The notes under the pieces were generated by a model that was not told where the DNA came from, did not search any database, and saw only the letters and a list, made by a program, of their open reading frames with translations. Of a stretch of DNA of 59,280 nt, positions 1-59,280 are shown one piece after another (position 1 is the stretch's first letter; each line of letters opens with the position of its first letter). Source of the stretch: Anaerolineae bacterium (GTDB taxonomy: Bacteria > Chloroflexota > Anaerolineae > S140-20); NCBI GenBank assembly GCA_027021705.1, contig JALUTT010000037.1:1-59280 (forward strand). Reading direction: 5' to 3'. A program made the translations under genes and the position numbers.

Positions 1-113
1 TGGCTTTCAGGCATGGAGCCGAGGACGGCCAGGACAAGGATGCTGAGCACCACCAGGGCGTGCAGACGAAGCTGAACCAGTTGAACAATCGGGGGTTTTG
101 TAGTACAATGCAT
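1..113 (-). CDS. Possible 5' end of an exported protein running off the window
   Basis: Minus frame with a hydrophobic signal-like stretch (LRLHALVVLSILVLAVLG), divergent from the kinase gene; start uncertain. Confidence 0.3.
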   Translation of the reverse strand, partial: MHCTTKPPIVQLVQLRLHALVVLSILVLAVLGSMPES

Positions 114-409
114 AGGAGCCAACCTCGTTTGGGAGATAGGGTACATTGTACCCTATTTCGCGGGTTGGCTCAATTTCATTATGGGCAAGCTCACCCCCCT
201 TTTTCGACCATTTTACGAAGCCCAGAGCCCATTTCGGCTACCTGTAGGTCCCCAACTCGATACGCTCGCATCATCGGCCTCCCAACATTTGCCTCCCAGG
301 GGAGATTCCGGTACACTTAAGGACGTGTCGCGTGGTACATGCCATGGCCCGTGATCGGCGGTTCGCAGTCGGTGGTCCGTGGAGTGTAAGGGAAGGAGGC
401 AGAAAAGCT

Positions 410-2173
410 ATGGCATCTCAACAAGCCCCTTGGCAGATCACCATCCCAAAGGTGAGCTCCGGCCCGGCCCGGGTGTGGCCGGCTGAACCTCGCCAGACAG
501 CCCAGGTCCGCTTCGCCGACGGGCGGGTCTTCGAAGCCCCCGTCGGCACCCAACTGGAAGCCTACATCCGCGTGGCCTATCCGAATCCACCTGTCCCCAT
601 CATCGCCGCCATCATCAACCGGGAGCTGCGAGAACTGACTTATCACATCGTGACCGACGTGGAGGTGACGCCCATCACCTTGGCCGACTCCGATGGCGTG
701 CGCATCTATCGCCGCTCCCTCTCCTTCTTGCTGATGGTCGCCATCCACGAACTCTTTCCCGAGGCCCGGGTCTTCGTGGATCACTCCGTCCCCTTCGGCG
801 GCTACTTCTGCGAAGTCCAGGGCCACCCCCCCTTCACCGAGGAGGAACTGCGCCACATCGAGGCACGGATGCGGGAGATCGTGGCCGAGGATGCCCCCAT
901 CAGCAAGGAGCGAGTGCCTCTAGAGGAGGCGATCGCCCTCTTCGAGGAGCGGGGTGAGACGGAAAAGGTGCGGCTCCTGAAGCGGCGACAGAAAGCCTAC
1001 CTAACCCTCTACAGCCTGCGGGGATTCCGCGATTACTTCCACGGCTACATGGTCCCTTCGGCTGGCTATCTGCGCTACTTCGCCCTGCAGCCGATGCCGC
1101 CAGGCTTCGTGCTCCGCTACCCACGCCGAGACCAACCGACGGAACTGCTTCCCTACGTCGAGTACCCCCGCCTGACAGCCGTCTTCCGGGAGTACGGGAA
1201 GTGGCTACGGCTGCTCAACGTGACCAGCGTGGGCGAGCTCAACCAGGCCATCGAGGATGGACGCATCCGGGAGATCATCCTGGTGGCTGAGGCGTTGCAC
1301 AGCCAGCGCATCGCCGAGATCGCCGACCAGATCGCCCAGCGGCGGGGTGAGGTGCGGTTGGTCCTGATCGCCGGCCCCTCATCGTCGGGGAAGACCACTC
1401 TGACCAAGCGATTGGCCATCCAACTCCTGGCTCTGGGCATCCGCCCCTTCCCCCTGGAGATGGACAACTACTTCGTGGATCGGGAGCGGACACCCCGGGA
1501 CGAGCACGGCGACTACGATTTCGAATCCCTGCAGGCGCTGGACGTGGACCTCTTCAACGAGCAACTGCTGGCCCTGATGGCCGGTGAGGAGGTCCAGCTC
1601 CCCCACTACAACTTCAGGACGGGACGGCGTGAACCCGGCCAGGTCGTCCGCCTCACCCCCGACCACATCATCCTGGTGGAGGGGATCCACGGCTTGAACC
1701 CGGCTTTGGTGCCCGGCGTGCCGCCGGAGCGGACCTTCCGCATCTACGTTTCGGCGTTGACCCAACTGAACCTGGACCGGCACAACCGCATCCCTACGAC
1801 CGATACCCGCCTGCTGCGGCGAATCGTCCGGGACGCCACCTACCGAGGCTACTCGGCGATGGAGACCATCGGGCGTTGGGAGAGCGTGCGGCGGGGGGAG
1901 AAGCGCAACATCTTCCCTTATCAGGAGCACGCCGACGTGATGTTCAACTCTGCCTTGGCCTACGAGCTGGCGGTGCTGAAACCGCTGGCCGAACCGTTGC
2001 TCCTCCAGGTGAAACCGGGAACCCGCCATTACATCGAGGCCAAGCGGCTACTGGCTTTCCTGGAGTGGTTCGAGCCTTGTGGGACGGAGATGATTCCCGA
2101 CAACTCCATCTTGCGGGAGTTCATCGGTGGCTCCATCCTGCGCGATTACTTCCCCAGCTCCACCCAATTGTGA
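410..2173 (+). CDS. Nucleoside/uridine kinase with N-terminal ThrRS-like (TGS/editing) domains
   Basis: P-loop AGPSSSGKTT, DNYF and EGIHGLN motifs; ThrRS-N-like first half; AAGGAGG RBS before ATG 410. Confidence 0.85.
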   Translation: MASQQAPWQITIPKVSSGPARVWPAEPRQTAQVRFADGRVFEAPVGTQLEAYIRVAYPNPPVPIIAAIINRELRELTYHIVTDVEVTPITLADSDGVRIYRRSLSFLLMVAIHELFPEARVFVDHSVPFGGYFCEVQGHPPFTEEELRHIEARMREIVAEDAPISKERVPLEEAIALFEERGETEKVRLLKRRQKAYLTLYSLRGFRDYFHGYMVPSAGYLRYFALQPMPPGFVLRYPRRDQPTELLPYVEYPRLTAVFREYGKWLRLLNVTSVGELNQAIEDGRIREIILVAEALHSQRIAEIADQIAQRRGEVRLVLIAGPSSSGKTTLTKRLAIQLLALGIRPFPLEMDNYFVDRERTPRDEHGDYDFESLQALDVDLFNEQLLALMAGEEVQLPHYNFRTGRREPGQVVRLTPDHIILVEGIHGLNPALVPGVPPERTFRIYVSALTQLNLDRHNRIPTTDTRLLRRIVRDATYRGYSAMETIGRWESVRRGEKRNIFPYQEHADVMFNSALAYELAVLKPLAEPLLLQVKPGTRHYIEAKRLLAFLEWFEPCGTEMIPDNSILREFIGGSILRDYFPSSTQL

Positions 2174-2180
2174 AATGGTT

Positions 2181-2302
2181 GTATCTATTCAGCCTGCCCT
2201 CCCGCAGGTCACCGGTCGAGGGCGCTTTCAGCCCCGATGGGCTATTGGAAGCACGATTTCGCGTCGGAAACGCGGCTAACCTGCGGGAGGGTGAACAGTT
2301 AA
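2181..2302 (+). mobile_element. MITE-like element family A, copy 1
   Basis: ~122 bp near-identical to 6224-6343 and reverse complement of 7195-7316; imperfect TIR GTATCTATTCAGCC / GGGTGAACAGTTA; inner IR CCCTCCCGCAGGT / ACCTGCGGGAGGG. Confidence 0.8.
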
Positions 2303-2307
2303 AACGG

Positions 2308-2336
2308 TTGACACTTCCTGCTGACTATGCTACAAT
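2308..2336 (+). promoter_or_regulatory. Sigma70 promoter of the Rrf2 operon
   Basis: TTGACA-17 bp-TACAAT with extended -10 TG. Confidence 0.8.
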
Positions 2337-2365
2337 CCGACCAGAAAAGTCGGTTTTTTGGTCGG
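2337..2365. promoter_or_regulatory. Palindromic putative Rrf2 operator
   Basis: CCGACCAGAAAA-GTCGG-TTTTTTGGTCGG inverted repeat overlapping the predicted +1. Confidence 0.5.
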
Positions 2366-2377
2366 AGAGAGGTGACC

Positions 2378-2800
2378 GTGCAGCTCACCCGCAGTGCGGA
2401 TTATGCCCTCCGGGCGGTGATAGACATCGCCATCCACCAGGATCGAGGGTATGTGCCCACCCACGAAGTGGCCCGACGCCAGGGCATTCCACCCGCTTTG
2501 CTGGCCAAACTCATCCCCGCCCTCGTCCGGGCCGGCCTTCTCATCAGCCAACGGGGGGCTCGGGGAGGGCTCAAGCTGGCTCGTCCGGCGGCCGGGATTA
2601 GCATGCGGGAGGTCGTCGAGGCCATCGAAGGGCCAATCGCGCTGAACCGCTGCACGGTGATCCCCACCCAGTGCGACCTGACCGACCGCTGTGCCCTCCA
2701 CTCCGTCTGGGAGAAGGCACAGACCTACCTGGTCCACCTGCTGGAGACCACATCCCTGGCCGAACTGGCGCGGCAGCAGGAAGCGCTCAACCGGGAATAA
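2378..2800 (+). CDS. Rrf2 family transcriptional regulator (Fe-S type)
   Basis: LTRSADYALRA start, SQRGARGG wing, C-terminal C-x6-C-x5-C. Confidence 0.9.
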   Translation: MQLTRSADYALRAVIDIAIHQDRGYVPTHEVARRQGIPPALLAKLIPALVRAGLLISQRGARGGLKLARPAAGISMREVVEAIEGPIALNRCTVIPTQCDLTDRCALHSVWEKAQTYLVHLLETTSLAELARQQEALNRE

Positions 2801-2809
2801 GCTCACGAG

Positions 2810-3574
2810 ATGACCGCCAGGCGATGGGCTCTCTTCATCGTGATCAACATCCTCGTCTCCGTGGCAGCGACGCTGACCACACTGACGCTGTGGGAGCGAT
2901 GGCAGGCGGGGCCACCGACGCCAACACCCAGTCCGCCCACTCCGGTCGCAGCGCTGCCGACGCTGACGAGACCACCGGAGCCCACCCTGCCACCACCGAC
3001 GCCGACGCCGGTCATCTACATCGTTCAGCCGGGAGATACCCCCAGCACCATCGCCCAGGCCTTTGGCGTGGCAACGGCGGACCTCCTGGCCGTCAACGGT
3101 CTGACAGAGTTCGACCTGATCCATCCCGGTGACGTGCTGGTGATCCCCCTGACCCCAGCGGTCGGGGAGGCCGCCACTTCGATCCCGTCAACGGCCACCA
3201 TCGCTCCCCCAACGCCTATACCATCGCCCTCCCCACCGCCGAGCCCGACTCCCAGCGGTCCCATTGAGGTCCGCATCGAGAAAGTGCTGGCCCCAGGAGA
3301 GCTGGCAGGGGAGACGGTGGTGATCGTCAATCGAGGCCGGCTGGTCAATCTGGAGGGATGGACCTTGAGCAGCGATGGGTCGGCCAGCTACACCTTCCCC
3401 TACCTGGTCCTGAACACCGGGGTGGCTATCAACGTACACACCGGGCCGGGGGAGGACAGCCTGAGCGACCTCTACTGGGGGCGGGAGGCGGCCGCCTGGC
3501 AGCCGGGTGAGGTGCTGCGCCTGCGGGATCGGGAGGGGGAGCTGATCGCGACTTTCCCCATCCCCCAGGAGTGA
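2810..3574 (+). CDS. Membrane-anchored LysM + lamin-tail-domain protein
   Basis: N-terminal TM, Pro/Thr linkers, YIVQPGDT LysM, C-terminal VNLEGWTL..YTFP..LYWG LTD-like. Confidence 0.8.
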   Translation: MTARRWALFIVINILVSVAATLTTLTLWERWQAGPPTPTPSPPTPVAALPTLTRPPEPTLPPPTPTPVIYIVQPGDTPSTIAQAFGVATADLLAVNGLTEFDLIHPGDVLVIPLTPAVGEAATSIPSTATIAPPTPIPSPSPPPSPTPSGPIEVRIEKVLAPGELAGETVVIVNRGRLVNLEGWTLSSDGSASYTFPYLVLNTGVAINVHTGPGEDSLSDLYWGREAAAWQPGEVLRLRDREGELIATFPIPQE

Positions 3575-3613
3575 GGGGGGAGATCTCCCCGAGGAGATCG
3601 AGGAGCCCTGGAA

Positions 3614-4120
3614 ATGGGGTACCGGCAGGACGATGATCCCGAGAAGCCCTGGCGGCTCCTGGTAGAGGAGCGCATCCGGGAGGCGCAGGAGGCCGGCCTC
3701 TTCGACAACCTGCCGGGGGCAGGCCAACCCATCCGTTGGGAGGACGAGAGTATGGTGGAGCCCGACTGGCGGCTGGCCTTCCGCCTGCTGCGCCAGCACG
3801 GGTTCGCACCGGACTGGATCGAGCTGGACAAAGCGATCCGTCAGAGGATCGAGCAGGCCCGCCAGAGCCTGCGACGCTCCTGGCGCTGGCGGCAGGAACG
3901 GCTACCCGACGCACTGCCAGAGGAACGGGTCCTCTTAGAGGCGGAATGGGACCGCGCCCTGGACGCCTTCGCCAGAGCCATCGAGGAGCTCAACGCGCAG
4001 ATCGAAATCTTCAACCTGAAGGTGCCCATTGCGCGTCTACAACGGCTTCCCCTCCGCCTGGAAGAGGAGTTGGCCCGGCTGGAGGCGGAAGAGGTAGACG
4101 ACACGACCGCGACTCTCTGA
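3614..4120 (+). CDS. DUF1992 (DnaJC28-like) protein
   Basis: VEERIREAQEAGLFDNLPGAGQP and PDWIEL motifs. Confidence 0.8.
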   Translation: MGYRQDDDPEKPWRLLVEERIREAQEAGLFDNLPGAGQPIRWEDESMVEPDWRLAFRLLRQHGFAPDWIELDKAIRQRIEQARQSLRRSWRWRQERLPDALPEERVLLEAEWDRALDAFARAIEELNAQIEIFNLKVPIARLQRLPLRLEEELARLEAEEVDDTTATL

Positions 4121-4144
4121 CAGCACAAGGCGAGGCACGTCCCT

Positions 4145-4642
4145 ATGAGCACTAAGCGGCGACCAGATCACCCGTGGGATGGGAAACGGATTCGGGCCCT
4201 GCGCCACTTCCTGGGCCTGACTCAAAAGGAGATGGCTGAGCGGTTGGGCACAGATCAACAGCGGGTCAGCGAGTGGGAGCGGGGAGCCCACCGGCCCAGC
4301 CGCATTACAGCCACGTTGCTCAGCATGGTGGCGGAACGCAGCGGGTTCGTCTACTCCGAGGAGGGTGAGGAACCCGCCCCGATGGGGGGCGAGACCCTCT
4401 CCCAGTGGCGAGAGCGTCCTATCACCGCCCTCCACCTGCCTCCACGCATCGTCCGCCTTCTGCACCAAGCAGGCATTACCCAGGTGGGAGAGGTGCTGGA
4501 CTGGTTGCAGGAGGGGGAGAAGCGCCTGCTGGCGATCCCGGGCTTCGGACGTCGTTCCCTGGAGGCCCTCCGCCAGCGGCTCATCGAGCGGGGGCTGCTC
4601 TACGGGGAGGCAGGAAGCTCCGAGGGAAAGGCCACGGAATAA
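4145..4642 (+). CDS. XRE HTH protein fused to an RNA polymerase alpha-CTD-like domain
   Basis: IRALRHFLGLTQKEMAERLG..VSEWERG HTH; ITALHLPPRIVRLLHQAGITQVGEVL..LLAIPGFGRRSLEAL resembles alpha-CTD. Confidence 0.75.
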   Translation: MSTKRRPDHPWDGKRIRALRHFLGLTQKEMAERLGTDQQRVSEWERGAHRPSRITATLLSMVAERSGFVYSEEGEEPAPMGGETLSQWRERPITALHLPPRIVRLLHQAGITQVGEVLDWLQEGEKRLLAIPGFGRRSLEALRQRLIERGLLYGEAGSSEGKATE

Positions 4643-4702
4643 GGCGCCCAGCCCTCGACGGTCCAACAGGGGATCATTTTCTAAAAATCAGGCCGAAAGG
4701 GC

Positions 4703-4731
4703 TTGACAGCCGACACGACCTGGTGTATAAT
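4703..4731 (+). promoter_or_regulatory. Perfect consensus sigma70 promoter
   Basis: TTGACA-17 bp-TATAAT. Confidence 0.85.
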
Positions 4732-4735
4732 TAGG

Positions 4736-4759
4736 GCGCTCCTGAGGAGCGCTTTTTTT
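4736..4759 (+). terminator. Terminator-like hairpin or palindromic operator at +1
   Basis: GCGCTCC-TGA-GGAGCGC followed by T7. Confidence 0.6.
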
Positions 4760-4802
4760 ACCCGCCACCCACACGAATTGGTGTCGAGAAAGGGAGGAAA
4801 CG

Positions 4803-4994
4803 ATGGGCACGTATGGATTGCAAGGCGTGATCCGAGCCTGGGAGCTGGGCAAGATCACCACGGAGCAGGCCATCGGGCAGATTCTGCTCCTCCTGGTCGC
4901 TTTGGAAGAACGGTTGCGGGAGATCGAGCAGCAGATGGAATGGCTGCGCCGTCGCCCCCACACCGGCTCACCGGAGACCGACCATCAGGTCTGA
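4803..4994 (+). CDS. Small helical hypothetical protein (63 aa)
   Basis: Strong RBS AAGGGAGG, own promoter, amphipathic/coiled-coil sequence. Confidence 0.7.
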   Translation: MGTYGLQGVIRAWELGKITTEQAIGQILLLLVALEERLREIEQQMEWLRRRPHTGSPETDHQV

Positions 4995-6202
4995 CCCCGG
5001 ACCACCGCTTTGGAAGCGGCCTTGGCCGAGGGCCGGGCTGCCTGCTTCCGCTCCCGCAGCGCCATCTGGATGAGCATCTCCAGGTGGCGCTTTTCTTCTC
5101 CGCCGATGACGGCCAACTCATCGGCCCGTGCCAGGATGTAGGGGTAGGGTGTGGCGGCCAACAGGGCGCACTGATGGTAGATGAGGGCGTGCACTTGGGC
5201 CAGCAGAGCCTTGTCCGTCGCCACCCAGGCCGGCACCTCCACCCGAGCCAGGACCGGAGTCATAGCCTGGCCCGCCCCCTCCCGTCGAGGCGCGACGTTG
5301 AGGTAGAAGAAGTGGATCTCGTGGCTGGCGGCGTAGTCCTTGAAGTCTCGGTTGCGCGGCGACATCGTGACGAAGAGGGCCGAGCGCTCGCCAGGCCCCA
5401 ACAGGCTCCCGAAGAGGTCCCGGTCCAGGACGCCCGCCAGCGGGCCGTGGGTGCTCAGGGCAGCCCGGCTCATCCGGTTCCTCTCCAGCCCGGCCAGGTG
5501 CAGGAGACTGACCACGCCGGTGCTCAGGGGGCGGTCCACGTAGCCCGCCAGCGCCGCACCGGCATCCTGCACCTTCGTCAGTGCCTCCAGGTAGGCCCGA
5601 TGGTACTGCCCCTGCTCCCGCTGGCTCAGCCCCTCCAGGGCCGACCAGAAGAGGAGCCCCCCATCGGTCAGGGCGATCACCGGGGCCTCGTGCCGGTGGG
5701 TCCAGACCAGCTCGGCCAGGAAGGTGATCTCCTGCAGGTCCCGGCGGGCGTTGACCTGTCCTGCCGTCACCGGCTGCTCATCGCTGACCATCACCTCTTC
5801 GGGATCATAGACCAGCGTGGGCTCGATAAAGGTCTCCGGCGCTTCCCCGCTGCCGTGGCGGATGAGGATCGCGCCCACGTTGATCAAGTAATAGAGGGCC
5901 GGCGCGTGGCGGTCGGGAGGGATCTGGGACCCATCGGCGGCGATGAGGGTGGCCCGCTGGGGGAGGGGAGGAAGAGGCTGAGGAACCGCCAGCGGTTCGC
6001 CACAGGGACGGGCTCCCCGATAACCCAAGTCCCTGGCGATGGCATCCTCCACCCGCTCCTGAAGCTCTGCCAGCCGTTCGGAGAAACGGTCAAGCCGACG
6101 CCGGGCCTCCTCAACTCGACCGGAGAGCCGGATGGCCCGATCGGCCAGCACCTGGGCCAGCGCTTCCACTTGAGGGGTCACTTTGGCCAGAGCCAGGGAC
6201 AA
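4985..6202 (-). CDS. nurA: DNA double-strand break repair nuclease NurA family
   Basis: AADGSQ, LTDGGL and YPYILARADELA motifs; TTG start at 6202 after AGGGAGG (the ORF-track extension runs through MITE A). Confidence 0.8.
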   Translation of the reverse strand: MSLALAKVTPQVEALAQVLADRAIRLSGRVEEARRRLDRFSERLAELQERVEDAIARDLGYRGARPCGEPLAVPQPLPPLPQRATLIAADGSQIPPDRHAPALYYLINVGAILIRHGSGEAPETFIEPTLVYDPEEVMVSDEQPVTAGQVNARRDLQEITFLAELVWTHRHEAPVIALTDGGLLFWSALEGLSQREQGQYHRAYLEALTKVQDAGAALAGYVDRPLSTGVVSLLHLAGLERNRMSRAALSTHGPLAGVLDRDLFGSLLGPGERSALFVTMSPRNRDFKDYAASHEIHFFYLNVAPRREGAGQAMTPVLARVEVPAWVATDKALLAQVHALIYHQCALLAATPYPYILARADELAVIGGEEKRHLEMLIQMALRERKQAARPSAKAASKAVVRGQT

Positions 6203-6223
6203 GGCGACCTCCCTTCTCCAGGC

Positions 6224-6343
6224 GTATCTACTCAGCCTATCCTCCCGCAGGCTACCGGTCGAGGGCGCTTTCAGCCCCGATGGGCTGTTTGAAGCACGGT
6301 TTCGCGTCGGAACACGTCTAACCTGCGGGAGGGTGAACACTAC
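6224..6343 (+). mobile_element. MITE-like element family A, copy 2
   Basis: Homologous to 2181-2302; its end contains the TAG stop of the metallophosphoesterase. Confidence 0.8.
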
Positions 6344-7077
6344 CTCCCGTAGGCTAGGCGCTCGATGAGGCGGGCCGGCATCCCTCGGGCGCGCATCTTC
6401 TCCTGGGTGATCTCCACAGGGTATGGAATACGTCGGTGATCCCAGGTCATCGTCTCCGTGTCCAGGATGGCGTAGCTGGCCCTGGGATCCCCATCACGGG
6501 GTTGCCCCACACTACCAGGGTTGACGAGCGCCCGAGCCTCGCCCAGGGGCATCCGCTCCCTAAAGGGCGGCAGCAGCGTCTGACACCCTTCACCGCTGGG
6601 GGTGACGATCCGACGGAAGATGACGGGAATGTGGGTGTGGCCAATGAGGCAGTAAGGGGTGTCGAAGTAGGCGAAGTTCCGCTGAGCGATGAGGGGATCG
6701 AGGACGTATTCCCACACAGGCTGGCGAGGGCTGGCGTGGGCCAGGGTGAAGGAGTCCTGGACGAGATTGGTGGGGAGAGATTCCAGGTAAGCCCGGCTGG
6801 CCGGCGTCAGCTCCCGCTGGGTCCAGAGCACAGCGACGCGGGCATCGGTGTTGAAGCTCTGAATGTCCAGCCTCCCCAGTGCCGCCCAATCGTGATTTCC
6901 GGCCAGGCAGAGGTGGGGGAAGTCCTGCAGGCGGGCGATACATTCATTGGGATCGGGGCCGTAGCCCACCATATCCCCCAGACACCAAATGAAGTCGAAC
7001 TCACCAGCAGCGTGGGCCAGGACGGCCTCAAAGGCCGCCAGGTTGGCGTGAATATCCGAGATGACCAGGTAGCGCAT
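6340..7077 (-). CDS. Calcineurin-like metallophosphoesterase
   Basis: SDIHAN, GDMVGYG, GNHD, GHTH, NPGSVGQPRDG. Confidence 0.9.
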   Translation of the reverse strand: MRYLVISDIHANLAAFEAVLAHAAGEFDFIWCLGDMVGYGPDPNECIARLQDFPHLCLAGNHDWAALGRLDIQSFNTDARVAVLWTQRELTPASRAYLESLPTNLVQDSFTLAHASPRQPVWEYVLDPLIAQRNFAYFDTPYCLIGHTHIPVIFRRIVTPSGEGCQTLLPPFRERMPLGEARALVNPGSVGQPRDGDPRASYAILDTETMTWDHRRIPYPVEITQEKMRARGMPARLIERLAYGR

Positions 7078-7194
7078 AGTTCCTGTCCCCAACGATGGAT
7101 CGTCGCAGGCATATCATACCATATTCCCAAGCTTTTGGGTAGGGGGCAAGCCCGAACTTCGATTTCCGAAGTCTCCCCAAGACGATCTTGACCT

Positions 7195-7316
7195 GTAACC
7201 GTTCACCCTCCCGCAGGTTAGGCGCGTTTCCGACACGAAACCGTGCTTCCAATAGCCCATCGGGGCTGAAAGCGCCTTCGACCGGTGACCTGCGGGAAGG
7301 TAAGCTGAATAGATAT
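7195..7316 (-). mobile_element. MITE-like element family A, copy 3 (inverted)
   Basis: Reverse complement of copies 1 and 2. Confidence 0.8.
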
Positions 7317-7636
7317 GAGCGTGACCAAAAGTTGTTGAATCGCCGGGCGACTGGCAGGTTGGGTGAGCGAGGGGCACCGGCGTCTGGATGGGTCTCCTCG
7401 ACCGGTTTCCGGTCAACGAATGGGGGAACGAATAAACGAAGGGGTTTGCTCCAGGACGGATGGGGCGGATGAGGGCTTCATCGTGACCGCCTGACCCAAC
7501 GACCAAACGACCAAGCGACCACGATGGGTGGTTCCCCCTGGTCAGCGGGCCGGGCAACGGGCCAAGATTCCCCAACCAGGCGGGAGGGGGGGCGAGGGTA
7601 TGGACGAGCGCCCTCCACCCCATTTTGGTCACACCC
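7317..7636. mobile_element. Non-autonomous element family C
   Basis: Ends GAGCGTGACCAAAA / TTTTGGTCACACCC (12/14 IR); internal ACGAAT and GACCAA short repeats; no ORF. Confidence 0.55.
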
Positions 7637-7729
7637 TTTTGAATAGGCTCGAAAGGATGGGCACCCTGCAAAGTGCGGGGGCCATCCCGAGACGGGATGG
7701 CCCCCGCCCACCGAAGCCCTAGGGGGCGA

Positions 7730-8347
7730 TCAGGCTCCCTTCAGTTGGGCGTAGCGCTCGGCCACAACCTCCCAATTGACCACGTTCCACCAGTTGTTGA
7801 CGTACTCGGCGCGACGGTTCTGGTACTTCAGGTAGTAGGCATGCTCCCACACATCCAGACCGAGGAGGGGGGTGAAGCCATCCAAGTAGGGGCTGTCCTG
7901 ATTGGGCGTGGAGTAGACGACCAACTTGCCGAAGCCGGTCAGGACCAGCCAGGCCCATCCACTGCCGAAGCGGGTCAGGGCAGCGTGAGTGAATCGTTCC
8001 TTGAAAGCCTCAAAGCTGCCGAAGGTGGCGCTGATCGCCTCGGCCAGCTCGCCGGTGGGGCTGCCACCGCCGCCAGGCCCCATCACCGTCCAGAAGAGGC
8101 TGTGGTTGGCGTGGCCGCCCCCGTTGTTGCGCACCGCCGTGCGGATCTCCTCAGGAACGCTGGGGAGGTGGCGCAGCAGGGTTTCGAGGGAGACCTCCTG
8201 CAGGTCGGGGTACTTCTCCAAGGTGGCGTTGAGTTTGCTCACGTAGCCGTTGTGATGCTTGGTGTGGTGAATGCGCATCGTCTGCTCGTCAATGTAGGGT
8301 TCCAGAGCATCGTAGGCATAGGGCAGTTCAGGAAGTTGGTGGGCCAT
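7730..8347 (-). CDS. sodA: Superoxide dismutase [Mn]
   Basis: [41 protein letters not shown]. Confidence 0.95.
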
Positions 8348-8413
8348 TGGGTGACTCCTTTCTGTCATCTTGACGGTTCCAACATCGGTCGTGAGGGGAT
8401 TGGGAGAACTCGG

Positions 8414-8890
8414 TCAACCAGGTGCCTGGCCCGATAGGTGGACCAGCGCATCCACGATCTCACCGACATCGGGCACCTGGAGAATCTCGTTCTGCTGAAT
8501 GTGGGCGATCCGGCCCTCGGCGTCTATGACGAAAGTGGTGCGGGCGGCGATCCCTTTGTCTTCCAGGTAGACACCGTACTTTCGCGCGACCTCACCCTTG
8601 GGATGGAAGTCGGCCAGGAGCGGATAGGTGATGCCCATCTTCTGGGCGAAGGCCCTGTGGGCCCAGACGCTGTCCACGCTGATGCCGAGGACCTGGGCGT
8701 CCAGAGCGTTCAGCCGGCTCATATCTTCGACGAAGCAGGCGTGTTCCTGGCTGCAGACAGGGCTGAAGTCGAGGGGGTAAAAGGCCAGAACCACGGGCCG
8801 ACCTCGGAGGTCGCTCAACCGATAGGTCTGGTCGTCATGGCCTGGAAGGGTGAAATCGGGGGCAGGATCGCCCACCTTGAGGGTTGTCAT
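8414..8890 (-). CDS. Peroxiredoxin (AhpE/BCP-like)
   Basis: VGDPAPDF, FYPLDFSPVC peroxidatic motif, RTTFVID. Confidence 0.9.
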   Translation of the reverse strand: MTTLKVGDPAPDFTLPGHDDQTYRLSDLRGRPVVLAFYPLDFSPVCSQEHACFVEDMSRLNALDAQVLGISVDSVWAHRAFAQKMGITYPLLADFHPKGEVARKYGVYLEDKGIAARTTFVIDAEGRIAHIQQNEILQVPDVGEIVDALVHLSGQAPG

Positions 8891-9030
8891 CTTGACCTCC
8901 TGATGCGCAGAATTATCCAATTCAGACCTACTTTTCAGAAAAAGACCTCTAAAAAAACCTGACTGGGTGGCCTTGCTTTGGCTCGGATTATACTCCAGAA
9001 CTCCCAAAGAGGCAAGAGGATTGAGTGACC

Positions 9031-9175
9031 GGTGATTACCCATATCTTTGGAGATAGGGAGACGAGCCGGCCACGAATGGGGCACGAATACACGAATTAA
9101 GGACCGCCCCATTCGTGAGAAATTCGTGGACGGCCTGCTACGGACCACTCTCTCGCTCACTTGTGGGTAATTAAC
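9031..9175 (+). mobile_element. MITE-like element family B, copy 1
   Basis: Near-identical to 33299-33451; TIR GGTGATTACCCA / TGGGTAATTAAC; internal CACGAAT / ATTCGTG repeats. Confidence 0.8.
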
Positions 9176-9308
9176 AGAACCAGAGGGACAGGCTTGCCAA
9201 GGGGCTACTTTTATGCTAAAGTACTGTAGGGGGTCGAATCCACGGATGGGGGCTGACAAGGTCCAAAACGTCCGTTGAGGCTGTACATCCTTGAAGAGCA
9301 GTGGAGCG

Positions 9309-10466
9309 ATGGGGGAGAAGATCCTAATCGTAGACGATGACCTAGAGAGTTTGAAGCTGATCGGCCTGATGCTCCAGCGCCGGGGGTATCAGATCAGCGC
9401 CGCCCAGTCGGGTGCCCAGGCTCTAGTCAAGGCCAGTGAGGAGAAGCCCGACCTGATCATCCTGGACGTGATGATGCCCGATATGGACGGCTACGAAGTT
9501 TGTCGCCGCCTGCGGGCTAACCCTGCCACAGCCGACCTGCCCGTCATTATGTTCACCGCCAAGACGCTGGTGAAGGACAAGGTCGCCGGTTTTCAGGCCG
9601 GTGCCGACGATTACCTGACCAAGCCTATCCATCCCACAGAACTGGCCTCCCGCGTGGAGAAGGTACTGCTGCGCACGGCCCACGCGCGGGCCGAGGCTCG
9701 ACGGGCCTCCTCACGGGCCTGGATCGTCTCCTTCCTGGGGGTCAAAGGAGGGGTGGGAACCACGACCACGGCGGTGAACGTAGCGGTCTCCCTGGCCCAA
9801 CGTCAGGTCCAGGATGAACGCCGGCAGGTCGTGCTGGCCGATATGCCCTGGAGCATGGGCAATGTGGCGCTGCTGCTGGGGCTCACCCCCCATCAGGGCG
9901 GGCTCTCCGGCCTACTCACCCGCCGGGCCGGCGAGCTGACCCGCCTGGCCGTTCAGCGGCAGATGGTCACCCATAGCAGCGGCCTCCAGGTCCTGCCCAG
10001 CCCCATCGAGCCCATTGACCGGGAAGGTCCCCTCCTGGAAAGCACCCTGTACGCCGTCTTCGAGCACCTGGCCACCGAGGCGGATTTTCTGCTCCTGGAC
10101 CTAGGCAACGGCCTGAACGAGGTGCAACGCCACCTGGTCGAGCGCAGCGACCGGCTCTTCATCCTTGTGGAGCCGCAGCGCATCGCGATGGCGATGGCTC
10201 AGGCGCTCCTGACCGACCTAGAATCCCTTCTACCACTGGAACGGGTGCAGGTCATCCTGTTTCAGCGTTACGCTGCTACTGCGTTGAGCCCTGAGACGGT
10301 GGAGAACCTGCTGGGATGCCCCGTTGTCGGCCTGATTCCGGCCGCCCCGGAACTCGCTTTCCAGGCCGCCGAACAGGGCATTCCCGTCGTGATGTTTCAG
10401 CCTGACAGTCCGCTGGCGGTTCAGTTCCGCCAGCTGGCCGACCATATCGCGGCCAACGTCCCCTAG
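9309..10466 (+). CDS. Response regulator receiver + CpaE/MinD-like ATPase
   Basis: ILIVDDD..LDVMMP..TKP receiver; GVKGGVGTTT deviant Walker A. Confidence 0.85.
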   Translation: MGEKILIVDDDLESLKLIGLMLQRRGYQISAAQSGAQALVKASEEKPDLIILDVMMPDMDGYEVCRRLRANPATADLPVIMFTAKTLVKDKVAGFQAGADDYLTKPIHPTELASRVEKVLLRTAHARAEARRASSRAWIVSFLGVKGGVGTTTTAVNVAVSLAQRQVQDERRQVVLADMPWSMGNVALLLGLTPHQGGLSGLLTRRAGELTRLAVQRQMVTHSSGLQVLPSPIEPIDREGPLLESTLYAVFEHLATEADFLLLDLGNGLNEVQRHLVERSDRLFILVEPQRIAMAMAQALLTDLESLLPLERVQVILFQRYAATALSPETVENLLGCPVVGLIPAAPELAFQAAEQGIPVVMFQPDSPLAVQFRQLADHIAANVP

Positions 10467-10539
10467 GCGCAGAGCTTCCCCCTGTGGGAACCGACTTGAG
10501 CAACGAGGATCCACCCAGAGACCACCCTTGGAGACCAGC

Positions 10540-11253
10540 ATGCAGGTCCGTGCCGATCGCCACCACCGTTGGGACGTGACACTGGAGGAGGCAAAGGCAA
10601 TTCAGAACCGCCTCCGGCGCCAAGTCATCGTCACCGGCCCCGACAGCCCCCCCCGAACGATTGCCGGCGTTGACGTCAGCTTCCCCAAGAAGTCGTCTCC
10701 CACACCCATCGCCAGGGCCGCCATCGTCCTCCTGAGCTTCCCCGACCTGGTCCCATTGGCCCAGACGGTGGTGGATGTGCCGGTCACCTTTCCCTACATC
10801 CCCGGATTGCTGGCCTTCCGAGAGGGGCCAGCCATCCTGGCAGCGTTGGAGGAGCTGGACGAGACGCCGGACCTGATGATCTTTGACGGCCATGGGCTGG
10901 CCCACCCTCGCCGGATGGGGATCGCCACCCATATGGGCCTCCTGCTGGACCTCCCCGCCATTGGCTGCGCCAAGAGCCGGCTCTGCGGTTACTACGAGGA
11001 GCCGGGGCCGGAGCGGGGCGATCGGAGCCCCCTGCTAGAGGGTGAAGAGGTGATCGGGATGGTGGTGCGCAGCCGGACAGGCGTGAGCCCTATCTTCGTC
11101 TCCATCGGCCATCGGGTCAGCTTGGAGTCGGCGGTGGAGATCGTGCTGCGCTGCTGCACGAAGTACCGACTGCCGGAGCCCACCCGCCTGGCCCATCAGG
11201 CGGCGGCGGGGGTGCAGGTGGTGCCCTCAGCCCACCAGCCGGGCCTCTTCTGA
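10540..11253 (+). CDS. nfi: Endonuclease V
   Basis: AGVDVS, FPYIPGLLAFRE, DGHGLAHPRRMGIA, GCAKS, LPEPTR. Confidence 0.95.
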   Translation: MQVRADRHHRWDVTLEEAKAIQNRLRRQVIVTGPDSPPRTIAGVDVSFPKKSSPTPIARAAIVLLSFPDLVPLAQTVVDVPVTFPYIPGLLAFREGPAILAALEELDETPDLMIFDGHGLAHPRRMGIATHMGLLLDLPAIGCAKSRLCGYYEEPGPERGDRSPLLEGEEVIGMVVRSRTGVSPIFVSIGHRVSLESAVEIVLRCCTKYRLPEPTRLAHQAAAGVQVVPSAHQPGLF

Positions 11254-11304
11254 CAGCCACCGGTCAGAAGGGTGTGGTGTGGACAAGGGAGTGAACCCCC
11301 TGTG

Positions 11305-12099
11305 ATGCCAGACGCGGGTAGAGACCTGGAAGCGAAGATCGAGCGGGCGGCCGAGCTACTACGTCAAGCCCGCCGTGTGGTAGCCCTGACCGGAGCCGGG
11401 ATCAGCACCCCCTCGGGCATCCCCGACTTCCGCAGCCCGAAGTCGGGCCTGTGGGAGCAGGTGGACCCGATGGAAGTGGCGACCATCTACGCCTTTCGGC
11501 GCCACCCGGAGCGCTTCTTCCGCTGGGTACAGCCGCTGGTCCGCCTCATCCTCGAGGCCCGTCCCAACCCGGCCCACCGGGCTCTGGCCTGGCTGGAAGA
11601 GGTGGGCCTGCTGAAGGCGGTAATCACGCAGAACATTGACGGGCTACACCAGCGGGCCGGTTCCCAGACCGTCTACGAAATCCACGGTCACATCCGAGAA
11701 GCCACCTGCCTCCAGTGCTACGTCCCGACGCCCACCGACAGCCTCCTGGAGCAGGTCCTTCTGGAGGGGAAAGTTCCCCGCTGCCCCATCTGCGGCGGTG
11801 TGCTCAAGCCCAACGTGATCCTCTTCGGCGAGCAACTGCCGGTGCGGGAGATGATCGCCGCCCAACAGGCCGTCCGCGCCAGCGATCTGATGCTGGTGGC
11901 CGGCTCCTCCTTGGAGGTCGCGCCGGCCGGTGACTTGCCTCTCCTGGCCCTGGAGCACGGTGCCCGCCTGATCCTGATCAACCTGGGCACCACCTACCTG
12001 GACCAGATCGCCCACGTAGTGATCCACGCCGACGTGGCCTACGTGCTTCCCCGCCTCGTCGCCCTCCTGGGGTTGGAACGGCAGCAAGAGTCCAGATAA
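11305..12099 (+). CDS. cobB: NAD-dependent deacylase (sirtuin)
   Basis: [27 protein letters not shown], CxxC..CxxC, GSSL. Confidence 0.92.
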
Positions 12100-12100
12100 G

Positions 12101-13333
12101 ATGGGAGAGAACGTGCTGGACGAGCAAACTGCTTCCCGAATCGCCTCCTATGAGCGCCTCCTGGAGATCAGCCGCAGCCTCAGCGCCACACTGGATCTGA
12201 CGCTGTTGCTGGACCAGATCGTCGAGGCGGCCCGTCAGTTGACCCGCAGCCAAGCCAGCTCCATCTTGCTGGTGGACAAGCGGAGCGGGGACCTCTACTT
12301 CGAGGCGGCTGTCGGGCCGGGCAGCGAGGCGATCCAGCGGGTGGCCGTCCCCCTCAACGGCAGCGTCGCCGGCTGGGTCGTCCGCCACGGTGAGCCCTTG
12401 GTGATTCACGACGCCCAGCAGGACCCCCGCTTCTTCGCCCAGGCGGACAAGGTCAGTTCGGTCACCACCCGTCAGCTCCTGGCCGTCCCCCTAAAGTTCA
12501 AGGATCAGGTCATTGGCGTGTTGGAGGCGGTGAACAAAGAGGGGGAGGAAGAGACCTTCACCGACGAAGACGTTAGCATCCTGACCACCCTGGCAGCCCA
12601 GGCGGCTGTGGCCATCGAGAACGCCCGGCTCTTCCAACAGTCGGACCTCATCTCGGAGATGGTCCACGAGATGCGCACCCCCCTAACGGCCATCGTCGCC
12701 TACGCCGACCTGCTCCTCAGCGACCGCATCACCGAGGCCCAGAAGGCCCAGTTCGTCGAGACGATCCGCCAGGAAGCCCAGCGGCTGACGCGGATGACCA
12801 ACGAGTTCCTGGACCTGGCCCGGCTGGCTTCGGGGCGAGCCCACCTGGCGCGATCACCGGTCAGCCTCCCCAGCCTCATCCAGACCGCCGTCAACGTGGT
12901 CCGCCCCCAGGCCGAGGAGAAGCAAGTGCGGATCTCCCTCCACCTGCCCGAGGAGCTGCCCACCCTCATCGGCGACCCTCAGCGGCTCCATCAGGTCATG
13001 CTCAACCTGCTGAGCAACGCCATCAAGTACAACAAGCCTGAGGGGAGCGTGACGGTGACAGTGACGCTGGAAGAGAAACAGGTGCGCATCTCCGTCAGCG
13101 ACACGGGACGGGGGATTCCCGAGGAGCACCTGCCCCGCCTCTTCGAGCGCTTCTTCCGGGTCGCCGATGCGGAGGGGTATGCTCAGGGAACGGGCCTGGG
13201 GCTCTCCATCACCAAGGAGATCATCGAGGCCCACGGTGGCAAGATCAGCGTGGAGAGCCAGGTCGGGGTCGGGAGCACCTTCTCCTTCACCCTGCCCCTG
13301 CCCGAGCCCCCCCCTGACCCCCCACAGCCTTGA
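12101..13333 (+). CDS. GAF-domain sensor histidine kinase
   Basis: GAF domain, [22 protein letters not shown]. Confidence 0.9.
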
Positions 13334-14501
13334 GAACCAGCGTGGCGTAGCCTCCCGGCGGCAGGGTGAAGCGGACGGTCAGCTTCTGCCGGCCGGGGAA
13401 GCGTTCGTCCTCCTCAGCCCTCTCCACCCGCAATCCCTGGGGGAAGAGAAGCAAAGTCCGACGGCCCCGGGGCAGGTAAGCCCGGCGGAGCAGGCGGGCT
13501 TTCAGGTCCTCCCGGTCCAACCCTTCGGTCTCCAGCACCGCCCGAAAGGCCGCTTCCAGCGCCGGATCGTCGTAGACGGCCCGCCGGTGGGGCAGGGGCA
13601 CCCGCAGGTCGGCCCACGCCCTCACCCGTTCCTCCGCCAGCGCCTCGTAGAGGGGCAGTGACTCCCCCGCGATAGACAGCCGCCACCATCCCTCCTCGGG
13701 TTTCCCCTGTCCTTCCAGATAACGGCCCACCAGCCGGTTCCAGAGGGCACTCTGGTAGGCCGTCAGGTAGAGGGTCAGCAGTCGGTCCGGGATTAGGTTC
13801 AGGGCGCGTCGGAAGTCGGTGGGGTGGTCCTGGAGGAAGGTGAGGAGGCTGCGGAAGTTGGAAGGGCGGGGGGCCAGGGCGAAGAGGGTCGCCCAGTCGG
13901 GCCAATGGGCAGCAGCCTGGGCCTTGAAGGCCCGCACGGCGGGGGGATCTCCCACGAAGGGAACGGTCAGGTAGAGGCGGAGAGCGGCCTGAGCGTCGCG
14001 TTGCAGGATCGCCTTACCGATGAAGGGAGGCAGGCCCTGGGCCGGCGCGGTCGGCGCGAGGGAGCCGAAGCGCTGCTCGTCGAAGTAGTTGGGCAGGCCG
14101 ATCCGGCTCCGCCGGCGCAGGGCGCGGGGCAGGCGGACTACCTCGTCGGAGGTCAGGTCCCGCAAGACCAGGGTGAAGCGGTTGCCCTCCAGATCGGTGG
14201 GGCGGAGGGGGCGGCGGGCCCACCCCACCCGCCGGGCGACGAAGCCTTCCCCCCGCAACTCCGGTGGCCCCTCCCCCCGTAGGCTGGCGAACTGGATGGC
14301 GATGGCGTTTCGGTCCTTCAGCGCCGGGAAGGTCAGCGCCGAGGGAGGGACCGCCAGGGCGGCGGCCATTGCCGCCCGTACCTGCAGCGTCGTCCGGCCC
14401 CACTTCCGCACCCGGTAGAGGGTGTAGCGCCCCTCGGCGGAGCGAGGCAGGCGTATCCGCTCCTCGACCAGAAAGTCCCCCGGCCGGACCTTGAAGCGCA
14501 T
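13287..14501 (-). CDS. truD: tRNA pseudouridine(13) synthase TruD
   Basis: [44 protein letters not shown]. Confidence 0.9.
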
Positions 14502-14529
14502 CGCTCCCGCCCTCCCTGACCCTTCTGCT

Positions 14530-14780
14530 GATCAACGACCGCCGATCAAGCGGCCTGGCGGCCTGGCGACTCGGCGACTCGGCGACGGACCGAGGGCCGG
14601 ATACGACCGCCGACGGCCGATCAAGCGGCGTAGCGGCTGGCGGCATAGCGGCATAGCGGCCTAGCAGTGGACTGAGGACTGTGGACTGAGGACAGCGGAC
14701 CAAGCGACTACGTGACCACCTGACCACTTGACCAAGCGACCACCCGACCAAACAGCGGACTGAGGACCGAGGACCGCACT
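14530..14780 (+). repeat. Composite short-tandem-repeat block
   Basis: Ordered modules GACCGCC, GCGGCATA/GCGGCCTA, GGACTGA/GGACTGT, GACCAAGC/GACCACCC. Confidence 0.85.
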
Positions 14781-14781
14781 T

Positions 14782-15741
14782 CTACCCCGATGAGGCCCCC
14801 AACAGCCGTTGGAGCCCTTTCTGAAAAGCCTCCAGGCTCTCCGCCTGCGCCGCCTCCACCAGCAGGTCCTGGAGCAGAACAGCGTCCTCGATCTCGGCCA
14901 GCCGCTCGGCGATGGGCTCCAACGCCGGCCCCGTCGGGTCAAACCGCACCCGCAGCAGGTGCAGGATGGCTTCCCGCTGCCCTTCTAGGATCCCTTGTCG
15001 GAGGCCCTGCTGAAGCCCCTGCTGGAGCCCCTGCTGAAGGCCCTGCTGAAGCCCTTCTTGGAGCCCCAGCCGCCGCCCTTCTTGCAGCCCCTCTTCCAGA
15101 ATCTGCTTGTACCAAGGGGATTCCTTCAAAACCGCCATATCCCACCTCACAATCTGCCGTACTTGCTCCGGCTCCATCACGAAGCTGGCAAACAAGGCCA
15201 GCGCCGCCTCGACCTCCTCCCCCACCCCACGCTCCCGCAACCCCTCCACCCCCCGCCGGATCACCCCCTCGTCCGCCCCTCGCATCAGCGGCACAAAGGG
15301 CACCAGCCCCACCACCCCCGCCGCCACCACCCGCTCCGCCTCCAACTCCCACACCCGCACCACCTGGAAGTCCCGATGGGCCGTCAAGCCCATAAACTCC
15401 TGATGGTACCGGTCCGGCAATGCTACCCCCTCCCCCGGCGGCAGCAGGTAGAGCACCAGCGGGTAGGCCGGCAGATCGTACCGATCCTCCGCCAACGCCG
15501 CGTAGGCTTGCATCCGCCGGGGCATCCGCTTGTCCGCCCGCAACTGGACCTCGACCACCAGGACGAAGGAGCCTTCCCGCCCTTGGGCTCGTAGCACCTC
15601 ATCGCTGTGGCGCGTCAGGAACTGGAACTCTCCCGACAGCCGCTCCTCGACCCGGATGGTCTCGTCCCCCAGCAGCCAGCGGGCCCACTCCGTCGGCTCG
15701 CCGGCCAGCACGTACTTGCCCCCAATGTCCGCCCGGCCCAC
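14782..15741 (-). CDS. Rpn family (PD-(D/E)XK recombination-promoting nuclease-like) protein, copy 1
   Basis: SDEV..VVEVQ nuclease core, RRMQAY, ESPWY, EG/QQGL heptad tail, DUF4351-like C-terminus. Confidence 0.85.
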   Translation of the reverse strand: MGRADIGGKYVLAGEPTEWARWLLGDETIRVEERLSGEFQFLTRHSDEVLRAQGREGSFVLVVEVQLRADKRMPRRMQAYAALAEDRYDLPAYPLVLYLLPPGEGVALPDRYHQEFMGLTAHRDFQVVRVWELEAERVVAAGVVGLVPFVPLMRGADEGVIRRGVEGLRERGVGEEVEAALALFASFVMEPEQVRQIVRWDMAVLKESPWYKQILEEGLQEGRRLGLQEGLQQGLQQGLQQGLQQGLRQGILEGQREAILHLLRVRFDPTGPALEPIAERLAEIEDAVLLQDLLVEAAQAESLEAFQKGLQRLLGASSG

Positions 15742-15792
15742 AATCTTCCTCCTCTCATCGGTGTGTCGCTCCCGGAATCGGCAGTGCAGAAG

Positions 15793-15821
15793 ATTGTAGC
15801 ATCATCCCGCCTCCCGCGCAA
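15793..15821 (-). promoter_or_regulatory. Sigma70 promoter of Rpn copy 1
   Basis: TTGCGC-17 bp-TACAAT with TG; abuts the repeat block. Confidence 0.65.
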
Positions 15822-16004
15822 GGGGCAGGGGCCAAGCGGCCAAGCGGCTGGCGGCATAGCGGCATAGCGGCCTAGCAGTGGACTGAGGACTGTGGACTGA
15901 GGACAGCGGACCAAGCGACTACGTGACCACCTGACCACTTGACCAAGCGACCACCCGACCAAACAGCGGACCGAGGACCGTGGACTGCGGACTGCGGACT
16001 GCAC
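15822..16004 (+). repeat. Composite short-tandem-repeat block
   Basis: Largely identical to 14632-14780. Confidence 0.85.
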
Positions 16005-16006
16005 TC

Positions 16007-17002
16007 CTACCCCGATGAGGCCCCCAACAGCCGTTGGAGCCCTTTCTGAAAAGCCTCCAGGCTCTCCGCCTGCGCCGCCTCCACCAGCAGGTCCTGGAGC
16101 AGGACAGCGTCCTCGATCTCGGCCAGCCGCTCGGCGATGGGCTCCAACGCCGGTCCCGTCGGGTCAAACCGCACCCGCAGCAGGTGCAGGATGTCCTCCC
16201 GCCGGCCCTCCAGCAGCCCCTGCTGAAGGCCCTGCTGGAGCCCCTGCTGAAGCCCCTGCTGGAGGCCCTGCTGAAGCCCCTGCTGGAGCCCCTGCTGAAG
16301 GCCCTGCTGAAGCCCTTCTTGGAGCCCCAGCCGCCGCCCTTCTTGCAGCCCCTCTTCCAGAATCTGCTTGTACCAAGGAGATTCCTTCAGAACCGCCATA
16401 TCCCACCTCACAATCTGCCGCACTTGCTCCGGCTCCATCACGAAGCTGGCAAACAAGGCCAGCGCCGCCTCGACCTCCTCCCCCACCCCCCGCTCCCGCA
16501 ACACCTCCACCCCCCGCCGGATCACCCCCTCGTCCGCCCCCCGCATCAGCGGCACGAAGGGCACCAGCCCCACCACCCCCGCCGCCACCACCCGCTCCGC
16601 CTCCAACTCCCACACCCGCACCACCTGGAAGTCTCGATGGGCCGTCAAGCCCATAAACTCCTGATGGTACCGGTCTGGCAATGCTACCCCCTCCCCCGGC
16701 GGCAGCAGGTAGAGCACCAGCGGGTAGGCCGGCAGATCGTACCGATCCTCGGCCAGCGCCGCGTAGGCTTGCATCCGCCGGGGCATCCGCTTGTCCGCCC
16801 GCAGTTGGACCTCGACCACCAGGACGAAGGGGCCTTCCCGCCCTTGGGCTCGCAGCACCTCATCGCTGTGGCGCGTCAGGAACTGGAACTCTCCCGACAG
16901 CCGCTCCTCGACCCGGATGGTCTCGTCCCCCAGCAGCCAGCGGGCCCACTCCGTCGGCTCGCCGGCCAGCACGTACTTGCCCCCAATGTCCGCCCGGCCC
17001 AC
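16007..17002 (-). CDS. Rpn family protein, copy 2
   Basis: Near-identical to copy 1; 12 aa longer in the QQGL tract. Confidence 0.85.
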   Translation of the reverse strand: MGRADIGGKYVLAGEPTEWARWLLGDETIRVEERLSGEFQFLTRHSDEVLRAQGREGPFVLVVEVQLRADKRMPRRMQAYAALAEDRYDLPAYPLVLYLLPPGEGVALPDRYHQEFMGLTAHRDFQVVRVWELEAERVVAAGVVGLVPFVPLMRGADEGVIRRGVEVLRERGVGEEVEAALALFASFVMEPEQVRQIVRWDMAVLKESPWYKQILEEGLQEGRRLGLQEGLQQGLQQGLQQGLQQGLQQGLQQGLQQGLQQGLLEGRREDILHLLRVRFDPTGPALEPIAERLAEIEDAVLLQDLLVEAAQAESLEAFQKGLQRLLGASSG

Positions 17003-17053
17003 GGCATTCCTCCTCTCATCGGTGTGTCGCTCCCGGAATCGGCAGTGCAGAAG

Positions 17054-17082
17054 ATTGTAGCATCATCCCGCCTCCCGCGCAA
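17054..17082 (-). promoter_or_regulatory. Sigma70 promoter of Rpn copy 2
   Basis: Identical to 15793-15821. Confidence 0.65.
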
Positions 17083-17357
17083 GGAGCAAGGAGCAAGCGG
17101 CAAGGGGCAAGCGGCAGGGGGCAAGCGGCAAGGGCCAAGCGACCAAGCGAGACCGCCGACGGCTGACCGCCGACCGCCGATCAAGCGGCCTAGCGGCCTG
17201 GCGACCTAGCGGCCTAGCAGCGGACCGAGGGCCGGATACGACCGCCGACCACGGACTGAGGACTGTGGACTGCGGACTGCGGACCAAGCGACCACGTGAC
17301 CACCCGACCACTTGACCAAGCGACCACCCGACCACCCGACCAAACTGCGGACTGCGG
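17083..17357 (+). repeat. Composite short-tandem-repeat block
   Basis: GGGCAAG, GACCGCC, GCGGCCTA, GGACTG, GACCACCC modules. Confidence 0.85.
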
Positions 17358-17371
17358 CCGGCGCTGCGGGA

Positions 17372-17400
17372 ATTGTAACATCATCCCCACCCCGACGCAA
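17372..17400 (-). promoter_or_regulatory. Sigma70 promoter facing the repeat/Rpn/truD region
   Basis: TTGCGT-17 bp-TACAAT with TG. Confidence 0.55.
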
Positions 17401-17553
17401 GCGTCTTTCCGGGCGAACTCCCCTAGGGTGTTGTTCGCATAGGCGGTCACCCCACGGGAAAAATGGGGGAATTACTGGATGGACAGCCGCTGCCAAAGGT
17501 GATAAGCTAGAAGTGGGGATGGTTGGTGATCAGGGGGAGAAAGGAGGTGTACG

Positions 17554-17697
17554 ATGGTGTGGAAGGTGGTTGTCTCGGTCGTGATCGGCCTCGTCCTGCG
17601 GCTGGGCCTCCCGCTGGCGATCGTCCTGGCCGTGGGATGCTGGCTCCGTTGTCTGGACAGGCGATGGCAGGCGGAGGTGAAGGCGTCCTCCGTTTAA
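17554..17697 (+). CDS. Small single-TM protein (47 aa), absent from the ORF track
   Basis: AAGGAGGTG RBS; MVWKVVVSVVIGLVLRLGLPLAIVLAVGCWLRCLDRRWQAEVKASSV; upstream TGGACA-17-TAAGCT; downstream hairpin. Confidence 0.7.
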   Translation: MVWKVVVSVVIGLVLRLGLPLAIVLAVGCWLRCLDRRWQAEVKASSV

Positions 17698-17705
17698 GGC
17701 AGAAG

Positions 17706-17743
17706 CCAGGTGCCGGGCATTCTCCGCGAGGCCCGGCACCTGG
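17706..17743. terminator. Hairpin between convergent genes
   Basis: 13-bp perfect stem CCAGGTGCCGGGC / GCCCGGCACCTGG. Confidence 0.6.
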
Positions 17744-17789
17744 ACGTTTAGGGAGGCCACAGGCGGTTGGGGAGAAGGAAGGCACAGAC

Positions 17790-19334
17790 CTACGGAACGG
17801 CCGGGCGTCGTCGCCACAACCAGAGGCCGGCCAGGGCGAAGATGACGACGACGACTGCCGCCACCAGCAGAGGGTGCCACCCCAGGCGAACCCCCTTAGG
17901 CGGAGGGACGGTCACCTCGCCCTGGAGCACCGCCGGCGCCGGCAGGGGGGTTGGCGGAGGCATCACCACCTGGATGCGCAGCGGCCCCCGGTTCGCCGGG
18001 TTCGAGGAGCCGAAGGCGGTCAACTTCGCCACCTCCTCCTCGGTGTAGCCCAGCGCTGCGAAGTCCACCCGGTGGTGGGGGCCGTGACAGGCCGTGCAGG
18101 GAAGGGCGTCTTCCCCGCCCACGATGCCGTGGCTGATCTGGAGGTAGATAGTCACCTCCTTCGGCTCCCAGGAGCCGCTGTAGGCCACCCCCGCCTCCCG
18201 CGCCCCCACCCTGATGGCCTTCTCCAAATCGCCTTGGGTGAAGAAGATGCCCAGCTTCAGGGGGAGAGGCTGGCCGCTCATCGCGTCCACCGGGATCACG
18301 GCGGTGTAGGGCTTGAAGGGCTGGATGCGGGCCGATTCGTCGTCCCGGCTGCCCGGCCAGGGCTGCCCCGGCTTGGTCGGCTGCCCGTTGTACCAGCGGT
18401 AGACGGGCGGGATCGCGTTGGGCTCTTCCACCTTGCTCACCGGCCAGTAGAGGTCGTTGACCGGATCGTGGCGGGACGGGGCCGTCCAATCCCGGTAGAC
18501 CAGCCCGCCGGTGCCCACGATGTGGCAGGTGCGGCAGTCCAGCCGGGTGTGGTCGTTGAGCAGCACGTTGGTGTGGGGTGCGTCCCCGTGGCACCCCTCG
18601 CACCGCAGGCGCTCCTCCGGGCGGTCCCGGCTCCACAGGGTGGGGCCGTAGCCTAGGATCCGGTGCTTCTCGGCCCGGTGGCAATCCACACAGACCATGC
18701 CGGCATCGGCGTGCACGTCCCCCTTGCTGCTCTCGCCGTGCTTGTCGGCGATGGGCGCGAAGTCCACCCCCCGCTTCAGGAGCGCTCCCCCGCCCACGTT
18801 GAAGTGGCAGCGCAGGCAGGTCTCTGCCGTCGGACGCTGGGCATTCCGGGCCGCCCCCAGGCTCCGGTCCTGGGGCAGCACCCACCGCCCCGCCTCGTCC
18901 TTCTGGGGGAAGCGGACCCCCAGGTCATAGACGGGGGAGTGGCAGATGAGGCAGTCCACCATCGCCCGCTCCTCCGGCGGCACGGCATCGGGGTCCTTGG
19001 GCAGCGGTCCCCCCCCAGGGTGGCAGCGCCCACAGCCCCCGGGGATGCCCAGCTCGGGGTTCAGGAGGCCCAGCCAGTTGATCCGGGCGATGGAGGCCGG
19101 GATGGGGCTGTAGTGGTCCAGCTTCTCCTCCCAGGTGTAGTGGACGCTGTGGAGGACCTCCTCCGTCGCCCCGGGATGGCAGACCTCACAGGTCTCCGGC
19201 CCCGTGTACTCCTCGATGTACCGGTGGGGCTCCGGCGGGTCGGCATAGGCCACGTTGACCAGGAGCAGCACCAGCACCAGGCCGAGGAGCCCCCCCAACA
19301 CTCCTTGCAACCACCGTCCCTTCGTTCCGCTCAT
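17790..19334 (-). CDS. Octaheme cytochrome c, tetrathionate-reductase (OTR)-like, membrane-anchored
   Basis: 8 CxxCH; DCLICH, CLRCH..GGG..KRG, DVH, ISHG..ALPCTACH pattern; signal peptide and C-terminal TM. Confidence 0.75.
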   Translation of the reverse strand: MSGTKGRWLQGVLGGLLGLVLVLLLVNVAYADPPEPHRYIEEYTGPETCEVCHPGATEEVLHSVHYTWEEKLDHYSPIPASIARINWLGLLNPELGIPGGCGRCHPGGGPLPKDPDAVPPEERAMVDCLICHSPVYDLGVRFPQKDEAGRWVLPQDRSLGAARNAQRPTAETCLRCHFNVGGGALLKRGVDFAPIADKHGESSKGDVHADAGMVCVDCHRAEKHRILGYGPTLWSRDRPEERLRCEGCHGDAPHTNVLLNDHTRLDCRTCHIVGTGGLVYRDWTAPSRHDPVNDLYWPVSKVEEPNAIPPVYRWYNGQPTKPGQPWPGSRDDESARIQPFKPYTAVIPVDAMSGQPLPLKLGIFFTQGDLEKAIRVGAREAGVAYSGSWEPKEVTIYLQISHGIVGGEDALPCTACHGPHHRVDFAALGYTEEEVAKLTAFGSSNPANRGPLRIQVVMPPPTPLPAPAVLQGEVTVPPPKGVRLGWHPLLVAAVVVVIFALAGLWLWRRRPAVP

Positions 19335-20404
19335 CGCTCACCTCCCTTGGCCTCGTGGCAGGTGAGGCATCCATCCAACGGCCACCCCTTGTGGTCCAGC
19401 GGCGCGGGGGCGATGAGGCCGTCCACGCCGTGGCAGAGCTCGCACCGGGCCATCTCCCCCTCGACGCCGTGGGCGGTGATGGGCATCGGCGTGGGGGTGG
19501 GCGGGGTGAGCAGCCGGGGAGGCGGCGTTGGGGTGATGGCGGCGACTCGGGGGAGCGTCTCCAGGACCACCGGCTGGTAGGGCTCCACCTCGGCGGCCCG
19601 CCGGGGCACCGTCGTGATGGCCGTCTCCTCGATGGTCAGGAAGCGCCAGATGCCCACGAGCAGGAGGACGGCGAGGAGGGTGGCGACGGGAACGTAGCGC
19701 CGTTCCCGGGCCCAGCGCCGGTCGGGAGGCGGGGGCCGATGGACCTCGCCCCGCCGCAGGCGCTCTAGCTCCATCGCGTGCTCCTCCTGCATCGCCTCCT
19801 CGTCCAGGTAGCCGGTGAAGATGCTGGTGTTGAAGTGGCGCAGGTGGACGAAGTAGGAGTGCCAGGTCAAGATGGAAAGCACGGCCAGGAGGGCCTCCAT
19901 CCCGTGGGCGGTCTTGGCAGCCGGAACGAACTCCCCCGGCAGGAAGCGGGTGGCGACGATGGGGTTCCACAGGATGAAGCCGGTGAGGGCCATCAGCGCG
20001 GTGCCCCACACCACCGCCCAGTACTCCAGCTTCTCGACGAAGTTGTAGCGCTCGAAGCGGGGCGGATGGGCGACGAGCCCCAGGCTGTACTTCACCGCCT
20101 GGACGAAGTCGGCCACGTCCTTGCGGGCCGGCAGCATGGTGGGCGACTGGTGCAGCACGTAGATGCGGTACCCGACCACGACCAGGTGGTAGATGGAGAC
20201 CAGGACCAGGACAACGGCGGCGGTGTGGTGGATGACGCGGGTCTGCTCGATCCCCCCCAGCGCCCGGAAGATGGCCACCGCCCAGCCGGTGTCCGGGTAC
20301 TTCTGGGGCAGGCCGGTGATGGCCAGAATGGTGAAGGAAAGCATCAGCAGCAAGTGCTGCACCCGATCCGAGAGGGAGAAGCGGAGATAACGGCGTGTGG
20401 TCAT
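19331..20404 (-). CDS. Cytochrome b (FdnI-like) fused to a C-terminal diheme c domain
   Basis: RFS..DRVQH, RVIHH, RYNFVEKLEYW, AHGMEA, WHSY; CELCH and CLTCH. Confidence 0.85.
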   Translation of the reverse strand: MTTRRYLRFSLSDRVQHLLLMLSFTILAITGLPQKYPDTGWAVAIFRALGGIEQTRVIHHTAAVVLVLVSIYHLVVVGYRIYVLHQSPTMLPARKDVADFVQAVKYSLGLVAHPPRFERYNFVEKLEYWAVVWGTALMALTGFILWNPIVATRFLPGEFVPAAKTAHGMEALLAVLSILTWHSYFVHLRHFNTSIFTGYLDEEAMQEEHAMELERLRRGEVHRPPPPDRRWARERRYVPVATLLAVLLLVGIWRFLTIEETAITTVPRRAAEVEPYQPVVLETLPRVAAITPTPPPRLLTPPTPTPMPITAHGVEGEMARCELCHGVDGLIAPAPLDHKGWPLDGCLTCHEAKGGER

Positions 20405-21531
20405 GACCTAGCCCTCCTCAGCCGCTTCCGCAAGCGCTGCTGGACGTCCAGGGCGATGTAGAGCAGGAAGAAACCCAGGACCGTCGGGATCAGGATTCGG
20501 TAGAACCAGGTGACGCCCGTCACGATGGGGTAACTCCCCCAATCGGGGCGGTAGTGCCCTACCCAACTGTTGGCGAAGCTGGCCGAGGCGTCGGGGTGGC
20601 ATTGGCGGCAGGTCTCGACCAGGTTGGACTTCACGCCCACGTAGCCGGCCTCCTCCGGCGTGAGGATGGCGTGGGCCCCGTGGCAGTCGGTGCAGACCGC
20701 CTTGTTGGTGGGCTGGTCTGGGGTCGTCTTCTCGAAGATGAGCACCGTCGTGCCGTGGAAGTCGGCCACGTAGGTGTCGAAGACCGCCGTGGAGATCCCG
20801 TACTGGGCCATCAGCTTCTTGTCGGCGTGGCACTGGCCGCAGAGCTGGGGCGACTTCAAGCGAAAGGCCAGCGTGCGCGGGTCTTCGATGGTGTGGGCCG
20901 GATGGCAGGTGATGCAGTTGGGCACCACCTTGTTCCCCTCGTAGAGGTCCCGACCGTGGATGCTGCGGCGGTACTCCTCGTAGATCCCGCTGTGGCACCG
21001 GTGGCAGACCTCGACGGCCAGGGTGCGGGGAACCTCCGGGTGCTTCTCGCGGGCGATCCAGCGGACGTCGTGGCCGCCGTGGCAGTCCACGCAGGTCGCC
21101 GCCTCCCGGACCCCGGCGGCCATCGCCCGGGCGTGCACGCTGTCCACCCGCTTCTGGGCTTCCTCCTCGTGGCAGTTGGCGCAGGACTGGCTGTAGTAGA
21201 TGACCAGGTCTCGGTAGTCCTGGACCGGCGGGTCGCCGTGGGGATACCCCCACAGGTCGCTGTGGCAGTCCTGACAGTGCACCTCCTGGCTGGCGTGATC
21301 GCCGTGGGCGGAGATGCGCAGCGCCTCGGCGTCCACGGTGACCGGGAGCAGTTCCCCGGAGGGGAGCACCATCGTCAGCCCCTCCTTCTCGTGGCAAGCC
21401 AGGCAGACCTGGTCGTCCATCGGCGGCGGGTCGGCCACCGGCGGCGGCCCCTCGGCGCCGACGGCCCGGACCGACAGCCCCAGCAGCGCCAGGACGATCC
21501 CCACCACGACCCCCCAACGTCGCAGGCTCAT
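20401..21531 (-). CDS. Nonaheme cytochrome c with C-terminal TM
   Basis: 9 CxxCH motifs, signal peptide. Confidence 0.9.
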   Translation of the reverse strand: MSLRRWGVVVGIVLALLGLSVRAVGAEGPPPVADPPPMDDQVCLACHEKEGLTMVLPSGELLPVTVDAEALRISAHGDHASQEVHCQDCHSDLWGYPHGDPPVQDYRDLVIYYSQSCANCHEEEAQKRVDSVHARAMAAGVREAATCVDCHGGHDVRWIAREKHPEVPRTLAVEVCHRCHSGIYEEYRRSIHGRDLYEGNKVVPNCITCHPAHTIEDPRTLAFRLKSPQLCGQCHADKKLMAQYGISTAVFDTYVADFHGTTVLIFEKTTPDQPTNKAVCTDCHGAHAILTPEEAGYVGVKSNLVETCRQCHPDASASFANSWVGHYRPDWGSYPIVTGVTWFYRILIPTVLGFFLLYIALDVQQRLRKRLRRARS

Positions 21532-23060
21532 GGCTGCACCTCCTCTTCCACCGGCTCCGGGACCTCGGTGACGATGACGTCGCGGTTGGCGGCCCGCTCC
21601 TCCGGCGCGACATCCGCCTCCGTCAGGAAGAGCGCCGTCTGGCCGTGGCAGGCGTTGCAGCGCTCGTTCTGGGGCGTGATGCGGCGCGTGTTGTGGGGCG
21701 TCGTGTACTTCCAGGTGGGCAGGTTGTCGTAGCCGGGGAGCAGGTCCTCCCCGTAGTAGCCGAAGAGGTCCGCCGTGGTCGGCACGTGGCGCAGGAGGAC
21801 GTAGTTCCAGGGCCGCTCCGGGCTCTTCACCGGGTTGCGCCCGATCTTGAAGGTCAGGGCCGAGGGGTCCGAGGTGAAGTAGGGAAGCCCCTTGTCGTCC
21901 CGGCCCACGTGGCAGTTGAAGCAGGACTTGTAGGGGCCTGCGGCGTGGCAGACCTGGCAGTCCAGGCCCTCCAGGTGGGTCTCGTCGTGCTGGGTGATCC
22001 CGTCACCCACCCGCACGGTGTCGTGGCAACCGCTCTCGGTGCAGGAAGGACGGGGAGCGCCGGCGTAGCGGGTGCCGTGCCCGCCGTAGTGGTACTCCTC
22101 CAGGGTGTGGCAGCGGGTGCAGGGCATCCCTTCCCGCTCCCAGTGCACGTCGGCGGGGATGCCCTCGTGCTTGCCCTTGTACTCGTCGTTGATGCGAGCG
22201 CTGTGGCAGCCGCCGCAGGTGGTGAAGACGGAAGCCACCCGCTTCACCTTGTGTCCGGCGATGAGCCCTCCTTCCAGGGCGCGGGGCCGGCTGACGTGGC
22301 AATCCCCACAGTCGGCGTGACACCCGATGCAGTGGGTCTGATAGGCCCGGACCGTCGCCGGATCGGTGAAGTCAGCGCCTCGGGCTTCCAGCACGGCCTG
22401 ATAGCCCCACAGCATCCGGTGCAGCCCCTCCCGCGCCTGCCGGACCAGCCCCACGTGGCAGGTGCCGCAGGCCCGCTCCGGCTCCTGGCCCGCCTTGGGC
22501 AGGAGCCCCTGGTGGGCGGCCTCCTTGTCATCGGTGTCGGGGGTCCCGCCGTGGCAGGCGATGCACCCCGGCTCGCTGTGCACATCCTCCAGGAACTCCG
22601 GATCCACCAAGACCTTCTGCCATACCTCCAACGGAGGTAGCCCTCCTGCTCACCCCTCCCCCGAGGTCATCTCCGACTTGGGCTTCTCCGGCTCCTCGGC
22701 CAGCTCCTTCAACCGCTCCTTGTCCGTGTGACAGGTGACGCAGTTCTCAGAGGAGGGAACGGGCGTCGGCGTGGCGTCCGGCGGAGGGGCCTGGGAGGAC
22801 ATCTCCCCTTGGGGGGCCGAGGCCAAGGCCGAGGGCCCTGCCCCCCCCGCCTCGTCGGAGGAGGGCCGGACGCCCAAGCGGCCGTCGGGTTGGGGGGCCG
22901 GGAGGTCCGCCCCGGCAGCCGGGCGGCCCCAAGCTTGGGCAGGCGCAGACCTCGGGCCTCCCGTCCACCAGACCGCCCCGCCGGCCAGCACCAGAACGAT
23001 GACCACCAGGGCGATCCACCCGCCCCAACGCCAACGGGGCATCCGCATTCCTCGCTGCAT
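21528..23060 (-). CDS. Putative selenocysteine-containing multiheme cytochrome c (510 aa, Sec137)
   Basis: ORFs 22650-23060 and 21528-22631 are in frame, separated only by TGA 22652-22650 (SGEG-U-AGGLPPLE); 10 CxxCH + 1 CX4CH; SECIS-like hairpin; AGGAGG RBS before ATG 23060. Confidence 0.75.
22623..22649 (-). promoter_or_regulatory. Bacterial SECIS-like stem-loop
   Basis: UGA, then 10 nt, then UACCUCC-GUU-GGAGGUA with a G-first apical loop. Confidence 0.65.
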
Positions 23061-23164
23061 TGACTGCCTCCTCACCGGCCGGGGGAGGGGAGTCCGGTCG
23101 GCCCCCCTTCCCCCGGCTTTTCCGTGGGGTTCGTGTCCGAACGGGATTCCGGCGTCAAGCTACC

Positions 23165-25204
23165 CTACTGCTGCACAGGGTAGTCGGGCTGGGTTTCGGG
23201 GTTGAAGCGCGGCTTCGCCAGCACGTCGTCGTCCTTCGTCCAGCCCATCATCCCGAAGAGCAGGTTCGTCGCGTCGTAGCCCAGGACGTTCAGGACGGTG
23301 GTGGCGATGCCCCCGGTGTGGCCCGTGTAGCAGTAGACCACGATGGGCTGATCCGGCGGCAGCTTCTTCAGGTTCTCCGGGTCGGCCAGGGCCTTCCAGG
23401 GGATGTTGACGGCCCCGGGGATGTGCCCCTTAGCGTAATCCTCCGGCTTGCGCACCGACAGGATGAAGGGGTCATTGCTCTCGTCGCCGTCGTTCAAGAT
23501 GTCGTAGAGGTCCTGGGCCTTGATGACCGGTGGCTTGTCCGAGGAGAGGTAAGCATCCACGGCGGCCCGGACGATCTCCTCGGGGGTATCCCCGCTCACC
23601 TCCAGATCCGGGAAGGGGTAGGTCTCCGTGGGCTCGTTGGGCTCCGTCTCGAGGGGGTAGTCGGGCTGGGTTTCGGGGTTGAAGCGCGGCTTCGCCAGCA
23701 CATCGTCGTCCTTCGTCCAGCCCATCATCCCGAAGAGCAGGTTCGTCGCATCGTAGCCCATCAGGTTCAGGGCCGTCGCAGCCACCGCCCCGGTATGGCC
23801 CGTGTAGCAGTAATCCACGATGGGCTTGTCCTTGGGCAGCTTCGCCAGATTCTCCGGGTCGGCCAGGGCCTTCCAGGGGATGTTGACGGCCCCGGGGATG
23901 TGCCCCTTGGCGTAATCCTCCGGCTTGCGCACCGACAGGATGAAGGGGTCGTTGCTCTCGTCGCCGTCGTTCAAGATGTCGTAGAGGGCCTGGGCCTTGA
24001 TGACCGGCGGCTTGTCCGAAGTCAGGTAGGCCTCGGCGGCCTGTCGGACGACCTCGAAGGCACTGGCCGCCGCGCCGCTCTCGACGGGGTAGTCGGGCTG
24101 GGTTTCGGGGTTGAAGCGCGGCTTGGCCAGCACGTCGTCGTCCTTCGTCCAGCCCATCATCCCGAAGAGCAGGTTCGTCGCATCGTAGCCCAGGGTGTTC
24201 AGGATGGTAGTAGCGATGCCCCCGGTGTGGCCCGTGTAGCAGTAGACCACGATGGGCCGGTCCGTGGGCAGCTTCTTCAGGTTCTCCGGGTCGGCCAGGG
24301 CCTTCCAGGGGATGTTGACGGCTCCGGGGATGTGCCCCTTGGCGTAGTCCTCCGGCTTGCGCACCGACAGGATGAAGGGGTCGTTGCTCTCGTCGCCGTC
24401 GTTCAAGATGTCGTAGAGGTCCTGGGCCTTGATGACCGGCGGCTTGTCCGAGGACAGGTAGGCGGCCACGGCCGCCCGGACCATCTCGGCCGGCACCTCG
24501 CCGCCCACCCGAGGCTTAGGCAGCTCGTAGGTCTCCGTGGGCTCGTTGGGCTCCGTCTCAAGGGGGTAGTCGGGCTGGGTTTCGGGGTTGAAGCGTGGCT
24601 TGGCCAGCACGTCGTCGTCTTTCGTCCAGCCCATCATCCCGAAGAGCAAGTTCGTCGCATCGTAGCCCAGGAGGTTGAGGGCCGTCGTGGCGATGGCCCC
24701 CGTGTGGCCCGTGTAGCAGTAGACGACGATGGGCCGGTCCGTGGGCAGCTTCGCCAGGTTCTCCGGGTCGGCCAGAGCCTTCCAGGGGATGTTGACGGCC
24801 CCGGGGATGTGCCCCTTGGCGTAGTCCTCCGGCTTGCGCACCGACAGGATGAAGGGGTCGTTGCTCTCGTCGCCGTCGTTCAGGATCTCGTAGAGGTCCT
24901 GGGCCTTGATGACCGGCGGCTTGTCCGAGGAGAGGTAGGTGGCCACCGCCTCCAGGACCGCGCCGAAGGCATCAACCTCCGGCTTGGGGGTGGGGGTGGG
25001 AGGCACCGGCGTCGGCGTGGGCGGGGGTGGCGTCGGCGTCGGCGGAACCGGCGTGGGGGTGGGCATCGGCGTCGCCGTCGGCGGGGGCGACGTGGGCGTG
25101 GGAGGCACCGGCGTCGCCGTCGGCGTCGGGGCTGCCTGACCACACCCGGCGGTGAAGACGAGGATTAGGGCGAGCAGGATCAGGGTCCACGATCTCCGCT
25201 TCAT
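23165..25204 (-). CDS. Lipoprotein with four rhodanese domains
   Basis: Lipobox FTAGC, Pro/Thr linker, 4x [19 protein letters not shown]. Confidence 0.9.
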
Positions 25205-25391
25205 TGGCTTCTCCTCCTCAGTGTGCTCTAGCGTGCTCTGCGTTCTCCGGGTCGGACCTCCGGGGTCGGGAAACGCCTCCCCATCGGGGGGCAACGAGGG
25301 GATGAATGTCCGACGGAAAGGGTGACATTCAACCCTTGCCCTTTGTACCACAGGGGCCTATAATCGTATAGTGATGTTTGTCACATATCTC

Positions 25392-25432
25392 CATTGGGTC
25401 CGGTTATGGAGTTGCCATAAGGGGAAATTATG
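25392..25432. promoter_or_regulatory. LysR-type binding boxes
   Basis: CATAA-N7-TTATG (T-N11-A) at 25416-25432 and a weaker CATTG-N7-TTATG at 25392-25408 in the divergent intergenic region. Confidence 0.6.
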
Positions 25433-25448
25433 AGAGGGGAGGGGAGTG

Positions 25449-26420
25449 ATGCTCAACCTGAATGACCTGGCCGTCTTCCTGGCAGCGGCGGAGACCTGCA
25501 ACTTCAGCGAGGCGGGGCGGCGGCTGCACCTCTCGCAGCCGGCGGTGAGCCAGACCATCCGCCGGTTAGAAGAGCGGTTCGGCACCCGGCTCTTCCGGCG
25601 GGATGGTCACTGCGTGCGCCTGACCGAGGCGGGCCAGGTCCTGGTGCCGATGGCCCGGGAGCTGCTGGTGGCGGCCAAGCGGCTGGAGGAGACGATGGCC
25701 TCGCTGCAAGGGGCGGTGGTGGGGGAGATGACCATCGGCTGCTCCACCTCCTCGGGGCGCTACCTGCTCCCCGGCCTCATCGCCCGCTTCCGCGCCCGCT
25801 ACCCCAACGTCCGCGTCAACGTCCACATCCACGCCCGGCGGGAGGTGCTGGACCGGCTTTTGGACGGGCGGCTCGGCTTCGGCGTGAGCAGCAAGCGGGT
25901 GGAGCATCGAGACCTGGAGTACCAGCACTTCTTCACCGACGAGGTGATCCTGATCGTGCCGGCGGACCACCCCTGGGCCGGCTACCGGCGGGTCTTCCCC
26001 GATGACCTGCTGGACGAGCCGATGATCCTGCGGGAGGAGGAGGCGGGAACGCGGGAGGTGCTGCTGGAGGGGCTGTTGGAGCACGACATCTCGCCGGACA
26101 TGCTCCAGGTGGCGATGGTTCTGGGCAGCGCCGAGGCCATTGGGCGGGCGGTGGCCGAGGGGATCGGCGTCGCCTTCGTCTCGCGGATCGCCGTGGCCCA
26201 GGGGTTGGCCTTGGGGCAGGTGGTGGAGGTTGCCGTCGAGGGGCTGGACCTACGCCGGGAGATCTACCTGGTGCGCAATCGGAGCCGGCCCTTCACCCGG
26301 GCCCAGGCGGCCTTCTGGGAGTTCGTGAAGGCCCTCCCCGAGGAGCTGGACGCGGGAACCTTCCCCTCGCTGGCCCCCGTCTGCTACACCCCCGGCGAAG
26401 GGCTTTCTGTGCCTATTTAG
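25449..26420 (+). CDS. LysR family regulator (CysL-like)
   Basis: NFSEAGRRLHLSQPAVSQ HTH; IGCST, REEEAGTRE, GSAEAI. Confidence 0.92.
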   Translation: MLNLNDLAVFLAAAETCNFSEAGRRLHLSQPAVSQTIRRLEERFGTRLFRRDGHCVRLTEAGQVLVPMARELLVAAKRLEETMASLQGAVVGEMTIGCSTSSGRYLLPGLIARFRARYPNVRVNVHIHARREVLDRLLDGRLGFGVSSKRVEHRDLEYQHFFTDEVILIVPADHPWAGYRRVFPDDLLDEPMILREEEAGTREVLLEGLLEHDISPDMLQVAMVLGSAEAIGRAVAEGIGVAFVSRIAVAQGLALGQVVEVAVEGLDLRREIYLVRNRSRPFTRAQAAFWEFVKALPEELDAGTFPSLAPVCYTPGEGLSVPI

Positions 26421-27053
26421 TCCACAGTCCACAGTCCACAGTCCTCAGTCCGCACTTGGTCGCTTGGTCATCTAGTCGCTTGGTCGAGTAGTCCTCAGTC
26501 CTCAGTCCTCAGTCCTCGGTCCATAGTCCATCGCTATGCCGCTAGGCCGCTAGCCGCTAGGCCGCTAGCCGCTACGCCGCTATGCCGCTAACCACTACGC
26601 CGCTACGCCGCTCGTCCCCTGCCCCTCAGTGCCTCGGCCCTCGGTGCCTCCCCCCGCCGGGCCGCTATGCCGCCAGCCGCTATGCCGCCCTGGAACGGAT
26701 AGCTGTCAGCGGATTTGAGAACGGATTGAGCGGATGGGAGACGTAGTCCTCGGTCCTCAGTCCTCGGTCCTCAGTCCGCCGCTAAGCCGCTATGCCGCTC
26801 GATCGGCGGTCCGCGGTCGGACGCAGTCCACAGTCCACAGTCCTCAGTCCTCGGTCCATAGTCCGTCGCTATGCCGCTCGATCGGCGGTCCGCGGTCGGT
26901 CGTCGGCGGTCGGACGCAGTCCACAGTCCTCAGTCCTCAGTCCTCAGTCCATAGTCCATCGCTATGCCGCTAGGCCGCTAGCCGCTAGGCCGCTAGGCCG
27001 CTACGCCCCTCGCCCCTCGCCCCTCAGTGCCTCGGCCCTCGGTGCCTCCCCCT
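26419..27053 (-). repeat. Two to three tandem composite repeat blocks
   Basis: CAGTCCA/CAGTCCT, TTGGTCGC, GCTATGCC, GCCCCTC modules ending in AGTGCCTCGGCCCTCGGTGCCTCCCCC. Confidence 0.85.
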
Positions 27054-27266
27054 ACTCCGCCATTCCAACGCCTTCCGTTGGAGTTCGAGCGCAGTGTACT
27101 GATCGCGGTAATCCCGCAGGACGCCGGCCCAATCTTGGCGGAGCTTCCTGCCCGCTTTCGGGCGGTGCTTCATCAGAAGAAATTCCACAAAATCCCTGAC
27201 CACCCTCTGCGCATAGGGCGGTAGCTCTTTGACGAGTTCCGGTAGGGGCTTAACGGCCATACCCAT
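27024..27266 (-). CDS. DUF2281-type antitoxin-like small protein
   Basis: LVKELPP..VRDFVEFLL..LRQDWAG.L..YTALELQ.KALEWR; GAGGAG RBS; C-terminus runs into the repeat. Confidence 0.75.
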   Translation of the reverse strand: MGMAVKPLPELVKELPPYAQRVVRDFVEFLLMKHRPKAGRKLRQDWAGVLRDYRDQYTALELQRKALEWRSRGRHRGPRH

Positions 27267-27339
27267 TGCCCGCTCCTCATCCGAAAAACTCAAACGAACA
27301 CCGTTCTGTGCCGAATCCAGACGGACAATCCGCGGTAGA

Positions 27340-27369
27340 AGTATACCACTTCCACCCGCCGGTGCCCAA
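27340..27369 (-). promoter_or_regulatory. Promoter of the DUF2281 gene
   Basis: TTGGGC-18 bp-TATACT abutting the repeat block. Confidence 0.5.
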
Positions 27370-27371
27370 CG

Positions 27372-27632
27372 CAGTCCACAGTTCACAGTCCGCAGTCCTC
27401 AGTCCGTACTTGGTCGCTTGGTCGGGTGGTCACTTGGTCGGGTGGTCGAGTAGTCCTTGGTCCTCAGTCCTCAGTCCTCGGTCCATAGTCCATCGCTATG
27501 CCGCTATGCCGCCAGCCGCTATGCCGCTACGCCGCTACGCCGCTATGCCGCTAACCACTACGCCGCTAGCCACTACGCCCCTCGCCCCTCGCCCCTCAGT
27601 GCCTCGGCCCTCGGTGCCTCCCCCCGCCGGGC
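27372..27632 (-). repeat. Composite repeat block
   Basis: Same module order as 26419-26662. Confidence 0.85.
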
Positions 27633-30600
27633 GGCTCCCGGAGCCAGGGGGGAAGGGGTTGGCCGGTCGCCTCCTGCCAGAGGGGGTCGAACCGCTCCGG
27701 CCCCAACTCCTGCCGCCAGCGGATCAGCACTTCGGCCATCGCCCGTTGGGTTTGGGGCTCGATGCCCAAACGCTGGAGTAGGGCCAGACCGGAGACCAGA
27801 GCGCGGAGCGCATCGGCGTGACGCTCCATCGCCCACAGGGTTTGGCCCATCATCCCTAGGGTGATCGCCATACCCTGTTGGTCCCCCAGGCGCTCCTTGA
27901 TCGCCAGAGACTCCCGGTAGAGGCCCATCGCCCCCTCCAGGTCGCCCCGTTGGGCGAGGATGCCGGCCATCTCGTGGAGGGTGGCGCTCCGGCCCCGTTG
28001 GTCCCCCAGGCGCTCAGCGACCTCCAGCGCCTCCCGGTAGAGGCCCATCGCCCCCTCCAGGTCGCCCCGCACCCGCAGGATGTAGGCCATCTCGTGGAGG
28101 GTGGCGCTCCGGCCCTGTTGGTCCCCCAGGCGCTCGTCAATCTCCAGCGACTCCCGGTAGAAGCGCATCGCCCCCTCCAGGTCGCCCCGATCGGCGAGGA
28201 TGCCGGCCATCGCGTGGAGGGTGGCGCTCCGGCCCCGTTGGTCCCCCAGGCGCTCCAGGGTTTCCAGCGCCTCCCGGTAGAGGCCCATCGCCCCCTCCAG
28301 GTCGCCCCGATCGGCGAGGATGCCGGCCATCTCGTGGAGGGTGGCGCTCCGGCCCCGTTGGTCCCCCAGGCGCTCGACGATTTCCAGCGCCTCCCGGTAG
28401 AGGCCCATCGCCCCCTCCAGGTCGCCCCGTTGGGCGAGGATGCCGGCCATCACGTGGAGGGTGGCGCTCCGGCCCCGTTGGTCCCCCAGGCTCCCGTCAA
28501 TCTCCAGCGCCTCCCGGTAGAGGCCCATCGCCCCCTCCAGGTCGCCGTAGTGGCGCAGCAGCCAGCCCAGGTGGAAGCGAAAGGCCGAGGCCCGCCCCTC
28601 GTCCTCCACCCATCCCACCGCCCGCTCCAGGTCCGGCAGCATCCGCTGCACCACCTGGGCCAGCACCGGCTTCTGCCAGATGGTGCCGTAGGCGTGGGCG
28701 GCCAGGGCGGCGTAGGCCTCGCCAAAGGCGGGGCGCAGGGGGGCCAGCACCGCCTCCCCCGCCTTCGCCTCGGCGTAGGCCCCCAGCGTGGGGTGCAGCC
28801 GGTAGAGCAGCGCCCACCCCGTCGGGTCCACCACCTTCACCCGCTCCACCATCCCCCGGCGCCAGAGCCGGTGCAGCCACTCCCCCACCGCCTCCTCCGC
28901 CTCCCCCAGGACCGCCGCCACCACCTCCGGGGGGAAGGGGGCGGTGAAGAGGGCCAGGCGGGGGAAGCGCTCCTGCAGCTCCCGGGGCAGCGCCTCGTAG
29001 GAGTAGTCGAAGCAGGCCCAGAGGCTCTCGTGGCGGGCCTCCTCGCTCCAGGGGTCCTCCACCGTGGGCAGCCGGGCGGCCAACCCCTTCCGGAAGTCGG
29101 CCAGCGACCGGGGAAAGTCCTCGAAGGCGGCGGCCAGGAGGCGCAGGGCCAGGGGGTGGCCCCCCACCTGCCGGCTCAGCGCCTCCATCTCCGCCCGGTC
29201 CGCCCGCTCCCGGCCCGTCCCGGCGTGCTGGGCGAAGAGGCGGGCCCCCGCCGAGGGGGTGAGGCCGGTCAGGGGCACGACTTCCTCCCTCGGCAGGCCC
29301 ACCACCGCCCGCCCCGTCAGGAGCAGGGTGGTCTTGCCCCCCACGGCCCGGCGCAGCAGGCCGCCGATGGCCCGGGCCCTGGCCCTTTCCTCCTGCTCCT
29401 CGGCGCCCCCCTCCTCCCCCCTCTCCCCCTCCACCGCCCTCACCAGCGTCTCCGCGTTGTCCACCACCAGGAGGAGGCGGCGGGCCCGCAGCGCCTCCTC
29501 CACCCGGTGGCGCCACCGGCGCACCGGCTCCTCCGGGTCGCGGGGGAGCCCCAGGAAGTCGCCCAGGCGGGTCAGGAGCCGCTCCGGGGAGGGGAGCCGC
29601 TCCAGGGAGAGGGTCAGGACGCCGTCGGGGAAGGCCCAGGCGAAGCGGCGGGCCGCCTCCCGCGCCAGGGCGGTCTTGCCCATCCCCCCGCCGCCGTGGA
29701 TGGTGATCGCCGGCGGGCGGGCCTCGCCCGTGAGGAGGTCGCCCAGATCCACCAGCTCCCGCTGCCGTCCGACGAACTCCCCCTCCACGGGGGGGAGGTC
29801 GCTCAGGTCCACCCGCTCCGGCGGGGGCGGGGGCGTCCGCACCCGGGCCTGCCCCTCGGCCAGGGGGAACCGGGCCCGGGGGCGAGAGAGGCCGGTGTAG
29901 AGGACGGGGATGGCCATCAGCAGGGGCTCCTCCTCCAGGGCCATCCGGGCCCGGCGGACCGCCTCCTCGACGGGGTGGCTCCGGGCCAGGTAGGTGTAGA
30001 AGCGGGCGGCGAAGCGGCGGGCGGTGGCGTCGGGAACGGTGAACTGCATCCCCAGGGCGTAGGGGATGCCCTGAGCGACGAGGGCACGGGCCAGGCCGGC
30101 CAGGTCGGTGCGGGCGGGGGCGGCGGTGAGGCAGGCGTTGAGGAAGACCAGGCGGGCCTTGCCCCGCACCCGGCGGACGAAGTGGTCGGCGGGAACGGGG
30201 TGGGAAGCGCCGTTGGGCTGCTCGAAGAGCAGGAAGGCCCCCTCCTCGGTCACGGTGCCGTGGCCGGCGAAGTGGACGATGCCGGTGGCGACGTCGGCCA
30301 GGGCCTCATCCAGGGCGTCCAGGGTGGGGGGGAGGACCTGGACCAGGTCGTAGGGGGCGTCCAGGCCGGCGATGGCCTCCCGCAGCGCCTCCCACTCCTC
30401 CAGGACGGCCAGGGGCCGTTCCTCCGGCTCCCCCTGGAGGGAGAGGAGGGGGGAGGCGGGGAGGAAGAGGATGGGCAGGCGCTCCAGGCGGGCCTCCGAC
30501 CAGGCGGCCCGGCGTCGGTCAGGGGGGAGGCCCCGCAGGAGGTAGAAGTCCAGGGCCAGGAAGCGGGCACCGTCGTGGAGGAGCTCCCAGGGGATGGCGT

Positions 30601-30868
30601 CGAGGACGGGGTGGTCCAGGACGAGGAGGAGGGTGGCCCGGGGGTCGGGGGCGGCGGGGAGGGCGGTCAGCGCCTCGGCGGCGGGGCCGTCGGGGGGGAA
30701 GAGGGCGGCGTAGAGGGCCCGGCCGTAGGCGGCGGGGTCGTCCGGGATCACCCGCCCTCCCTCGGCGGTCGGGGCGATCGCGCCCAGGTCGAAGCGGTGG
30801 GCCGGGGTGCCGTTCACGGCTACCCGGACCTGGTTGACGCCGGTGGGGGTCAGGGTCAGTTCCAGCAT
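27596..30868 (-). CDS. CHAT protease + STAND/NB-ARC-like NTPase + TPR protein
   Basis: IPWELL, HFAGHG, LVFLNAC, GMQF; FVGRQREL, GGGGMGKT, LLVVDNAE, GHPLAL; six 40-aa TPR repeats. Confidence 0.88.
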   Translation of the reverse strand: MLELTLTPTGVNQVRVAVNGTPAHRFDLGAIAPTAEGGRVIPDDPAAYGRALYAALFPPDGPAAEALTALPAAPDPRATLLLVLDHPVLDAIPWELLHDGARFLALDFYLLRGLPPDRRRAAWSEARLERLPILFLPASPLLSLQGEPEERPLAVLEEWEALREAIAGLDAPYDLVQVLPPTLDALDEALADVATGIVHFAGHGTVTEEGAFLLFEQPNGASHPVPADHFVRRVRGKARLVFLNACLTAAPARTDLAGLARALVAQGIPYALGMQFTVPDATARRFAARFYTYLARSHPVEEAVRRARMALEEEPLLMAIPVLYTGLSRPRARFPLAEGQARVRTPPPPPERVDLSDLPPVEGEFVGRQRELVDLGDLLTGEARPPAITIHGGGGMGKTALAREAARRFAWAFPDGVLTLSLERLPSPERLLTRLGDFLGLPRDPEEPVRRWRHRVEEALRARRLLLVVDNAETLVRAVEGERGEEGGAEEQEERARARAIGGLLRRAVGGKTTLLLTGRAVVGLPREEVVPLTGLTPSAGARLFAQHAGTGRERADRAEMEALSRQVGGHPLALRLLAAAFEDFPRSLADFRKGLAARLPTVEDPWSEEARHESLWACFDYSYEALPRELQERFPRLALFTAPFPPEVVAAVLGEAEEAVGEWLHRLWRRGMVERVKVVDPTGWALLYRLHPTLGAYAEAKAGEAVLAPLRPAFGEAYAALAAHAYGTIWQKPVLAQVVQRMLPDLERAVGWVEDEGRASAFRFHLGWLLRHYGDLEGAMGLYREALEIDGSLGDQRGRSATLHVMAGILAQRGDLEGAMGLYREALEIVERLGDQRGRSATLHEMAGILADRGDLEGAMGLYREALETLERLGDQRGRSATLHAMAGILADRGDLEGAMRFYRESLEIDERLGDQQGRSATLHEMAYILRVRGDLEGAMGLYREALEVAERLGDQRGRSATLHEMAGILAQRGDLEGAMGLYRESLAIKERLGDQQGMAITLGMMGQTLWAMERHADALRALVSGLALLQRLGIEPQTQRAMAEVLIRWRQELGPERFDPLWQEATGQPLPPWLREPPGGGRHRGPRH
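27876..28546 (-). repeat. 120-bp intragenic tandem repeats encoding TPR units
   Basis: GTCCCCCAGG recurs at 27881, 28001, 28121, 28241, 28361, 28481. Confidence 0.9.
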
Positions 30869-30892
30869 AAGCGGCTCCTCATCGTGGGGGCA

Positions 30893-31345
30893 TCACAGGC
30901 GGAAGAGCAGCAGGTCGGCCAAGAGCAGGATCAGGAGCAGGGTGCCGGCCCCGAAGGCCCAGGAGGCCCGGTTCAGCCAGCGGGCCTTGGTCCGCTGCAT
31001 CGCCTCCCACCGGTCCTGCATCTGGGTCAGGCTGTGACGGCGGAAGGTGTAGGGCCGGGGGAGGACGGCGGCGAGGGCGCAGCCGAGGGCCGCGCCGTAG
31101 GCGACAACGATGACCAGGCCCAGCCCCCGCACCTCTCCGTAGGCCAGGTAGGCGGGGGCGTCTCCCAGGGAGAGCAGCCCCAGGAAGAGGCCCAGCAGCC
31201 CCGTCACCAGCGTGATGATCTGCCGTGCGCCGGCGTCCAGGACCTCCAGAGAGCGCTTCTCCATCTCGGCGAAGTGGGCGACCAGCGCCTCCTCGTCGGG
31301 GGTCGGGGGTCGGCCCAGGACCTCCAAGGGCTCATCGCTGCCCAT
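30893..31345 (-). CDS. Three-TM membrane protein, Pycsar-effector-like topology
   Basis: Helix-TM-TM-LPR-loop-K..L.RA-TM layout; overlaps the upstream gene. Confidence 0.7.
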   Translation of the reverse strand: MGSDEPLEVLGRPPTPDEEALVAHFAEMEKRSLEVLDAGARQIITLVTGLLGLFLGLLSLGDAPAYLAYGEVRGLGLVIVVAYGAALGCALAAVLPRPYTFRRHSLTQMQDRWEAMQRTKARWLNRASWAFGAGTLLLILLLADLLLFRL

Positions 31346-31526
31346 CGCTCACCTCCGCGAGGGAGAAGGTGATGGGCCGGCCGCACTCCTTGCAGGTGAC
31401 GCGGTAGGTCTCGCTCCGGCCCGCCTCCTCCAAGCGGTAGACGGTCGCCCGGCGGTCCATCTCCTCCAGTGTGTAGGCGTTCCGGTGTCCGCAGTGGGGG
31501 CAGGTGACGAAGACGTGTTTGGCCAT
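31332..31526 (-). CDS. Small zinc-ribbon protein (64 aa)
   Basis: CPHC..CKEC; GAGGAGGAG RBS. Confidence 0.75.
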   Translation of the reverse strand: MAKHVFVTCPHCGHRNAYTLEEMDRRATVYRLEEAGRSETYRVTCKECGRPITFSLAEVSDGQR

Positions 31527-31573
31527 CGGCTCCTCCTCGGCTTCCGGGGATAGGGGAACGATCTCCTGCTACG

Positions 31574-31602
31574 ATTATAGCCCAGAGGGGAGCCCTGCGC
31601 AA
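31574..31602 (-). promoter_or_regulatory. Promoter of the Zn-ribbon/TM/CHAT operon
   Basis: TTGCGC-17 bp-TATAAT abutting the repeat block. Confidence 0.7.
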
Positions 31603-31730
31603 AGGGGGGATGAGGGATGAGGGATGAGGTAACGAGGGCCGAGGGGCAAGGGGCAGGGGGCAGCGGCTTAGCGGCTGGCGGCATAGCGGCTTAGCGACGG
31701 ACTGTGGACCGTGGACTGAGGACCGAGGAC
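31603..31730 (+). repeat. Composite repeat block, left arm
   Basis: GGGATGA, GGGGCAA, GCGGCTTA, GGACTG modules. Confidence 0.8.
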
Positions 31731-31732
31731 TA

Positions 31733-33085
31733 AGTACAGCTTTGCGTAAATGTGTTCCTAGTCTTGACTAGCCGGCCAGATGGGGTATACTTGGGCCAGG
31801 AGGTGAACGATGCCAGGACCTCAGCCCAAGTACCCCATCCAATTGACGCCGGAGGAGGAGAAGGAACTCCGCCAATTGGTCAACTCTCCCAAAGCGCCCC
31901 AGGGCCTGGTGATGAGAGCCCGCATCATCCTGGCGGCGCACGATCATCCCGACCGGAGCAACCAGCAGATTGCCCGAGAAGCGGGCTGCACCGACCGGAC
32001 GGTCCGGAAGTGGCGGCGGCGATGGGTGGAACGGCGCAGCATCGAAGACCTGCCTAGGCCGGGGGCTCCCCGGCGTTTTCCCCCCTGAGGTGCGGGCCCA
32101 GGCCACGGCGCCGGCTTGTAGTATGCCCCAGGAGGAGGGGGTGCCCCTGGGGCGGTGGAGCTACGCCGAGATCGCCCGTCGGCTCGTTGCCTTGGGGTTG
32201 GTCGTTTCCATTGCCGTCAGCACCATCGCCCGCCGGCCGGCCGCCGAGAAGCTGAAGCCGTGGCGCTACCACACCTGGCAGCACATCTTGGACCCCCAGG
32301 CCTTCTTGGAGCGGGCTCGCCCCATCCTGAACCTCTACCAAAAGGCTCAGGCCCTGTGGGAAGAAGGCGTATGGGTGGTCTGTGTGGACGAGAAGACTTC
32401 CATTCAAGCTCGCCAACGGACACCTCCTCCCGAGCCGGCCATTCCGGGGCAACCGGTGCATATCCCCTCCCGTTACCGGCGTCGTGGGGCCTGGCAATTG
32501 TTCGCCGGATTGAGCGTGGTGGATGGGATGGTCTTTGGGCAATGTCGGGAGCGAAAGCGCTTCGTGGACTTCCAAGCCTTCCTGTTGGAGACGCTCTTCC
32601 CGGAGGCCTTGAAGCGGGGGGTTCGCACCCTGGTGCTCATCTTGGACAACAGCACCACCCACGCCCCCAAGCAGTGGGAAGGATGGCTGCAGGAACAACT
32701 CGAGACGGGGCGGTGGCCCTTCACCGTTGAGGTGCGTTGGTTGCCCACCAACGCCTCTTGGCTGAATCAGATCGAAATCCGGTTCAGCATCCTGCAGCGG
32801 AAGGTGTTGCAGCCCAACCATTTCACCGGCTTGGAGGACCTGGAGAAGACCCTTCAGGGTTTCATTGCCCACTACAATGAAACGGCCAAGCCGATTCGAT
32901 GGTCCTACACCGCCGAAAAGCTTGAACAGAAACCGGCGATGAACTGACTCGGTGGTGAATGCTCCCATCGTGCCTTCCGTGGACGCTTGAGGCAGGTCGG
33001 AAGCGTGGCCGGTTTGCTCTGAGCCTGCCTCTCACCGGTCCGCTTACCCATCCTTACTAGGAACGAACTTGTGCAAAGCTGTACT
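31733..33085 (+). mobile_element. IS630 family insertion sequence
   Basis: TIRs AGTACAGCTTTGCGTAAATGTGTTCCTAGT / ACTAGGAACGAACTTGTGCAAAGCTGTACT; TA duplicated at 31731-31732 and 33086-33087. Confidence 0.9.
31810..32947 (+). CDS. IS630 transposase (two ORFs, -1 frameshift)
   Basis: HTH ORF 31810-32088; slippery TTTTCCCCCC at 32076-32085; DDE motifs VDEK, LDNSTTH, SWLNQIE. Confidence 0.85.
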
Positions 33086-33087
33086 TA

Positions 33088-33183
33088 AGTCCTTGGTCCT
33101 CAGTCCTCAGCCCTAGGACCTTGCCCCTTGCCCCCTGCTCCTTGCCCCTTGATCCTCAGTGCCTCGGCCCTTGGTGCCCCCCC
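33088..33183 (-). repeat. Composite repeat block, right arm
   Basis: GTCCTCA and TTGCCCC modules, ending AGTGCCTCGGCCCTTGGTGCCCCCCC. Confidence 0.8.
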
Positions 33184-33205
33184 TGGTCAGCAGACATTGC
33201 CCCCC

Positions 33206-33235
33206 TTGACCAGGTGGCAGAGTGTATGCTATAAT
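33206..33235 (+). promoter_or_regulatory. Sigma70 promoter
   Basis: TTGACC-18 bp-TATAAT with extended -10 TG. Confidence 0.7.
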
Positions 33236-33298
33236 GGGCATAAGCCAGGAGAGACGAGGCCGGCCTGGAGACCGGGCACTCGCGGGAGCCATAAGGCC

Positions 33299-33451
33299 GG
33301 TGATTACCCATATCTTTGGAGATAGGGAGACCAGCCGTCCACGAATGGGGCACGAATACACGAATTAAGGACCGCCTCATTCGCGCATTTGTGAGAAATT
33401 CGTGGACGGCCTGCTATGGACCACTCTCTCGCTCCCTTGTGGGTAATCACC
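33299..33451 (+). mobile_element. MITE-like element family B, copy 2
   Basis: Perfect TIR GGTGATTACCCA / TGGGTAATCACC; matches 9031-9175. Confidence 0.85.
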
Positions 33452-33520
33452 GCAGCCATGAGGGGATTGCGTTGCGGTCGCCTATCCCAGATGGTGCCCC
33501 GAGCGCCCGGTTATCTATTT

Positions 33521-33599
33521 GAGCGTGCCCGAGAGGGGTTGATGTAGGAACAGCCCGCAGGTTGCCTCTCCACCCTGCCAACGAGTTTTGGTCACACCC
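33521..33599. mobile_element. Short remnant with family C-like ends
   Basis: Right end TTTTGGTCACACCC identical to 7623-7636; left end GAGCGTGCCCGAGA degenerate. Confidence 0.4.
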
Positions 33600-33677
33600 C
33601 TCTATTTCGGACACTCTAGGGAGGATTTTACCTCAATTTGCCAGGGGGCGCAAGGCAGAGCGCGGGGTCGTCCAACA

Positions 33678-34886
33678 ATGTTTCAAGCCATACAGAGGCT
33701 GCCACAATGGAAACGGACCCTGTACATTGTGTTTGTTGCCCAGCTCATCTCTGCGATAGGATTTTCCAATATCTTCTCTTTCCTCCCTCTGTACATCCAA
33801 ACCCTGGAGACCAGAACCTCACTTAGCGTAGAATTCCTATCGGGATTGGTCTTCTCCGCGCAGGCTATGACGATGATGATAGCATCGCCTTTCTGGGGCA
33901 TGGTTGCTGACCGCTATGGGCGCAAACTGATGGTGCAGAGGGCGATGTTCGGTGGTGCGGTCATCATCCTGCTTATGGGGTTTGTACAGTCAGCCGAGCA
34001 ATTGATCATCTTGCGAGCAGTTCAGGGCTTGGTAACGGGGTCTATTTCTGCCTCAAGTGCGCTGGTTGCTGCGGAGACTCCCCGTAGGCGGACCGGATAT
34101 GCTATGGGAATGCTACAAGTTGGCTTTTGGGGTGGGCTCGCCACCGGCCCATTGCTGGGTGGAATCGTTGCTGATGCATTTGGCTACCCCAGTGCGTTCA
34201 CAGTCACTTCAATACTACTTGCGGTTGCCGGAGTGTTGGTTGGGGTAGGTGTGAGGGAAGCATTCGCCCCGCCGAAGAGGGCTGGGAGGAGAGGGCCCAA
34301 TCCCTTATCCGGCTGGAAGCGCATCTTGGGTTCCTCAGGTGTGAAGCTCGCTTATGGGCTGCGCTTTTTGAGCAGCTTGGGCAGGATAATGATCGTGCCC
34401 ATTGTACCTTTGTTCATCTCGACCCTCCTACCCCTTGGTGCACAGGTGAACACCTTCACGGGGATCGTCGTGGGGTCGGCCTCAGCAGCGAGCACAGCCA
34501 CTGCGTTTTACACGGGACGACTGGGGGACCAGATCGGGCATCGGCGCATTTTGAAGATCAGCGCATTGGCAGCCGGGCTGTTCTATCTCCCCCAGGGTTT
34601 GGTGACAGAAGCATGGCAGCTATTGGTGCTGCAGGTATTAGCGGGCGCAGCAACTGGAGGTATGATTCCAACGCTTAGTGCTTTGTTGGCTAACTACACA
34701 CGGCCCGGAGATGAAGGGAGTGTCTATGGATTGGACAACTCCATCGTATCCGCTTCCCGGTTTGTGGCTCCACTGGTAGGTGGAGGGATTGCCCATTGGC
34801 TTGGCTATCGCGGTACGTTTGTAGCGATAGGACTTCTATTTTGGTTGATCGTTCTACCGATCGTTTTGCGTCTTCCAGAGAGTTAG
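33678..34886 (+). CDS. MFS drug:H+ antiporter (MdtG-like)
   Basis: WKRTL, SPFWGMVADRYGRKLM, LRAVQG, GPLLGG; about 12 TM. Confidence 0.9.
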   Translation: MFQAIQRLPQWKRTLYIVFVAQLISAIGFSNIFSFLPLYIQTLETRTSLSVEFLSGLVFSAQAMTMMIASPFWGMVADRYGRKLMVQRAMFGGAVIILLMGFVQSAEQLIILRAVQGLVTGSISASSALVAAETPRRRTGYAMGMLQVGFWGGLATGPLLGGIVADAFGYPSAFTVTSILLAVAGVLVGVGVREAFAPPKRAGRRGPNPLSGWKRILGSSGVKLAYGLRFLSSLGRIMIVPIVPLFISTLLPLGAQVNTFTGIVVGSASAASTATAFYTGRLGDQIGHRRILKISALAAGLFYLPQGLVTEAWQLLVLQVLAGAATGGMIPTLSALLANYTRPGDEGSVYGLDNSIVSASRFVAPLVGGGIAHWLGYRGTFVAIGLLFWLIVLPIVLRLPES

Positions 34887-35069
34887 AACAGGGAAGAGGT
34901 GTTCGACCGCCCGTAGGCATCCAAACGGCTCGGAGGCAAGTATGTCCGTGACTGAGTGGAGCGACCACTCAACCGAGGCTCGTCCGTGAGTTATGGCGAT
35001 TGATGGGGAGGCACATCGAGGACGGGACGAGAAACAGCCATGCCCCACAATGGCCGGGAGGGACCCACC

Positions 35070-37346
35070 ATGATCGGTCAGACCCTTGGCAACTACCGGA
35101 TTGTCGAACAGATCGGCCTAGGGGGGATGGCAACCGTCTACAAAGCCTACGATCCCGTCATGGACCGCTACGTCGCCATCAAGGTGCTTCCCCAACAGTT
35201 CTCCGACGACCCTCAGTTCCGCCAGCGATTCCAACGGGAGGCCAGGGCGATTGCCAGGCTGGAGCACCTTCACATCCTGCCCGTCTTTGCCTACGGCGAG
35301 GAAGGCCGTACCGCCTACATAGTGATGCGCTATCTGGAAGCGGGAACGCTCACCGACCGCATCGCCGAGGGGCCGCTCCCCTTTGACGAGGCCAGTCGCA
35401 TCCTCGGCCAACTGGCCGGCGCGCTGGATCACGCCCACGGGCACGGCGTCCTGCACCGGGATGTGAAGCCCAGCAACGTCCTCCTGGACGCGGCGGGCAA
35501 CGTCTACCTGATGGACTTTGGCATCGCCAAGATGGTGGAGGCGACCATTGACCTGACCGGCGAGATGATGCTGGGCACGCCCGCCTACATGAGCCCCGAG
35601 CAGTGCAAGGGGGAGCCGGTCACCGCCGCTTCCGACATCTACTCCCTGGGCATTGTGCTGTACGAGATGGTCACGGGCCGGCGGCCCTTTCACGCCGAAA
35701 CGCCCATCGCCGTCATCCTGCAACAGCTCAACGATCCCCTGCCCCCACCCCGGGAGCTCCGCCCCGATCTGCCGCCCCAGGCGGAGAACGTCATCTTCAA
35801 GGCGTTGGCGAAGGACCCGGAATCCCGCTACCGGTCGGCCGGGGAGCTGGCGGCTGCCTTCGCCCGGGCTGTCGCCGAAGCGGAGGCGGCCGCTCGCCCT
35901 GCCCGCCCCCCAGCACCACCCCCTTCCCAGGCCCCTATGCCGACCCCGGAACCGCCCTCGCCTATGCCGGGAACGGCCACCGTCCCCGCCGCACCGCGTC
36001 CGATGCCTGTATGGGCCTGGGGGGCCATCGGCATGGTGGCAGCGGCCCTCCTCATCAGTCTCGGCCTGCTGCTGGCCAACAGCCGCCTCGGGGGTGGGGA
36101 GGACAAGGCCGTGACGGTGGTGCTGACGGTGGGACCGACGGTGGTGGCCGAAGCCGTGGAGCCAACAGGGACGGCTGTGCCTCCCACCCCCCAACCCACC
36201 TCGCCCCCACCGACGGTGGCGATCAGCAGCCCCGAAGCGCCCCCTGAAAGCCCGCCCGTTGTCCCATCGCCTGGAGGCCTCTTCGCCGACAGCAGCCAGG
36301 AGCTGGCCTTTGGTGCCGGTTACGCCATTGCCCTGGGTGATCTGGATGGCGACGGTGACCTGGACGCCTTCCTGGGCCAGGAGATCTGGTGGAACAACGG
36401 CGGGGTCCAGGGCGGCCGGCCGGGCCGCTTCAGCGATAGCGGCCAGCGCCTCGACCGTCCCAACCGAGTGGCCTTGGGCGATCTGGACGGGGATGGCGAC
36501 CTAGATGCCTTCTTCGGCAACGAGTCCGGCAACCCCAACCAGGTCTGGATCAACCAGGGCGGTGGGTCGTGGGAGTTCCTCAACAGCGGGCAGATGCTGG
36601 GTGACAGCAATACCTGGGCCATCGCCCTGGGCGACCTGGATGGGGACGGTGATCTGGATGCCTACGTCGGCAACTGGGGGGCCGACGAGGTCTGGTGGAA
36701 CGACGGCACGGGCCGGTTTACCGACAGCGGCCAAAGGCTGGGGGAGAGCGAGACCCGGGCGGTGGTCCTAGAGGACCTGGATGAGGACGGCGACCTAGAC
36801 GCCTTCGTCGCCAGCCACGGCCTCTGTCAGGTGTGGCTGAACGGGGGAGATGGCCGGTTCAGCGACAGCGGACAGCCTCTGTGCCCTGCCAATAATGTTT
36901 CCCTGGCCCTGGGCGATCTGGATGGGGATGGCGACCTGGATGCCTTCGTCGGCAACGGCTCGGGCGATCCGGACTGGGTCTGGATCAATCAGGGGGGGAT
37001 GCAGGGGGGCAAACCGGGCACCTTTCAGGATACCGGCCAGCGGCTGGGCAACTGGGGGAGTGAGGCCGTCGCCCTGGGCGATCTGGACGGCGACGGTGAC
37101 CTAGACGTCTTCATCGCCAACTCGCCCGGCCCCAACATCGTCCTGCTCAACGACGGGACCGGTCGGTTCAGCGATGAAGGCTATCGGCTGGGCGGCGCGG
37201 ACAGCACCGGAGTGGCGCTGGGCGACCTGGATGGCGACGGCGACCTGGATGCGCTGGTGGGCAATATGGATGGGGCCGGCCGGATCTGGCTCAATGTCCG
37301 GGAGCGATCTGCAGCACGCCGGCCCCATCAATCCGGCTCCCCTTGA
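35070..37346 (+). CDS. Ser/Thr protein kinase with TM and extracellular FG-GAP/VCBS repeats
   Basis: [33 protein letters not shown]; 7x DLD(G/E)DGDLD. Confidence 0.9.
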
Positions 37347-38298
37347 GCATCCGCAGCGCCCGGTTCGCCTCGGCCAGGGGGAAAGCCTCGACGGTGGTCT
37401 GGATGGGGATCTCGGCGGCCAGTTGGAGCAGCTCCTCGGCATCCCGGCGGGTACTATTGGCGACGCTGCGCACCGTCCGCTCCCAGTAGAGCAGGCGATA
37501 GTCCATCTCCGGGATGGGGCTCATATGGATGCCGGCCAGGGCGACGGTGCCGCCTCGCTCCAGGACACGCAGGGCCTCGTGGACGATCCAGCCGGCCGGG
37601 GCGAAGATGATGGCGCTGTGGAGGGGGGCCGGCGGCGTATCCTGGGCCTGGCCCACCCAGGCCGCTCCCAGCTCTCGGGCCAGGTCCTGGTGGCCCTTAC
37701 TGCGGGTGAAGACGTAGACCTCGCACCCCCAGTGGCGGGCCACCTGGATGGCGATGTGGGCCGAGGCTCCGAAGCCGTAGAGCCCCAGCCGCTGCCCTGG
37801 CTGTACCTGGCTGAGGCGCAGGGCCCGGTAGCCAATGATACCGGCACAGAGGAGGGGGGCCGCCTGGAGGTCGGGGAAGCCCTCGGGGATGGGGTAGGCG
37901 AAGTCGGCGGGCACAACCATGAACTGGGCGAAACCTCCGTTCACATGATAGCCGGTGAAGCGGGCCTCACGGCAGAGGTTTTCCCGGCCACTGCGGCAGA
38001 ACTCACACCGGCCGCAGGTGCTGTAGAGCCAGGGGACGCCTACCCGATCCCCTTCGCGGAAGCGGGTCACGCCCTCCCCCACGGCCTCCACCCGGCCCAC
38101 GATCTGGTGGCCGGGGACGATAGGCAGCCTGGGCAGTGAGAGGTCGCCCTCGACGATGTGAAGGTCGGTGTGGCAGATGCCACAGACCTGGACCTGGAGA
38201 CGGACCTCGCCAGGCCCTGGCGTGGGGACGGGCAACTCCACCAGTTCCAGGGGATTTTCCTCAATCGGCTTGGGTTCAGAGAGGCGCATCGCTTGCAT
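37291..38298 (-). CDS. Zinc-dependent alcohol dehydrogenase family protein
   Basis: CGICHTD, PGHQIVG, CGRCEFC..ENLC, APLLCAG, GFGASA. Confidence 0.92.
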
Positions 38299-38339
38299 AG
38301 GTATCACCTCGTCCCTCATTGCCTCGGTATTTCCCATCC

Positions 38340-39815
38340 TCACCCCTCCCACCGGACCGGCAGCGTGACGGTGAAGCGGGTGCCCACATCCTGGACGCTC
38401 TCGGCGTGGATGGTGCCGCCGTGGGCTTGGACGATCTCCTTGGCGATGGCCAGCCCCAGCCCCACGCTGCCCGTCCGGCGGCGGGATTTGTCCACCTGGT
38501 AGAAACGCTCGAAGATGCGGGGCAGGTCCTCCTGGGGGATCCCCTGCCCGGTGTCGGTGACGGCCACTTCGATCCGTTTGGTCGGTGGGGCACCGCGCCG
38601 GGAGGGTCGCCCGTCGGGGACCAGCCGAGCGGTCAGTCGGATCTGTCCGCCGGCCGGCGTGTGCTTCAGCGCGTTGTCCAACAGGTTGCTGAAGAGCTGC
38701 ACCAGCCAGTCGCCATCGCCTGGGATGGTCGGGAGCGGGGGCAGTTCGGTGATCAGCGCGATGCCGGCCTCCTCGGCTCGGGGGCGGAAGCGGTCGGCCA
38801 GGTGGCTCAGCAGCGCCGCCAGATCCACCGGCCGGCGGGCCATTTGAACCTGCCCGGACTCCAGCCGGGCCAGGTCCAGAAGTTGGAGGACCATCCGGTG
38901 CATCCGCCCGGCCTCGTCGTAGATGATGGTGGCAGCCCGCTGGATTGCCTCCGGTTCCTCGACCGCTCCATCCAGGATCGCCTGGGCGTAGCCCCGAATG
39001 GCGGTCAGAGGGGTCTTCAGCTCGTGGGAGACGTTGGCCACGAAGTCTCGCTGGGCGTCCCGGCTGGCCCGCACCTGGCGGACCATAGTGTTGAACTCGG
39101 CGGCCAGGGCGTGGACCTCGGCGGGACCTTCCACCGGGACCTCGGTCTGGTAGTCCCCCTGGGCAACCTGGCGGGCAGCCGTGGCCAACTGGCGCAGCGG
39201 GTGCACGATCCAGCGGGTGGTCACCAGGGCCAGGAGCAGGGCGGCCAGGAGTCCGATCCCCAGCCCCAGCCAGAAACGCCCCATCAGCATCGTCTGCAGC
39301 CGATCCAAGAGGGGGGCTAGAGGGGGGGCTCGTTGGGCCAGCAGAAGCCAGGTCTGGCCCTGGGCGGGAAGGGTGAGGGGGGCGGCAGCCGCCAACCACT
39401 GCTGGCGCTCGATCTGAAGACGGCATTGGAGGAGGAAGCCTTCCATTGGCTGGCAGGCTCTGCGCATAGGCAGGAAAGTCTCCTGCAACCGGCCCTCGTT
39501 GTCGGCCAGCACCTTGCCCCGGGCCCCGACGAGGAGGACCCGCGCCCGGGTCTCTTGGGCCAGCCGGTCCATGACAGCGGCCTGGCGGCCGGGGGGGAGG
39601 ATGGGCAGGTCCCTGATGACCGGGCGGGAGGTAACCACTTTGACGAGATCGCTCAGCCGTTGGAGAGCGGTCTGAATGGCCTGGTCCTCCTGCCGGGAGA
39701 GAAGGAAGAGCGTCAGGCCGATGACCAGGAGGCTGGCCACCACCACGACCAGGTGGGAGAGGAGGATGTAGGTCCGCATCGAAGGGGACCGATTCTCGGA
39801 CGGGCTGTGAGACAT
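38340..39815 (-). CDS. HAMP sensor histidine kinase
   Basis: 2 [28 protein letters not shown]. Confidence 0.9.
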
Positions 39816-39820
39816 AAGGC

Positions 39821-40504
39821 TCAGTCCAGCAGCCGATAGCCGACTCCCCACACCGTCTCGATTTCCACGTCACTGCCCCGTAGCTTCTCCCGCAGGTGGG
39901 CGATGTGGACGTCTACGGTGCGCGTCTGGCCGTAGAAGTCGTAGCCCCAGACCAGGTTGAGCAACTGCTCCCGGCTGAGCACGATCCCTCGGTGCTGAGC
40001 CAGCGTGAGCAGTAGGTCGAATTCCTTGGCTCGCAGCCGCACGGGGCGGCCGGCGATGTGGACCTCGCGGCGGGCCGGATCAATGGTCAGGTCACCGATC
40101 TGGAGGATGTCGCCGACCAGTCCCCGGGGCTGGGTGCGACGCAGGATGGCCTTGACCCGGGCGACCAGCTCGCGGGGGTTGAAGGGCTTGGTCATGTAAT
40201 CGTCGGCCCCCATCTCCAGGCCGACGATCTTGTCCACATCGTCGTCACGGGCGGTGAGCATCAGGATGGGCAGCTCGGCCGTGCGGGGGTCATTCCGTAT
40301 CCGGCGACAGACTTCCCAACCATCCACCTGGGGCAGCATCAGGTCCAGGATCATTAGGGCCGGTCGCTGTCGTCGGACCATCGCCAGGGCGGTCGCGCCA
40401 TCCCCGGCACTGAGCACGCGGAACCCATCCCGCTCCAGGTAGAGGCGGGCCAGGTCCACAATGTGTTGCTCGTCATCTACCACCAGGATCATTTCGCGCT
40501 TCAT
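39821..40504 (-). CDS. OmpR/PhoB family response regulator
   Basis: [29 protein letters not shown]. Confidence 0.93.
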
Positions 40505-40637
40505 CCGATTCCTCCCCAATGCTCCGGCTGCCCTTGGAGGGGGTTTTGCTCTGACCCTTGCTTGAAGATTGTACTCCAGGATTGCCGGGCACGCAAGGGG
40601 GGAATCGAACGGTTCAGGGGGCGGGCCGGCCCGGTGG

Positions 40638-41021
40638 TCAGGCGAGGGCGATGGCTTCGATCTCCACCAGCGCCCCCAGGGGGAGGGCTGCGACGCCGAC
40701 GGTAGCCCGGGCCGGTGGACCTTCGGGGAAGAATTCGGCGTAGACGCCGTTCATCGTGGGGAAGTCGTTGAGGTCGGCCATGTAGACAGTCGTCTTGACC
40801 ACCCGGTCCAGGCTGCTGCCGGCCGCCTCCAGGATGGCTCGCAGGTTCTCCAGGGCCTGACGGGTCTGGGCGGCGATGCCCCCTTCGACCATCTGACCGG
40901 TGGCCGGATCCAGGCCGATCTGTCCGGCGACGAAGACGAAGCCGCTGGCGCACACAGCCTGGGAGTAAGGACCGACCGCCTTGGGGGCGTCCGTCGTGGC
41001 GATGATCTGCCGTTCGCTCAT
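40638..41021 (-). CDS. ridA: RidA family reactive intermediate deaminase
   Basis: [24 protein letters not shown]. Confidence 0.9.
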
Positions 41022-41207
41022 AGCGTGCTCTCCTCGCTGGTCTCTGGCAGGGATGAACGGTGGCCCCATTATAGCGGCAGGAGGGGGTCGCGTCAAGGGG
41101 GGGCAAGACCCTACAGGTTACCCTCCGGCCCCCGCCAAAAGGGCGATACAAAGCGCCCCCTTCGCTCTCCTCCCTCAGCCAGGGGGGCACGCCTGGCTGG
41201 CAGCCGG

Positions 41208-42800
41208 TTACCGTAGGCGGCTGCTGTGCCGACGCTTCCAGCGGCGAGCCCCCCACAGACCCAGGACGATGAGCCCCAAGGGGGAGAGGGAGAGGAGGAG
41301 GTCGGCGACATCGTCGTTCTCGGTGTAGATGGCCCGCCGGTCCATCGCTGCCTTGGACCAGATGGGGGGCATCGGCGTGGCCGTTGGGGTGATCGTTGGC
41401 GTCGGTGTTGCCGTGGGGCCGGGCGTCGGCGTGGGCGTCGGAGGTGGGAGCCGGGTGGGAGCGTCTACCGTGCGGCTGCTGTACCAGACCTGGTATTCCC
41501 CCAGTTGCCACAGGTTGTCGCGCACGAACCAGACCACGTGCAGCTGGTTCCCTTGGCTGATGTCCAGCTTGGGGTACTCGGGGAAGCGATCCTCGGGGTA
41601 GACGGCGATGGGCTCCGGCTCCGACCACCTCCGCCCATCCCAGACCAGGTGGTAGACGCCCAGAGGGACAAAGTCGGCCCGGCTGGCGGGGATCTGGGTC
41701 TGTCCGACGGCGACCAGGTGGATCCGACCGGCGCTGTCCGCCTCCATATCGTAGGCATCGAAGGGGATGGTCCAACGGCGGGCGAAGAAGTTGGGGATGG
41801 TCATCGGCCTGGTCCAAGTCAGCCCGTCGTCCTGAGACCAGGTGTAGAAGATCTCCTGGCGGTCGGTGGCCCGCCAGACCAGGAGCACCCCACCCTTGCC
41901 GTCGGCCCCCACGGCCAGTTGGGCGTTGGTGCGGGCGGGGTAGGCGATGGTGTAAGGCTTCGACCAGGTGAGCCCGCCATCCTGGCTGTTCACATAGACG
42001 CCGTACTGAGGCTCTCCGTAGAGGGTCCGTCGGTCCCAGCCGGCGTCCCAGGCCACGTGTAGGGTTCCCCGCGCGTCAATCTCCAGTTGGGCACGGGCAT
42101 CGCCCGTCAAGGGCGTGGGAAAGAGGTCGTAAGGCTCTGACCAGGTCTCCCCGCCGTCGCGGGACTGGCGGTAGAAGATGTCAGCGATGTATTCAGGGAT
42201 GCGGGGTTCCCCCTCCTCACGCGGAGGTTCATCTTCGGGGTCGTGGGGCACCGCCCGGTCGTAGACGACGTGGATGATCCCCTCTTGGTCAATCTCGATG
42301 TCGGACATGTAGACCATCTCATCCATCCGGCGGGAGTTGGACCAGGCCACCGCCACGCTGGCCATATCGGCCGGCACCTTGCGGTAGCGGAAGCCGACGT
42401 TGCCGCCGCCGATGTTGAGGAGGTGGATGTTGGAACTGGCGTCCACGGCGATGGCCGGCCGGGTGATGGCCCCCCGCGTGTTCACGAAGACGACGTCGAG
42501 GGGGAGCCACCATCCCTGCTCATCCAGCCGTGTGTACATCACGTTGTCGTAGCCCTCGTCGGAGTACTCGGCCCAGTACTGGCTGTCCCAGACCACGTGC
42601 ACCCGTCCCGCCGGATCCACGGCGATGTCGGGGAACCAGGAGGTGGGGGTGGTGACGGAGAGGGGGATGGGGGCACTCCAGGGGCTTTCCCCGCCCTCCT
42701 GGGCCAGGACGGCGGGCGGGACGAGACCCACGAGCAGGGCCAGCAGGATGCTCCCTGCGATGATGGACCACCGGTTACTGCGGATGCCTCCAGATCGCAT
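41208..42800 (-). CDS. Secreted, membrane-anchored BNR/sialidase-like beta-propeller
   Basis: SxDGGxTW Asp-boxes, signal peptide, PT linker, C-terminal TM. Confidence 0.75.
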   Translation of the reverse strand: MRSGGIRSNRWSIIAGSILLALLVGLVPPAVLAQEGGESPWSAPIPLSVTTPTSWFPDIAVDPAGRVHVVWDSQYWAEYSDEGYDNVMYTRLDEQGWWLPLDVVFVNTRGAITRPAIAVDASSNIHLLNIGGGNVGFRYRKVPADMASVAVAWSNSRRMDEMVYMSDIEIDQEGIIHVVYDRAVPHDPEDEPPREEGEPRIPEYIADIFYRQSRDGGETWSEPYDLFPTPLTGDARAQLEIDARGTLHVAWDAGWDRRTLYGEPQYGVYVNSQDGGLTWSKPYTIAYPARTNAQLAVGADGKGGVLLVWRATDRQEIFYTWSQDDGLTWTRPMTIPNFFARRWTIPFDAYDMEADSAGRIHLVAVGQTQIPASRADFVPLGVYHLVWDGRRWSEPEPIAVYPEDRFPEYPKLDISQGNQLHVVWFVRDNLWQLGEYQVWYSSRTVDAPTRLPPPTPTPTPGPTATPTPTITPTATPMPPIWSKAAMDRRAIYTENDDVADLLLSLSPLGLIVLGLWGARRWKRRHSSRLR

Positions 42801-42814
42801 CGTCCCTTCCTTGC

Positions 42815-42843
42815 TTGACCAATGGGCTGGGTGTGGTTATAAT
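42815..42843 (+). promoter_or_regulatory. Sigma70 promoter
   Basis: TTGACC-17 bp-TATAAT. Confidence 0.7.
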
Positions 42844-42882
42844 GACGGCACGCGCAAGCCTCGAGTCGCGGAGAGAGAGGGC

Positions 42883-43230
42883 ATGACTTACGACATCTTC
42901 CTTGAAAAGGAACAAAGTAAAGTGCGAGCCTTTGTGATAGGGTGGCCCGACTGGGTGGTCGAAGGCGAGACGGAAGAGATTGCACTGCAGCGGATTCGCC
43001 GGCTCATCCAAGAGCAAATGACCAGGGGCAAAATTGTCCGGATTGAGGTCCCCTCTGCCACCGAGCCTCATCCTTGGCAGCGCTTTGCCGGGATGTGGCG
43101 GGAAGATACCACCTTTGAGCAATTCCAGGCTGAGATCCAGGCATATCGTGTCCAAATGGAGATTGGAGCGTGTAGCTGCACTATCGAAGCACCGGCTGCT
43201 CCGAAGGGGTGGGGGCGGTCCGCCGGGTGA
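42883..43230 (+). CDS. HicB-like antitoxin
   Basis: WPD.VVEGETEE.AL HicB fold; HPWQRFAGMW motif. Confidence 0.7.
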   Translation: MTYDIFLEKEQSKVRAFVIGWPDWVVEGETEEIALQRIRRLIQEQMTRGKIVRIEVPSATEPHPWQRFAGMWREDTTFEQFQAEIQAYRVQMEIGACSCTIEAPAAPKGWGRSAG

Positions 43231-43960
43231 CGCGCCGGCCCCGTAGCTCCCCCAGCCGGGTCTGTACCACGTAGAGCAGGGCCTCGGCCACGATCCGCTT
43301 GGACATCTTCGACTGCCCCACCCGCCGATCCTCGAAGATGATGGGAATCTCGGCGATGCGGAAGCCCAGCCGGTGGGCGTAGTAGACGGTGGCGATCTGA
43401 AAGGCGTAGCCCTGCAGCCGGACCTGGCTCCAGTCAATGGCCTGGAGCACCGCCCGCCGGAAGCACTTGTAGCCGGCCGTGCAGTCCCGCACCGGCAACC
43501 CCAACACCGTCCGGGCAAAAAGGTTCCCACCCCCACTGATGGCCTTGCGCAGCCAGCTCCAGTTGACCGTCCCCCCACCGGCCACATAGCGGGAGCCGAT
43601 GACCAGGTCGTAGGCGCGGATCCTCTCCAGGAAGGTGGGCAGATAGGCCGGGTCGTGGGAGAAGTCGCAGTCCATCTCGAAGACGTACTCGTAGTCCCGT
43701 TCCAGGGCGTAGCGGAAGCCGGCAACGTAGGCCGTGCCCAGCCCCAGCTTGCCGGGCCGGTGCATCACCTTCACCGGCGGAAGCGCAGCCGCCAGCCGAT
43801 CGGCGATCTCCCCCGTCCCGTCCGGCGAGTTGTCGTCAATCACCAGGATGTCGGTGTCCAATCCCAGGGCCAAGATCGCCTCGACCATCGGCTCCAAGTT
43901 GTCGGCTTCGTTGTAGGTGGGAATGATGATCAGGCTGGTCGCCTCGCGCTGCTCACTCAT
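43181..43960 (-). CDS. Polyprenol-monophosphomannose synthase (GT2)
   Basis: IPTYNE, DDNSPDGT, KLGLGTAY, MDCDFSH, GSRY, GYAFQ. Confidence 0.9.
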   Translation of the reverse strand: MSEQREATSLIIIPTYNEADNLEPMVEAILALGLDTDILVIDDNSPDGTGEIADRLAAALPPVKVMHRPGKLGLGTAYVAGFRYALERDYEYVFEMDCDFSHDPAYLPTFLERIRAYDLVIGSRYVAGGGTVNWSWLRKAISGGGNLFARTVLGLPVRDCTAGYKCFRRAVLQAIDWSQVRLQGYAFQIATVYYAHRLGFRIAEIPIIFEDRRVGQSKMSKRIVAEALLYVVQTRLGELRGRRVTRRTAPTPSEQPVLR

Positions 43961-43991
43961 CGTCCTATCCTCCTCGTGTAACCTTCTCGAT

Positions 43992-45557
43992 TCATCCTCC
44001 GGCAGCAAGCTCAACAGCAATCCCTCGCGGTCCCAGTTCCAGCAGCTCCCCCGGCCCCAGGGATAGGTAGGTCATCGTCCCCCCATCCTTCAGCGGCAAC
44101 GTCCGGGCAGCTCCCGAAGCCTGGATAAAGGCATCCAGGTCGGGGTCGAAGAGGACAACGGTCATCCCCGCCTCCAAGCCCAGGTCGGCCGCGCCGTAGC
44201 TCCCGGTGGCGATGCGCCCGCTGTCCGGCCGCCCCTCGTTCACCTCCCACTTGGCCCCCAGGCTGAAGGGAAGCCAGCGGTACTCCGGCAGGTAGTACTG
44301 GACGTGACGCCAACGGGCGGCGACGATGACCGTCCGCTCCGGCGGGAAGGTCTCCCGGATGGCCTGGAAACGGCTCCGGTAGTAGGTGTCGTTGTGCTGC
44401 ACCGTCTGGCGGGTCAGGAGCCGGAAACGCTCGTTGCCCAGCGGGTGCTCCGGCATCAGCAGGAAGATGGCCGCGTTGAGGGCGACGAGCAAGAAGGTAA
44501 AGCGTGAAGCGTGTCGCGGGGGAAGGGCGGCGGCGCTGATCAGCAGCAGCACCGGCAGGTAGACGAAGACGAGACCCTGCTGCCCCATATGGATCAGCGT
44601 GTAGAAGCCCAGGGCGGGCAGGGCCCAGAGGGCCAGGAAGACGACCCGCTCCCCCAGAGCCGGCCGCCGACGGCGGACCAGGACGGCCAGCAGGGCCAGG
44701 CCGAAGGGCAGCGCAGCCATCCCCCAGCCGTAGAGGGTGTACATCGTCAGCTTGCGCAGGTTGCGGATCAGGCCGAAGGTGCCGGCCCCCATGAAGACGG
44801 ACGTGGTGGCGTTGAAGCGGGCGGCGAAGGTGCCCATCACCTCCCGGTAGCGGGCCAGACCGCCGGCCGACTGGACGAGGGGGACGAACCAGGCCAGGCA
44901 GAGGAGGGTGAAGAGGGCCACGGCCAGGGCCACCCGGCGCAGCCCCCGGCCCCACCCATCGCGCCCCACCGTGCCCCGCCAGCCGGCGTAGAGGGCCAGG
45001 GGGGCCAGGAAGACGGCCGTCTGCTGGCGCAGGCCGCCGGCCACGGCCAGGACCACCGCCGAGACCCACAGCGCCCCCCGCTGCCCGCGCATCAGGGCGT
45101 AGAGCGCCCAGGCCGCCAGGATGACGAAGAGGGTGTCCACCGTGTGGGGCAGGGCGATCTCGCCGTAGAACCAGAAGAGGGGGCTGGAGGCCAGGAAGAG
45201 GGCAGCGGCCAGCCCGGTCCGCTCGTCGAAGAGGGCCTGCCCCAACCGGTAGAGGGCGACCACCGCCAGGCCGCTGGCCAGGATGCTCAGCAGGACCATG
45301 CTCACCTGCGCGTCGTGCAGGAAGGCGTCCACCAGCCGCGCCAGCCAGACGTAGAGGATGTAGCCCGGCGGCTGGGGCTGCTCGGCGGCCACGTCGAAGC
45401 GTTGGAGGGCGTAGGCGAAGTTGACCGAATCCCAGTGATAGAGGACTCGGCTGGTGAAGGGAAGGCGGCTCGCCACGGTCCCCAGGAAGAGGACGACCTC
45501 AATCGTGCGGATTGCCCGTCGGCGGTGGCCGGGGGTGTGGGAGGTATCCGTCGGCAT
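43992..45557 (-). CDS. GT-C fold membrane glycosyltransferase
   Basis: WDSVNF..QPQPPGY, multiple TM, SPLFWFYG. Confidence 0.7.
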   Translation of the reverse strand: MPTDTSHTPGHRRRAIRTIEVVLFLGTVASRLPFTSRVLYHWDSVNFAYALQRFDVAAEQPQPPGYILYVWLARLVDAFLHDAQVSMVLLSILASGLAVVALYRLGQALFDERTGLAAALFLASSPLFWFYGEIALPHTVDTLFVILAAWALYALMRGQRGALWVSAVVLAVAGGLRQQTAVFLAPLALYAGWRGTVGRDGWGRGLRRVALAVALFTLLCLAWFVPLVQSAGGLARYREVMGTFAARFNATTSVFMGAGTFGLIRNLRKLTMYTLYGWGMAALPFGLALLAVLVRRRRPALGERVVFLALWALPALGFYTLIHMGQQGLVFVYLPVLLLISAAALPPRHASRFTFLLVALNAAIFLLMPEHPLGNERFRLLTRQTVQHNDTYYRSRFQAIRETFPPERTVIVAARWRHVQYYLPEYRWLPFSLGAKWEVNEGRPDSGRIATGSYGAADLGLEAGMTVVLFDPDLDAFIQASGAARTLPLKDGGTMTYLSLGPGELLELGPRGIAVELAAGG

Positions 45558-45559
45558 AG

Positions 45560-47284
45560 CTACTCCGGTGTGCTGAGCAGGACCCGGTAGACGGCGGTGC
45601 CTGCTTCCTCGAAAACGGGCTCCAGGAAGGGGGCGCGGTCGGGCTCGTAGGCCCCCAGGGCCCGCTCGGCCGGCCCGTAGAAGACGTAGTCCACGCCGTA
45701 GCGTGTCAGCAACTGCCGCCGCTCCTCGTCGGGCGTGTCGGCCTGGAAGAAGCGCTGCACCATCGCCCGCTTCGCCACGAAGTCCATCGTCATCACCGCG
45801 TTGGAGAGGAAGGCCCGCGTCCCGGCCAGACCGGGGATGAAGTGGCCCGGCGTGAAGGCGCTGAGCACCACGTCGTCGGGATCGGCGTTGGTCTCCAGCC
45901 AGCGGATGGCGGCGATCTCCCCCTGGCTCAGGTAGAAGGGGTAGTCGTGGCGGCGCAGCTCGACGAAGCGCCAGGCGAAGAGGTAGAGGTTGGTGGGCAG
46001 GACGGCCAACAGGAAGAGGGCCGGTACCCACCGGACCAGCCGCCTCCGGGAGGGCCAGCGTGCCCGCAGCCAGGGGAGCAGGCGGTCGAAGAGGGCGTCG
46101 GTGACCAAGGCGGCCAGGACGAATTGGAAGCCGGTCAGCAGCATAATGGCAAAGTGCAGCGGCAGGTAGAGGATCACCAGGTTGACCGGAAACCAGCCCT
46201 TCAGGAAGAGGTCCCGCTCGCTCTGGTCGAGCAGGCCCCGCAGGCTGGTCAGCCAGTGGACCAGGGCCACGAGGAAGGTGAGCCCTAGCAGGATGGTCAG
46301 GTGGAGAGGGTCGGGTGTGAAAGCCCCCAGGTTGTCGTACTGCTGGAGCGCCTTCCGCCAGAGGGGGTTGGCGGGGGAGGCGACCCAGCCGAAGTAGAGG
46401 GGGGCGGGCAGGGAGACCAGGACGATGGTCGCCATCTGCAGGAAGGGGCGCAGGTCGGTCGGCCAGAGGTCGGCGAGCTTCCTCACGCCGCGCTTCCGGT
46501 ACTGGCGGAGGAGGAGGAGCAGGCCGTAGGCGGCCAGGGCGGTCCAGACGGTCACCAGGTCGTAGATGTGGCCCAGGCCGAGGAAAAGGGCCAGGCCGGC
46601 CGCGGCCAGCGTGCGTCGCCAGCAGCCCCGCGTCACCCCGCTCCAGGCCAACCCCAACGTCCCCACCGTCAGGGCCAGGGCCAGCGTCAGGTGGGGCGAG
46701 GCGACCATCACCCAGAAGCTGTTGCCCGGGGTCGTGTAGAGGTCGTGGGGGTAGAGGACGTCGGAGAGGCCCAGGGCGTACTTGTGGACGACCCAGACCC
46801 AGCCCAGCCCCGAGGTCAGCGTCGTCAGCCAGAAGGCGAAGCGCCGCTTGCGCGGGTCGGCGAAGAAGAGGCCACTGACCCACCAGAGGAGGGCCACGTA
46901 GAGGGGCACGGAGAGGAGGCGGAAGGCCAGGTAGGCCCGGATGGGGCTCCAGCCCAGGATGCCGGCCACCCGCCCCGGGATCCACCAGTGCAGGTTGATG
47001 AAGATGGCCGGCGTCGGTTCGGCGGTCATCTTGTTATCGGTGAGGAGCCGCCGGCCCGCCTCCCGCATCCAGGAGAGGTACTGGGTGGTGTCGTGCATGT
47101 TGTAGACGACGCCGCTGAACCAGCGGTCGGGCGGCGCGGAGAGATAGCCGAAGAGGGTCGGCAGCGCCGTCACCGCCAGCAGGATCAGCGAGATCGCCAG
47201 GACCGGCCAGGCCCCTGCCAGCGCCCTGCCGAGGGTGCCGGGGAGGGCCGGGCGGATGGCGGGAAGCCGCAGGGCGGTGGTCAA
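45560..47284 (-). CDS. Polytopic membrane protein, probable GT-C glycosyltransferase
   Basis: HDTTQYLSWM, many TM, C-terminal WL..N..DVVL..YGVDYVFYG; start uncertain (TTG overlapping the upstream stop). Confidence 0.65.
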   Translation of the reverse strand: MTTALRLPAIRPALPGTLGRALAGAWPVLAISLILLAVTALPTLFGYLSAPPDRWFSGVVYNMHDTTQYLSWMREAGRRLLTDNKMTAEPTPAIFINLHWWIPGRVAGILGWSPIRAYLAFRLLSVPLYVALLWWVSGLFFADPRKRRFAFWLTTLTSGLGWVWVVHKYALGLSDVLYPHDLYTTPGNSFWVMVASPHLTLALALTVGTLGLAWSGVTRGCWRRTLAAAGLALFLGLGHIYDLVTVWTALAAYGLLLLLRQYRKRGVRKLADLWPTDLRPFLQMATIVLVSLPAPLYFGWVASPANPLWRKALQQYDNLGAFTPDPLHLTILLGLTFLVALVHWLTSLRGLLDQSERDLFLKGWFPVNLVILYLPLHFAIMLLTGFQFVLAALVTDALFDRLLPWLRARWPSRRRLVRWVPALFLLAVLPTNLYLFAWRFVELRRHDYPFYLSQGEIAAIRWLETNADPDDVVLSAFTPGHFIPGLAGTRAFLSNAVMTMDFVAKRAMVQRFFQADTPDEERRQLLTRYGVDYVFYGPAERALGAYEPDRAPFLEPVFEEAGTAVYRVLLSTPE

Positions 47285-48804
47285 GGGGATGCCGACGGGC
47301 TCGCCTCCCGGCGCAGGGGCCGGCCGGCGACCGTCCCCCCCAGGGGAGCGTTCCGACAGGTGATCCACAGCGTACCTCCGATGACCAGCAAGGGCAGGAT
47401 CAGGCTGGCCCACGATTTCAGCCCTAGGGCCATCCCCAGGTTGCGGGCGATGTCGCCCCGGGCGAACTTGGGCCAGAAGAAGTCCACCAGCGGGTTGGCA
47501 ATGGTGATGGGGGCCAGCTCCTGGCCGGAGACGCTGATCACCCAGGTGATGCCGAAGGAGAGGAGCATCAGCCCGCCGGTCAGGGCGAGCCCCCGCCCCT
47601 GCCAGGAGCGCAGCGCGAAGGCGATGGCGACGGACAGGAAGGGGAGGGTGATCAGCAGGTTGCGCGGCCCCAGGGCGAAGCCCCCCCGCCAGTCGTACCA
47701 GGCGGAGATGAGGCCGAACTGGGCCAGGACGATGCCCAGCAGCAGCACCGCCTCGGCCCGCCAGCGGCGATCCCGCAGGCCGTACCAGAAGCCGGGCAGG
47801 GCCAAGAGCAGGAAGGGAGACATAAAGAAGAGCCCCCGGTAAGGACTGAAGGTGATCCCCCACAGAGCCTCCAGGCTGGGCTTGCTGAAGCCCAGGAAAC
47901 CGGTGTTGGAGATCTCCGGGAACTTGCCCAGGTACTTGTAGCTGGAGGTGAAGGGGGAGCCGAAGCAGGCGTTGTTGTAGTAGCCCAGGAGCAGGGCGAA
48001 GGGGAGGCCGGCCAGCCCGACGCGGGCGAGGGCGGCCACGAGGCCCCGCCTGTTGGCCGTCCCCAGCCGCTCCCGCAGGAACCAGAGGGCGTAGAGCCCC
48101 AGGCCGGCGGTGGGGAAGAGGGCGGGGAACTCCACCAGGACGGCCAGCCCCATCAACCCGCCCACGGCCCAGAGCCAGCCCAGCCCTAGCTCGCCCCGGC
48201 GCATTCGGTAGAGCAGGACAAAGGCGGCGAAGAGGAAGACGGCGGCGATCTGGTGGCCGTAGAAGACGCTGGAGTAGGGGAAGACGACGGTGGCCAGGCC
48301 GTAGGCCAGGACCAGGACCACCCGCCGACGGCGGCTCTCCAGGATGCGCCCTAGGGAGAGGTAGAGGAGCCCGCCCAACAGCGCCGAGGGGAGGGAGACG
48401 GTGGTGAAGGTGGCGACGTAGAGGGCGGCGGCGAAGTAGACCTTCTCCTCCAGCAGCCCCGTCCCCCCCTCCCGCAGGGTGGCGGCCAGGGCCTCCGTGG
48501 AACTGAGCCGCTTCAGGAGGGCGCGGGCCGGCGGGGTGTCGGCCACCTGACGGAAGGCGAAGTAGACGGGCACGGCCAGGAAGGAGGTGCCCGGCGCTTT
48601 GTCCGTGTAGATGTGGCCGCCGTAGACGGCGTAGTCGCCCGTGTTGGTGTAGTAGTCGTCAATGGCGAAGGTGCCCTGCTCGACGATGGCCAGCGTCAGG
48701 TCCAGCCGGGAGTTCTGGTTCCAGTCGGCCCAGCGCGGGAAGATGTAGGCGTAGCAGAAGAGCAGGGCCAGGCTCAGCAGGAGGGCGGTCTTCCTCTCGC
48801 TCAT
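47281..48804 (-). CDS. Polytopic membrane protein, probable GT-C glycosyltransferase
   Basis: NQNSRLDLT, YTDKAPG, GLFFMSP, WRGG..GPR. Confidence 0.65.
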   Translation of the reverse strand: MSERKTALLLSLALLFCYAYIFPRWADWNQNSRLDLTLAIVEQGTFAIDDYYTNTGDYAVYGGHIYTDKAPGTSFLAVPVYFAFRQVADTPPARALLKRLSSTEALAATLREGGTGLLEEKVYFAAALYVATFTTVSLPSALLGGLLYLSLGRILESRRRRVVLVLAYGLATVVFPYSSVFYGHQIAAVFLFAAFVLLYRMRRGELGLGWLWAVGGLMGLAVLVEFPALFPTAGLGLYALWFLRERLGTANRRGLVAALARVGLAGLPFALLLGYYNNACFGSPFTSSYKYLGKFPEISNTGFLGFSKPSLEALWGITFSPYRGLFFMSPFLLLALPGFWYGLRDRRWRAEAVLLLGIVLAQFGLISAWYDWRGGFALGPRNLLITLPFLSVAIAFALRSWQGRGLALTGGLMLLSFGITWVISVSGQELAPITIANPLVDFFWPKFARGDIARNLGMALGLKSWASLILPLLVIGGTLWITCRNAPLGGTVAGRPLRREASPSASP

Positions 48805-50003
48805 CGGTGCTCCCCCGACAGTTGGCGGTAGACCTGGTCCAGCGGACGGTAGGCGACGCGGTAGTCGTAGACCTCCTCGGCCAGCCGGCGCCCGTTGGCC
48901 CCCAGCCGGGCGGCCAGCGCCGGGTCCTCCAAGAGGCGGAGGACCGCCTCGGCGAAGTCGGCCGGCTCGTCGGCCAGCAGGAGGTGCTCCCCGTCGGTGA
49001 CGGCGATCCCCTCGGCCCCCACGGTGGTGGAGACGATGGGCAGCCCCTGGGCCAGGGCGTTGAGGATCTTCACCCGCATCCCGCTGCCGGCCCGCAGGGG
49101 CACGATGAAGACGCCCGCCTGCTCCAGGTAGGGCGTCAGGTCGGCGACGTAGCCGGTGACGTGGACGCCGATGCCCTCCTCGTTCAGCGCCTGCAGGTCG
49201 GCCGGGGGGCGGGAACCCACGACGTCGAAGCGGACATCGGGGCGCCGTCGCCGGATGAGGGGGTAGACCTCCCGCAGGAACCAGCGGACGGCGTCAATGT
49301 TGGGGGGCCAGTACATCGTGCCCACGTGCAGGATGTGGTTGGCGTCGGGGTGACGGACCACCGGGCGCACCTCGTCGGTGTCCACGGCGATGGGGATGAC
49401 GGCGATCTCGCGAGGGGTGCCGGCCGCCTCCAGCAGGTCCCGCCGGTCCTCCTCGGTGACGGCCAGGACGGCGTCGAAGTGGCGGACGATCCGTCCTTCG
49501 TACCCCTTGAGCAACCGCCAGTCCCGCTCCAGCAGCCATTTCTTGGGGCCGGGGCCCATCGTCGCGGCCAGCCGCCGGTAGAGCCGCCAGAGGGCGTTGT
49601 GGGCGTCCAGGAGGTGACGGGCGCCGTCCACGCGGGCGGCGTACTGGGCCATGTTGAGCTGGTCGGCGTGGGCCACGTCGAAGGGGATCTGGGCAGCCAG
49701 CCGGTCCACCAGTCGGCGCATTGCCCGCCGGTCGTCCCGGACCATCATCCAAGGCTGGCCGGTGAGCAGGCTGCGGACCATCGCCCAGCCGTCCCGCCGG
49801 AGCCCTCGTTCCATCGGCACGGTGTGGACGGCTCGGCAGTAGCGCCGCAGGTGGGCCACCTCCGCCGACTGATCGCCTCGCACGAAGGAGGCCAGCGTCA
49901 CCGAGTGGTGCCGAGCCAGGTACTTGATCAGGTTGTAGGTCTTGACCTTCGGCCCGCTATCGGGCGGATAGGGCAGGACCTGGGTGAGCAGCAGAATCTG
50001 CAT
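48801..50003 (-). CDS. GT4 family glycosyltransferase
   Basis: PYPPDSG, PNIDAV.WF, GSGMRVKILNALA. Confidence 0.9.
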   Translation of the reverse strand: MQILLLTQVLPYPPDSGPKVKTYNLIKYLARHHSVTLASFVRGDQSAEVAHLRRYCRAVHTVPMERGLRRDGWAMVRSLLTGQPWMMVRDDRRAMRRLVDRLAAQIPFDVAHADQLNMAQYAARVDGARHLLDAHNALWRLYRRLAATMGPGPKKWLLERDWRLLKGYEGRIVRHFDAVLAVTEEDRRDLLEAAGTPREIAVIPIAVDTDEVRPVVRHPDANHILHVGTMYWPPNIDAVRWFLREVYPLIRRRRPDVRFDVVGSRPPADLQALNEEGIGVHVTGYVADLTPYLEQAGVFIVPLRAGSGMRVKILNALAQGLPIVSTTVGAEGIAVTDGEHLLLADEPADFAEAVLRLLEDPALAARLGANGRRLAEEVYDYRVAYRPLDQVYRQLSGEHR

Positions 50004-50301
50004 AGCCTCGGATCCCCTCGGTGTGTTCACCCTCCCGCAGGTCACGCGGTGCCCGGCGACAGCAACGGCTGGTCGGAGGCTGCTTACGACGCACTTCAGG
50101 CCGTGGAAGGGAGCTGCGGAAGGGTCCCTGGGAGCGTCAGGTAGCTCACTATGACTATACCGCAGAGAAGTTAAACGGCAGTTTTGGGAATGTCAGAAGT
50201 GCGTTAGAGTAGCCGACAGAGCCCGACGGGCTGAATCCTTTTTGCCTGATTTTCGTTTTCCTTTGTAGAACGCAGCGTTCAGACGACAAGGGGGACAGCA
50301 C

Positions 50302-50850
50302 GTGCTCGAACCAAGGGATGCGGAATTGGTGGCGCGAGCCCAGCGAGGCGATGTGAACGCCGTTGGGCAACTGTACGATCGGCATCAGGCGCGCATCTTC
50401 CGTTATGTGCGATCGCGGGTACACGATAACCAGTTGGCTCAGGACCTGACCGGGGAGGTTTTCCTGCGTATGGTAGCAGCTCTGCCGGAGTACCGCATCA
50501 CCCGGGCCCCCTTCGCCGCCTGGTTATACTCCATCGCCCGCAACCTGATCGCCGATCATTATCGGAAGGAAGGGGGACGTATGGCTGTACCGATCCAAGA
50601 GGTTCAACACGTCGTCGGCGAAGAGACCGATCCCGCTGTGGTGGTCGAGCAGCAACTCACGCTGGAACGGGTACAACGGGCCTTGGAGCAGATTGATGAG
50701 ACCCAGCGGGAGGTCATTCGACTGCGCTTTCTCGTAGGGCTCTCCCTTCGGGAGGTGGCCGAGAGTCTGAACAAGACGGTGGCTGCTGTCAAGTCACTCC
50801 AGCATCGCGGCCTACTGGCCTTGCGGGCGGCTTTGCAGCAGGAGGTATAG
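50302..50850 (+). CDS. ECF RNA polymerase sigma-70 factor
   Basis: AQDLTGEVFL, AWLYSIARN, region 4 SLREVA..AVKSLQHR. Confidence 0.92.
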   Translation: MLEPRDAELVARAQRGDVNAVGQLYDRHQARIFRYVRSRVHDNQLAQDLTGEVFLRMVAALPEYRITRAPFAAWLYSIARNLIADHYRKEGGRMAVPIQEVQHVVGEETDPAVVVEQQLTLERVQRALEQIDETQREVIRLRFLVGLSLREVAESLNKTVAAVKSLQHRGLLALRAALQQEV

Positions 50851-50860
50851 GAGCGAACCG

Positions 50861-53233
50861 ATGAGCACACGGGAAGACCTACTACAGGAGCGACTGGAAC
50901 AACTGGAGGCCGGGTATCCCCTGGAAGCGTGTCTGGTGGGCCTGCCCGAGGAAGAGGCGGAGGCCCTGAGGCTGGCGGCCAAGCTGCGGGAACTGGCCCG
51001 CGCGGAGCAGAGCCGGGCTGTCGTGGCTGCCCAACGGGCGGCCCTGTTGAACGCAGCGGCGGCGACGGTGGGGAAGCGACAGGATGGCCGGTCCACCACC
51101 GCCGTGGAGCCGGGGGAAGTTCCCTCCTGGCTGGAAGGGTTGCGGGTGGGGCTCGACCGGCTGCTCTCCCGCAAAGAAGTGGCCTTCGGGACCGCTTTCC
51201 TCTTCCTCTGCGCCTTCCTCGCCTTCGTCTGGGCCGGCCTGCGGTACAGCTGGAGTGAGGAGGCCGAGCCCGGCGAGGCGACCCTCGTCGCCTCCTCCCC
51301 GCTGATCCCCGAGGAGACACCGGGGGTAGAGGACGTCCGTCCAACCTCCACCGTCACCTCGGCGGTGGCATCGCGCGAGGAGGAACTCCCCTATGGGGTC
51401 TTCCTCCCTCTGGTCTCCCGCCCCCTGCCGCTAGGGCCTCAGATCGCGGCCCTCCAGGACCTCCAGGGGATCGTCGAGGTGCAGACCGGCGGCGAGACTT
51501 GGACGACGGTGACCCGTCCCGTCACCATTACGGTCGGACAGCGGGTGCGCACGGGAGCGCTCTCCCGGGCGACCCTCCTCTTCTTCGACGGCAGCGAGGT
51601 CCGCCTAGGACCTGAGACGGAGCTTTCCATTGACGAACTGGACGTCCGGGGGCCGGGAGAAGGTCCCCGCACGGTGGTGCTGACCCAGTGGGTGGGCGAG
51701 AGCGAGCACCGGGTGCAGCCCCGGGAAGAGCGGAACTCCCGCTACGAGGTCAAGACCCCGGCCGGGTCCGGCGTGGCCCGGGGGACCGCCTTCCGCGTCC
51801 TCGTCACCCCTAGCCTCCTGGTACGGTTCGTCGTCATCGAGGGGAAGGTGGAGGTGACGGGCCTGAACCGGACGGTCTCCGTCATCGCGGGGCAGTTGAC
51901 CACCGTCATCGCCGGGCGCGCCCCCGAATGGCCCCGCTTCCGCGTCACCGGGGAAGGGGTGGTCTCTCAGACGGGGTCGGTCTGGATTGTCGCCGGCCAG
52001 AGCTTCCAGACCGGTGACCACACCATCATCGTGGGGAACCCCCAGGTGGGCGACCTGGTCCGGGTGGAGGGCCACCTGCTGCCCGACGGGGAGCGGATGG
52101 CCGACCGGATCATCCTCCTGCGCCGTGCCCCATCCAACCGCTTTGAGCTGAAAGGGGAAGTGGAGGCGATGGGAGCGACGGCCTGGACGGTCGCCGGGCA
52201 GACGGTCGTCTTGCGGGAGAGCACGGAGGTCCACGGCGAGATCGAGGTGGGCGACACAGTACTCGTGGAGGGGATCGTCCTGGAGGGAGGCACACTCCTG
52301 GCCGAGCGGATCACGCTCCTCGAGGAGGCTCCCGGTCTGCCTTTCAGCTTCGTCGGCGTGGTGCAGGAGATGGGGAGCGATTTCTGGACGATCTCCGGTC
52401 AGGCCATCGCCCTGGACGAGGAGACGGAGGTGGACGACGGGATCACCGTGGGCGACCTGGTGACCGTCCGGGGCTGGATCCTGGACGATGACACCTGGCT
52501 GGCCCGTTCCATCGAACGGGTTCGGGAGGAAGAGCACGAGTTCGCTTTCACCGGCATCGTGGAGAGCATCGCTCCCTGGAGTGTCTCCGGCATCGCTTTC
52601 GAGACCCGCGAGTGGACGGTGGTGGATTCGAGCATCGAGGTGGGGGACCGGGTGCGGGTTCGGGGCATCATCCTGGACGACGGGACCTGGGTCGCCACCG
52701 TCATCGAATCCCTCGATGACGTCCCCACGGACGTCATCGTCTGGATCGGCGTGGTGGACAGCGTGGACCCCTGGGTGGTGAACGGTATCCCGCTCCCCGT
52801 GGACGACAGCACGGTGATCGGGGAGGGGATCGTGGTCGGCAGCGTGGTCCGGGTGGAGATCGCGTTGCTGTCGGATGGCGCGTGGCAGGTGGTCAGCATC
52901 CAGCCGGTGCGCTCCGACTTCGGGGTGGGCTGCCTGATCGTCAGCACTACGGTCGTGTGGGCCAGCGATGACCGGGTCGTCCTCCGAGGTTGGCCGGCCA
53001 TCGAGTTGGGCGATAAGATCAAGGTCAAAGGGCACGTCAAGGCCGACAGTGTGGTCACCTTCCCCGTCTGCTTCCTCTTTGACGGGACCTCGGTCGTCGG
53101 CGGAGAGATCGTCGTCATCTACCAGCCGATCGTCATCACGGTGCCGTCGCCGGCGCCACCGCCCCCGCCGCCGCCGTCGGAGCCTCGGGACCGCCACCAT
53201 CACCGACGGGGGAACCACAACCACAACGGCTGA
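50861..53233 (+). CDS. Anti-sigma-like protein: TM + FecR-like + tandem DUF5666-like beta repeats
   Basis: Directly follows the ECF gene; VKTPAGSGVARGT FecR motif; repeated W.V.G..VGD.V.V.G..A.RI. Confidence 0.75.
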   Translation: MSTREDLLQERLEQLEAGYPLEACLVGLPEEEAEALRLAAKLRELARAEQSRAVVAAQRAALLNAAAATVGKRQDGRSTTAVEPGEVPSWLEGLRVGLDRLLSRKEVAFGTAFLFLCAFLAFVWAGLRYSWSEEAEPGEATLVASSPLIPEETPGVEDVRPTSTVTSAVASREEELPYGVFLPLVSRPLPLGPQIAALQDLQGIVEVQTGGETWTTVTRPVTITVGQRVRTGALSRATLLFFDGSEVRLGPETELSIDELDVRGPGEGPRTVVLTQWVGESEHRVQPREERNSRYEVKTPAGSGVARGTAFRVLVTPSLLVRFVVIEGKVEVTGLNRTVSVIAGQLTTVIAGRAPEWPRFRVTGEGVVSQTGSVWIVAGQSFQTGDHTIIVGNPQVGDLVRVEGHLLPDGERMADRIILLRRAPSNRFELKGEVEAMGATAWTVAGQTVVLRESTEVHGEIEVGDTVLVEGIVLEGGTLLAERITLLEEAPGLPFSFVGVVQEMGSDFWTISGQAIALDEETEVDDGITVGDLVTVRGWILDDDTWLARSIERVREEEHEFAFTGIVESIAPWSVSGIAFETREWTVVDSSIEVGDRVRVRGIILDDGTWVATVIESLDDVPTDVIVWIGVVDSVDPWVVNGIPLPVDDSTVIGEGIVVGSVVRVEIALLSDGAWQVVSIQPVRSDFGVGCLIVSTTVVWASDDRVVLRGWPAIELGDKIKVKGHVKADSVVTFPVCFLFDGTSVVGGEIVVIYQPIVITVPSPAPPPPPPPSEPRDRHHHRRGNHNHNG

Positions 53234-53462
53234 GATCCCGTCCCATAGTGGACCTCTGTATCCGACGAGGGTGGCCAAAACGTGTTGAGGGGTGTAGGGG
53301 TGACCTATAGGTCGCCTCTACACCGACCTTCCTTGGTCACGCTTGCATCCGACGCAGCAGCGGGCTTGCCCGGCCCCCAGGTGCCCGGCGGATCACGGAT
53401 CCGCCGGGCTGCCGCTGAGGGTACATCCGATGTAGGCGGGGAGAGAACGGAAGGGGAGTACC

Positions 53463-55715
53463 GTGCCGGAATCGGCTTCCCGGTGGGTTCGCAAGATCGC
53501 AGCGTGGCTTACGGGCCGAAGGGTGTCGTGGCTCCTCATCGCCCTGCTGGCGGTGGACGCCCTCTTCATCGTCCTCCACCTGCTCTACACCTTCACCCCC
53601 CTCATCGAGGATCCGGCCTTCTGGCTGGGGGAGGACCGGGGGTACGCCGAGGGGTTCCAGTACTTCAAGTTCGCCGGCCTCGTGGTCCTCTTCGCGCTCC
53701 TGACCTGGAAGAAGCGGACACCTCTCTACGCCCATTGGACGCTTCTCTTCGCCTACCTGCTGGCGGACGATGCCTGGATGCTCCACGAAGGGGCGGGGGA
53801 GTGGTTGGCTGCCTGGTGGGGGCTGCCCGGCTTCCTCCACCTGAAGAGCTACCACGTGGGGGAACTCCTCGTCTCCCTCTTCCTGGGCCTCTTCTTCCTG
53901 ACGACGCTCACCCTCACCTATCGGGCCGGCGGACCCACGGCCCGGAGGCTCTCCCAGGACCTCATCCTCCTGCTGGTCCTCCTCGTCCTCTTTGGCGTCG
54001 TCGTGGACCTGATCCACGAGATGGTCCCCTTCCCCGGGCTGCGGACGTGGCTCACCACCCTGGAGGATGGCGGTGAGAACGTCGTCGTCAGCGTGATCCT
54101 CGGGTTCGTCTTCGAGCGGGTCCGGCAGATGCTTCGCTGGGGGGAGAGGCCGGAGGTGTGGGCCCGCGCAGCCCTCCAGGGGGCACTCCTCTTCGCCCTC
54201 TTCGTCGCTCTCCTGGCCGTGGTGCAGTATGGCACGCCGGGGCTGATCGGCAACGACGGCTACTACCACGCCAAGATGGGCCTGCTGGTGCGCCGCCAGG
54301 GGCTCACACCGACCCCGCCCCGGCTCCCCCTCACGATCCTGAACCCGGCCCGCTTCTACGACCACCACCTGCTCTACCACCTCTACCTGGCCCTCTTCGC
54401 CTCGGTGGACCCGGCGGTGGACGGGGGTGTCGCGCTGACGCGGAGTGTCAAGGTGGCCAGCCTGTTGTTGCCGGCTCTGGCCTTCGTCGCCTTCTGGGGG
54501 CTGTTACGCCAGCAGGGGGTGCCATGGGCCTCGCTGTGGAGCCTGGGGCTTCTGGCCCTCTCCGAAGGCTTCCTCTACCGGATGAGCATGCCCCGCATCC
54601 AGGCCCCCTCCCTGCTGATCCTGCTCTTGGGATACCAGAGGCTGCTGAAGGGACGGCACCGCTGGCTGCTCCCCCTGGGCTTCCTCTACGTCTGGCTGGG
54701 CAACGTCTTCCCCCTGCTCCTGGTGCTGGCCGGGAGCTATGTCGTGGCAGTCCGGGCCGTCGAGGGCCACCGGCCTTGGTCGGCCCTCGCCTACCCGGCC
54801 CTGGGCATCCTGTTGGGTTCGCTGATCAACCCCTACTTCCCCCGCAACCTTCTCTTCCTCGGCTACCACCTGCTGCCCAAGCTGGGCCGTCTCACCGTCC
54901 CGGTGGGGATCGAGTGGTATCCCTACGCGGTCAAAGACCTGGTGCAGAACGCCGGCCTTCCCTTCGGCGCGATCCTCCTGGCCTCCCTGGCCCTGGTCTG
55001 GCGGCGGAGGCGATGGACGGCGCATCGGGCGGGTGCGCCGGAGATCGGGGAGGGTATGCAGCCGGCCTCCGAGGGGGCGCTTCAGGTGGACGTGGCCTCC
55101 CTCACCGCCTTGCTGATGGCGATCGTCACCGGCCTGATGGTGCTGAAGGCGCGGCGGTTCGTGGAGTACTTCCCGCCCTTCGCCCTCGTCGCCCTGGCCT
55201 TCAGCACGGCTCCCCTGGTGGAAGGATGGCGGCGGGCCCACCCCCGATGGCGGCACAAGGGGCCGGCCCTTGCGCTCCTGGTGCTGCTCCCCCTCCTCGT
55301 CCTCACGCTGCGGGCGGCCCGACACGCGGCAGCCGACTCCCCGCCGGCCGACCGGTACGCAGCCGCCAGCCTGTGGCTGCGGGCCTACAGCGAGCCCGGC
55401 AGCCGGGTCTTCCAGACGGATTGGGACGACTTCCCTCGCCTCTTCTTCTACGACAGCGACAAGGAGTACACCATCGGCCTGGACCCAACCTACATGGCGT
55501 TGTATAATCCCTCCCTGTACGCTGCGTGGGTTCAGATCACCCGGGGGGAGGTCACGATGCCCAGCCGTCCCATCCGCGAGCAGTTCGGCGCTGACTACGT
55601 CTTCACCGATCGGGAGCACGAACCGTTCCTGCGCCAGGCCGCCGACGACCCCGGCCTGCAGGAGATCTACCGGGACTGGGACGCGGTCATCTTCCAGGTC
55701 GTTGGGGGGCCGTAG
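53463..55715 (+). CDS. Large membrane protein; C-terminal part GT-C-like
   Basis: N-terminal multi-TM domain ([13 protein letters not shown]) fused to DGYYH..EWYP..DWDDFP..GLDP domain. Confidence 0.65.
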
Positions 55716-55716
55716 G

Positions 55717-56652
55717 ATGCCATCCCGCGTGCCCTCCCGGCGGTGGGAGGGGGGCCTGCTGCTGGGCCTCCTGCTGCTCACGGCGCTGGCCTGCCAGATG
55801 GTCACGGGGGAGTCGGCCACGCCGCTGGCGGCCGTCACGCCGACGATGACGGCCACGGCCACCCTCACCCCCTCGCCCTCCCCCACGCCGACGGCGACTT
55901 CCACGCCGACGCCGACCCCGACGCCCACCCGAACGCCTACACCCACCTTCACGCCCACGCCGACCCCAACGCCGACCCCCACCTTTACCCCAACGCCGAC
56001 GCCGACGCCGACGGACACGCCAACCCCCACGCCCACACCCACACCCACCCGCGATCCCCGGTCACCGGTGCAGCGAGAGCCGTGGGGGAACGGGTGGGTG
56101 CGCATCACCCACCGGGAGCTGGGGTATCGCCTCCTGCTGCCGGAGAGCTGGGAGGATTTCGATCCCATCGTCCAGCCGGAGCGGGCCCGGCTGGCGGCCC
56201 AGGCGGTCAGCCCCAGCCTGGCGGCGTTGCTGGACGGGCTGTTGAACGCGACGGAGGAGGCCCAGTTCAGCCTGTTGGCCCTGGAGACGAAACCGCCGGC
56301 GGAGGCCCCGCTGCCGGCCGCACTGGCCCTGGGGGGGGCTCGCCTCCCCCTGCCGACGCCTCTCTTCCTCCTGGTCGGTCAGTTCCAGGAGCGGATGGAG
56401 CAGGTGGAGGGGGTGACGGTGGAGGAGGCCGGCATCGCCGAGCCGGTCAACGGTCTGGGCCGGATCGAGCTGCGGCTGCGGATCACGGGGCTTCAGGATG
56501 CCGCCGGCGAGGCGGTGCCGACCCGGGGACGTCAGGTCTACCTGGTTCAGGGGCGGCAGGTCTGGATCCTCACCTTCATCGTACCGGCCGACCAATACGC
56601 CGACTACGCCCCCACCTTCGACCGGGTGATCGAGGGGTTTCAGGCCCCGTGA
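55717..56652 (+). CDS. Lipoprotein with a long Pro/Thr repeat linker
   Basis: Lipobox ALAC, (TP)n tract, PsbP-like C-terminal domain. Confidence 0.7.
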
Positions 56653-56873
56653 GCTTCGGGAAACCTTGTGTCCCGGCCCGACCTGTGCTAAAATTAGGCA
56701 TGGCGATGACCTATTCCCTCACCTGATCACCCCCGCCTTCCACGTACATCGGTGAGGATCATAGCATCCTAGAGACAGCCGACCCCTGCCTGAGACGAGC
56801 CGGGTGGGTAGTCGGCTGTCTGTTCCCCTGTCCGTTGCTGGTCACCCATCACCTTAATGCGAGGAGGGAAGCG

Positions 56874-57308
56874 ATGACAACCGTGCGCCAGGTCCTGCAG
56901 GCCAAGGGATGGGAGGTCTGGTCCATCTCCCCCGAGGCCACGATGTACGAGGCCCTGCAACTGATGGCGGAGAAGAATGTCGGTGCGCTGGTGGTGCTCG
57001 ATGATGGGAAGTTGGTCGGCATCTTCACCGAACGGGATTACGCCCGCAAGGTTGCCCTGCGGGGGCGCTCCTGCACCGACACCCGCGTCCGGGAGGTGAT
57101 GACCCCCCGAGTGATCTACGTCCACCCCGATCAGACCGTTGAGGACTGCATGGCGGTGATGACGAAACAGCACATCCGCCACCTCCCGGTCCTAGAGGAG
57201 GGCGAGTTGGTGGGGCTTATCTCCATTCGGGACGTGATCGAGGCTATCCTAGCCGAGCGGGAGTTCCTCATCGAGCAGTTGGAGAGCTACATCACAAGCA
57301 GCAGTTGA
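56874..57308 (+). CDS. CBS domain pair protein
   Basis: LVGIFTERDY, IRHLPV, GLISIRD; GAGGAGG RBS. Confidence 0.9.
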   Translation: MTTVRQVLQAKGWEVWSISPEATMYEALQLMAEKNVGALVVLDDGKLVGIFTERDYARKVALRGRSCTDTRVREVMTPRVIYVHPDQTVEDCMAVMTKQHIRHLPVLEEGELVGLISIRDVIEAILAEREFLIEQLESYITSSS

Positions 57309-57333
57309 AGAGGGGAGAGGAAGGGCGTTCCGG

Positions 57334-58389
57334 TCAGCGCCGGCCCTGCCGGACCCGCCGCACCAGGGTGAAGAGGGCATAGCGCAAGGGGTGGTAGACC
57401 CGCTCCCAGGCCCCCACGGTGCGCACCAGTCGGCCGCCGAAGCCCCGCTTGAAGCGGTAGACGCCCCACAGGCCGTCGGAGCGCCGGGTGAACTCGGCCT
57501 CCAGCCGTTCCAGCGGTTCGTCAGGCACCCCCCACAGGTCGTAGAGGGTGCACCCTTTCGCCCTGGCCCAGCGGATCGCCTCCCACTGGAGGAGGTAGGT
57601 GGGCATCCGGTTGCGGTGGCGGTTGGAGGAGGCTCCGTAGAAGTACCAGGCCCGTTCTCCCAGGGCGAAGGCCATCAGGCCGGCCAGCGGCTCCCCCTGG
57701 TACTCGGCCATCAGCAGTGTCGCCCATCCCTGGGGGACGAAGAGGTCGTAGGCAGCCTGGTAGTAATCGAGGCTGTGGATGCCGAAGCGGTCCCGCCGCC
57801 CTGTCACCTCCATCAGCCGGTAGAAGGTGATCACGTCCTCCCGGCTGCCTGGGCGGACGACGACCCCCTTGCGACTGGCCAGCCGGATGTTGTAGCGGGT
57901 CTTGCTCTTCATCGCAGCCAGGACCTGGGCTTCGTCGCCGCCGATCTCCACGACCAGCGTCCGCCGGGGCTGGATGGTCTCGGGGTGGGGGCGGAAGCCG
58001 GCGGTCCGGAGTTGGGCCTCGAAGGGGGGGGCGTCAGGCCAGTCCGGCTCGACGATGAGGAGAAAGGCACGGTGAGCGCGGACGGTGGCCTCGATGGCTT
58101 CCCAGAGGGGGAGGAGGAGGCGGGAGTCGGTCCCATCGGCCACCGGCCCCCGAGGGATGTAGGCCAGTGTCCCCAGCCCCAGGGGGAGCCGGCGTAGGAG
58201 CACCTGGGCACCGGCCACCAGCCGTCCTCCCTGGGTCAAAGGGATCCGAACGGCCTGCCACCCGAAGCGGGCCTTCAGTCGGGCCCAGGGGGTGGTCTGG
58301 AGGATGTGCCCTTGGGGATGCGCCGCGACGAAGTGGTCCCACGCGGCCTCGTCGGAGGCGAGGCGTTCTGAAGGGATCAGTGGGTCCAA
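57334..58389 (-). CDS. FemA/FemB/FemX family peptidyltransferase
   Basis: HILQT..W..LK, YIPRGP, KTRYNIR, YGAS, YDLWG, FKRGFGG. Confidence 0.9.
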   Translation of the reverse strand: MDPLIPSERLASDEAAWDHFVAAHPQGHILQTTPWARLKARFGWQAVRIPLTQGGRLVAGAQVLLRRLPLGLGTLAYIPRGPVADGTDSRLLLPLWEAIEATVRAHRAFLLIVEPDWPDAPPFEAQLRTAGFRPHPETIQPRRTLVVEIGGDEAQVLAAMKSKTRYNIRLASRKGVVVRPGSREDVITFYRLMEVTGRRDRFGIHSLDYYQAAYDLFVPQGWATLLMAEYQGEPLAGLMAFALGERAWYFYGASSNRHRNRMPTYLLQWEAIRWARAKGCTLYDLWGVPDEPLERLEAEFTRRSDGLWGVYRFKRGFGGRLVRTVGAWERVYHPLRYALFTLVRRVRQGRR

Positions 58390-59072
58390 TTGCGCATCTC
58401 ATCTATGTTCAGGAGGATGATCCGGTTGCGCTGCAGCCGGACCAGGCCGGCGTCGCGGAGCCGGCCTAGCACCTTGTTGACGCTCTCCCGGCTCGTCCCC
58501 ACCAGGGAAGCCAACTCTGTCTGGGTGAGGGGAACGTCAATGAGGACGCCTGCCTCCGTCACCTGGCCGTGCTGGTCGGCCAGGGTGACCAGCTCCCGGA
58601 CCACCCGACCATAGACGTCCAGAGCGACCAAGCTCTCGGCGTAATCGGTGGTCGTGCGCAGCCGTTGGCTGAGCACCTCCAGGACGCCGATGGCCATCCG
58701 GGGGGAGGAGTGCAGGTGGTGCACGAAGTCCTCTCGGTGCAGGATCAGCGTCTCTACGTCGGTCATTGCCACGGCACTGGCCGAGCGGGGCTGACCGTCA
58801 ATGATGGCCAGCTCCCCGAAGACATCTCCCTCGCCGAAGATGGCGACGGACATCTCGTACCCCTCGGCGCTGATCCGAAAGATGCGCACCTGGCCGGAGG
58901 CGATGATGTAGAGGCTGTGTCCCGGATCATCCTGGTGGAAGATCATCGTTCCCCGGGAGTACCGTCGGCTGCGCAAGCTGGCGGCCAGCGCCTCCCGTTC
59001 TGACGGGAGCAAGTTTTCGAAGAGAGGGACTCGATTGAGAAAAGCGAGTTTATCCTTGAGCTTGCTGGCCAT
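58377..59072 (-). CDS. Crp/Fnr family regulator
   Basis: FGELA..PRSASA, LTQTELASLVGTSRESV. Confidence 0.92.
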   Translation of the reverse strand: MASKLKDKLAFLNRVPLFENLLPSEREALAASLRSRRYSRGTMIFHQDDPGHSLYIIASGQVRIFRISAEGYEMSVAIFGEGDVFGELAIIDGQPRSASAVAMTDVETLILHREDFVHHLHSSPRMAIGVLEVLSQRLRTTTDYAESLVALDVYGRVVRELVTLADQHGQVTEAGVLIDVPLTQTELASLVGTSRESVNKVLGRLRDAGLVRLQRNRIILLNIDEMRNWTH

Positions 59073-59161
59073 TTTCCTCCACCTTTTGTGCCTTTGCGCT
59101 TGACCACACCGGGCAATTATAGCATAATTTTCTTCGGTGGACACCCCGAAAGGAGCGACCG

Positions 59162-59280
59162 TCACGAGTTTGGGACATCATTCTGAGTTGCCTCCAAAGG
59201 CCAGACAACGCTCAGGCCGGCGCAAAGGGAAGCCATCGGCACCTGGCTGATGTCGTAGCCGGCCAACTCCAGCGGGCACT
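59162..59280 (-). CDS. Possible 3' end of a gene entering from beyond the window
   Basis: Open minus frame CPLELAGYDISQVPMASL..NS* with host-like codons. Confidence 0.3.
   Translation of the reverse strand, partial: CPLELAGYDISQVPMASLCAGLSVVWPLEATQNDVPNS

Follow-up and report, generated by a model that had tools for sequence, protein, structure and literature searches.

An operon in the genome of an Anaerolineae bacterium encodes, side by side, a rhodanese lipoprotein and four multiheme cytochromes, one of which is interrupted by an in-frame TGA codon, and it raises the question of what substrate such an assembly would serve and in which direction electrons would flow through it. The window, by which we mean the whole stretch of DNA analyzed, comprises 59,280 nt of contig JALUTT010000037.1. 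The original prediction, made from this DNA alone, had described a run of genes for a rhodanese, a selenocysteine (Sec)-containing multiheme cytochrome, a nonaheme cytochrome, a cytochrome b/diheme fusion, and an octaheme cytochrome, and every one of them was found in its place:

25446 to 26420, plus strand: LysR regulator, divergent from the operon
25336 to 25456: two sigma-70-like sites, divergent, one per strand (consensus matches only)
23165 to 25204, minus strand: rhodanese lipoprotein of 679 amino acids, with a lipobox (TAGC), a Pro/Thr tether, and four single-Cys PF00581 domains, each with the loop CYTGHT
23079 to 23118, minus strand: G+C-rich stem-loop without a U-run, between the rhodanese and Sec-cytochrome genes
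21528 to 23060, minus strand: 11-heme Sec-cytochrome of 510 amino acids, with 10 CxxCH motifs and one CX4CH motif
22650 to 22652, minus strand: in-frame TGA (U137) inside the Sec-cytochrome gene
22623 to 22639, minus strand: SECIS-like hairpin of 7 bp, beginning 11 nt past the UGA
20401 to 21531, minus strand: nonaheme cytochrome c, with nine CxxCH motifs and a C-terminal membrane helix
19331 to 20404, minus strand: FdnI/HydC-type cytochrome b (PF01292, E 1.5e-13) with a C-terminal diheme c domain (two CxxCH motifs)
17790 to 19334, minus strand: octaheme cytochrome, with eight CxxCH motifs, an OTR scaffold, and a C-terminal membrane helix

The heme motifs of the operon, predicted at about 30, number exactly that (29 CxxCH plus one CX4CH), and the predicted 4-bp overlaps are ATGA overlaps at all three junctions joining the four cytochrome genes. 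As also claimed, LysR is divergent (its gene is on the plus strand, the operon on the minus strand), and neither a molybdopterin subunit nor a porin is encoded within the cluster. Membrane anchors were identified by visual inspection of the sequences. The two sigma-70-like matches compare with 0.4 expected, and no intrinsic terminator was called anywhere in the cluster; the intergenic stem-loop (z −2.2, with 5 of 200 shuffles equally stable when a 100-nt stretch was folded) might serve as an mRNA stabilizer or a partial terminator. The rhodanese repeats are spanned by none of the public contigs compared, and we concluded that their number is not an assembly artifact because relatives (e.g., L003, L005, L009, and L011) also have four domains. 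Among 55 families, the best model for the LysR protein was the selenium-metabolism-associated LysR_Sec_metab (NF040786), at 242.1 bits, below the cut-off of 250, and a LysR gene is present in 11 of 22 full-operon loci; no locus with Sec and an upstream region longer than 4 kb is without it.

The in-frame TGA of the Sec-cytochrome gene almost certainly specifies Sec, as had been predicted, because 120 of the 131 distinct related loci have TGA at this very site, homologs with Cys exist, the hairpin downstream covaries, and the genome encodes selA, selB, selD, and tRNA-Sec. Neither TAA nor TAG was found at this site in any locus, an internal TGA is present in 90 of 100 class-wide matches of the family, and the true stops of 49 TGA-bearing genes are TAA in 22, TGA in 14, and TAG in 12, with one open. 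Among the unsplit homologs, the most frequent residue at the Sec site is Cys (15 of 51 representatives, e.g., L041 and L043); Trp, Leu, Arg, and others also occur. A pseudogene or a sequencing error at the TGA was ruled out by the 120 loci and by contigs of three runs that bridge the site. In the cross-species comparison, the hairpin after the UGA showed 14 compensatory cells, as high a value being reached by 0 of 500 shuffles and all six slid controls being lower, and it sits where hairpins sit after the UGA of the genome's own fdhA. The UGA region of the window folded alone was no better than shuffles (z 0.01 to 1.0, best −0.9), so that the support for a SECIS element comes only from the cross-species comparison. 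The selA gene is present in 39 of 44 TGA-bearing genomes, as well as in the three W/R genomes and L057, and is absent from both Cys-form Rhodobacter genomes; because the class baseline is 355 of 401 genomes, its co-occurrence is little informative within the class. Several further Sec candidates are carried by the window's genome. It is hardly credible that the TGA is instead a true stop, which would leave a small monoheme anchor and a separate decaheme cytochrome acting as a plain wire to extracellular acceptors such as Fe(III). Although a TTG with a purine-rich stretch lies 7 codons past the TGA, where databases start the gene, and the unsplit Trp, Leu, Arg, and other forms imply that the protein can persist without Sec, the stop codon is invariably TGA, the codons from TGA to TTG are conserved as amino acids, and the downstream piece would have no export signal. 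The Cys homologs and the covarying hairpin, which two of three older Sec-less loci no longer showed when folded, argue in the same direction.

The protein is an uncatalogued selenium-containing eleven-heme cytochrome: its family matched no NCBIfam family and no listed selenoprotein, and an ESM Atlas search retrieved nothing but cytochrome clusters with generic names. Within the class, 90 of 401 genomes (22%) carry the family, which is also found in other phyla. Its distribution is patchy, and both same-family genomes are without it; a metagenome scan for further Cys-form neighborhoods yielded four short loci. The layout runs from an N-terminal membrane anchor through a tether, heme 1, and a GEG-U-AG arm to a core that, in the predicted model, has an OTR-like fold (Z 9.7 against OTR 1SP3, rmsd 4.7, 275 aligned; next match Z 4.7; Foldseek E 5.7e-4), and a TIGR04315 search with the Sec-cytochrome gave no match. 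Sec is residue 137 of 510, and all 22 Cys residues lie inside heme motifs, so that there is no free Cys. The family has 11 hemes but just 9 to 10 conserved non-motif His residues, and an Arg after heme 6 is present in 100% of 120 Sec forms, 75% of 16 Cys forms, and 46% of 37 others. Alignments suggest that one core heme is without a distal His and lies near this Arg, and it is solely from alignments that we judge which heme would be open and how far Sec would be from it. We propose the Sec-cytochrome as the putative catalytic subunit and the rhodanese lipoprotein as a putative sulfane-sulfur carrier.

These two proteins are an evolutionarily coupled pair and form the conserved core of the system. 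When loci with 2 kb on both sides were counted, 77 of 80 Sec/Cys loci had a rhodanese gene no more than 3.5 kb away (an adjacent rhodanese being missing in the other 3), as against 0 of 6 Sec-less loci; with 0.7-kb flanks, the same count gave 91 of 95 Sec/Cys loci versus 0 of 8 others. A tree test of joint Sec and rhodanese loss gave five independent pairs, a mean of 4.7 in the same direction and 0 in the opposite one (sign test, P = 0.0625, five pairs being too few for this test to reach significance). In one case, the genus-mates L100 and L099 share their gene order otherwise, and the first has U and a rhodanese whereas the second has W and no rhodanese. The two proteins are fused in frame in L121, L123, L124, and L133. 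Structure prediction of the complex, which had been suggested originally, was passed by the natural Cys pair of L041 (from Rhodobacter, not the window's genome), which scored 0.61 versus 0.00 for the best of three controls; 116 of 157 solved complexes attained that mark, as did 2 of 215 mismatched pairs. The contacts of this model agree 100%, with a partner pLDDT of 91, and its interface is formed by the helix after heme 1 and the segment directly past the Cys, the contact list including neither the arm Cys nor the rhodanese catalytic Cys. The functional pairing of rhodanese and Sec-cytochrome that had been predicted is thus backed by co-occurrence, fusions, and the complex model.

Co-conservation, too, was borne out, with the correction that the module is not a single fixed unit: the two-gene core is kept across loci but its membrane part is swapped. 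All four cytochrome types are found clustered in 22 of the 131 distinct related loci (a count that includes the window) and additionally in L026 and L032, a recurrence beyond chance; the octaheme of L033, L035, L037, and L040 is of another type and was left out of the 22-locus count. The full operon of the window, the nearest relatives of which are in Anaerolineae, is one clade's version of a system with an interchangeable membrane module. Elsewhere, NrfD/FeS or Hmc-type modules replace it, and among 65 loci flanked by 4 kb on each side, 29 encode neither cytochrome b nor NrfD. Judged by architecture, the nonaheme cytochrome and cytochrome b read as a split CbcL-like quinol-side module; they are fused into a single protein of 630 to 650 amino acids in KSB1/Calditrichota loci, and two paralogous nonaheme/cytochrome b pairs lie elsewhere in the window's genome. 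The cytochrome b gene scored under the cut-off of TIGR01583. Relatives in KSB1 have an extra 12-heme cytochrome and a 400-amino-acid protein that we read as porin-like.

The octaheme was predicted to be OTR-like, and its scaffold is: the whole heme domain aligned with that of OTR, with the eight hemes in OTR order (E 5.5e-31), but the score against TIGR04315 was 168.5 bits (cut-off 375) and the catalytic residues are missing. The catalytic heme of OTR has Lys56 as its proximal ligand and Cys64 in its distal pocket. The window octaheme has Ser and Gly at these positions and no free Cys, and the absence of Lys and Cys repeats in the nine true octaheme homologs aligned, which keep about nine non-motif His residues. 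Without these residues, the octaheme is probably an electron-transfer subunit, a wire, and it offers little support for tetrathionate reduction.

How does the operon compare with characterized systems? MccSep/ExtKL (GSU2937-2936) of Geobacter sulfurreducens is a Sec-heme polysulfide reductase (PMC13510729) that clusters with rhodanese and cytochrome b (PMC13510729, PMC5877670); it also reduces selenite, preferring polysulfide about sevenfold, and has no activity on tetrathionate or thiosulfate (PMC13510729). Like MccSep, the Sec-cytochrome is an exported multiheme cytochrome c whose single Sec is encoded by an in-frame UGA that breaks the annotated gene in two; it likewise occurs in Sec and Cys forms, has rhodanese and cytochrome b nearby, and has a conserved Arg proposed to lie near the site. 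It differs in having eleven hemes rather than five, Sec in an N-terminal arm rather than a C-terminal Ig-like domain, and a membrane tether, MccSep being a soluble periplasmic tetramer; moreover, it has no sequence match to NF040886 (cut-off 250; none at E up to 1), and that cut-off was reached in 0 of 401 class genomes versus the 90 with the Sec-cytochrome family. The His/Cys-ligated heme of MccSep together with its Sec site could not be copied exactly, since the Sec-cytochrome is without free Cys. MccSep was absent from the sequence and fold searches of solved structures, which therefore do not exclude a shared heme core. The Geobacteraceae extHIJKLMNOPQS cluster, which affects selenite/tellurite reduction, likewise unites a rhodanese, a Sec-multiheme, more multihemes, and cytochrome b (PMC5877670), but its parts are nonorthologous: in the comparison with Ext families suggested by the original prediction, every model (ExtH, ExtI, ExtKL, and ExtM-S) fell far under its cut-off (e.g., ExtH, 31.5 bits against 200; ExtM, 25 bits against 800), and the window cluster has no porin or Rieske protein. 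Shewanella OTR (1SP3, TIGR04315) shares full heme-domain homology with the octaheme and its fold with the core of the Sec-cytochrome, which has three more hemes. A catalogued OTR subfamily bears Sec at the catalytic Cys position (WP_331457571.1; PMC12013277 supplement), as NNF-U before the catalytic heme, a position that neither window protein has. CbcL, which serves low-potential acceptors (PMC9129911), is similar by architecture, having a nine-heme c domain and a membrane di-heme cytochrome b, whereas the window has two genes and an added diheme domain. Cut-offs, the Sec site, and the catalytic residues together ruled out membership in MccSep, OTR proper, Sec-OTR, or Ext. In Wolinella succinogenes, Sud, an exported rhodanese-type transferase, delivers polysulfide sulfur to the membrane-linked polysulfide reductase PsrABC, and the operon resembles this arrangement too, although catalysis in W. 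succinogenes falls to a molybdopterin enzyme, which has subunits of the FeS and NrfD types, and here would fall to a Sec-heme protein.

The best overall explanation is that the product of the operon is a sulfane-sulfur oxidoreductase, tethered to the outer face of the membrane in a cell that has only one. With a probability of about 0.55, we read it as a rhodanese-fed polysulfide/S0 reductase that would work like Geobacter MccSep/Ext without being homologous to it, MccSep being a precedent after the fact; the cell would then most likely use sulfur outside the membrane as an electron acceptor, along a pathway overlooked in gene annotation. In the mechanism we envisage, the rhodanese domains would be loaded with sulfur from polysulfide, carried as Cys-persulfides, and would dock next to heme 1 and the Sec arm, and the selenolate would attack the persulfide to give an Se-S intermediate. 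The flexible arm would carry this intermediate to the OTR-like core heme without a distal His, near the conserved Arg, where two electrons would release HS−. Electrons would enter from quinol via cytochrome b and the nonaheme cytochrome, as in CbcL, and the octaheme would conduct or store them in addition. Of the predicted quinol-to-Sec wire with its rhodanese, the core pairing stands, and the octaheme lends little weight to tetrathionate as a substrate. Against a polysulfide reductase, the genome has a separate operon for a PhsA/PsrA-like Mo enzyme with FeS and NrfD partners that could do the same job, so that the predicted independence of Mo is true of the module but not of the genome, and electron transfer from menaquinol to polysulfide is uphill at standard potentials.

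The reverse reaction, in which sulfide or sulfane sulfur would be oxidized outside the membrane, the rhodanese would remove the sulfur, and electrons would pass via the hemes and cytochrome b to quinone, would be downhill at standard potentials, and it is well established that FdnI/HydC-type cytochromes b reduce quinone in dehydrogenases. Two Rhodobacter genomes have Cys forms with rhodanese, and the window's genome encodes an aa3-type oxidase and a type III sulfide:quinone reductase. We nevertheless consider this direction unlikely, as the latter enzyme already covers sulfide oxidation, the carriers are mostly Sec users of lineages considered anaerobic, and the characterized analogs MccSep, OTR, and CbcL act reductively. 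Distinctly unlikely, too, is a selenium (or tellurium) substrate, whether in selenite reduction, in Se0 mobilization, or in selenium scavenging, with the rhodanese carrying perselenide: 30 hemes and presence in 22% of the class would seem a large outlay for a trace element, Cys forms occur in genomes without selA, and MccSep prefers polysulfide (PMC13510729), even though it does reduce selenite, the Ext cluster affects selenite/tellurite reduction (PMC5877670), the LysR protein is nearest a selenium-metabolism model (242.1 bits, cut-off 250), and the genome has several Sec candidates.

Interconversion of tetrathionate and thiosulfate in the manner of OTR or TsdA, in which the rhodanese would handle the sulfur of thiosulfate, we regard as improbable. 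Two operon proteins have the OTR scaffold, rhodaneses are established users of thiosulfate, and the catalogued OTR subfamily bears Sec at the catalytic Cys position (PMC12013277 supplement); but the octaheme has Gly there and no free Cys, the Sec of the Sec-cytochrome is on a different, N-terminal arm, and MccSep is inactive with both compounds (PMC13510729). A nonrespiratory role, such as removal of reactive sulfur or reduction of surface persulfides or disulfides at the expense of quinol, would suit the patchy distribution (both same-family genomes being without the family) and the many loci (29 of 65) with no membrane module near the two-gene core; it is highly improbable given that three kinds of heme-rich membrane module recur beside that core, which fits a high electron flux.

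If polysulfide/S0 reduction is correct, a Sec-heme sulfur enzyme whose gene is split by callers and labeled hypothetical in 90 of 401 class genomes would be a large blind spot in sulfur-cycle surveys and would supply a new marker for S0 metabolism, and Sec-heme S-S catalysis would have arisen on at least three scaffolds or sites (MccSep, Sec-OTR, and the Sec-cytochrome family). More tentatively, and with the odds against the full combination, the family may represent selenium-heme sulfur reductases of a second class that evolved independently: Sec, borne on a swinging arm, would either ligate an OTR-type heme in the sixth position or react at it, and would take sulfur straight from a docked rhodanese. 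About one-fifth of Anaerolineae, along with KSB1, Calditrichota, and Marinimicrobia-type lineages, would then have in it a main route of S0 respiration, hitherto invisible. The chemistry lends itself to direct testing, since nature supplies Sec, Cys, and Sec-less forms of the protein, fusions with the rhodanese, and a Cys pair in Rhodobacter.

The host is an uncultured hot-vent bacterium. Members of the Anaerolineae abound in sediments, vents, and digesters and are commonly taken as fermenters, and the original prediction had placed the DNA in such a mostly fermentative group; this organism, with FdnG, an NiFe hydrogenase, and 29 multiheme open reading frames besides its aa3 oxidase, is no plain fermenter. 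The prediction that it is probably a monoderm member of the Chloroflexota agrees with its nearest relatives, which are Anaerolineae, and with the 95%-complete genome, in which Omp85 and LpxC were not found. Nor was dsrA found in that genome, and of the quinone pathway, MqnA was not found and menB was under the cut-off. Among the runs listed, no RNA run carried the window DNA, which was found in hydrothermal-vent metagenomes of two studies.

The cluster is real and lies on contig C37 of the 5.19-Mb genome G000 (94.9% complete). The original prediction, of a rhodanese gene, four cytochrome genes with about 30 hemes, gene overlaps and a divergent LysR gene, held at its place: the motif count is 29 CxxCH plus one CX4CH, and ATGA overlaps join the four cytochrome genes (membrane anchors were assigned by eye).

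25204-23165, minus strand: rhodanese lipoprotein with four rhodanese domains
23060-21528, minus strand: Sec-cytochrome gene, ATG at 23060, one in-frame TGA at 22652-22650
21531-20401, minus strand: nonaheme cytochrome
20404-19331, minus strand: cytochrome b with two c-heme motifs
19334-17790, minus strand: octaheme cytochrome
25446-26420, divergent from the cluster: LysR

The closest relatives of the window are Anaerolineae, and long, almost identical pieces of its DNA occur in hydrothermal-vent metagenomes from two studies, one sequencing run being the probable source.

The in-frame TGA can be assigned as selenocysteine, as had been predicted, given TGA at this site in 120 of 131 distinct loci, Cys homologs, a covarying hairpin, and host sel genes with tRNA-Sec; that it is a true stop is the least probable of the readings we considered. 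Scanning genome contigs for relatives gave 58 loci. In 49 of them the nearest upstream stop in frame is TGA, always at one shared GxG-U-(A/G) site, and the open frame ahead of it carries a single CxxCH; the remainder comprise one TGA in a frameshifted assembly (L026), six loci with a sense codon or deletion and two without site coverage. The real stops of the 49 genes are TAA (22), TGA (14) and TAG (12), with one off the contig end. In a profile search of 401 Anaerolineae genomes (the class), 90 carried the family, and 90 of 100 matches had an internal TGA; class tallies of the family, selA and NF040886 count G324, one unpublished genome, as a number only. Flanking DNA was added for 80 regions of the class; five partial-match genomes, G173 and any genome already represented among the first loci were excluded. 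Once duplicates and rows without site coverage were dropped, the other residues at the site were W (four loci), C (two) and R, S, L, G and V (one each); of 51 protein representatives without the split (53 rows minus two spurious matches in a giant repeat protein), 15 had Cys, the most frequent residue.

A 7-bp hairpin starts 11 nt past the UGA. Across 34 chosen loci, 88.7% of cells were paired and 14 cells had changes on both sides; none of 500 shuffles reached either value, a test inflated by kinship among the 34 sequences, and slid controls all fell below the true position. Synonymous sites past the UGA are frozen, Pro at +5 being CCT in 34/34 sequences versus 16% in the rest of the gene. 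Folded alone, the window's hairpin was no more stable than shuffles. The G000 genome encodes selA, selB, selD (with its own TGA) and tRNA-Sec. We found selA in 39 of 44 TGA-bearing genomes checked (50 of 56 loci tested), the class baseline being 355/401, and in neither of two Rhodobacter genomes with the Cys form.

The conserved core is the Sec-cytochrome with the rhodanese. Among 86 loci with 2 kb on both sides, 77 of 80 Sec/Cys genes had a rhodanese no more than 3.5 kb away, versus none of six others; with 0.7 kb on both sides (103 loci), the counts were 91/95 and 0/8. On a FastTree of 117 rows (14 were omitted for short flanks), the Sec-site residue changes five times, and the five independent pairs went in the same direction 4.7 times on average and in the opposite direction never (P = 0.0625; because there are only five pairs, P < 0.05 was out of reach). 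Locus L099 has TGG and no rhodanese, and L100 (G040:C70), of the same genus, has TGA and a rhodanese; the FeS-NrfD-13-heme order is common to both. A single TGA-to-TGG change removed Sec in L099 (G082:C4), L034, L035 and L103; the hairpin sequence is kept in L099, where the loss is apparently recent. Sec-less copies retain all hemes and may have turned into plain wires.

In four loci (L121, L123, L124 and L133), one reading frame runs from rhodanese domains into heme 1 and the Sec codon; the three complete fusions have four, six and four such domains. The complex predicted for L041's natural Cys pair scored 0.61, and the best of three controls 0.00 (116 of 157 solved complexes and 2 of 215 mismatched pairs reach the mark for this score), with 100% contact agreement and a partner pLDDT of 91. 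The rhodanese docked against the helix that follows heme 1 and the stretch directly after the Cys; the arm Cys and the rhodanese catalytic Cys are both absent from the listed contacts, and the model supports binding of the rhodanese rather than sulfur transfer. Directly upstream of one Sec-cytochrome gene (L047:7676-8419) lies the gene for a regulator-like protein, presumably of ArsR type, that ends in a rhodanese domain and could be a persulfide sensor.

All parts beyond this pair are modular. The window's set (Sec-cytochrome, nonaheme, cytochrome b and OTR-like octaheme) occurs in 22 of 131 loci, all in one well-supported clade and 11 of them with LysR seen, so the predicted single co-conserved module stood for the Sec-cytochrome/rhodanese pair and not for the full set. 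Other clades have FeS, NrfD and multiheme proteins, HmcB/C-like pairs or a fused nonaheme-cytochrome b, and of 65 loci with 4 kb of sequence on either side, 29 lack both cytochrome b and NrfD in the neighborhood. KSB1 loci add a 12-heme cytochrome and a 400-aa protein, without a Pfam or NCBIfam match, that we guess is porin-like; these clusters (L045, L046 and L048-L052), which also carry a sigma-54 activator and a small TPR-like protein, are possibly a diderm version like the Geobacter Ext cluster. Omp85 and LpxC were not found in the G000 genome (94.9% complete). The nonaheme/cytochrome b pair, of which that genome has two paralogous pairs, resembles Geobacter CbcL by architecture alone (PMC9129911).

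The octaheme, predicted to be OTR-like, is an OTR homolog over its full length (E = 5.5e-31), but it scored 168.5 against the TIGR04315 cut-off of 375 and has Ser and Gly in place of Lys56 and Cys64. These two are catalytic positions in OTR. The octaheme has about nine conserved nonmotif His residues and lacks a free Cys; it reads to us as a probable noncatalytic wire.

In an AlphaFold2 model of Sec-cytochrome residues 101-510 (pLDDT 87), model residues 58-407 match Shewanella OTR (Z 9.7, rmsd 4.7, 275 aligned; runner-up Z 4.7; Foldseek E = 5.7e-4, profile E = 7e-10), and because of this match the protein is modeled as an OTR-like core with an extra N-terminal heme and a Sec arm. The protein has eleven heme motifs and nine universal nonmotif His residues (ten conserved in Sec forms), which leaves one heme or more with no distal His; by alignment, this open heme would be the counterpart of the OTR catalytic heme. 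All 22 Cys residues lie within heme motifs. All 120 Sec forms (100%) have Arg three residues past heme 6, against 75% of the 16 Cys forms and 46% of the 37 others; the sequences counted are kin rather than independent.

From the observed parts, Sec signature, coupling and binding model, we favor, with a probability of about 55%, a route in which electrons would pass from quinol to cytochrome b, the nonaheme, perhaps the octaheme and then the Sec-cytochrome, which would reduce rhodanese-bound sulfane sulfur to HS- via an Se-S intermediate. Its substrate and direction we infer, and a swinging arm and an open heme are putative elements. Sulfur oxidation by these parts is unlikely, a selenium substrate is somewhat less likely again, and tetrathionate or thiosulfate is improbable. 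Detoxification we hold to be highly improbable. The genome carries 29 multiheme open reading frames (180 CxxCH), cytochrome c maturation genes, an aa3-like oxidase, an NiFe hydrogenase, FdnG, a weak TtrA-like protein and a type III SQR above cut-off (no in-frame TGA seen). Its eight PF00384 matches include a PhsA/PsrA-like subunit, accompanied by FeS and NrfD proteins, that scored 620.8 against a cut-off of 694; dsrA was not found in the genome (94.9% complete). Judged by its gene content, the organism is versatile in respiration and may have several routes for sulfur.

By architecture, the module would be functionally akin to MccSep/ExtKL of Geobacter, a pentaheme Sec enzyme with proven polysulfide reductase activity (PMC13510729) that is encoded alongside a rhodanese, a porin and a cytochrome b (PMC5877670). 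We rejected the window's Sec-cytochrome as a member: in NCBIfam, neither the read-through protein nor any of eight natural Cys forms came close to the cut-off of a family. None of the 401 class genomes had a match reaching the cut-off of the MccSep/ExtKL model NF040886; the sole ExtKL-like match (G313:C110:3681-4739; 146 bits, below cut-off, one TGA) is in a genome that additionally carries a window-type operon. A 2026 inventory gives 119 prokaryotic selenoprotein families, and the Sec-cytochrome family is not among the three heme-motif entries of its Table 1, ExtKL, GSU2204 and Sec-OTR (PMC13188914); Sec-OTR has its Sec at NNF-U (PMC12013277). A literature search run without subscription journals, bioRxiv supplements and BSepDB itself found no paper describing the family.

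Elsewhere in the G000 genome, C2:29500-41000 (L180) holds the PhsA/PsrA-like Mo enzyme, FeS, NrfD, Rieske, a multiheme cytochrome and the type III SQR in one run. C31:6445-9300 (L189, minus strand) encodes a further multiheme cytochrome whose gene has a TGA in frame (GKY-U-PP); the protein is distantly OTR-like and fused to cytochrome b, and the hairpin after the TGA closely resembles the window's. At C27:25262-26815, an NiFe hydrogenase large subunit has two in-frame TGAs three codons apart (RI-U-GV-U), and at C22:29714-32326 (L184) an 11-heme cytochrome, with a sub-cut-off ExtM match (232/800 bits), adjoins a Mo enzyme.

In the window, two tandem, near-identical open reading frames with GLQQ repeats (14782-15741 and 16007-17002), flanked by simple repeats, are presumably of Rpn/DUF4351 type, the first having no Pfam match at 1e-8. 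A CHAT-ATPase-TPR protein lies at 27596-30868, and two overlapping open reading frames at 31810-32947 we take to be an IS630-type transposase. Intergenic arrays of 7- to 8-nt units (AGTCCTC, CGCTAGGC, GACCACGC) stand on both sides of the cluster (14624-14751, 17079-17343 and 26419-27625) and are also present in other parts of the genome, such as ahead of selD.

Follow-up and report, generated by a model that had tools for sequence, protein, structure and literature searches.

The first biochemical characterisation of multiheme cytochrome selenoproteins dates from 2026 and concerns MccSep, or ExtKL, of Geobacter sulfurreducens, a selenocysteine (Sec)-dependent multiheme polysulfide reductase that reduces selenite too (PMC13510729). 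In the same paper, MccSep is described as having five CxxCH hemes, a C-terminal Ig-like domain with Sec in the motif D-G-U-P, and a conserved Cys that is a ligand of heme 2. Sec-containing members are also listed for the OTR family, TIGR04315 (review PMC13188914). A third point of reference is DealDRAFT_1917 of Dethiobacter alkaliphilus, described as a multiheme cytochrome whose gene adjoins those of rhodanese-domain proteins and as up-regulated in thiosulfate-grown cells (PMC10376724). A comparable logic applies to a molybdopterin-type sulfur reductase with a rhodanese carrier: the extracytoplasmic carrier delivers sulfane sulfur, and the reductase that receives it is linked to the membrane and depends on quinol. 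Shewanella oneidensis OTR (PDB 1SP3), a multiheme enzyme with sulfur oxyanions as substrates, has an unusual Lys-ligated active-site heme. A 2026 inventory of prokaryotic selenoproteins includes three heme-related families, and none of them resembles the family considered below.

The window analysed here is a stretch of 59,280 nucleotides from an Anaerolineae bacterium (GCA_027021705.1, JALUTT010000037.1). On its minus strand, positions 23060-21528 form a single frame interrupted solely by a TGA at 22652-22650, and both the sequence and the ORF listing confirm what a preliminary description of this DNA had reported, namely two ORFs in one frame with one TGA between them. The first ORF (22650..23075, minus strand) encodes 141 aa with a transmembrane (TM) helix and the motif CVTCH; the second (21528..22631, minus strand) encodes 367 aa from a TTG start. 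When the TGA is read through from the ATG at 23060, which has a GGAGG (23071-23067) 6 nt upstream, translation yields the 510-aa product that had been proposed, with 10 CxxCH and 1 CX4CH motifs and with Sec as residue 137. The predicted gene for an 11-heme c-type cytochrome selenoprotein thus comprises 510 codons (21528..23060, minus strand), its homologues cross the junction in-frame, and its own stop is a TGA (21530-21528) that overlaps the ATG of the next gene. The protein's sole export signal is an N-terminal TM helix or signal anchor (residues 10-31; 22968..23033, minus strand), which is a helix in the AF2 model and lies where relatives have lipoprotein signal peptides. This signal is upstream of the TGA, in line with the earlier argument that only the upstream ORF could provide export. 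Also upstream of the UGA is heme-binding motif 1 (CVTCH, residues 107-111; 22728..22742, minus strand), of which C8, C11 and H12 are invariant in alignment A5, and the protein matches Pfam Cytochrome_C7 and Cytochrom_c3_2 above cut-off. In public annotation GenBank names the pieces "hypothetical", the family is called either as a gene pair or as a truncated 'hypothetical protein', the split into two having been anticipated, and JGI gives its members the wrong name 'thiosulfate sulfurtransferase'.

The UGA (22650..22652, minus strand), predicted to be read as Sec in the motif GEG-U-[AG]G, is strongly conserved. The family is large: a pattern scan that took a single genome from each species gave at least 565 related loci, of which the best 80 were examined. 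The motif GEG-stop-[AGV][GAP] is present in 82 of 87 related loci, and the stop is TGA in 82/82 and TAA or TAG in 0/82, so that the codon is kept in one frame, as the earlier reading required of homologues. Of the remaining five loci, four are on contigs that begin past the junction and one is a paralogue (L087) with TGG. The 82 motifs reduce to 78 distinct junction sequences, all from Chloroflexota and all with TGA. G35, E36, G37 and U38 are invariant in 79 aligned segments, and conservation extends from GEG before the TGA to [AG]G..PP.E.W past it. In an even sample of 401 Chloroflexota genomes, 11 junction-spanning matches were found, two of them in one-contig genomes, and 11/11 have exactly one TGA. 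Contigs from three runs of two other studies retain both the TGA and the hairpin downstream of it, and in one of these (X3) five of six differences, lying on either side of the TGA, affect third codon positions. A pseudogene is ruled out by the conservation across 78 distinct sequences, an assembly error by the independent contigs that retain the TGA, and a genome-wide reassignment of TGA by the gene's own termination in TGA.

Downstream of the UGA is a SECIS-like hairpin, UACCUCC-GUU-GGAGGUA (22623..22639, minus strand), which encodes LPPLEV. A spacer of 10 nt (22649-22640) is followed by the 5' arm (22639-22633), the loop GUU (22632-22630), which starts 17 nt after the UGA, and the 3' arm (22629-22623), giving the 7-bp stem and G-initial loop as claimed. 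The TTG called as start of the 367-aa ORF (22631-22629) does lie in this loop, as had been stated, but it reaches into the stem as well. Bacterial SECIS (bSECIS) elements are recognized by a G in a small apical loop that lies about 16-37 nt after the UGA, and the present stem-loop, just 3' of the UGA and with a G in its small loop, agrees with that description. Taken alone, the hairpin proves nothing, because the fold of the single sequence (71 nt) has a z of -0.04 against shuffled controls, no better than chance; the support beyond chance is comparative. Among 78 relatives, 96.7% of cells are paired, against 44-59% in slid controls, and pair 21-35 covaries (GC57/AU9/GU6/CG3) with a score that 0/500 shuffles reach. 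The covariation is confined to this one base pair, the other six being nearly invariant and hence uninformative in this respect. Synonymous entropy is 0-0.62 bits in the hairpin codons and 0.85-1.74 bits in flanking codons; codon choice in the stem is frozen (CCT 76/77, CCG 77/77, GAG 75/77), whereas elsewhere these amino acids use their codons freely (e.g. GAG 55/GAA 23). The LPPLE-coding hairpin is missing where the codon is TGG, as in L087, or encodes Cys. The proposed SECIS-like element is thereby sustained as a conserved, covarying hairpin, except for the suggested lower stem CAGGA/UCUUG, which forms in the single-sequence MFE structure but not in the consensus structure of the 78 relatives. 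No Rfam family matched the segment 21400-23300, even at E up to 1. Five other selenoprotein genes of the same genome (selD, two FDH-like, one YeeE-like and one Grx-like) carry hairpins of 6-8 bp, each with a G-initial loop of 3 nt, 18-33 nt after the UGA, a resemblance that is partly built in, as the screen demanded a G-initial loop. A genome-wide screen of open frames for UGA plus hairpin gave 525 candidates, mostly noise in this G+C-rich genome, and the sites used were those confirmed by family searches only.

The machinery for Sec is complete in the genome, which encodes selA (566 bits), selB (303.7 bits), tRNA-Sec (72.5 bits, anticodon tca) and a selD that carries its own TGA, so that all the genes for which a search had been recommended are present. 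selA was found in 35 of 41 relatives, among them four of the five genomes with a junction-spanning TGA homologue, and was not found in the fifth (G033, 88% complete); Sec use is very common in the class, however, and this count does not discriminate.

Homologues with Cys at the Sec position, another expectation for a selenoprotein family, exist. In the homologue P0122, which aligns over 407 aa (37% identity, E 2e-76), GAG-C is matched to GEG-U. Cys occupies the Sec column in 28 of 69 junction-spanning cluster representatives, and in the remaining 41 the column holds a different residue or a gap (W 8, A 5, S 4, Y 4, L 4 and others), so that it is not universally Sec or Cys. Cys, and not Trp, is the commonest replacement. 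At Bacteroidota/Ignavibacteriota loci the codon is TGC or TGT in 78 of 80. The scan for Cys-type loci used a single protein (P0159) as query, the alignment of diverse Cys forms (A6) being too divergent, and it added a further 299 loci. In a rhodanese-fused subfamily, Tyr (34) exceeds Cys (6), and 80 of 120 members are unaligned at the Sec column; folding, and perhaps some activity, can thus do without this residue. Judged by sequence, the family comes as a Sec form in Chloroflexota, a Cys form in Bacteroidota/Ignavibacteriota and a rhodanese-fused form with Tyr or Cys, the proteins of which are named from Desulfobulbaceae.

Direct support thus extends to the single frame, the conserved TGA and hairpin, the alternation of Sec and Cys, the Sec machinery and the linkage to rhodanese described below. 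We put at roughly 85% the probability that 23060-21528 is one gene, encoding a 510-aa membrane-anchored, extracytoplasmic 11-heme cytochrome in which SelB and the hairpin specify UGA as Sec137; that the protein is a genuine selenoprotein of some kind appears slightly safer still.

The ten further heme motifs form a heme-rich core (21531..22586, minus strand) in which the motifs are invariant. The AF2 model has a mean pLDDT of 71.3, with values below 50 in the Sec loop, and its closest structural match by VIA-align is 1sp3_A, that is, OTR (Z 9.2, rmsd 4.7 A, 273/436 residues aligned, model residues 158-507); the next match has a Z of 4.6, and the weaker ones (Z 3.5-4.6) are HAO, octaheme nitrite reductase, OcwA and the Mtr complex. 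Foldseek against the PDB found nothing at E up to 0.001, and the best hit of a PDB sequence search was a cytochrome c7 at E 0.09. The modelled core accordingly resembles OTR in fold, with 16% identity in the structural alignment. The two differ in that the aligned core holds 10 heme motifs here and 8 in OTR, and heme 1 and the Sec loop of the window protein lie outside the OTR-like part. At E up to 1 the window protein has no TIGR04315 match, nor does this model figure among the 25 most-matched NCBIfam families of 46 family members.

The window protein parallels MccSep/ExtKL in several respects. Both are extracytoplasmic multiheme c-type cytochromes with genes split in annotation by an in-frame UGA that a SECIS-like hairpin follows, both have a Gly-flanked Sec on a mobile loop, Cys-type counterparts exist for both, and both clusters encode a lipoprotein that resembles rhodanese (in Geobacter, ExtH). 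The two differ in that there is no detectable sequence relation: at E up to 1, NF040886 (ExtKL; cut-off 250 bits) does not match the window protein, and it is likewise missing from the 25 most-matched NCBIfam families of the 46 members. The window protein has 11 hemes and MccSep 5; it is without the Ig-like C-terminal domain and the conserved heme-ligating Cys. Its Sec is near the N-terminus (137 of 510, GEG-U-GG), whereas that of MccSep is near the C-terminus (U325, DGUP), and its hosts are Chloroflexota rather than Desulfobacterota/Nitrospirota. All invariant Cys residues of the family are within heme motifs, and the His/Cys-ligated heme that partners Sec in MccSep is therefore without a counterpart. 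There are 11 conserved non-motif His residues for 11 hemes, so that no catalytic heme stands out in the sequence as obviously open. ExtKL, which the preliminary description had cited as precedent, thus serves as a functional precedent but not as a relative, and from these comparisons the window family looks like an independent invention. Sulfur chemistry is proven for MccSep/ExtKL and would be an extrapolation for the window protein.

DealDRAFT_1917 was likewise mis-named 'thiosulfate sulfurtransferase' before, as JGI names window-family members, a likeness of description that offers a lead only; a locus scan with P0122 recovered L191 as its single full-length relative, the rest being weak matches to heme motifs in general, and no record from Dethiobacter was among them. 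The molybdopterin-type system differs in its reductase, which is not a multiheme selenoprotein, and has no homology to the present one. NCBIfam has no model for the family, and it is not described in the literature covered.

The constant companion of the cytochrome is a rhodanese. Upstream of it in the window is a gene for a lipoprotein (23165..25207, minus strand) with the lipobox FTAGC after the ATG at 25207 and four rhodanese domains with CYTGHTG loops (Pfam Rhodanese, four stretches, E 4e-74). A rhodanese is upstream of, or fused to, the cytochrome in 67 of 86 Sec-type loci and downstream of it in 79 of 80 Cys-type loci, and it is fused at the C-terminus in proteins of the P0122 type. By sequence, this is a previously unnamed family with a rhodanese sulfurtransferase as constant partner, and the gene fusions suggest that the two may bind directly. 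Downstream on the minus strand are a multiheme cytochrome of 376 aa with a C-terminal TM segment (20401..21531), whose start overlaps the selenoprotein stop, a membrane cytochrome b of the FdhG/Ni_hydr_CYTB type with a C-terminal c-heme motif (19331..20404), which is likely to be the quinol link, and a third multiheme cytochrome of the operon, of 514 aa (17790..19334). The counterparts of these genes occur in 15, 16 and 15 of 86 related loci, respectively, and the electron route is consequently not a feature of the family. A LysR-type regulator (25446..26420, plus strand) is transcribed divergently next to the operon and, from its position, may belong to the system.

Regarding function, the likely role would be quinol-linked reduction of sulfane sulfur supplied by rhodanese. 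Directed by the hairpin, which begins 10 nt further downstream, SelB would decode the UGA as Sec137 and thereby place Sec on a Gly-rich and flexible loop (GEG-U-GG), flanked by heme 1 and the ten-heme OTR-like core. The lipoprotein rhodanese would take up sulfane sulfur derived from polysulfide, thiosulfate or tetrathionate as a Cys persulfide, which the selenolate would attack to form an Se-S adduct. Electrons from menaquinol would pass through the cytochrome b and the two further multiheme cytochromes to the heme chain, and would there reduce the adduct to sulfide. In this scheme we infer the insertion of selenium, the substrate, the direction of electron flow and the direct transfer from rhodanese to Sec, and for reductive turnover of sulfane sulfur as the chemistry the odds seem a little short of even.

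Oxidation is the better of the alternatives, though an unlikely one. A selenoprotein oxidising thiosulfate, sulfide or sulfane sulfur by a logic like that of TsdA or SoxAX would send electrons via the heme chain and cytochrome b into the quinone pool, and rhodanese would donate or remove sulfur. Multiheme sulfur enzymes can work both ways, and the authors of MccSep note a relation to the reverse TsdA/SoxAX reaction (PMC13510729); nor do the cytochrome b and multiheme partners of the operon carry information on direction, and the runs with this DNA bear the label hydrothermal vent metagenome, an environment in which reduced sulfur is abundant. However, NCBIfam and Pfam reveal no similarity to SoxAX or TsdA, the conserved heme-ligating Cys is absent, and both OTR, which is nearest in fold, and MccSep, which is nearest as a functional precedent, are reductases.

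Slightly less probable is a selenoprotein with a substrate other than sulfur, be it selenite or tellurite, nitrite or hydroxylamine (as in OTR/ONR/HAO), or metals reached by extracellular electron transfer. In its favour, ExtM, of the 'selenite/tellurite reduction operon', has weak local NCBIfam matches in 39 of 46 members (best E 6.3e-11, far below cut-off), and the Geobacter ext operon is named for selenite/tellurite reduction; the weaker fold matches, from HAO to the Mtr complex, and the reduction of selenite by MccSep (PMC13510729) are also compatible with it. The ExtM matches, though, span only about 50 residues of a c7-like stretch, and the rhodanese linkage, which recurs across three phyla and in three arrangements of the genes, speaks for sulfane sulfur or its selenium analogue. 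Chloroflexota are mostly single-membraned, and outer-membrane conduit genes are absent.

Two readings that dispense with Sec are very improbable. Had the locus two separate genes, translation would stop at the TGA, and the hairpin, with its GGAGG and TTG, would mediate translational coupling or re-initiation of a 10-heme cytochrome. Gene callers and GenBank do annotate two pieces, a GGAGG lies 10 nt upstream of the TTG in the window, and the single-sequence fold is unremarkable. Yet the GGAGG is not conserved (spacer codons vary), the GEG before the stop is invariant and the stop is never TAA or TAG at the 82 junctions, the downstream product would be without an export signal although 10 covalent hemes must be attached outside the cytoplasm, homologues with Cys or Trp codons are single uninterrupted proteins, and N-terminal rhodanese fusions place the TGA up to ~1000 codons into one frame. 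Read-through without Sec, by near-cognate insertion of Trp or Cys or by local recoding with a hairpin that merely slows termination, can appeal to Trp in L087 and in 8 of 69 representatives, but TGA is an ordinary stop in this genome, including at the end of this gene, the Sec machinery is complete, Cys prevails over Trp as replacement, and the hairpin matches those of the selD, FDH-like, YeeE-like and Grx-like genes in place, size and 3-nt G-initial loop.

A wider and tentative proposal is that the family represents a second, independent invention of a selenium-dependent multiheme sulfur reductase, in which the N-terminal arm, flexible and rich in Gly, would use its Sec or Cys to carry sulfane sulfur from the persulfide of rhodanese to the ten-heme core with its OTR-like fold. 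It would then comprise Sec forms in Chloroflexota, Cys forms in Bacteroidota/Ignavibacteriota/Calditrichota, and rhodanese-fused forms in Desulfobulbia, including the sulfur disproportionator Desulfocapsa sulfexigens. If true, these phyla would have in it a non-molybdenum enzyme, missing until now, for the respiration or disproportionation of polysulfide, thiosulfate or elemental sulfur, so far masked by split gene calls and by the 'sulfurtransferase' label. As the family is consistently truncated in public annotation, it is missed by Chloroflexota selenoproteome counts and by metabolic reconstructions of sulfur and electron transfer, and a Sec-flagged family model would mend hundreds of gene calls. 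The natural series of Sec, Cys, Tyr and Trp at one position could probe what selenium contributes to heme-linked chalcogen chemistry. The linkage to rhodanese, whether upstream, downstream or fused at either end, is unusually strong, and it leads to a testable hypothesis of sulfur respiration in single-membraned Chloroflexota and in phyla without obvious Psr/Phs enzymes.

In the ORF list, the minus-strand gene at 21528..23060 appears as two pieces, an upstream ORF of 141 aa (22650..23075), whose N-terminus is hydrophobic and which holds a single CVTCH, and a downstream ORF of 367 aa (21528..22631) with a TTG start and without a signal peptide. Both are in the same frame, and the sole separator is the TGA at 22652-22650. 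The probable start is the ATG at 23060, which has GGAGG six bases to its 5' side; from this codon the read-through product comprises 510 residues, with the TGA as codon 137, ten CxxCH motifs and one CX4CH; its length and the position of the TGA are exactly those of the preliminary description. The downstream piece (351-367 aa) is named 'hypothetical protein' or 'cytochrome c3 family protein' in GenBank and 'thiosulfate/3-mercaptopyruvate sulfurtransferase' by JGI, the latter presumably because of relatives fused to rhodanese. The gene is, with a probability of about 0.9, a selenoprotein gene, a call about as strong as sequence analysis permits; the earlier reading as a hidden multiheme selenoprotein stands on the conservation of the TGA, the hairpin that follows it, the alternation of Sec and Cys, and the Sec machinery of the genome.

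When the read-through protein was searched against 41 related genomes, matches were found in eight, and five crossed the junction (in the source genome, G004, G014, G019 and G033), each with one in-frame TGA; one TAA was also counted in G019, and the remaining matches were weak or began downstream of the junction. A pattern scan with one genome per species yielded at least 599 stretches, at least 565 of them encoding relatives, and the best 80 of these relatives were all from Chloroflexota MAGs (Anaerolineae, Caldilineales, Ardenticatenales, Thermoflexales and Dehalococcoidia). Among 87 loci inspected, 82 carried GEG-stop-[AGV][GAP], and the stop was TGA in all 82; of the other five, four are on contigs that begin 3' of the junction and one, L087, has TGG. 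Since some records appear in both searches, the junction is represented by 78 distinct 60-nt sequences rather than 82. In a separate even sample of 401 genomes of the phylum, matches occurred in 10, and all 11 that span the junction had exactly one TGA, two of them in single-contig genomes; a twelfth covered the post-junction part only. The TGA and the hairpin are also kept in contigs from three other sequencing runs (two studies besides the probable source), and in one of these contigs, X3, five of six differences from the window fall at third codon positions, upstream of the TGA as well as downstream of it. Alignment of 79 junction segments shows no variation in the first heme motif or in G-E-G-U. 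At L049, L052, L053, L099, L103, L109 and other loci the Sec-type cytochrome is fused at its N-terminus to one or several rhodanese domains in one continuous frame, so that the UGA comes only after 400 to about 1000 codons; the frame of L053 is 1498 codons long. A stop that is TGA every time, preceded by invariant residues and placed up to about 1000 codons deep, is unlike an ordinary terminator. At another locus, L026 (G033:C301, 133-2718), the frame extends upstream into a further multiheme region; it has 21 CxxCH motifs, reaches the contig end, and has its TGA 493 codons in.

The alternation of Sec and Cys among homologues is a classical selenoprotein signature, and it is present here. A profile of the junction segment run against 1.84 billion cluster representatives gave 494 proteins at E <= 0.001, the best 150 of which were aligned with earlier full-length matches (158 sequences). 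Sixty-nine of these run across the junction, and at the Sec column they have a gap or a sense residue: Cys in 28, Trp in 8, Ala in 5, Ser, Tyr and Leu in 4 each, Val and Pro in 3 each, and others in 10. P0122, a representative of a cytochrome-rhodanese fusion type, shows 37% identity in an alignment of 407 residues (E 2e-76), in which GAG-C faces GEG-U and the spacing from the Cys to the next conserved block is identical. The largest Cys group, represented by P0159, comprises 299 loci, and its first ten heme motifs are spaced in the same way; among the best 80 of these loci, from Bacteroidota, Ignavibacteriota and Calditrichales, the codon is TGC or TGT, flanked as GG-C-GG, in 78. In a third group, in which rhodanese domains are fused C-terminally to the cytochrome (named members are Desulfobulbaceae, Desulfofustis, Thermodesulfobacteriota and Desulfocapsa sulfexigens), the column holds Tyr in 34 and Cys in 6 of 120 proteins, the other 80 being unaligned. 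With other residues found as well, the position is not indispensable over the superfamily as a whole, which counts against a strictly essential catalytic role. A Trp paralogue (TGG, L087:1092-1166) without the hairpin and a TGA-type copy occur together in one MAG, that of L072. The short metagenomic proteins P0134, P0144, P0149 and P0128 keep GEG and part of LPPLE with R, S, P or H at the column, and could be single-base TGA variants, sequencing errors or gene-caller artefacts. A full-length relative of P0122 (L191:187-2232; 38% identity, residues 23-713) comes from a 5-kb contig (stated coverage 0.43) in a MAG assigned to Promethearchaeota (Asgard), and could reflect a binning artefact or transfer.

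Ten bases after the TGA lies the hairpin UACCUCC-GUU-GGAGGUA (22639-22623, minus strand), and the annotated TTG start is within its loop and stem. Its stability as a single sequence is at the level of shuffled sequences (z -0.04), and in a genome this rich in G+C such a hairpin is meaningless without comparison across relatives. This comparison bears out the 7-bp stem: with it imposed, 96.7% of cells pair, versus 44-59% after a shift of the 3' arm by one to three columns. The consensus fold of the 78 junction sequences contains the upper stem only, and the lower stem CAGGA/UCUUG that had been proposed is not conserved. One pair covaries (G-C 57, A-U 9, G-U 6, C-G 3, unpaired 3), with a score equalled in none of 500 shuffles; the six other pairs are nearly invariant and give no information for or against. 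Synonymous codon usage is the stronger evidence. Stem codons are almost fixed (CCT 76/77, CCG 77/77, TTG 63/67, GAG 75/77, GCA 53/59), while the same amino acids a few codons off the stem use codons freely (GAG 55, GAA 23; four Gly and four Val codons), and synonymous entropy is 0-0.62 bits in the stem versus 0.85-1.74 bits outside. The peptide LPPLE[AV] thus for the most part mirrors the needs of the RNA; peptide and hairpin are both lost where the codon is TGG (L087) or Cys.

The source genome, 94.9% complete, encodes the Sec genes sought: selA (566 bits), selB (303.7 bits), selD, which carries its own in-frame TGA, and a tRNA-Sec (72.5 bits; ARAGORN anticodon tca). Other single-TGA genes of known families in this genome have stems of 6-8 bp and 3-nt, G-initial loops that start 18-33 nt after the UGA: GUU in selD, GUC and GGC in two formate-dehydrogenase-like genes, and GGU in both a YeeE/Sulf_transp gene and a glutaredoxin-like gene (UGDC). 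These five sites are at C5:63274-63276 (+), C56:109962-112946 (+), C2:39130-39132 (-), C171:29973-29975 (-) and C41:5488-6420 (+). The cytochrome hairpin (7 bp, GUU, 17 nt) fits this set, a likeness partly built in as regards the loop, since the screen demanded an initial G.

The gene stands second in a compact operon on the minus strand, whose stops and starts overlap. It follows a four-domain rhodanese lipoprotein gene (23165-25207) and precedes genes for a multiheme cytochrome of 376 aa anchored at its C-terminus, an FdhG/Ni_hydr_CYTB-type cytochrome b and a multiheme cytochrome of 514 aa; a divergent LysR gene lies upstream. Just downstream of the operon, minus-strand ORFs of 319 and 331 aa (14782-15741 and 16007-17002) each have as their sole match a weak Yae1_N hit below threshold, placed identically in both, and may be paralogues. 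Elsewhere in the window, a 1090-aa protein (27596-30868, minus strand) unites a CHAT protease-like domain with a NACHT/AAA NTPase and numerous TPR repeats, a layout that recalls systems of conflict or signalling. A DDE_3 superfamily transposase carrying an HTH_32 domain (31970-32947, plus strand) marks an insertion sequence within a few kb of the operon, and at 35040-37346 (plus strand) FG-GAP repeats are fused to a Ser/Thr protein kinase. Rhodanese is the sole constant partner among relatives. Of 86 Sec-type loci, 67 have it upstream or fused N-terminally, and several others have almost no upstream flank; it is directly downstream at 79 of the best 80 of 299 Cys-type loci and C-terminally fused in the third group. 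Cytochrome b and the extra cytochromes are present at 15-16 of the 86 Sec-type loci. That the rhodanese and the cytochrome occur fused at both termini and as neighbours in both orders, in several phyla, is a strong argument that they act together.

Pfam recognizes only generic c7/c3 cytochrome domains in the protein. NCBIfam has no model for the family, and the window protein matches nothing there near cut-off; among the 25 NCBIfam families most often matched by 46 full-length members, ExtKL and the octaheme tetrathionate reductase (OTR) family are absent, and 39 of the 46 have a short sub-threshold match to ExtM. An AlphaFold2 model built from the 46-sequence alignment (mean pLDDT 71.3, pTM 0.66) has a transmembrane helix at residues 10-31, then a disordered linker, and a Sec loop (134-142) below pLDDT 50. 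Foldseek returned nothing significant for this model; in an exhaustive VIA-align search the Shewanella OTR (1SP3) stood alone on top (Z 9.2, rmsd 4.7 A, 273 residues, model 158-507), followed by HAO (Z 4.6). The predicted architecture is an anchor, a linker, heme 1, a Gly-rich Sec loop and a ten-heme core of OTR-like fold; the fold is held in common with OTR, but the family model is not.

The table of a 2026 review includes, as heme-related selenoproteins, ExtKL, a GSU2204-family CXXCH protein and OTR-family octahemes (PMC13188914). The BSepDB paper does not mention cytochromes, and literature searches found no description of this Sec multiheme cytochrome family. A multiheme protein of Dethiobacter, encoded next to rhodanese genes, formerly misannotated as a sulfurtransferase and up-regulated on thiosulfate, is by its description a candidate relative (PMC10376724). 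In MccSep (ExtKL), the Geobacter polysulfide reductase, Sec attacks polysulfide or selenite and the heme chain reduces the adduct, and the available text places that family in Desulfobacterota and Nitrospirota, with no mention there of Chloroflexota (PMC13510729). By analogy with MccSep and with rhodanese-type sulfur carriers, the rhodanese would take up sulfane sulfur, Sec-137 on its flexible loop would receive it as a Se-S intermediate, and the hemes, with the quinol pool as electron source in this organism, would reduce this to sulfide; such reductive turnover of sulfane sulfur is proposed tentatively, at slightly less than even odds. The window protein would resemble MccSep in the outline of its working, but has none of the features of MccSep family membership. 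As it also leaves the OTR family model unmatched, it is placed in a new multiheme selenoprotein family, one that is probably a convergent solution.

Follow-up and report, generated by a model that had tools for sequence, protein, structure and literature searches.

The window, by which we mean the whole 59,280-nt stretch of Anaerolineae DNA that was analysed, carries three close-packed genes, ZNR, TM, and CHAT-STAND-TPR (Table 1); ORF calls place all three on the minus strand, in agreement with the three-gene operon proposed in an initial annotation of this DNA. The 3′ end of ZNR overlaps the 5′ end of TM by 14 nt, TM and the CHAT gene are separated by a gap of 24 nt, and a GGAGG-type ribosome-binding site can be read from the sequence before each of the three genes. 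The operon had also been credited with its own promoter, and this stands in part: the candidate site has a perfect −10 (TATAAT), but its −35 (TTGCGC) matches the consensus at only 3/6 positions, for which reason a consensus promoter scan omitted it. A scan for terminator-like sites found none.

Table 1. Features of the three-gene operon, in positions of the window.
Feature	Position	Strand	Description and basis
Promoter-like site, candidate	31574..31602	-	TTGCGC 31602-31597, 17-nt spacer, TATAAT 31579-31574; from sequence
GAGGAGGAG	31538-31530	-	entered with the ZNR gene
ZNR	31332..31526	-	64 aa, four-Cys zinc-ribbon protein (CPHC...CKEC), start 31526; ORF
TM	30893..31345	-	150 aa, three-helix membrane protein, PycTM-like / C3a152 family; ORF
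CHAT-STAND-TPR, whole gene	27596..30868	-	1090 aa; ORF, Pfam, orthologue alignment
N-terminal module, residues 1-45	30734..30868	-	ahead of the CHAT domain; orthologue alignment
CHAT caspase-like protease domain, residues 47-313	29930..30730	-	Pfam PF12770, E 9.2e-34
STAND P-loop NTPase core, residues ~364-524	29297..29779	-	Pfam AAA_16, AAA_22, NACHT, NB-ARC
TPR sensor region, residues ~758-1047	27728..28597	-	Pfam TPR_12/TPR_10

Pfam resolves the largest product into CHAT, STAND, and TPR parts, the NLR-like tripartite build that had been suggested for it. The module ahead of the CHAT domain is alignable in TM-linked orthologues and aligns in 12 of the 15 strongest CHAT homologue matches (E ≤ 1e-31); none of the nine CHAT paralogues of the same genome matches the query before residue 46. 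The His/Cys pair reported for the protease is present, as HFAGHG (196–204) and NAC (244–246), and 6/6 aligned orthologues share H199, H203, and C246 as well as the GGxGKT of Walker A. From the caspase fold, we take His203 (codon 30260–30262) to be the catalytic His; the Cys246 codon lies at 30131–30133. In the NTPase core, NACHT scores 29.9 bits against a cutoff of 26.7 and NB-ARC 23.0 bits against a cutoff of 23.5. Both Walker motifs had been called intact, which needs qualification for the second: G394, G395, G397, K398, and T399 of Walker A (GGGGMGKT, 392–399) are invariant in the six-orthologue alignment, as are D470, N471, and E473 of Walker B (VVDNAE, 468–473), whose form is hhhhD-N with the Asp intact but no DD/DE motif. 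TPR_12 matches five stretches reaching residue 992, and the region contains six near-identical 40-aa units (residues 775–1014, nt 27827–28546) encoded by 120-nt direct repeats that are 82–90% identical. Differences among these units cluster at unit positions 16, 17, 32, 35, 38, and 39 and are mostly non-synonymous (142 vs 29), and the number of repeats differs among loci.

The TM protein has three hydrophobic segments, centred at about residues 52, 85, and 138, and its AF2 model (pLDDT 81) has helices at 16–59, 70–94, and 106–149. By its match to PADLOC PDLC01077 (E 4.4e-7), which is shared by 10/10 TM relatives (best E 8.6e-24), it belongs to the protein family C3a152. The available text of PMC6546367 (Shah et al. 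2018) gives C3a152 as a candidate type III-C CRISPR accessory with 3 members and no proposed function; unlike such an accessory, the window locus has no cas gene near it, and only 1 of the 27 related loci examined (L043) has type III cas genes, Cmr3 and Cmr5, within ~6 kb. A likeness to Pycsar TM effectors had been noted from the layout of the protein, and it is supported by the relatives and by structure: PycTM (PF18967) is the Pfam family most often matched by TM relatives (8/30 at E ≤ 1, best 4.7e-5), 2 of 10 TM homologues carry a precomputed PF18967 annotation, and ESM Atlas structure scores for TM are 0.71–0.74 against clusters that are 97–100% PycTM. The window protein itself scores 11.3 bits against PycTM, below the cutoff of 27.2, and we regard it as a borderline member of this Pycsar-effector 3TM family. 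The Foldseek search recommended in the initial annotation was run with the TM model against the PDB and returned nothing at E ≤ 0.001, and a wide VIA-align search gave a best Z of 9.3, to generic helical bundles and in the noise range for helical models. No EACC1 match was found in Pfam at E ≤ 0.1. An anti-sigma or holin identity was rejected, as the locus has neither a sigma factor nor a phage setting.

ZNR is nearly always immediately 5′ of TM. Its cysteines C9, C12, C45, and C48 are invariant in 22/22 orthologues, and its Pfam matches are to generic zinc ribbons, the best being Cys_rich_CPXG (E 1.2e-5). The AF2 model (pLDDT 72.6) has five strands and one helix; Foldseek with this model gave nothing at E ≤ 0.001, and zinc-ribbon proteins and Cren7 are among the weak matches that head its list. 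A complex prediction for TM and ZNR, made from 30-row and 22-row alignments, scored 0.02 against a mark of 0.32, a result that speaks neither for binding nor against it. In one clade, a TIR_2 domain (E 3e-12 to 4e-14) is fused to ZNR; five loci have this fusion directly 5′ of TM.

Within a phylum sample of 401 Chloroflexota genomes, TM was found in 26, spread patchily over 19 of 218 genera. At 21 of the 28 TM places outside the source genome, a count that comes partly from reading by eye, a CHAT-STAND-TPR gene lies on the same strand within ~3 kb. Nine TM loci are on genome contigs: in five, a full CHAT-STAND-TPR gene is followed on the same strand by ZNR and TM, in two others the contig breaks off within the TPR gene, in one ZNR-TM stands at the contig end, and in one the big gene is reduced to a C-terminal piece. 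Seven further loci are metagenomic, and the four that have upstream sequence show either the big gene or a STAND and TPR pair. In the reverse test, from CHAT, 15 of the best 25 homologues in other genomes (E ≤ 1e-22) adjoin TM, and all 15 matches at E ≤ 1e-31 are in TM-bearing genomes; the source genome has 10 CHAT proteins but only one copy each of TM and ZNR. Counted from either side, the small genes are kept next to CHAT-STAND homologues, the association whose absence the initial annotation had named as a refutation. The trio occurs in two gene orders, and architecture labels group on the TM tree; given the two orders and the TIR-ZNR fusion clade, the link survives rearrangement. Because the trio is conserved in other genomes, accidental adjacency of the three genes is excluded on comparative sequence grounds. 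Decayed copies were also seen (L059, L063, and L066), and one copy, from a Chromatiaceae bin, is nested among Chloroflexota on the TM tree.

The window locus has housekeeping genes around it and lies outside any defence island. From 11 to 48 kb the window shows no gene for a cyclase, for restriction, or for Cas proteins, the 24 ORFs of that interval giving no cas match. As had been stated from the outset, there is no cyclase: Pfam finds no such domain in the three proteins, nor is there one in the ORFs scanned from 11 to 48 kb. An IS630-type transposase lies next door. Inverted repeats flanking the operon (27453–27533 and 31657–31737, 88% complementary) were rejected as marks of a mobile cassette because the repeat belongs to a dispersed family, for which 66 matches were found across many contigs. 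The 28–31 kb stretch has a GC content of 74–77%; GC3 of the operon genes is 0.95, close to the 0.91–0.94 of their neighbours, so a foreign base composition was rejected, and composition gives no hint of a recent transfer. Pattern matches to viral contigs numbered 118, of which 0 were confirmed, and plasmids gave no tblastn match. Among sequencing runs, those listed as matching comprise 3 of DNA and none of RNA, which does not bear on expression. Restriction-modification or type III cas genes lie beside 3 of the 27 related loci examined. The trio might be a non-immune module for regulated proteolysis or membrane signalling in filamentous Chloroflexota, with a part in stress signalling, say, or in cell death during development, as the housekeeping neighbours, the small number of loci with clear defence neighbours, and the lack of a match in viral contigs or plasmids would allow. 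We consider this distinctly unlikely, since the patchy occurrence, the decayed copies, the Chromatiaceae-bin copy, the varying number of near-identical TPR repeats, and the 10 CHAT paralogues of the source genome are seen more typically in conflict systems than in a core pathway. The defence neighbours, where they occur, the mostly non-synonymous differences among the TPR units, and the transposase can be added to these signs of a conflict system.

In bacterial bGSDM operons, a caspase-like CHAT protease is encoded beside a membrane-permeabilising effector. The window locus resembles gasdermin systems in that a CHAT protease with sensor repeats adjoins a membrane-effector candidate; it differs from them in that the partner is an integral, all-helical protein of 150 aa with three helices, and in having a zinc ribbon as a third gene, and the gasdermin family is absent from the Pfam matches of all three proteins. 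The accessible part of PMC8851545 describes a fungal gasdermin cleaved by a CHAT protease encoded next door, and fungal HET-Q1 with HET-Q2-like CHAT or NLR proteases, some of them with a protease-NOD-repeat build. The large protein also follows the three-part plan of Avs and bNACHT proteins, with its effector domain at the N-terminus, a STAND NTPase in the middle, and a TPR sensor at the C-terminus, and the available text of PMC13581612 describes phage-protein binding by TPR sensors; unlike in Avs and bNACHT, a protease here takes the place of the effector domain, accompanied by two dedicated partners. The initial annotation could put no name to the combination, and the database comparison agrees: PADLOC-DB v2, a release without families named after 2023, gave for the CHAT protein at E ≤ 0.1 only TPR (3.6e-23), a weak SAVED_CHAT (0.0015), and C3a156 (0.053), with no Avs or NLR model, leaving C3a152 for TM. 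A description of the trio was not found in the available portions of the literature, including PMC7159879, PMC8195603, PMC13581612, and PMC13069673.

Our preferred reading, of which we are about half persuaded, is that the trio is one conserved NLR/STAND-type module, most likely an abortive-infection or regulated cell-death system. The C-terminal TPR array would bind a protein derived from an invader or from stress, upon which the STAND NTPase would oligomerise and bring the N-terminal CHAT caspase-like domains together, turning the protease on. The protease may then cut ZNR, or else TM in a cytoplasmic segment, either at its N-terminus or in a loop; freed by the cut, the PycTM-like TM protein would form oligomers that collapse the membrane potential, and the cell would be killed or arrested, membrane damage that may serve an anti-phage function. 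ZNR would in this scheme be an adaptor or safety catch (inhibitor) between protease and TM. We propose more tentatively, as something that is possible but falls short of likely, a protease-gated, gasdermin-independent pore system, in which a Pycsar-type three-helix module would be wired to a caspase-like NLR and ZNR would be an exchangeable safety catch that the protease removes and that is also found fused to TIR. The housekeeping neighbours, the clear defence neighbours at only 3 of the 27 loci examined, the sub-cutoff PycTM score, the loci without CHAT, and the GC3 were all counted against the preferred reading; in addition, unlike gasdermins, TM is already a membrane protein, which makes activation by cleavage harder to picture.

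The same property, with no obvious pro-form of TM, would suit a reversal of roles, in which ZNR-TM forms a membrane input or docking unit (for envelope damage sensing or recruitment) and the CHAT protease is the effector, cutting other cell or phage proteins. A precedent is in PMC7159879 (Kaur et al. 2020, "System 4"), whose available text places the gene of an EACC1 TM protein 5′ of a caspase gene, describes a caspase-fold N-terminal domain followed by variable modules including STAND NTPases and repeats, and proposes that the small TM protein 5′ of the caspase-X gene is a membrane sensor activating the caspase. The order in the window is alike, a small TM gene followed by caspase-STAND-TPR, and ZNR can bear an extra TIR domain, as adaptor-type components do. 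Unlike the single TM helix of EACC1, however, TM has three and lacks an EACC1 match in Pfam, and no zinc ribbon is described for the EACC1-caspase pair, the main text of PMC7159879, as far as available, mentioning ZnR only for GTPase systems. Moreover, the TPR array already provides a sensor, and the nearest recognisable family of TM, PycTM, is an effector family; we therefore regard the reversed assignment as unlikely.

TM could also be opened by a small molecule, as in Pycsar, with the protease acting elsewhere and the signal coming from TIR in the TIR-ZNR clade and from another source in the window type. The available text of a preprint on Pucsar (10.64898/2026.08.12.744502) presents the PycTM/PucTM family as 3TM antiphage effectors that respond to cyclic nucleotides, and TM resembles these effectors ("pJV1-spdB3 family 3TM") in being small with three membrane helices; unlike Pycsar and Pucsar, the locus has no PycC/PucC cyclase, and the partners are CHAT-STAND-TPR and a zinc ribbon. 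The five loci in which a fusion of TIR_2 with the ZNR module stands directly 5′ of TM would speak for such a signal, but the window operon and its flanks contain no nucleotide-generating enzyme. At the position we presume to be that of the catalytic Glu, moreover, only 2 of the 5 TIR-ZNR proteins have Glu. Small-molecule opening therefore seems to us improbable.

If the preferred reading is true, the trio would give caspase-like/NLR-type bacterial immunity a third kind of executioner beside gasdermins and direct protease killing, and would provide a second, genetically tractable activation route for the poorly understood PycTM-type 3TM family. It would also explain the orphan "CRISPR accessory" family C3a152, and the switch should be easy to dissect, its partner being only 64 residues long and its protease defined. 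Under the more tentative reading of a protease-gated pore system, a single family of membrane effectors would answer to two activation logics with nothing in common, one based on small-molecule signalling and the other on proteolysis. The TIR-ZNR fusions, together with two loci (L076 and L077) that have nSTAND2-EAD7 and a TPR protein instead of the CHAT gene, suggest an output cassette, ZNR-TM, that can be carried from one kind of STAND sensor to another, a property that would help in the prediction of more systems. Also without a CHAT gene are L049, which has ZNR and TM only, and L067, where an HTH-TIR-NB-ARC-TPR protein is encoded on the opposite strand.

In the window, the genes for the 64-aa four-cysteine zinc-ribbon protein (ZNR), the 150-aa three-helix membrane protein (TM), and the 1090-aa CHAT protease-STAND NTPase-TPR protein (the big gene and its product) are arranged head to tail on the minus strand, each preceded by a GGAGG-type ribosome-binding site. 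The TM ATG is placed 14 nt within the 3' end of ZNR, and 24 nt separate the TM stop from the start of the big gene. The initial annotation gave this operon its own promoter; a perfect TATAAT at 17-nt spacing makes the site upstream of ZNR a plausible candidate, but its -35 hexamer matches the consensus at only 3/6 positions, which is why the site is absent from the consensus-scan list. No terminator-like site was obtained from the consensus scan at the operon.

Features of the operon, its surroundings, and related loci (L-numbers, loci around TM relatives elsewhere)
Feature	Position	Strand	Details
ZNR	window 31526..31332	minus	64-aa ORF; CPHC and CKEC pairs
TM	window 31345..30893	minus	150-aa ORF
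Big gene (CHAT-STAND-TPR)	window 30868..27596	minus	1090-aa ORF
Promoter-like site upstream of ZNR	window 31602-31597 (TTGCGC), 31579-31574 (TATAAT)	minus	17 nt between; perfect TATAAT; read from sequence
IS630-type transposase	window 31810-32947		directly upstream of operon; HTH ORF (92 aa) and DDE_3 ORF (325 aa), overlapping frames
Composite repeat	window 26420-27600, 31640-31745		~70-100 nt; GTCCTCA-type and GCCGCTA-type short units; several copies, both operon sides
DUF2281 ORF	window 27024-27386	minus	just downstream of big gene; E 3.1e-11; between dispersed-repeat copies
TIR_2 proteins ending in ZNR module	L058:3783-4388, L064:6108-6935, L065:6169-6969, L066:6083-6931, L067:7481-8305	minus (L067)	201-298 aa; one TM clade
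nSTAND2-EAD7 NTPase and separate TPR protein	L076:2932-5699, L077:2213-4980		before ZNR-TM (metagenome)
~1045-aa ORF, genus g71	L047:7531-10665, L049:7617-10760, L050:7606-10749, L063:1295-4438		directly after TM, same strand
~1045-aa ORF, fifth g71 copy	L048:3766-6900	minus	directly after TM, same strand
DUF4160/DUF2442 gene pair	L049:5987-6584, L050:5984-6533		before ZNR
Stand-alone copies of C-terminal extension	L003:1332-2123, L009:479-1162		separate ORFs
Cmr3 and Cmr5 (type III-B/C)	L043:12320-13563		genome G295; ~5-6 kb from trio

The three genes travel together. In a TM-anchored set of one genome per species (9 loci), five loci carry, in this order and closely packed on a single strand, a CHAT-STAND-TPR gene (1184-1394 aa), ZNR (65-68 aa), and TM (142-151 aa); at two a contig end cuts the TPR gene, at L002 ZNR and then TM stand at a contig end in the same order as in the window, and at L003, which lies at a contig start, only a C-terminal piece represents the big gene. 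Across an even Chloroflexota sample, TM is carried by 26/401 genomes (19/218 genera). For 28 TM places outside this genome, ~7 kb on each side was scanned with custom HMMs and the gaps were read by eye. At 17 places ZNR lies directly upstream of TM, and the big gene is encoded in the same direction no more than ~3 kb away, ordered either big gene, ZNR, TM (order A) or ZNR, TM, big gene (order B, the window type); four more have the same layout with the ZNR module as the C terminus of a 201-298-aa TIR_2 protein. The remaining seven comprise ZNR and TM only (L049), loci with STAND or CHAT genes on the opposite strand (L067 and L069), decayed fragments (L059 and L063), a TM fragment (L068), and a 3.8-kb contig (L070). 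Among seven metagenome loci, the four that include upstream sequence carry a big-gene C terminus or nSTAND2-EAD7 plus TPR proteins there, and ZNR was detected at six of the seven.

The reverse search, with residues 1-340 of the big protein against the same 401 genomes (E ≤ 1e-22), gave 25 matches outside this genome: 15 adjoin a TM gene, 2 belong to fragmented genomes (G393 and G327) with TM at the edge of another contig, and 8 come from genomes with no detected TM. All 15 matches at E ≤ 1e-31 come from TM-bearing genomes, and 7 of the 8 from TM-less genomes start aligning only at query residue 34-95 and therefore lack the short module (residues 1-45) that precedes CHAT and aligns in TM-linked orthologues. 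This genome encodes 10 CHAT proteins versus one TM and one ZNR, and the other nine CHAT proteins all lack a match before query residue 46. The initial annotation had proposed an NLR-like defense operon, to be refuted if the small genes were not conserved beside CHAT-STAND homologues; they are conserved there, at 21/28 TM-anchored places with both layouts summed, and TM adjoins 15/25 CHAT-anchored matches, so this check does not refute the proposal. ZNR, TM, and the big gene very probably form one functional module. On the TM tree, six architecture labels require 6 changes, compared with 15.5 on average after shuffling; since architectures are common to relatives, this shows clustering and not co-evolution.

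Variants of the cassette were also seen. At L076 and L077, an nSTAND2 NTPase ending in EAD7 and a separate TPR protein replace the big gene, so the ZNR-TM cassette may serve different STAND sensors. Five loci of genus g71 have a ~1045-aa ORF after TM that has no Pfam or PADLOC match and may, in this genus, represent a fourth component. A DUF4160/DUF2442 gene pair (Pfam run on the L050 copies only) precedes ZNR at L049, where no big gene was found within 7 kb, and at L050, where it separates the big gene from ZNR.

In the big protein, Pfam assigns residues 47-313 to CHAT (E 9.2e-34), residues 364-524 to a STAND-type P-loop region (AAA_16 and AAA_22), and residues ~758 to 1047 to TPR_12/TPR_10 repeats; NACHT scores 29.9 bits, over its cutoff, and NB-ARC 23.0 bits, slightly under its own. 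When the protein was aligned over its full length against five orthologues encoded in other genomes (30-33% identity), H199, G202, H203, and G204 of the HFAGHG motif, N244, A245, and C246, the Walker A residues G394, G395, G397, K398, and T399, and D470, N471, and E473 were all invariant; the CHAT and Walker motifs named in the initial annotation are therefore real, with a Walker B of the D-N rather than D-D/E type. Within the TPR region, residues 775-1014 form six units of 40 residues whose DNA is 82-90% identical and whose differences are concentrated at unit positions 16, 17, 32, 35, 38, and 39. Summed across all pairs of units, 142 codon differences are nonsynonymous versus 29 synonymous, raw counts to which the degenerate sixth unit contributes much, and repeat number varies among orthologues. 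The order-A big genes of L004, L005, L009, and L010 have a ~300-residue C-terminal extension with no Pfam match, which is missing from the window protein and also occurs as separate ORFs.

The four cysteines of ZNR are invariant in 22/22 orthologues, and its AF2 model (pLDDT 72.6), made up of five strands and a single helix, is consistent with a zinc ribbon, with no significant structural match found. The behavior of ZNR is that of a constant adaptor module: it is nearly always directly upstream of TM, is translationally coupled to it in the window, and can be fused to TIR. The TIR-ZNR loci form a single clade on the TM tree (support 100/99), and a helical linker joins the TIR_2 and ZNR parts in 4/5 of these proteins; at the aligned position that we take to be that of the TIR catalytic Glu, only 2/5 have Glu.

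Hydropathy gives TM three hydrophobic segments, centered at ~52, 85, and 138, and the loop at 96-127 has 8 Lys/Arg versus 2 Asp/Glu, which by the positive-inside rule fits an N-in, C-out topology. Its AF2 model (17 sequences; pLDDT 81) has three long helices (16-59, 70-94, and 106-149). All Pfam matches of TM stay under the family cutoffs; for PycTM (PF18967, "Pycsar effector protein") the score is 11.3 bits where 27.2 are required, but PycTM is the most frequent Pfam family in TM relatives (6/10, best E 0.03; 8/30, best E 4.7e-5) and is precomputed for 2/10 database homologues. In the ESM Atlas, TM falls among Chloroflexota clusters of ~145 aa, 11-21% of which carry PycTM, and its structure scores against clusters that are 97-100% PycTM are 0.71-0.74. 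The PADLOC model PDLC01077 ("C3a152, Type III-C specific") matches TM (E 4.4e-7) and 10/10 of its relatives (best E 8.6e-24); the label derives from cluster 152 in Shah et al. 2018 (PMC6546367), tabulated there with three members, representative Cylst_6373, and no assigned function. Against 1.84 billion representatives, the TM profile matched 588 proteins at E ≤ 0.001, of which 208 reach ≤ 1e-10 and 52 reach ≤ 1e-30; among the 150 matches listed, nearly all are 140-170 aa, so TM is a stand-alone protein. The public names visible for its homologues are "hypothetical protein," and before this the family had appeared solely as a CRISPR-accessory candidate without explanation and as a PycTM outlier.

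The trio is predicted to work in a similar way to gasdermin-protease and NLR-like systems, but it fails the defining tests of each testable named family: it has no gasdermin, no cyclase as in Pycsar, and no EACC1 as in the EACC1-caspase system (Kaur et al. 2020). Avs models likewise gave no match, and in the window the trio is not adjoined by a cas cassette as expected for a type III-C CRISPR accessory. Our literature search found no description of a ZNR-3TM-CHAT-STAND trio, although the supplementary tables of Kaur 2020 or catalogues later than PADLOC v2 could list it. The trio is real and conserved, an apparently undescribed variant of NLR-type protease systems with a predicted function; a conflict or immune role is reasonably probable. 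STAND proteins with TPR sensors are described as binding phage proteins and oligomerizing (PMC13581612), a fungal CHAT domain as cleaving the gasdermin encoded beside it (PMC8851545), and the 3TM proteins PycTM/PucTM, in a preprint (10.64898/2026.08.12.744502), as membrane-acting antiphage effectors. By analogy, ligand binding by the TPR array would lead the NTPase to oligomerize and activate the CHAT domains through proximity; the active protease would then cleave either ZNR or part of TM on its cytoplasmic side, after which TM would damage the membrane. We offer this protease-releases-pore mechanism tentatively. As guesses at the cut site, drawn solely from conservation in the alignments, ZNR has a conserved aromatic-basic pair (Y30 and R31), and TM a near-invariant basic pair before its third helix, with K120 invariant.

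The flanking genes between 11 and 48 kb of the window encode multiheme cytochromes, a four-domain rhodanese protein, a LysR regulator, an MFS transporter, a Ser/Thr kinase, a two-component pair, RidA, and a Sir2-family protein; no cas, restriction, or cyclase genes were found in this interval. DUF2281, present in the ORF just downstream of the big gene, occurs in antitoxin-like proteins; no partner for this ORF was recognized. A PADLOC scan of 148 flanking ORFs at 27 related loci (L043-L070 without L068) gave clear defense neighbors at 3/27: a type IIG restriction-modification gene near L044, two methylases and a type II restriction enzyme adjoining L060, and Cmr3 and Cmr5 at L043, which may be the reason for the type III-C accessory label on the TM family. 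The other flanking matches were generic (mad3/mad8, kinase, and TnpB-like).

Regarding mobility, viral contigs and plasmids gave no match. The inverted repeats bracketing the operon had been considered as a sign of mobility and were rejected, since they are members of a dispersed repeat family that gives 66 matches spread over many contigs in this genome, including two close to other CHAT genes (C88 and C181). The split IS630-type transposase is either a frameshifted copy or a case of programmed frameshifting. L010, from a gammaproteobacterial (Chromatiaceae) bin, carries a complete trio and is nested among Chloroflexaceae on the TM tree as sister to L003 (support 90/85), reflecting either horizontal transfer or a mis-binned contig. 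The sole clear compositional outlier near the operon is the stretch at 33000-35000 of the window that contains the MFS transporter gene, with 56% GC versus ~67% for the window.
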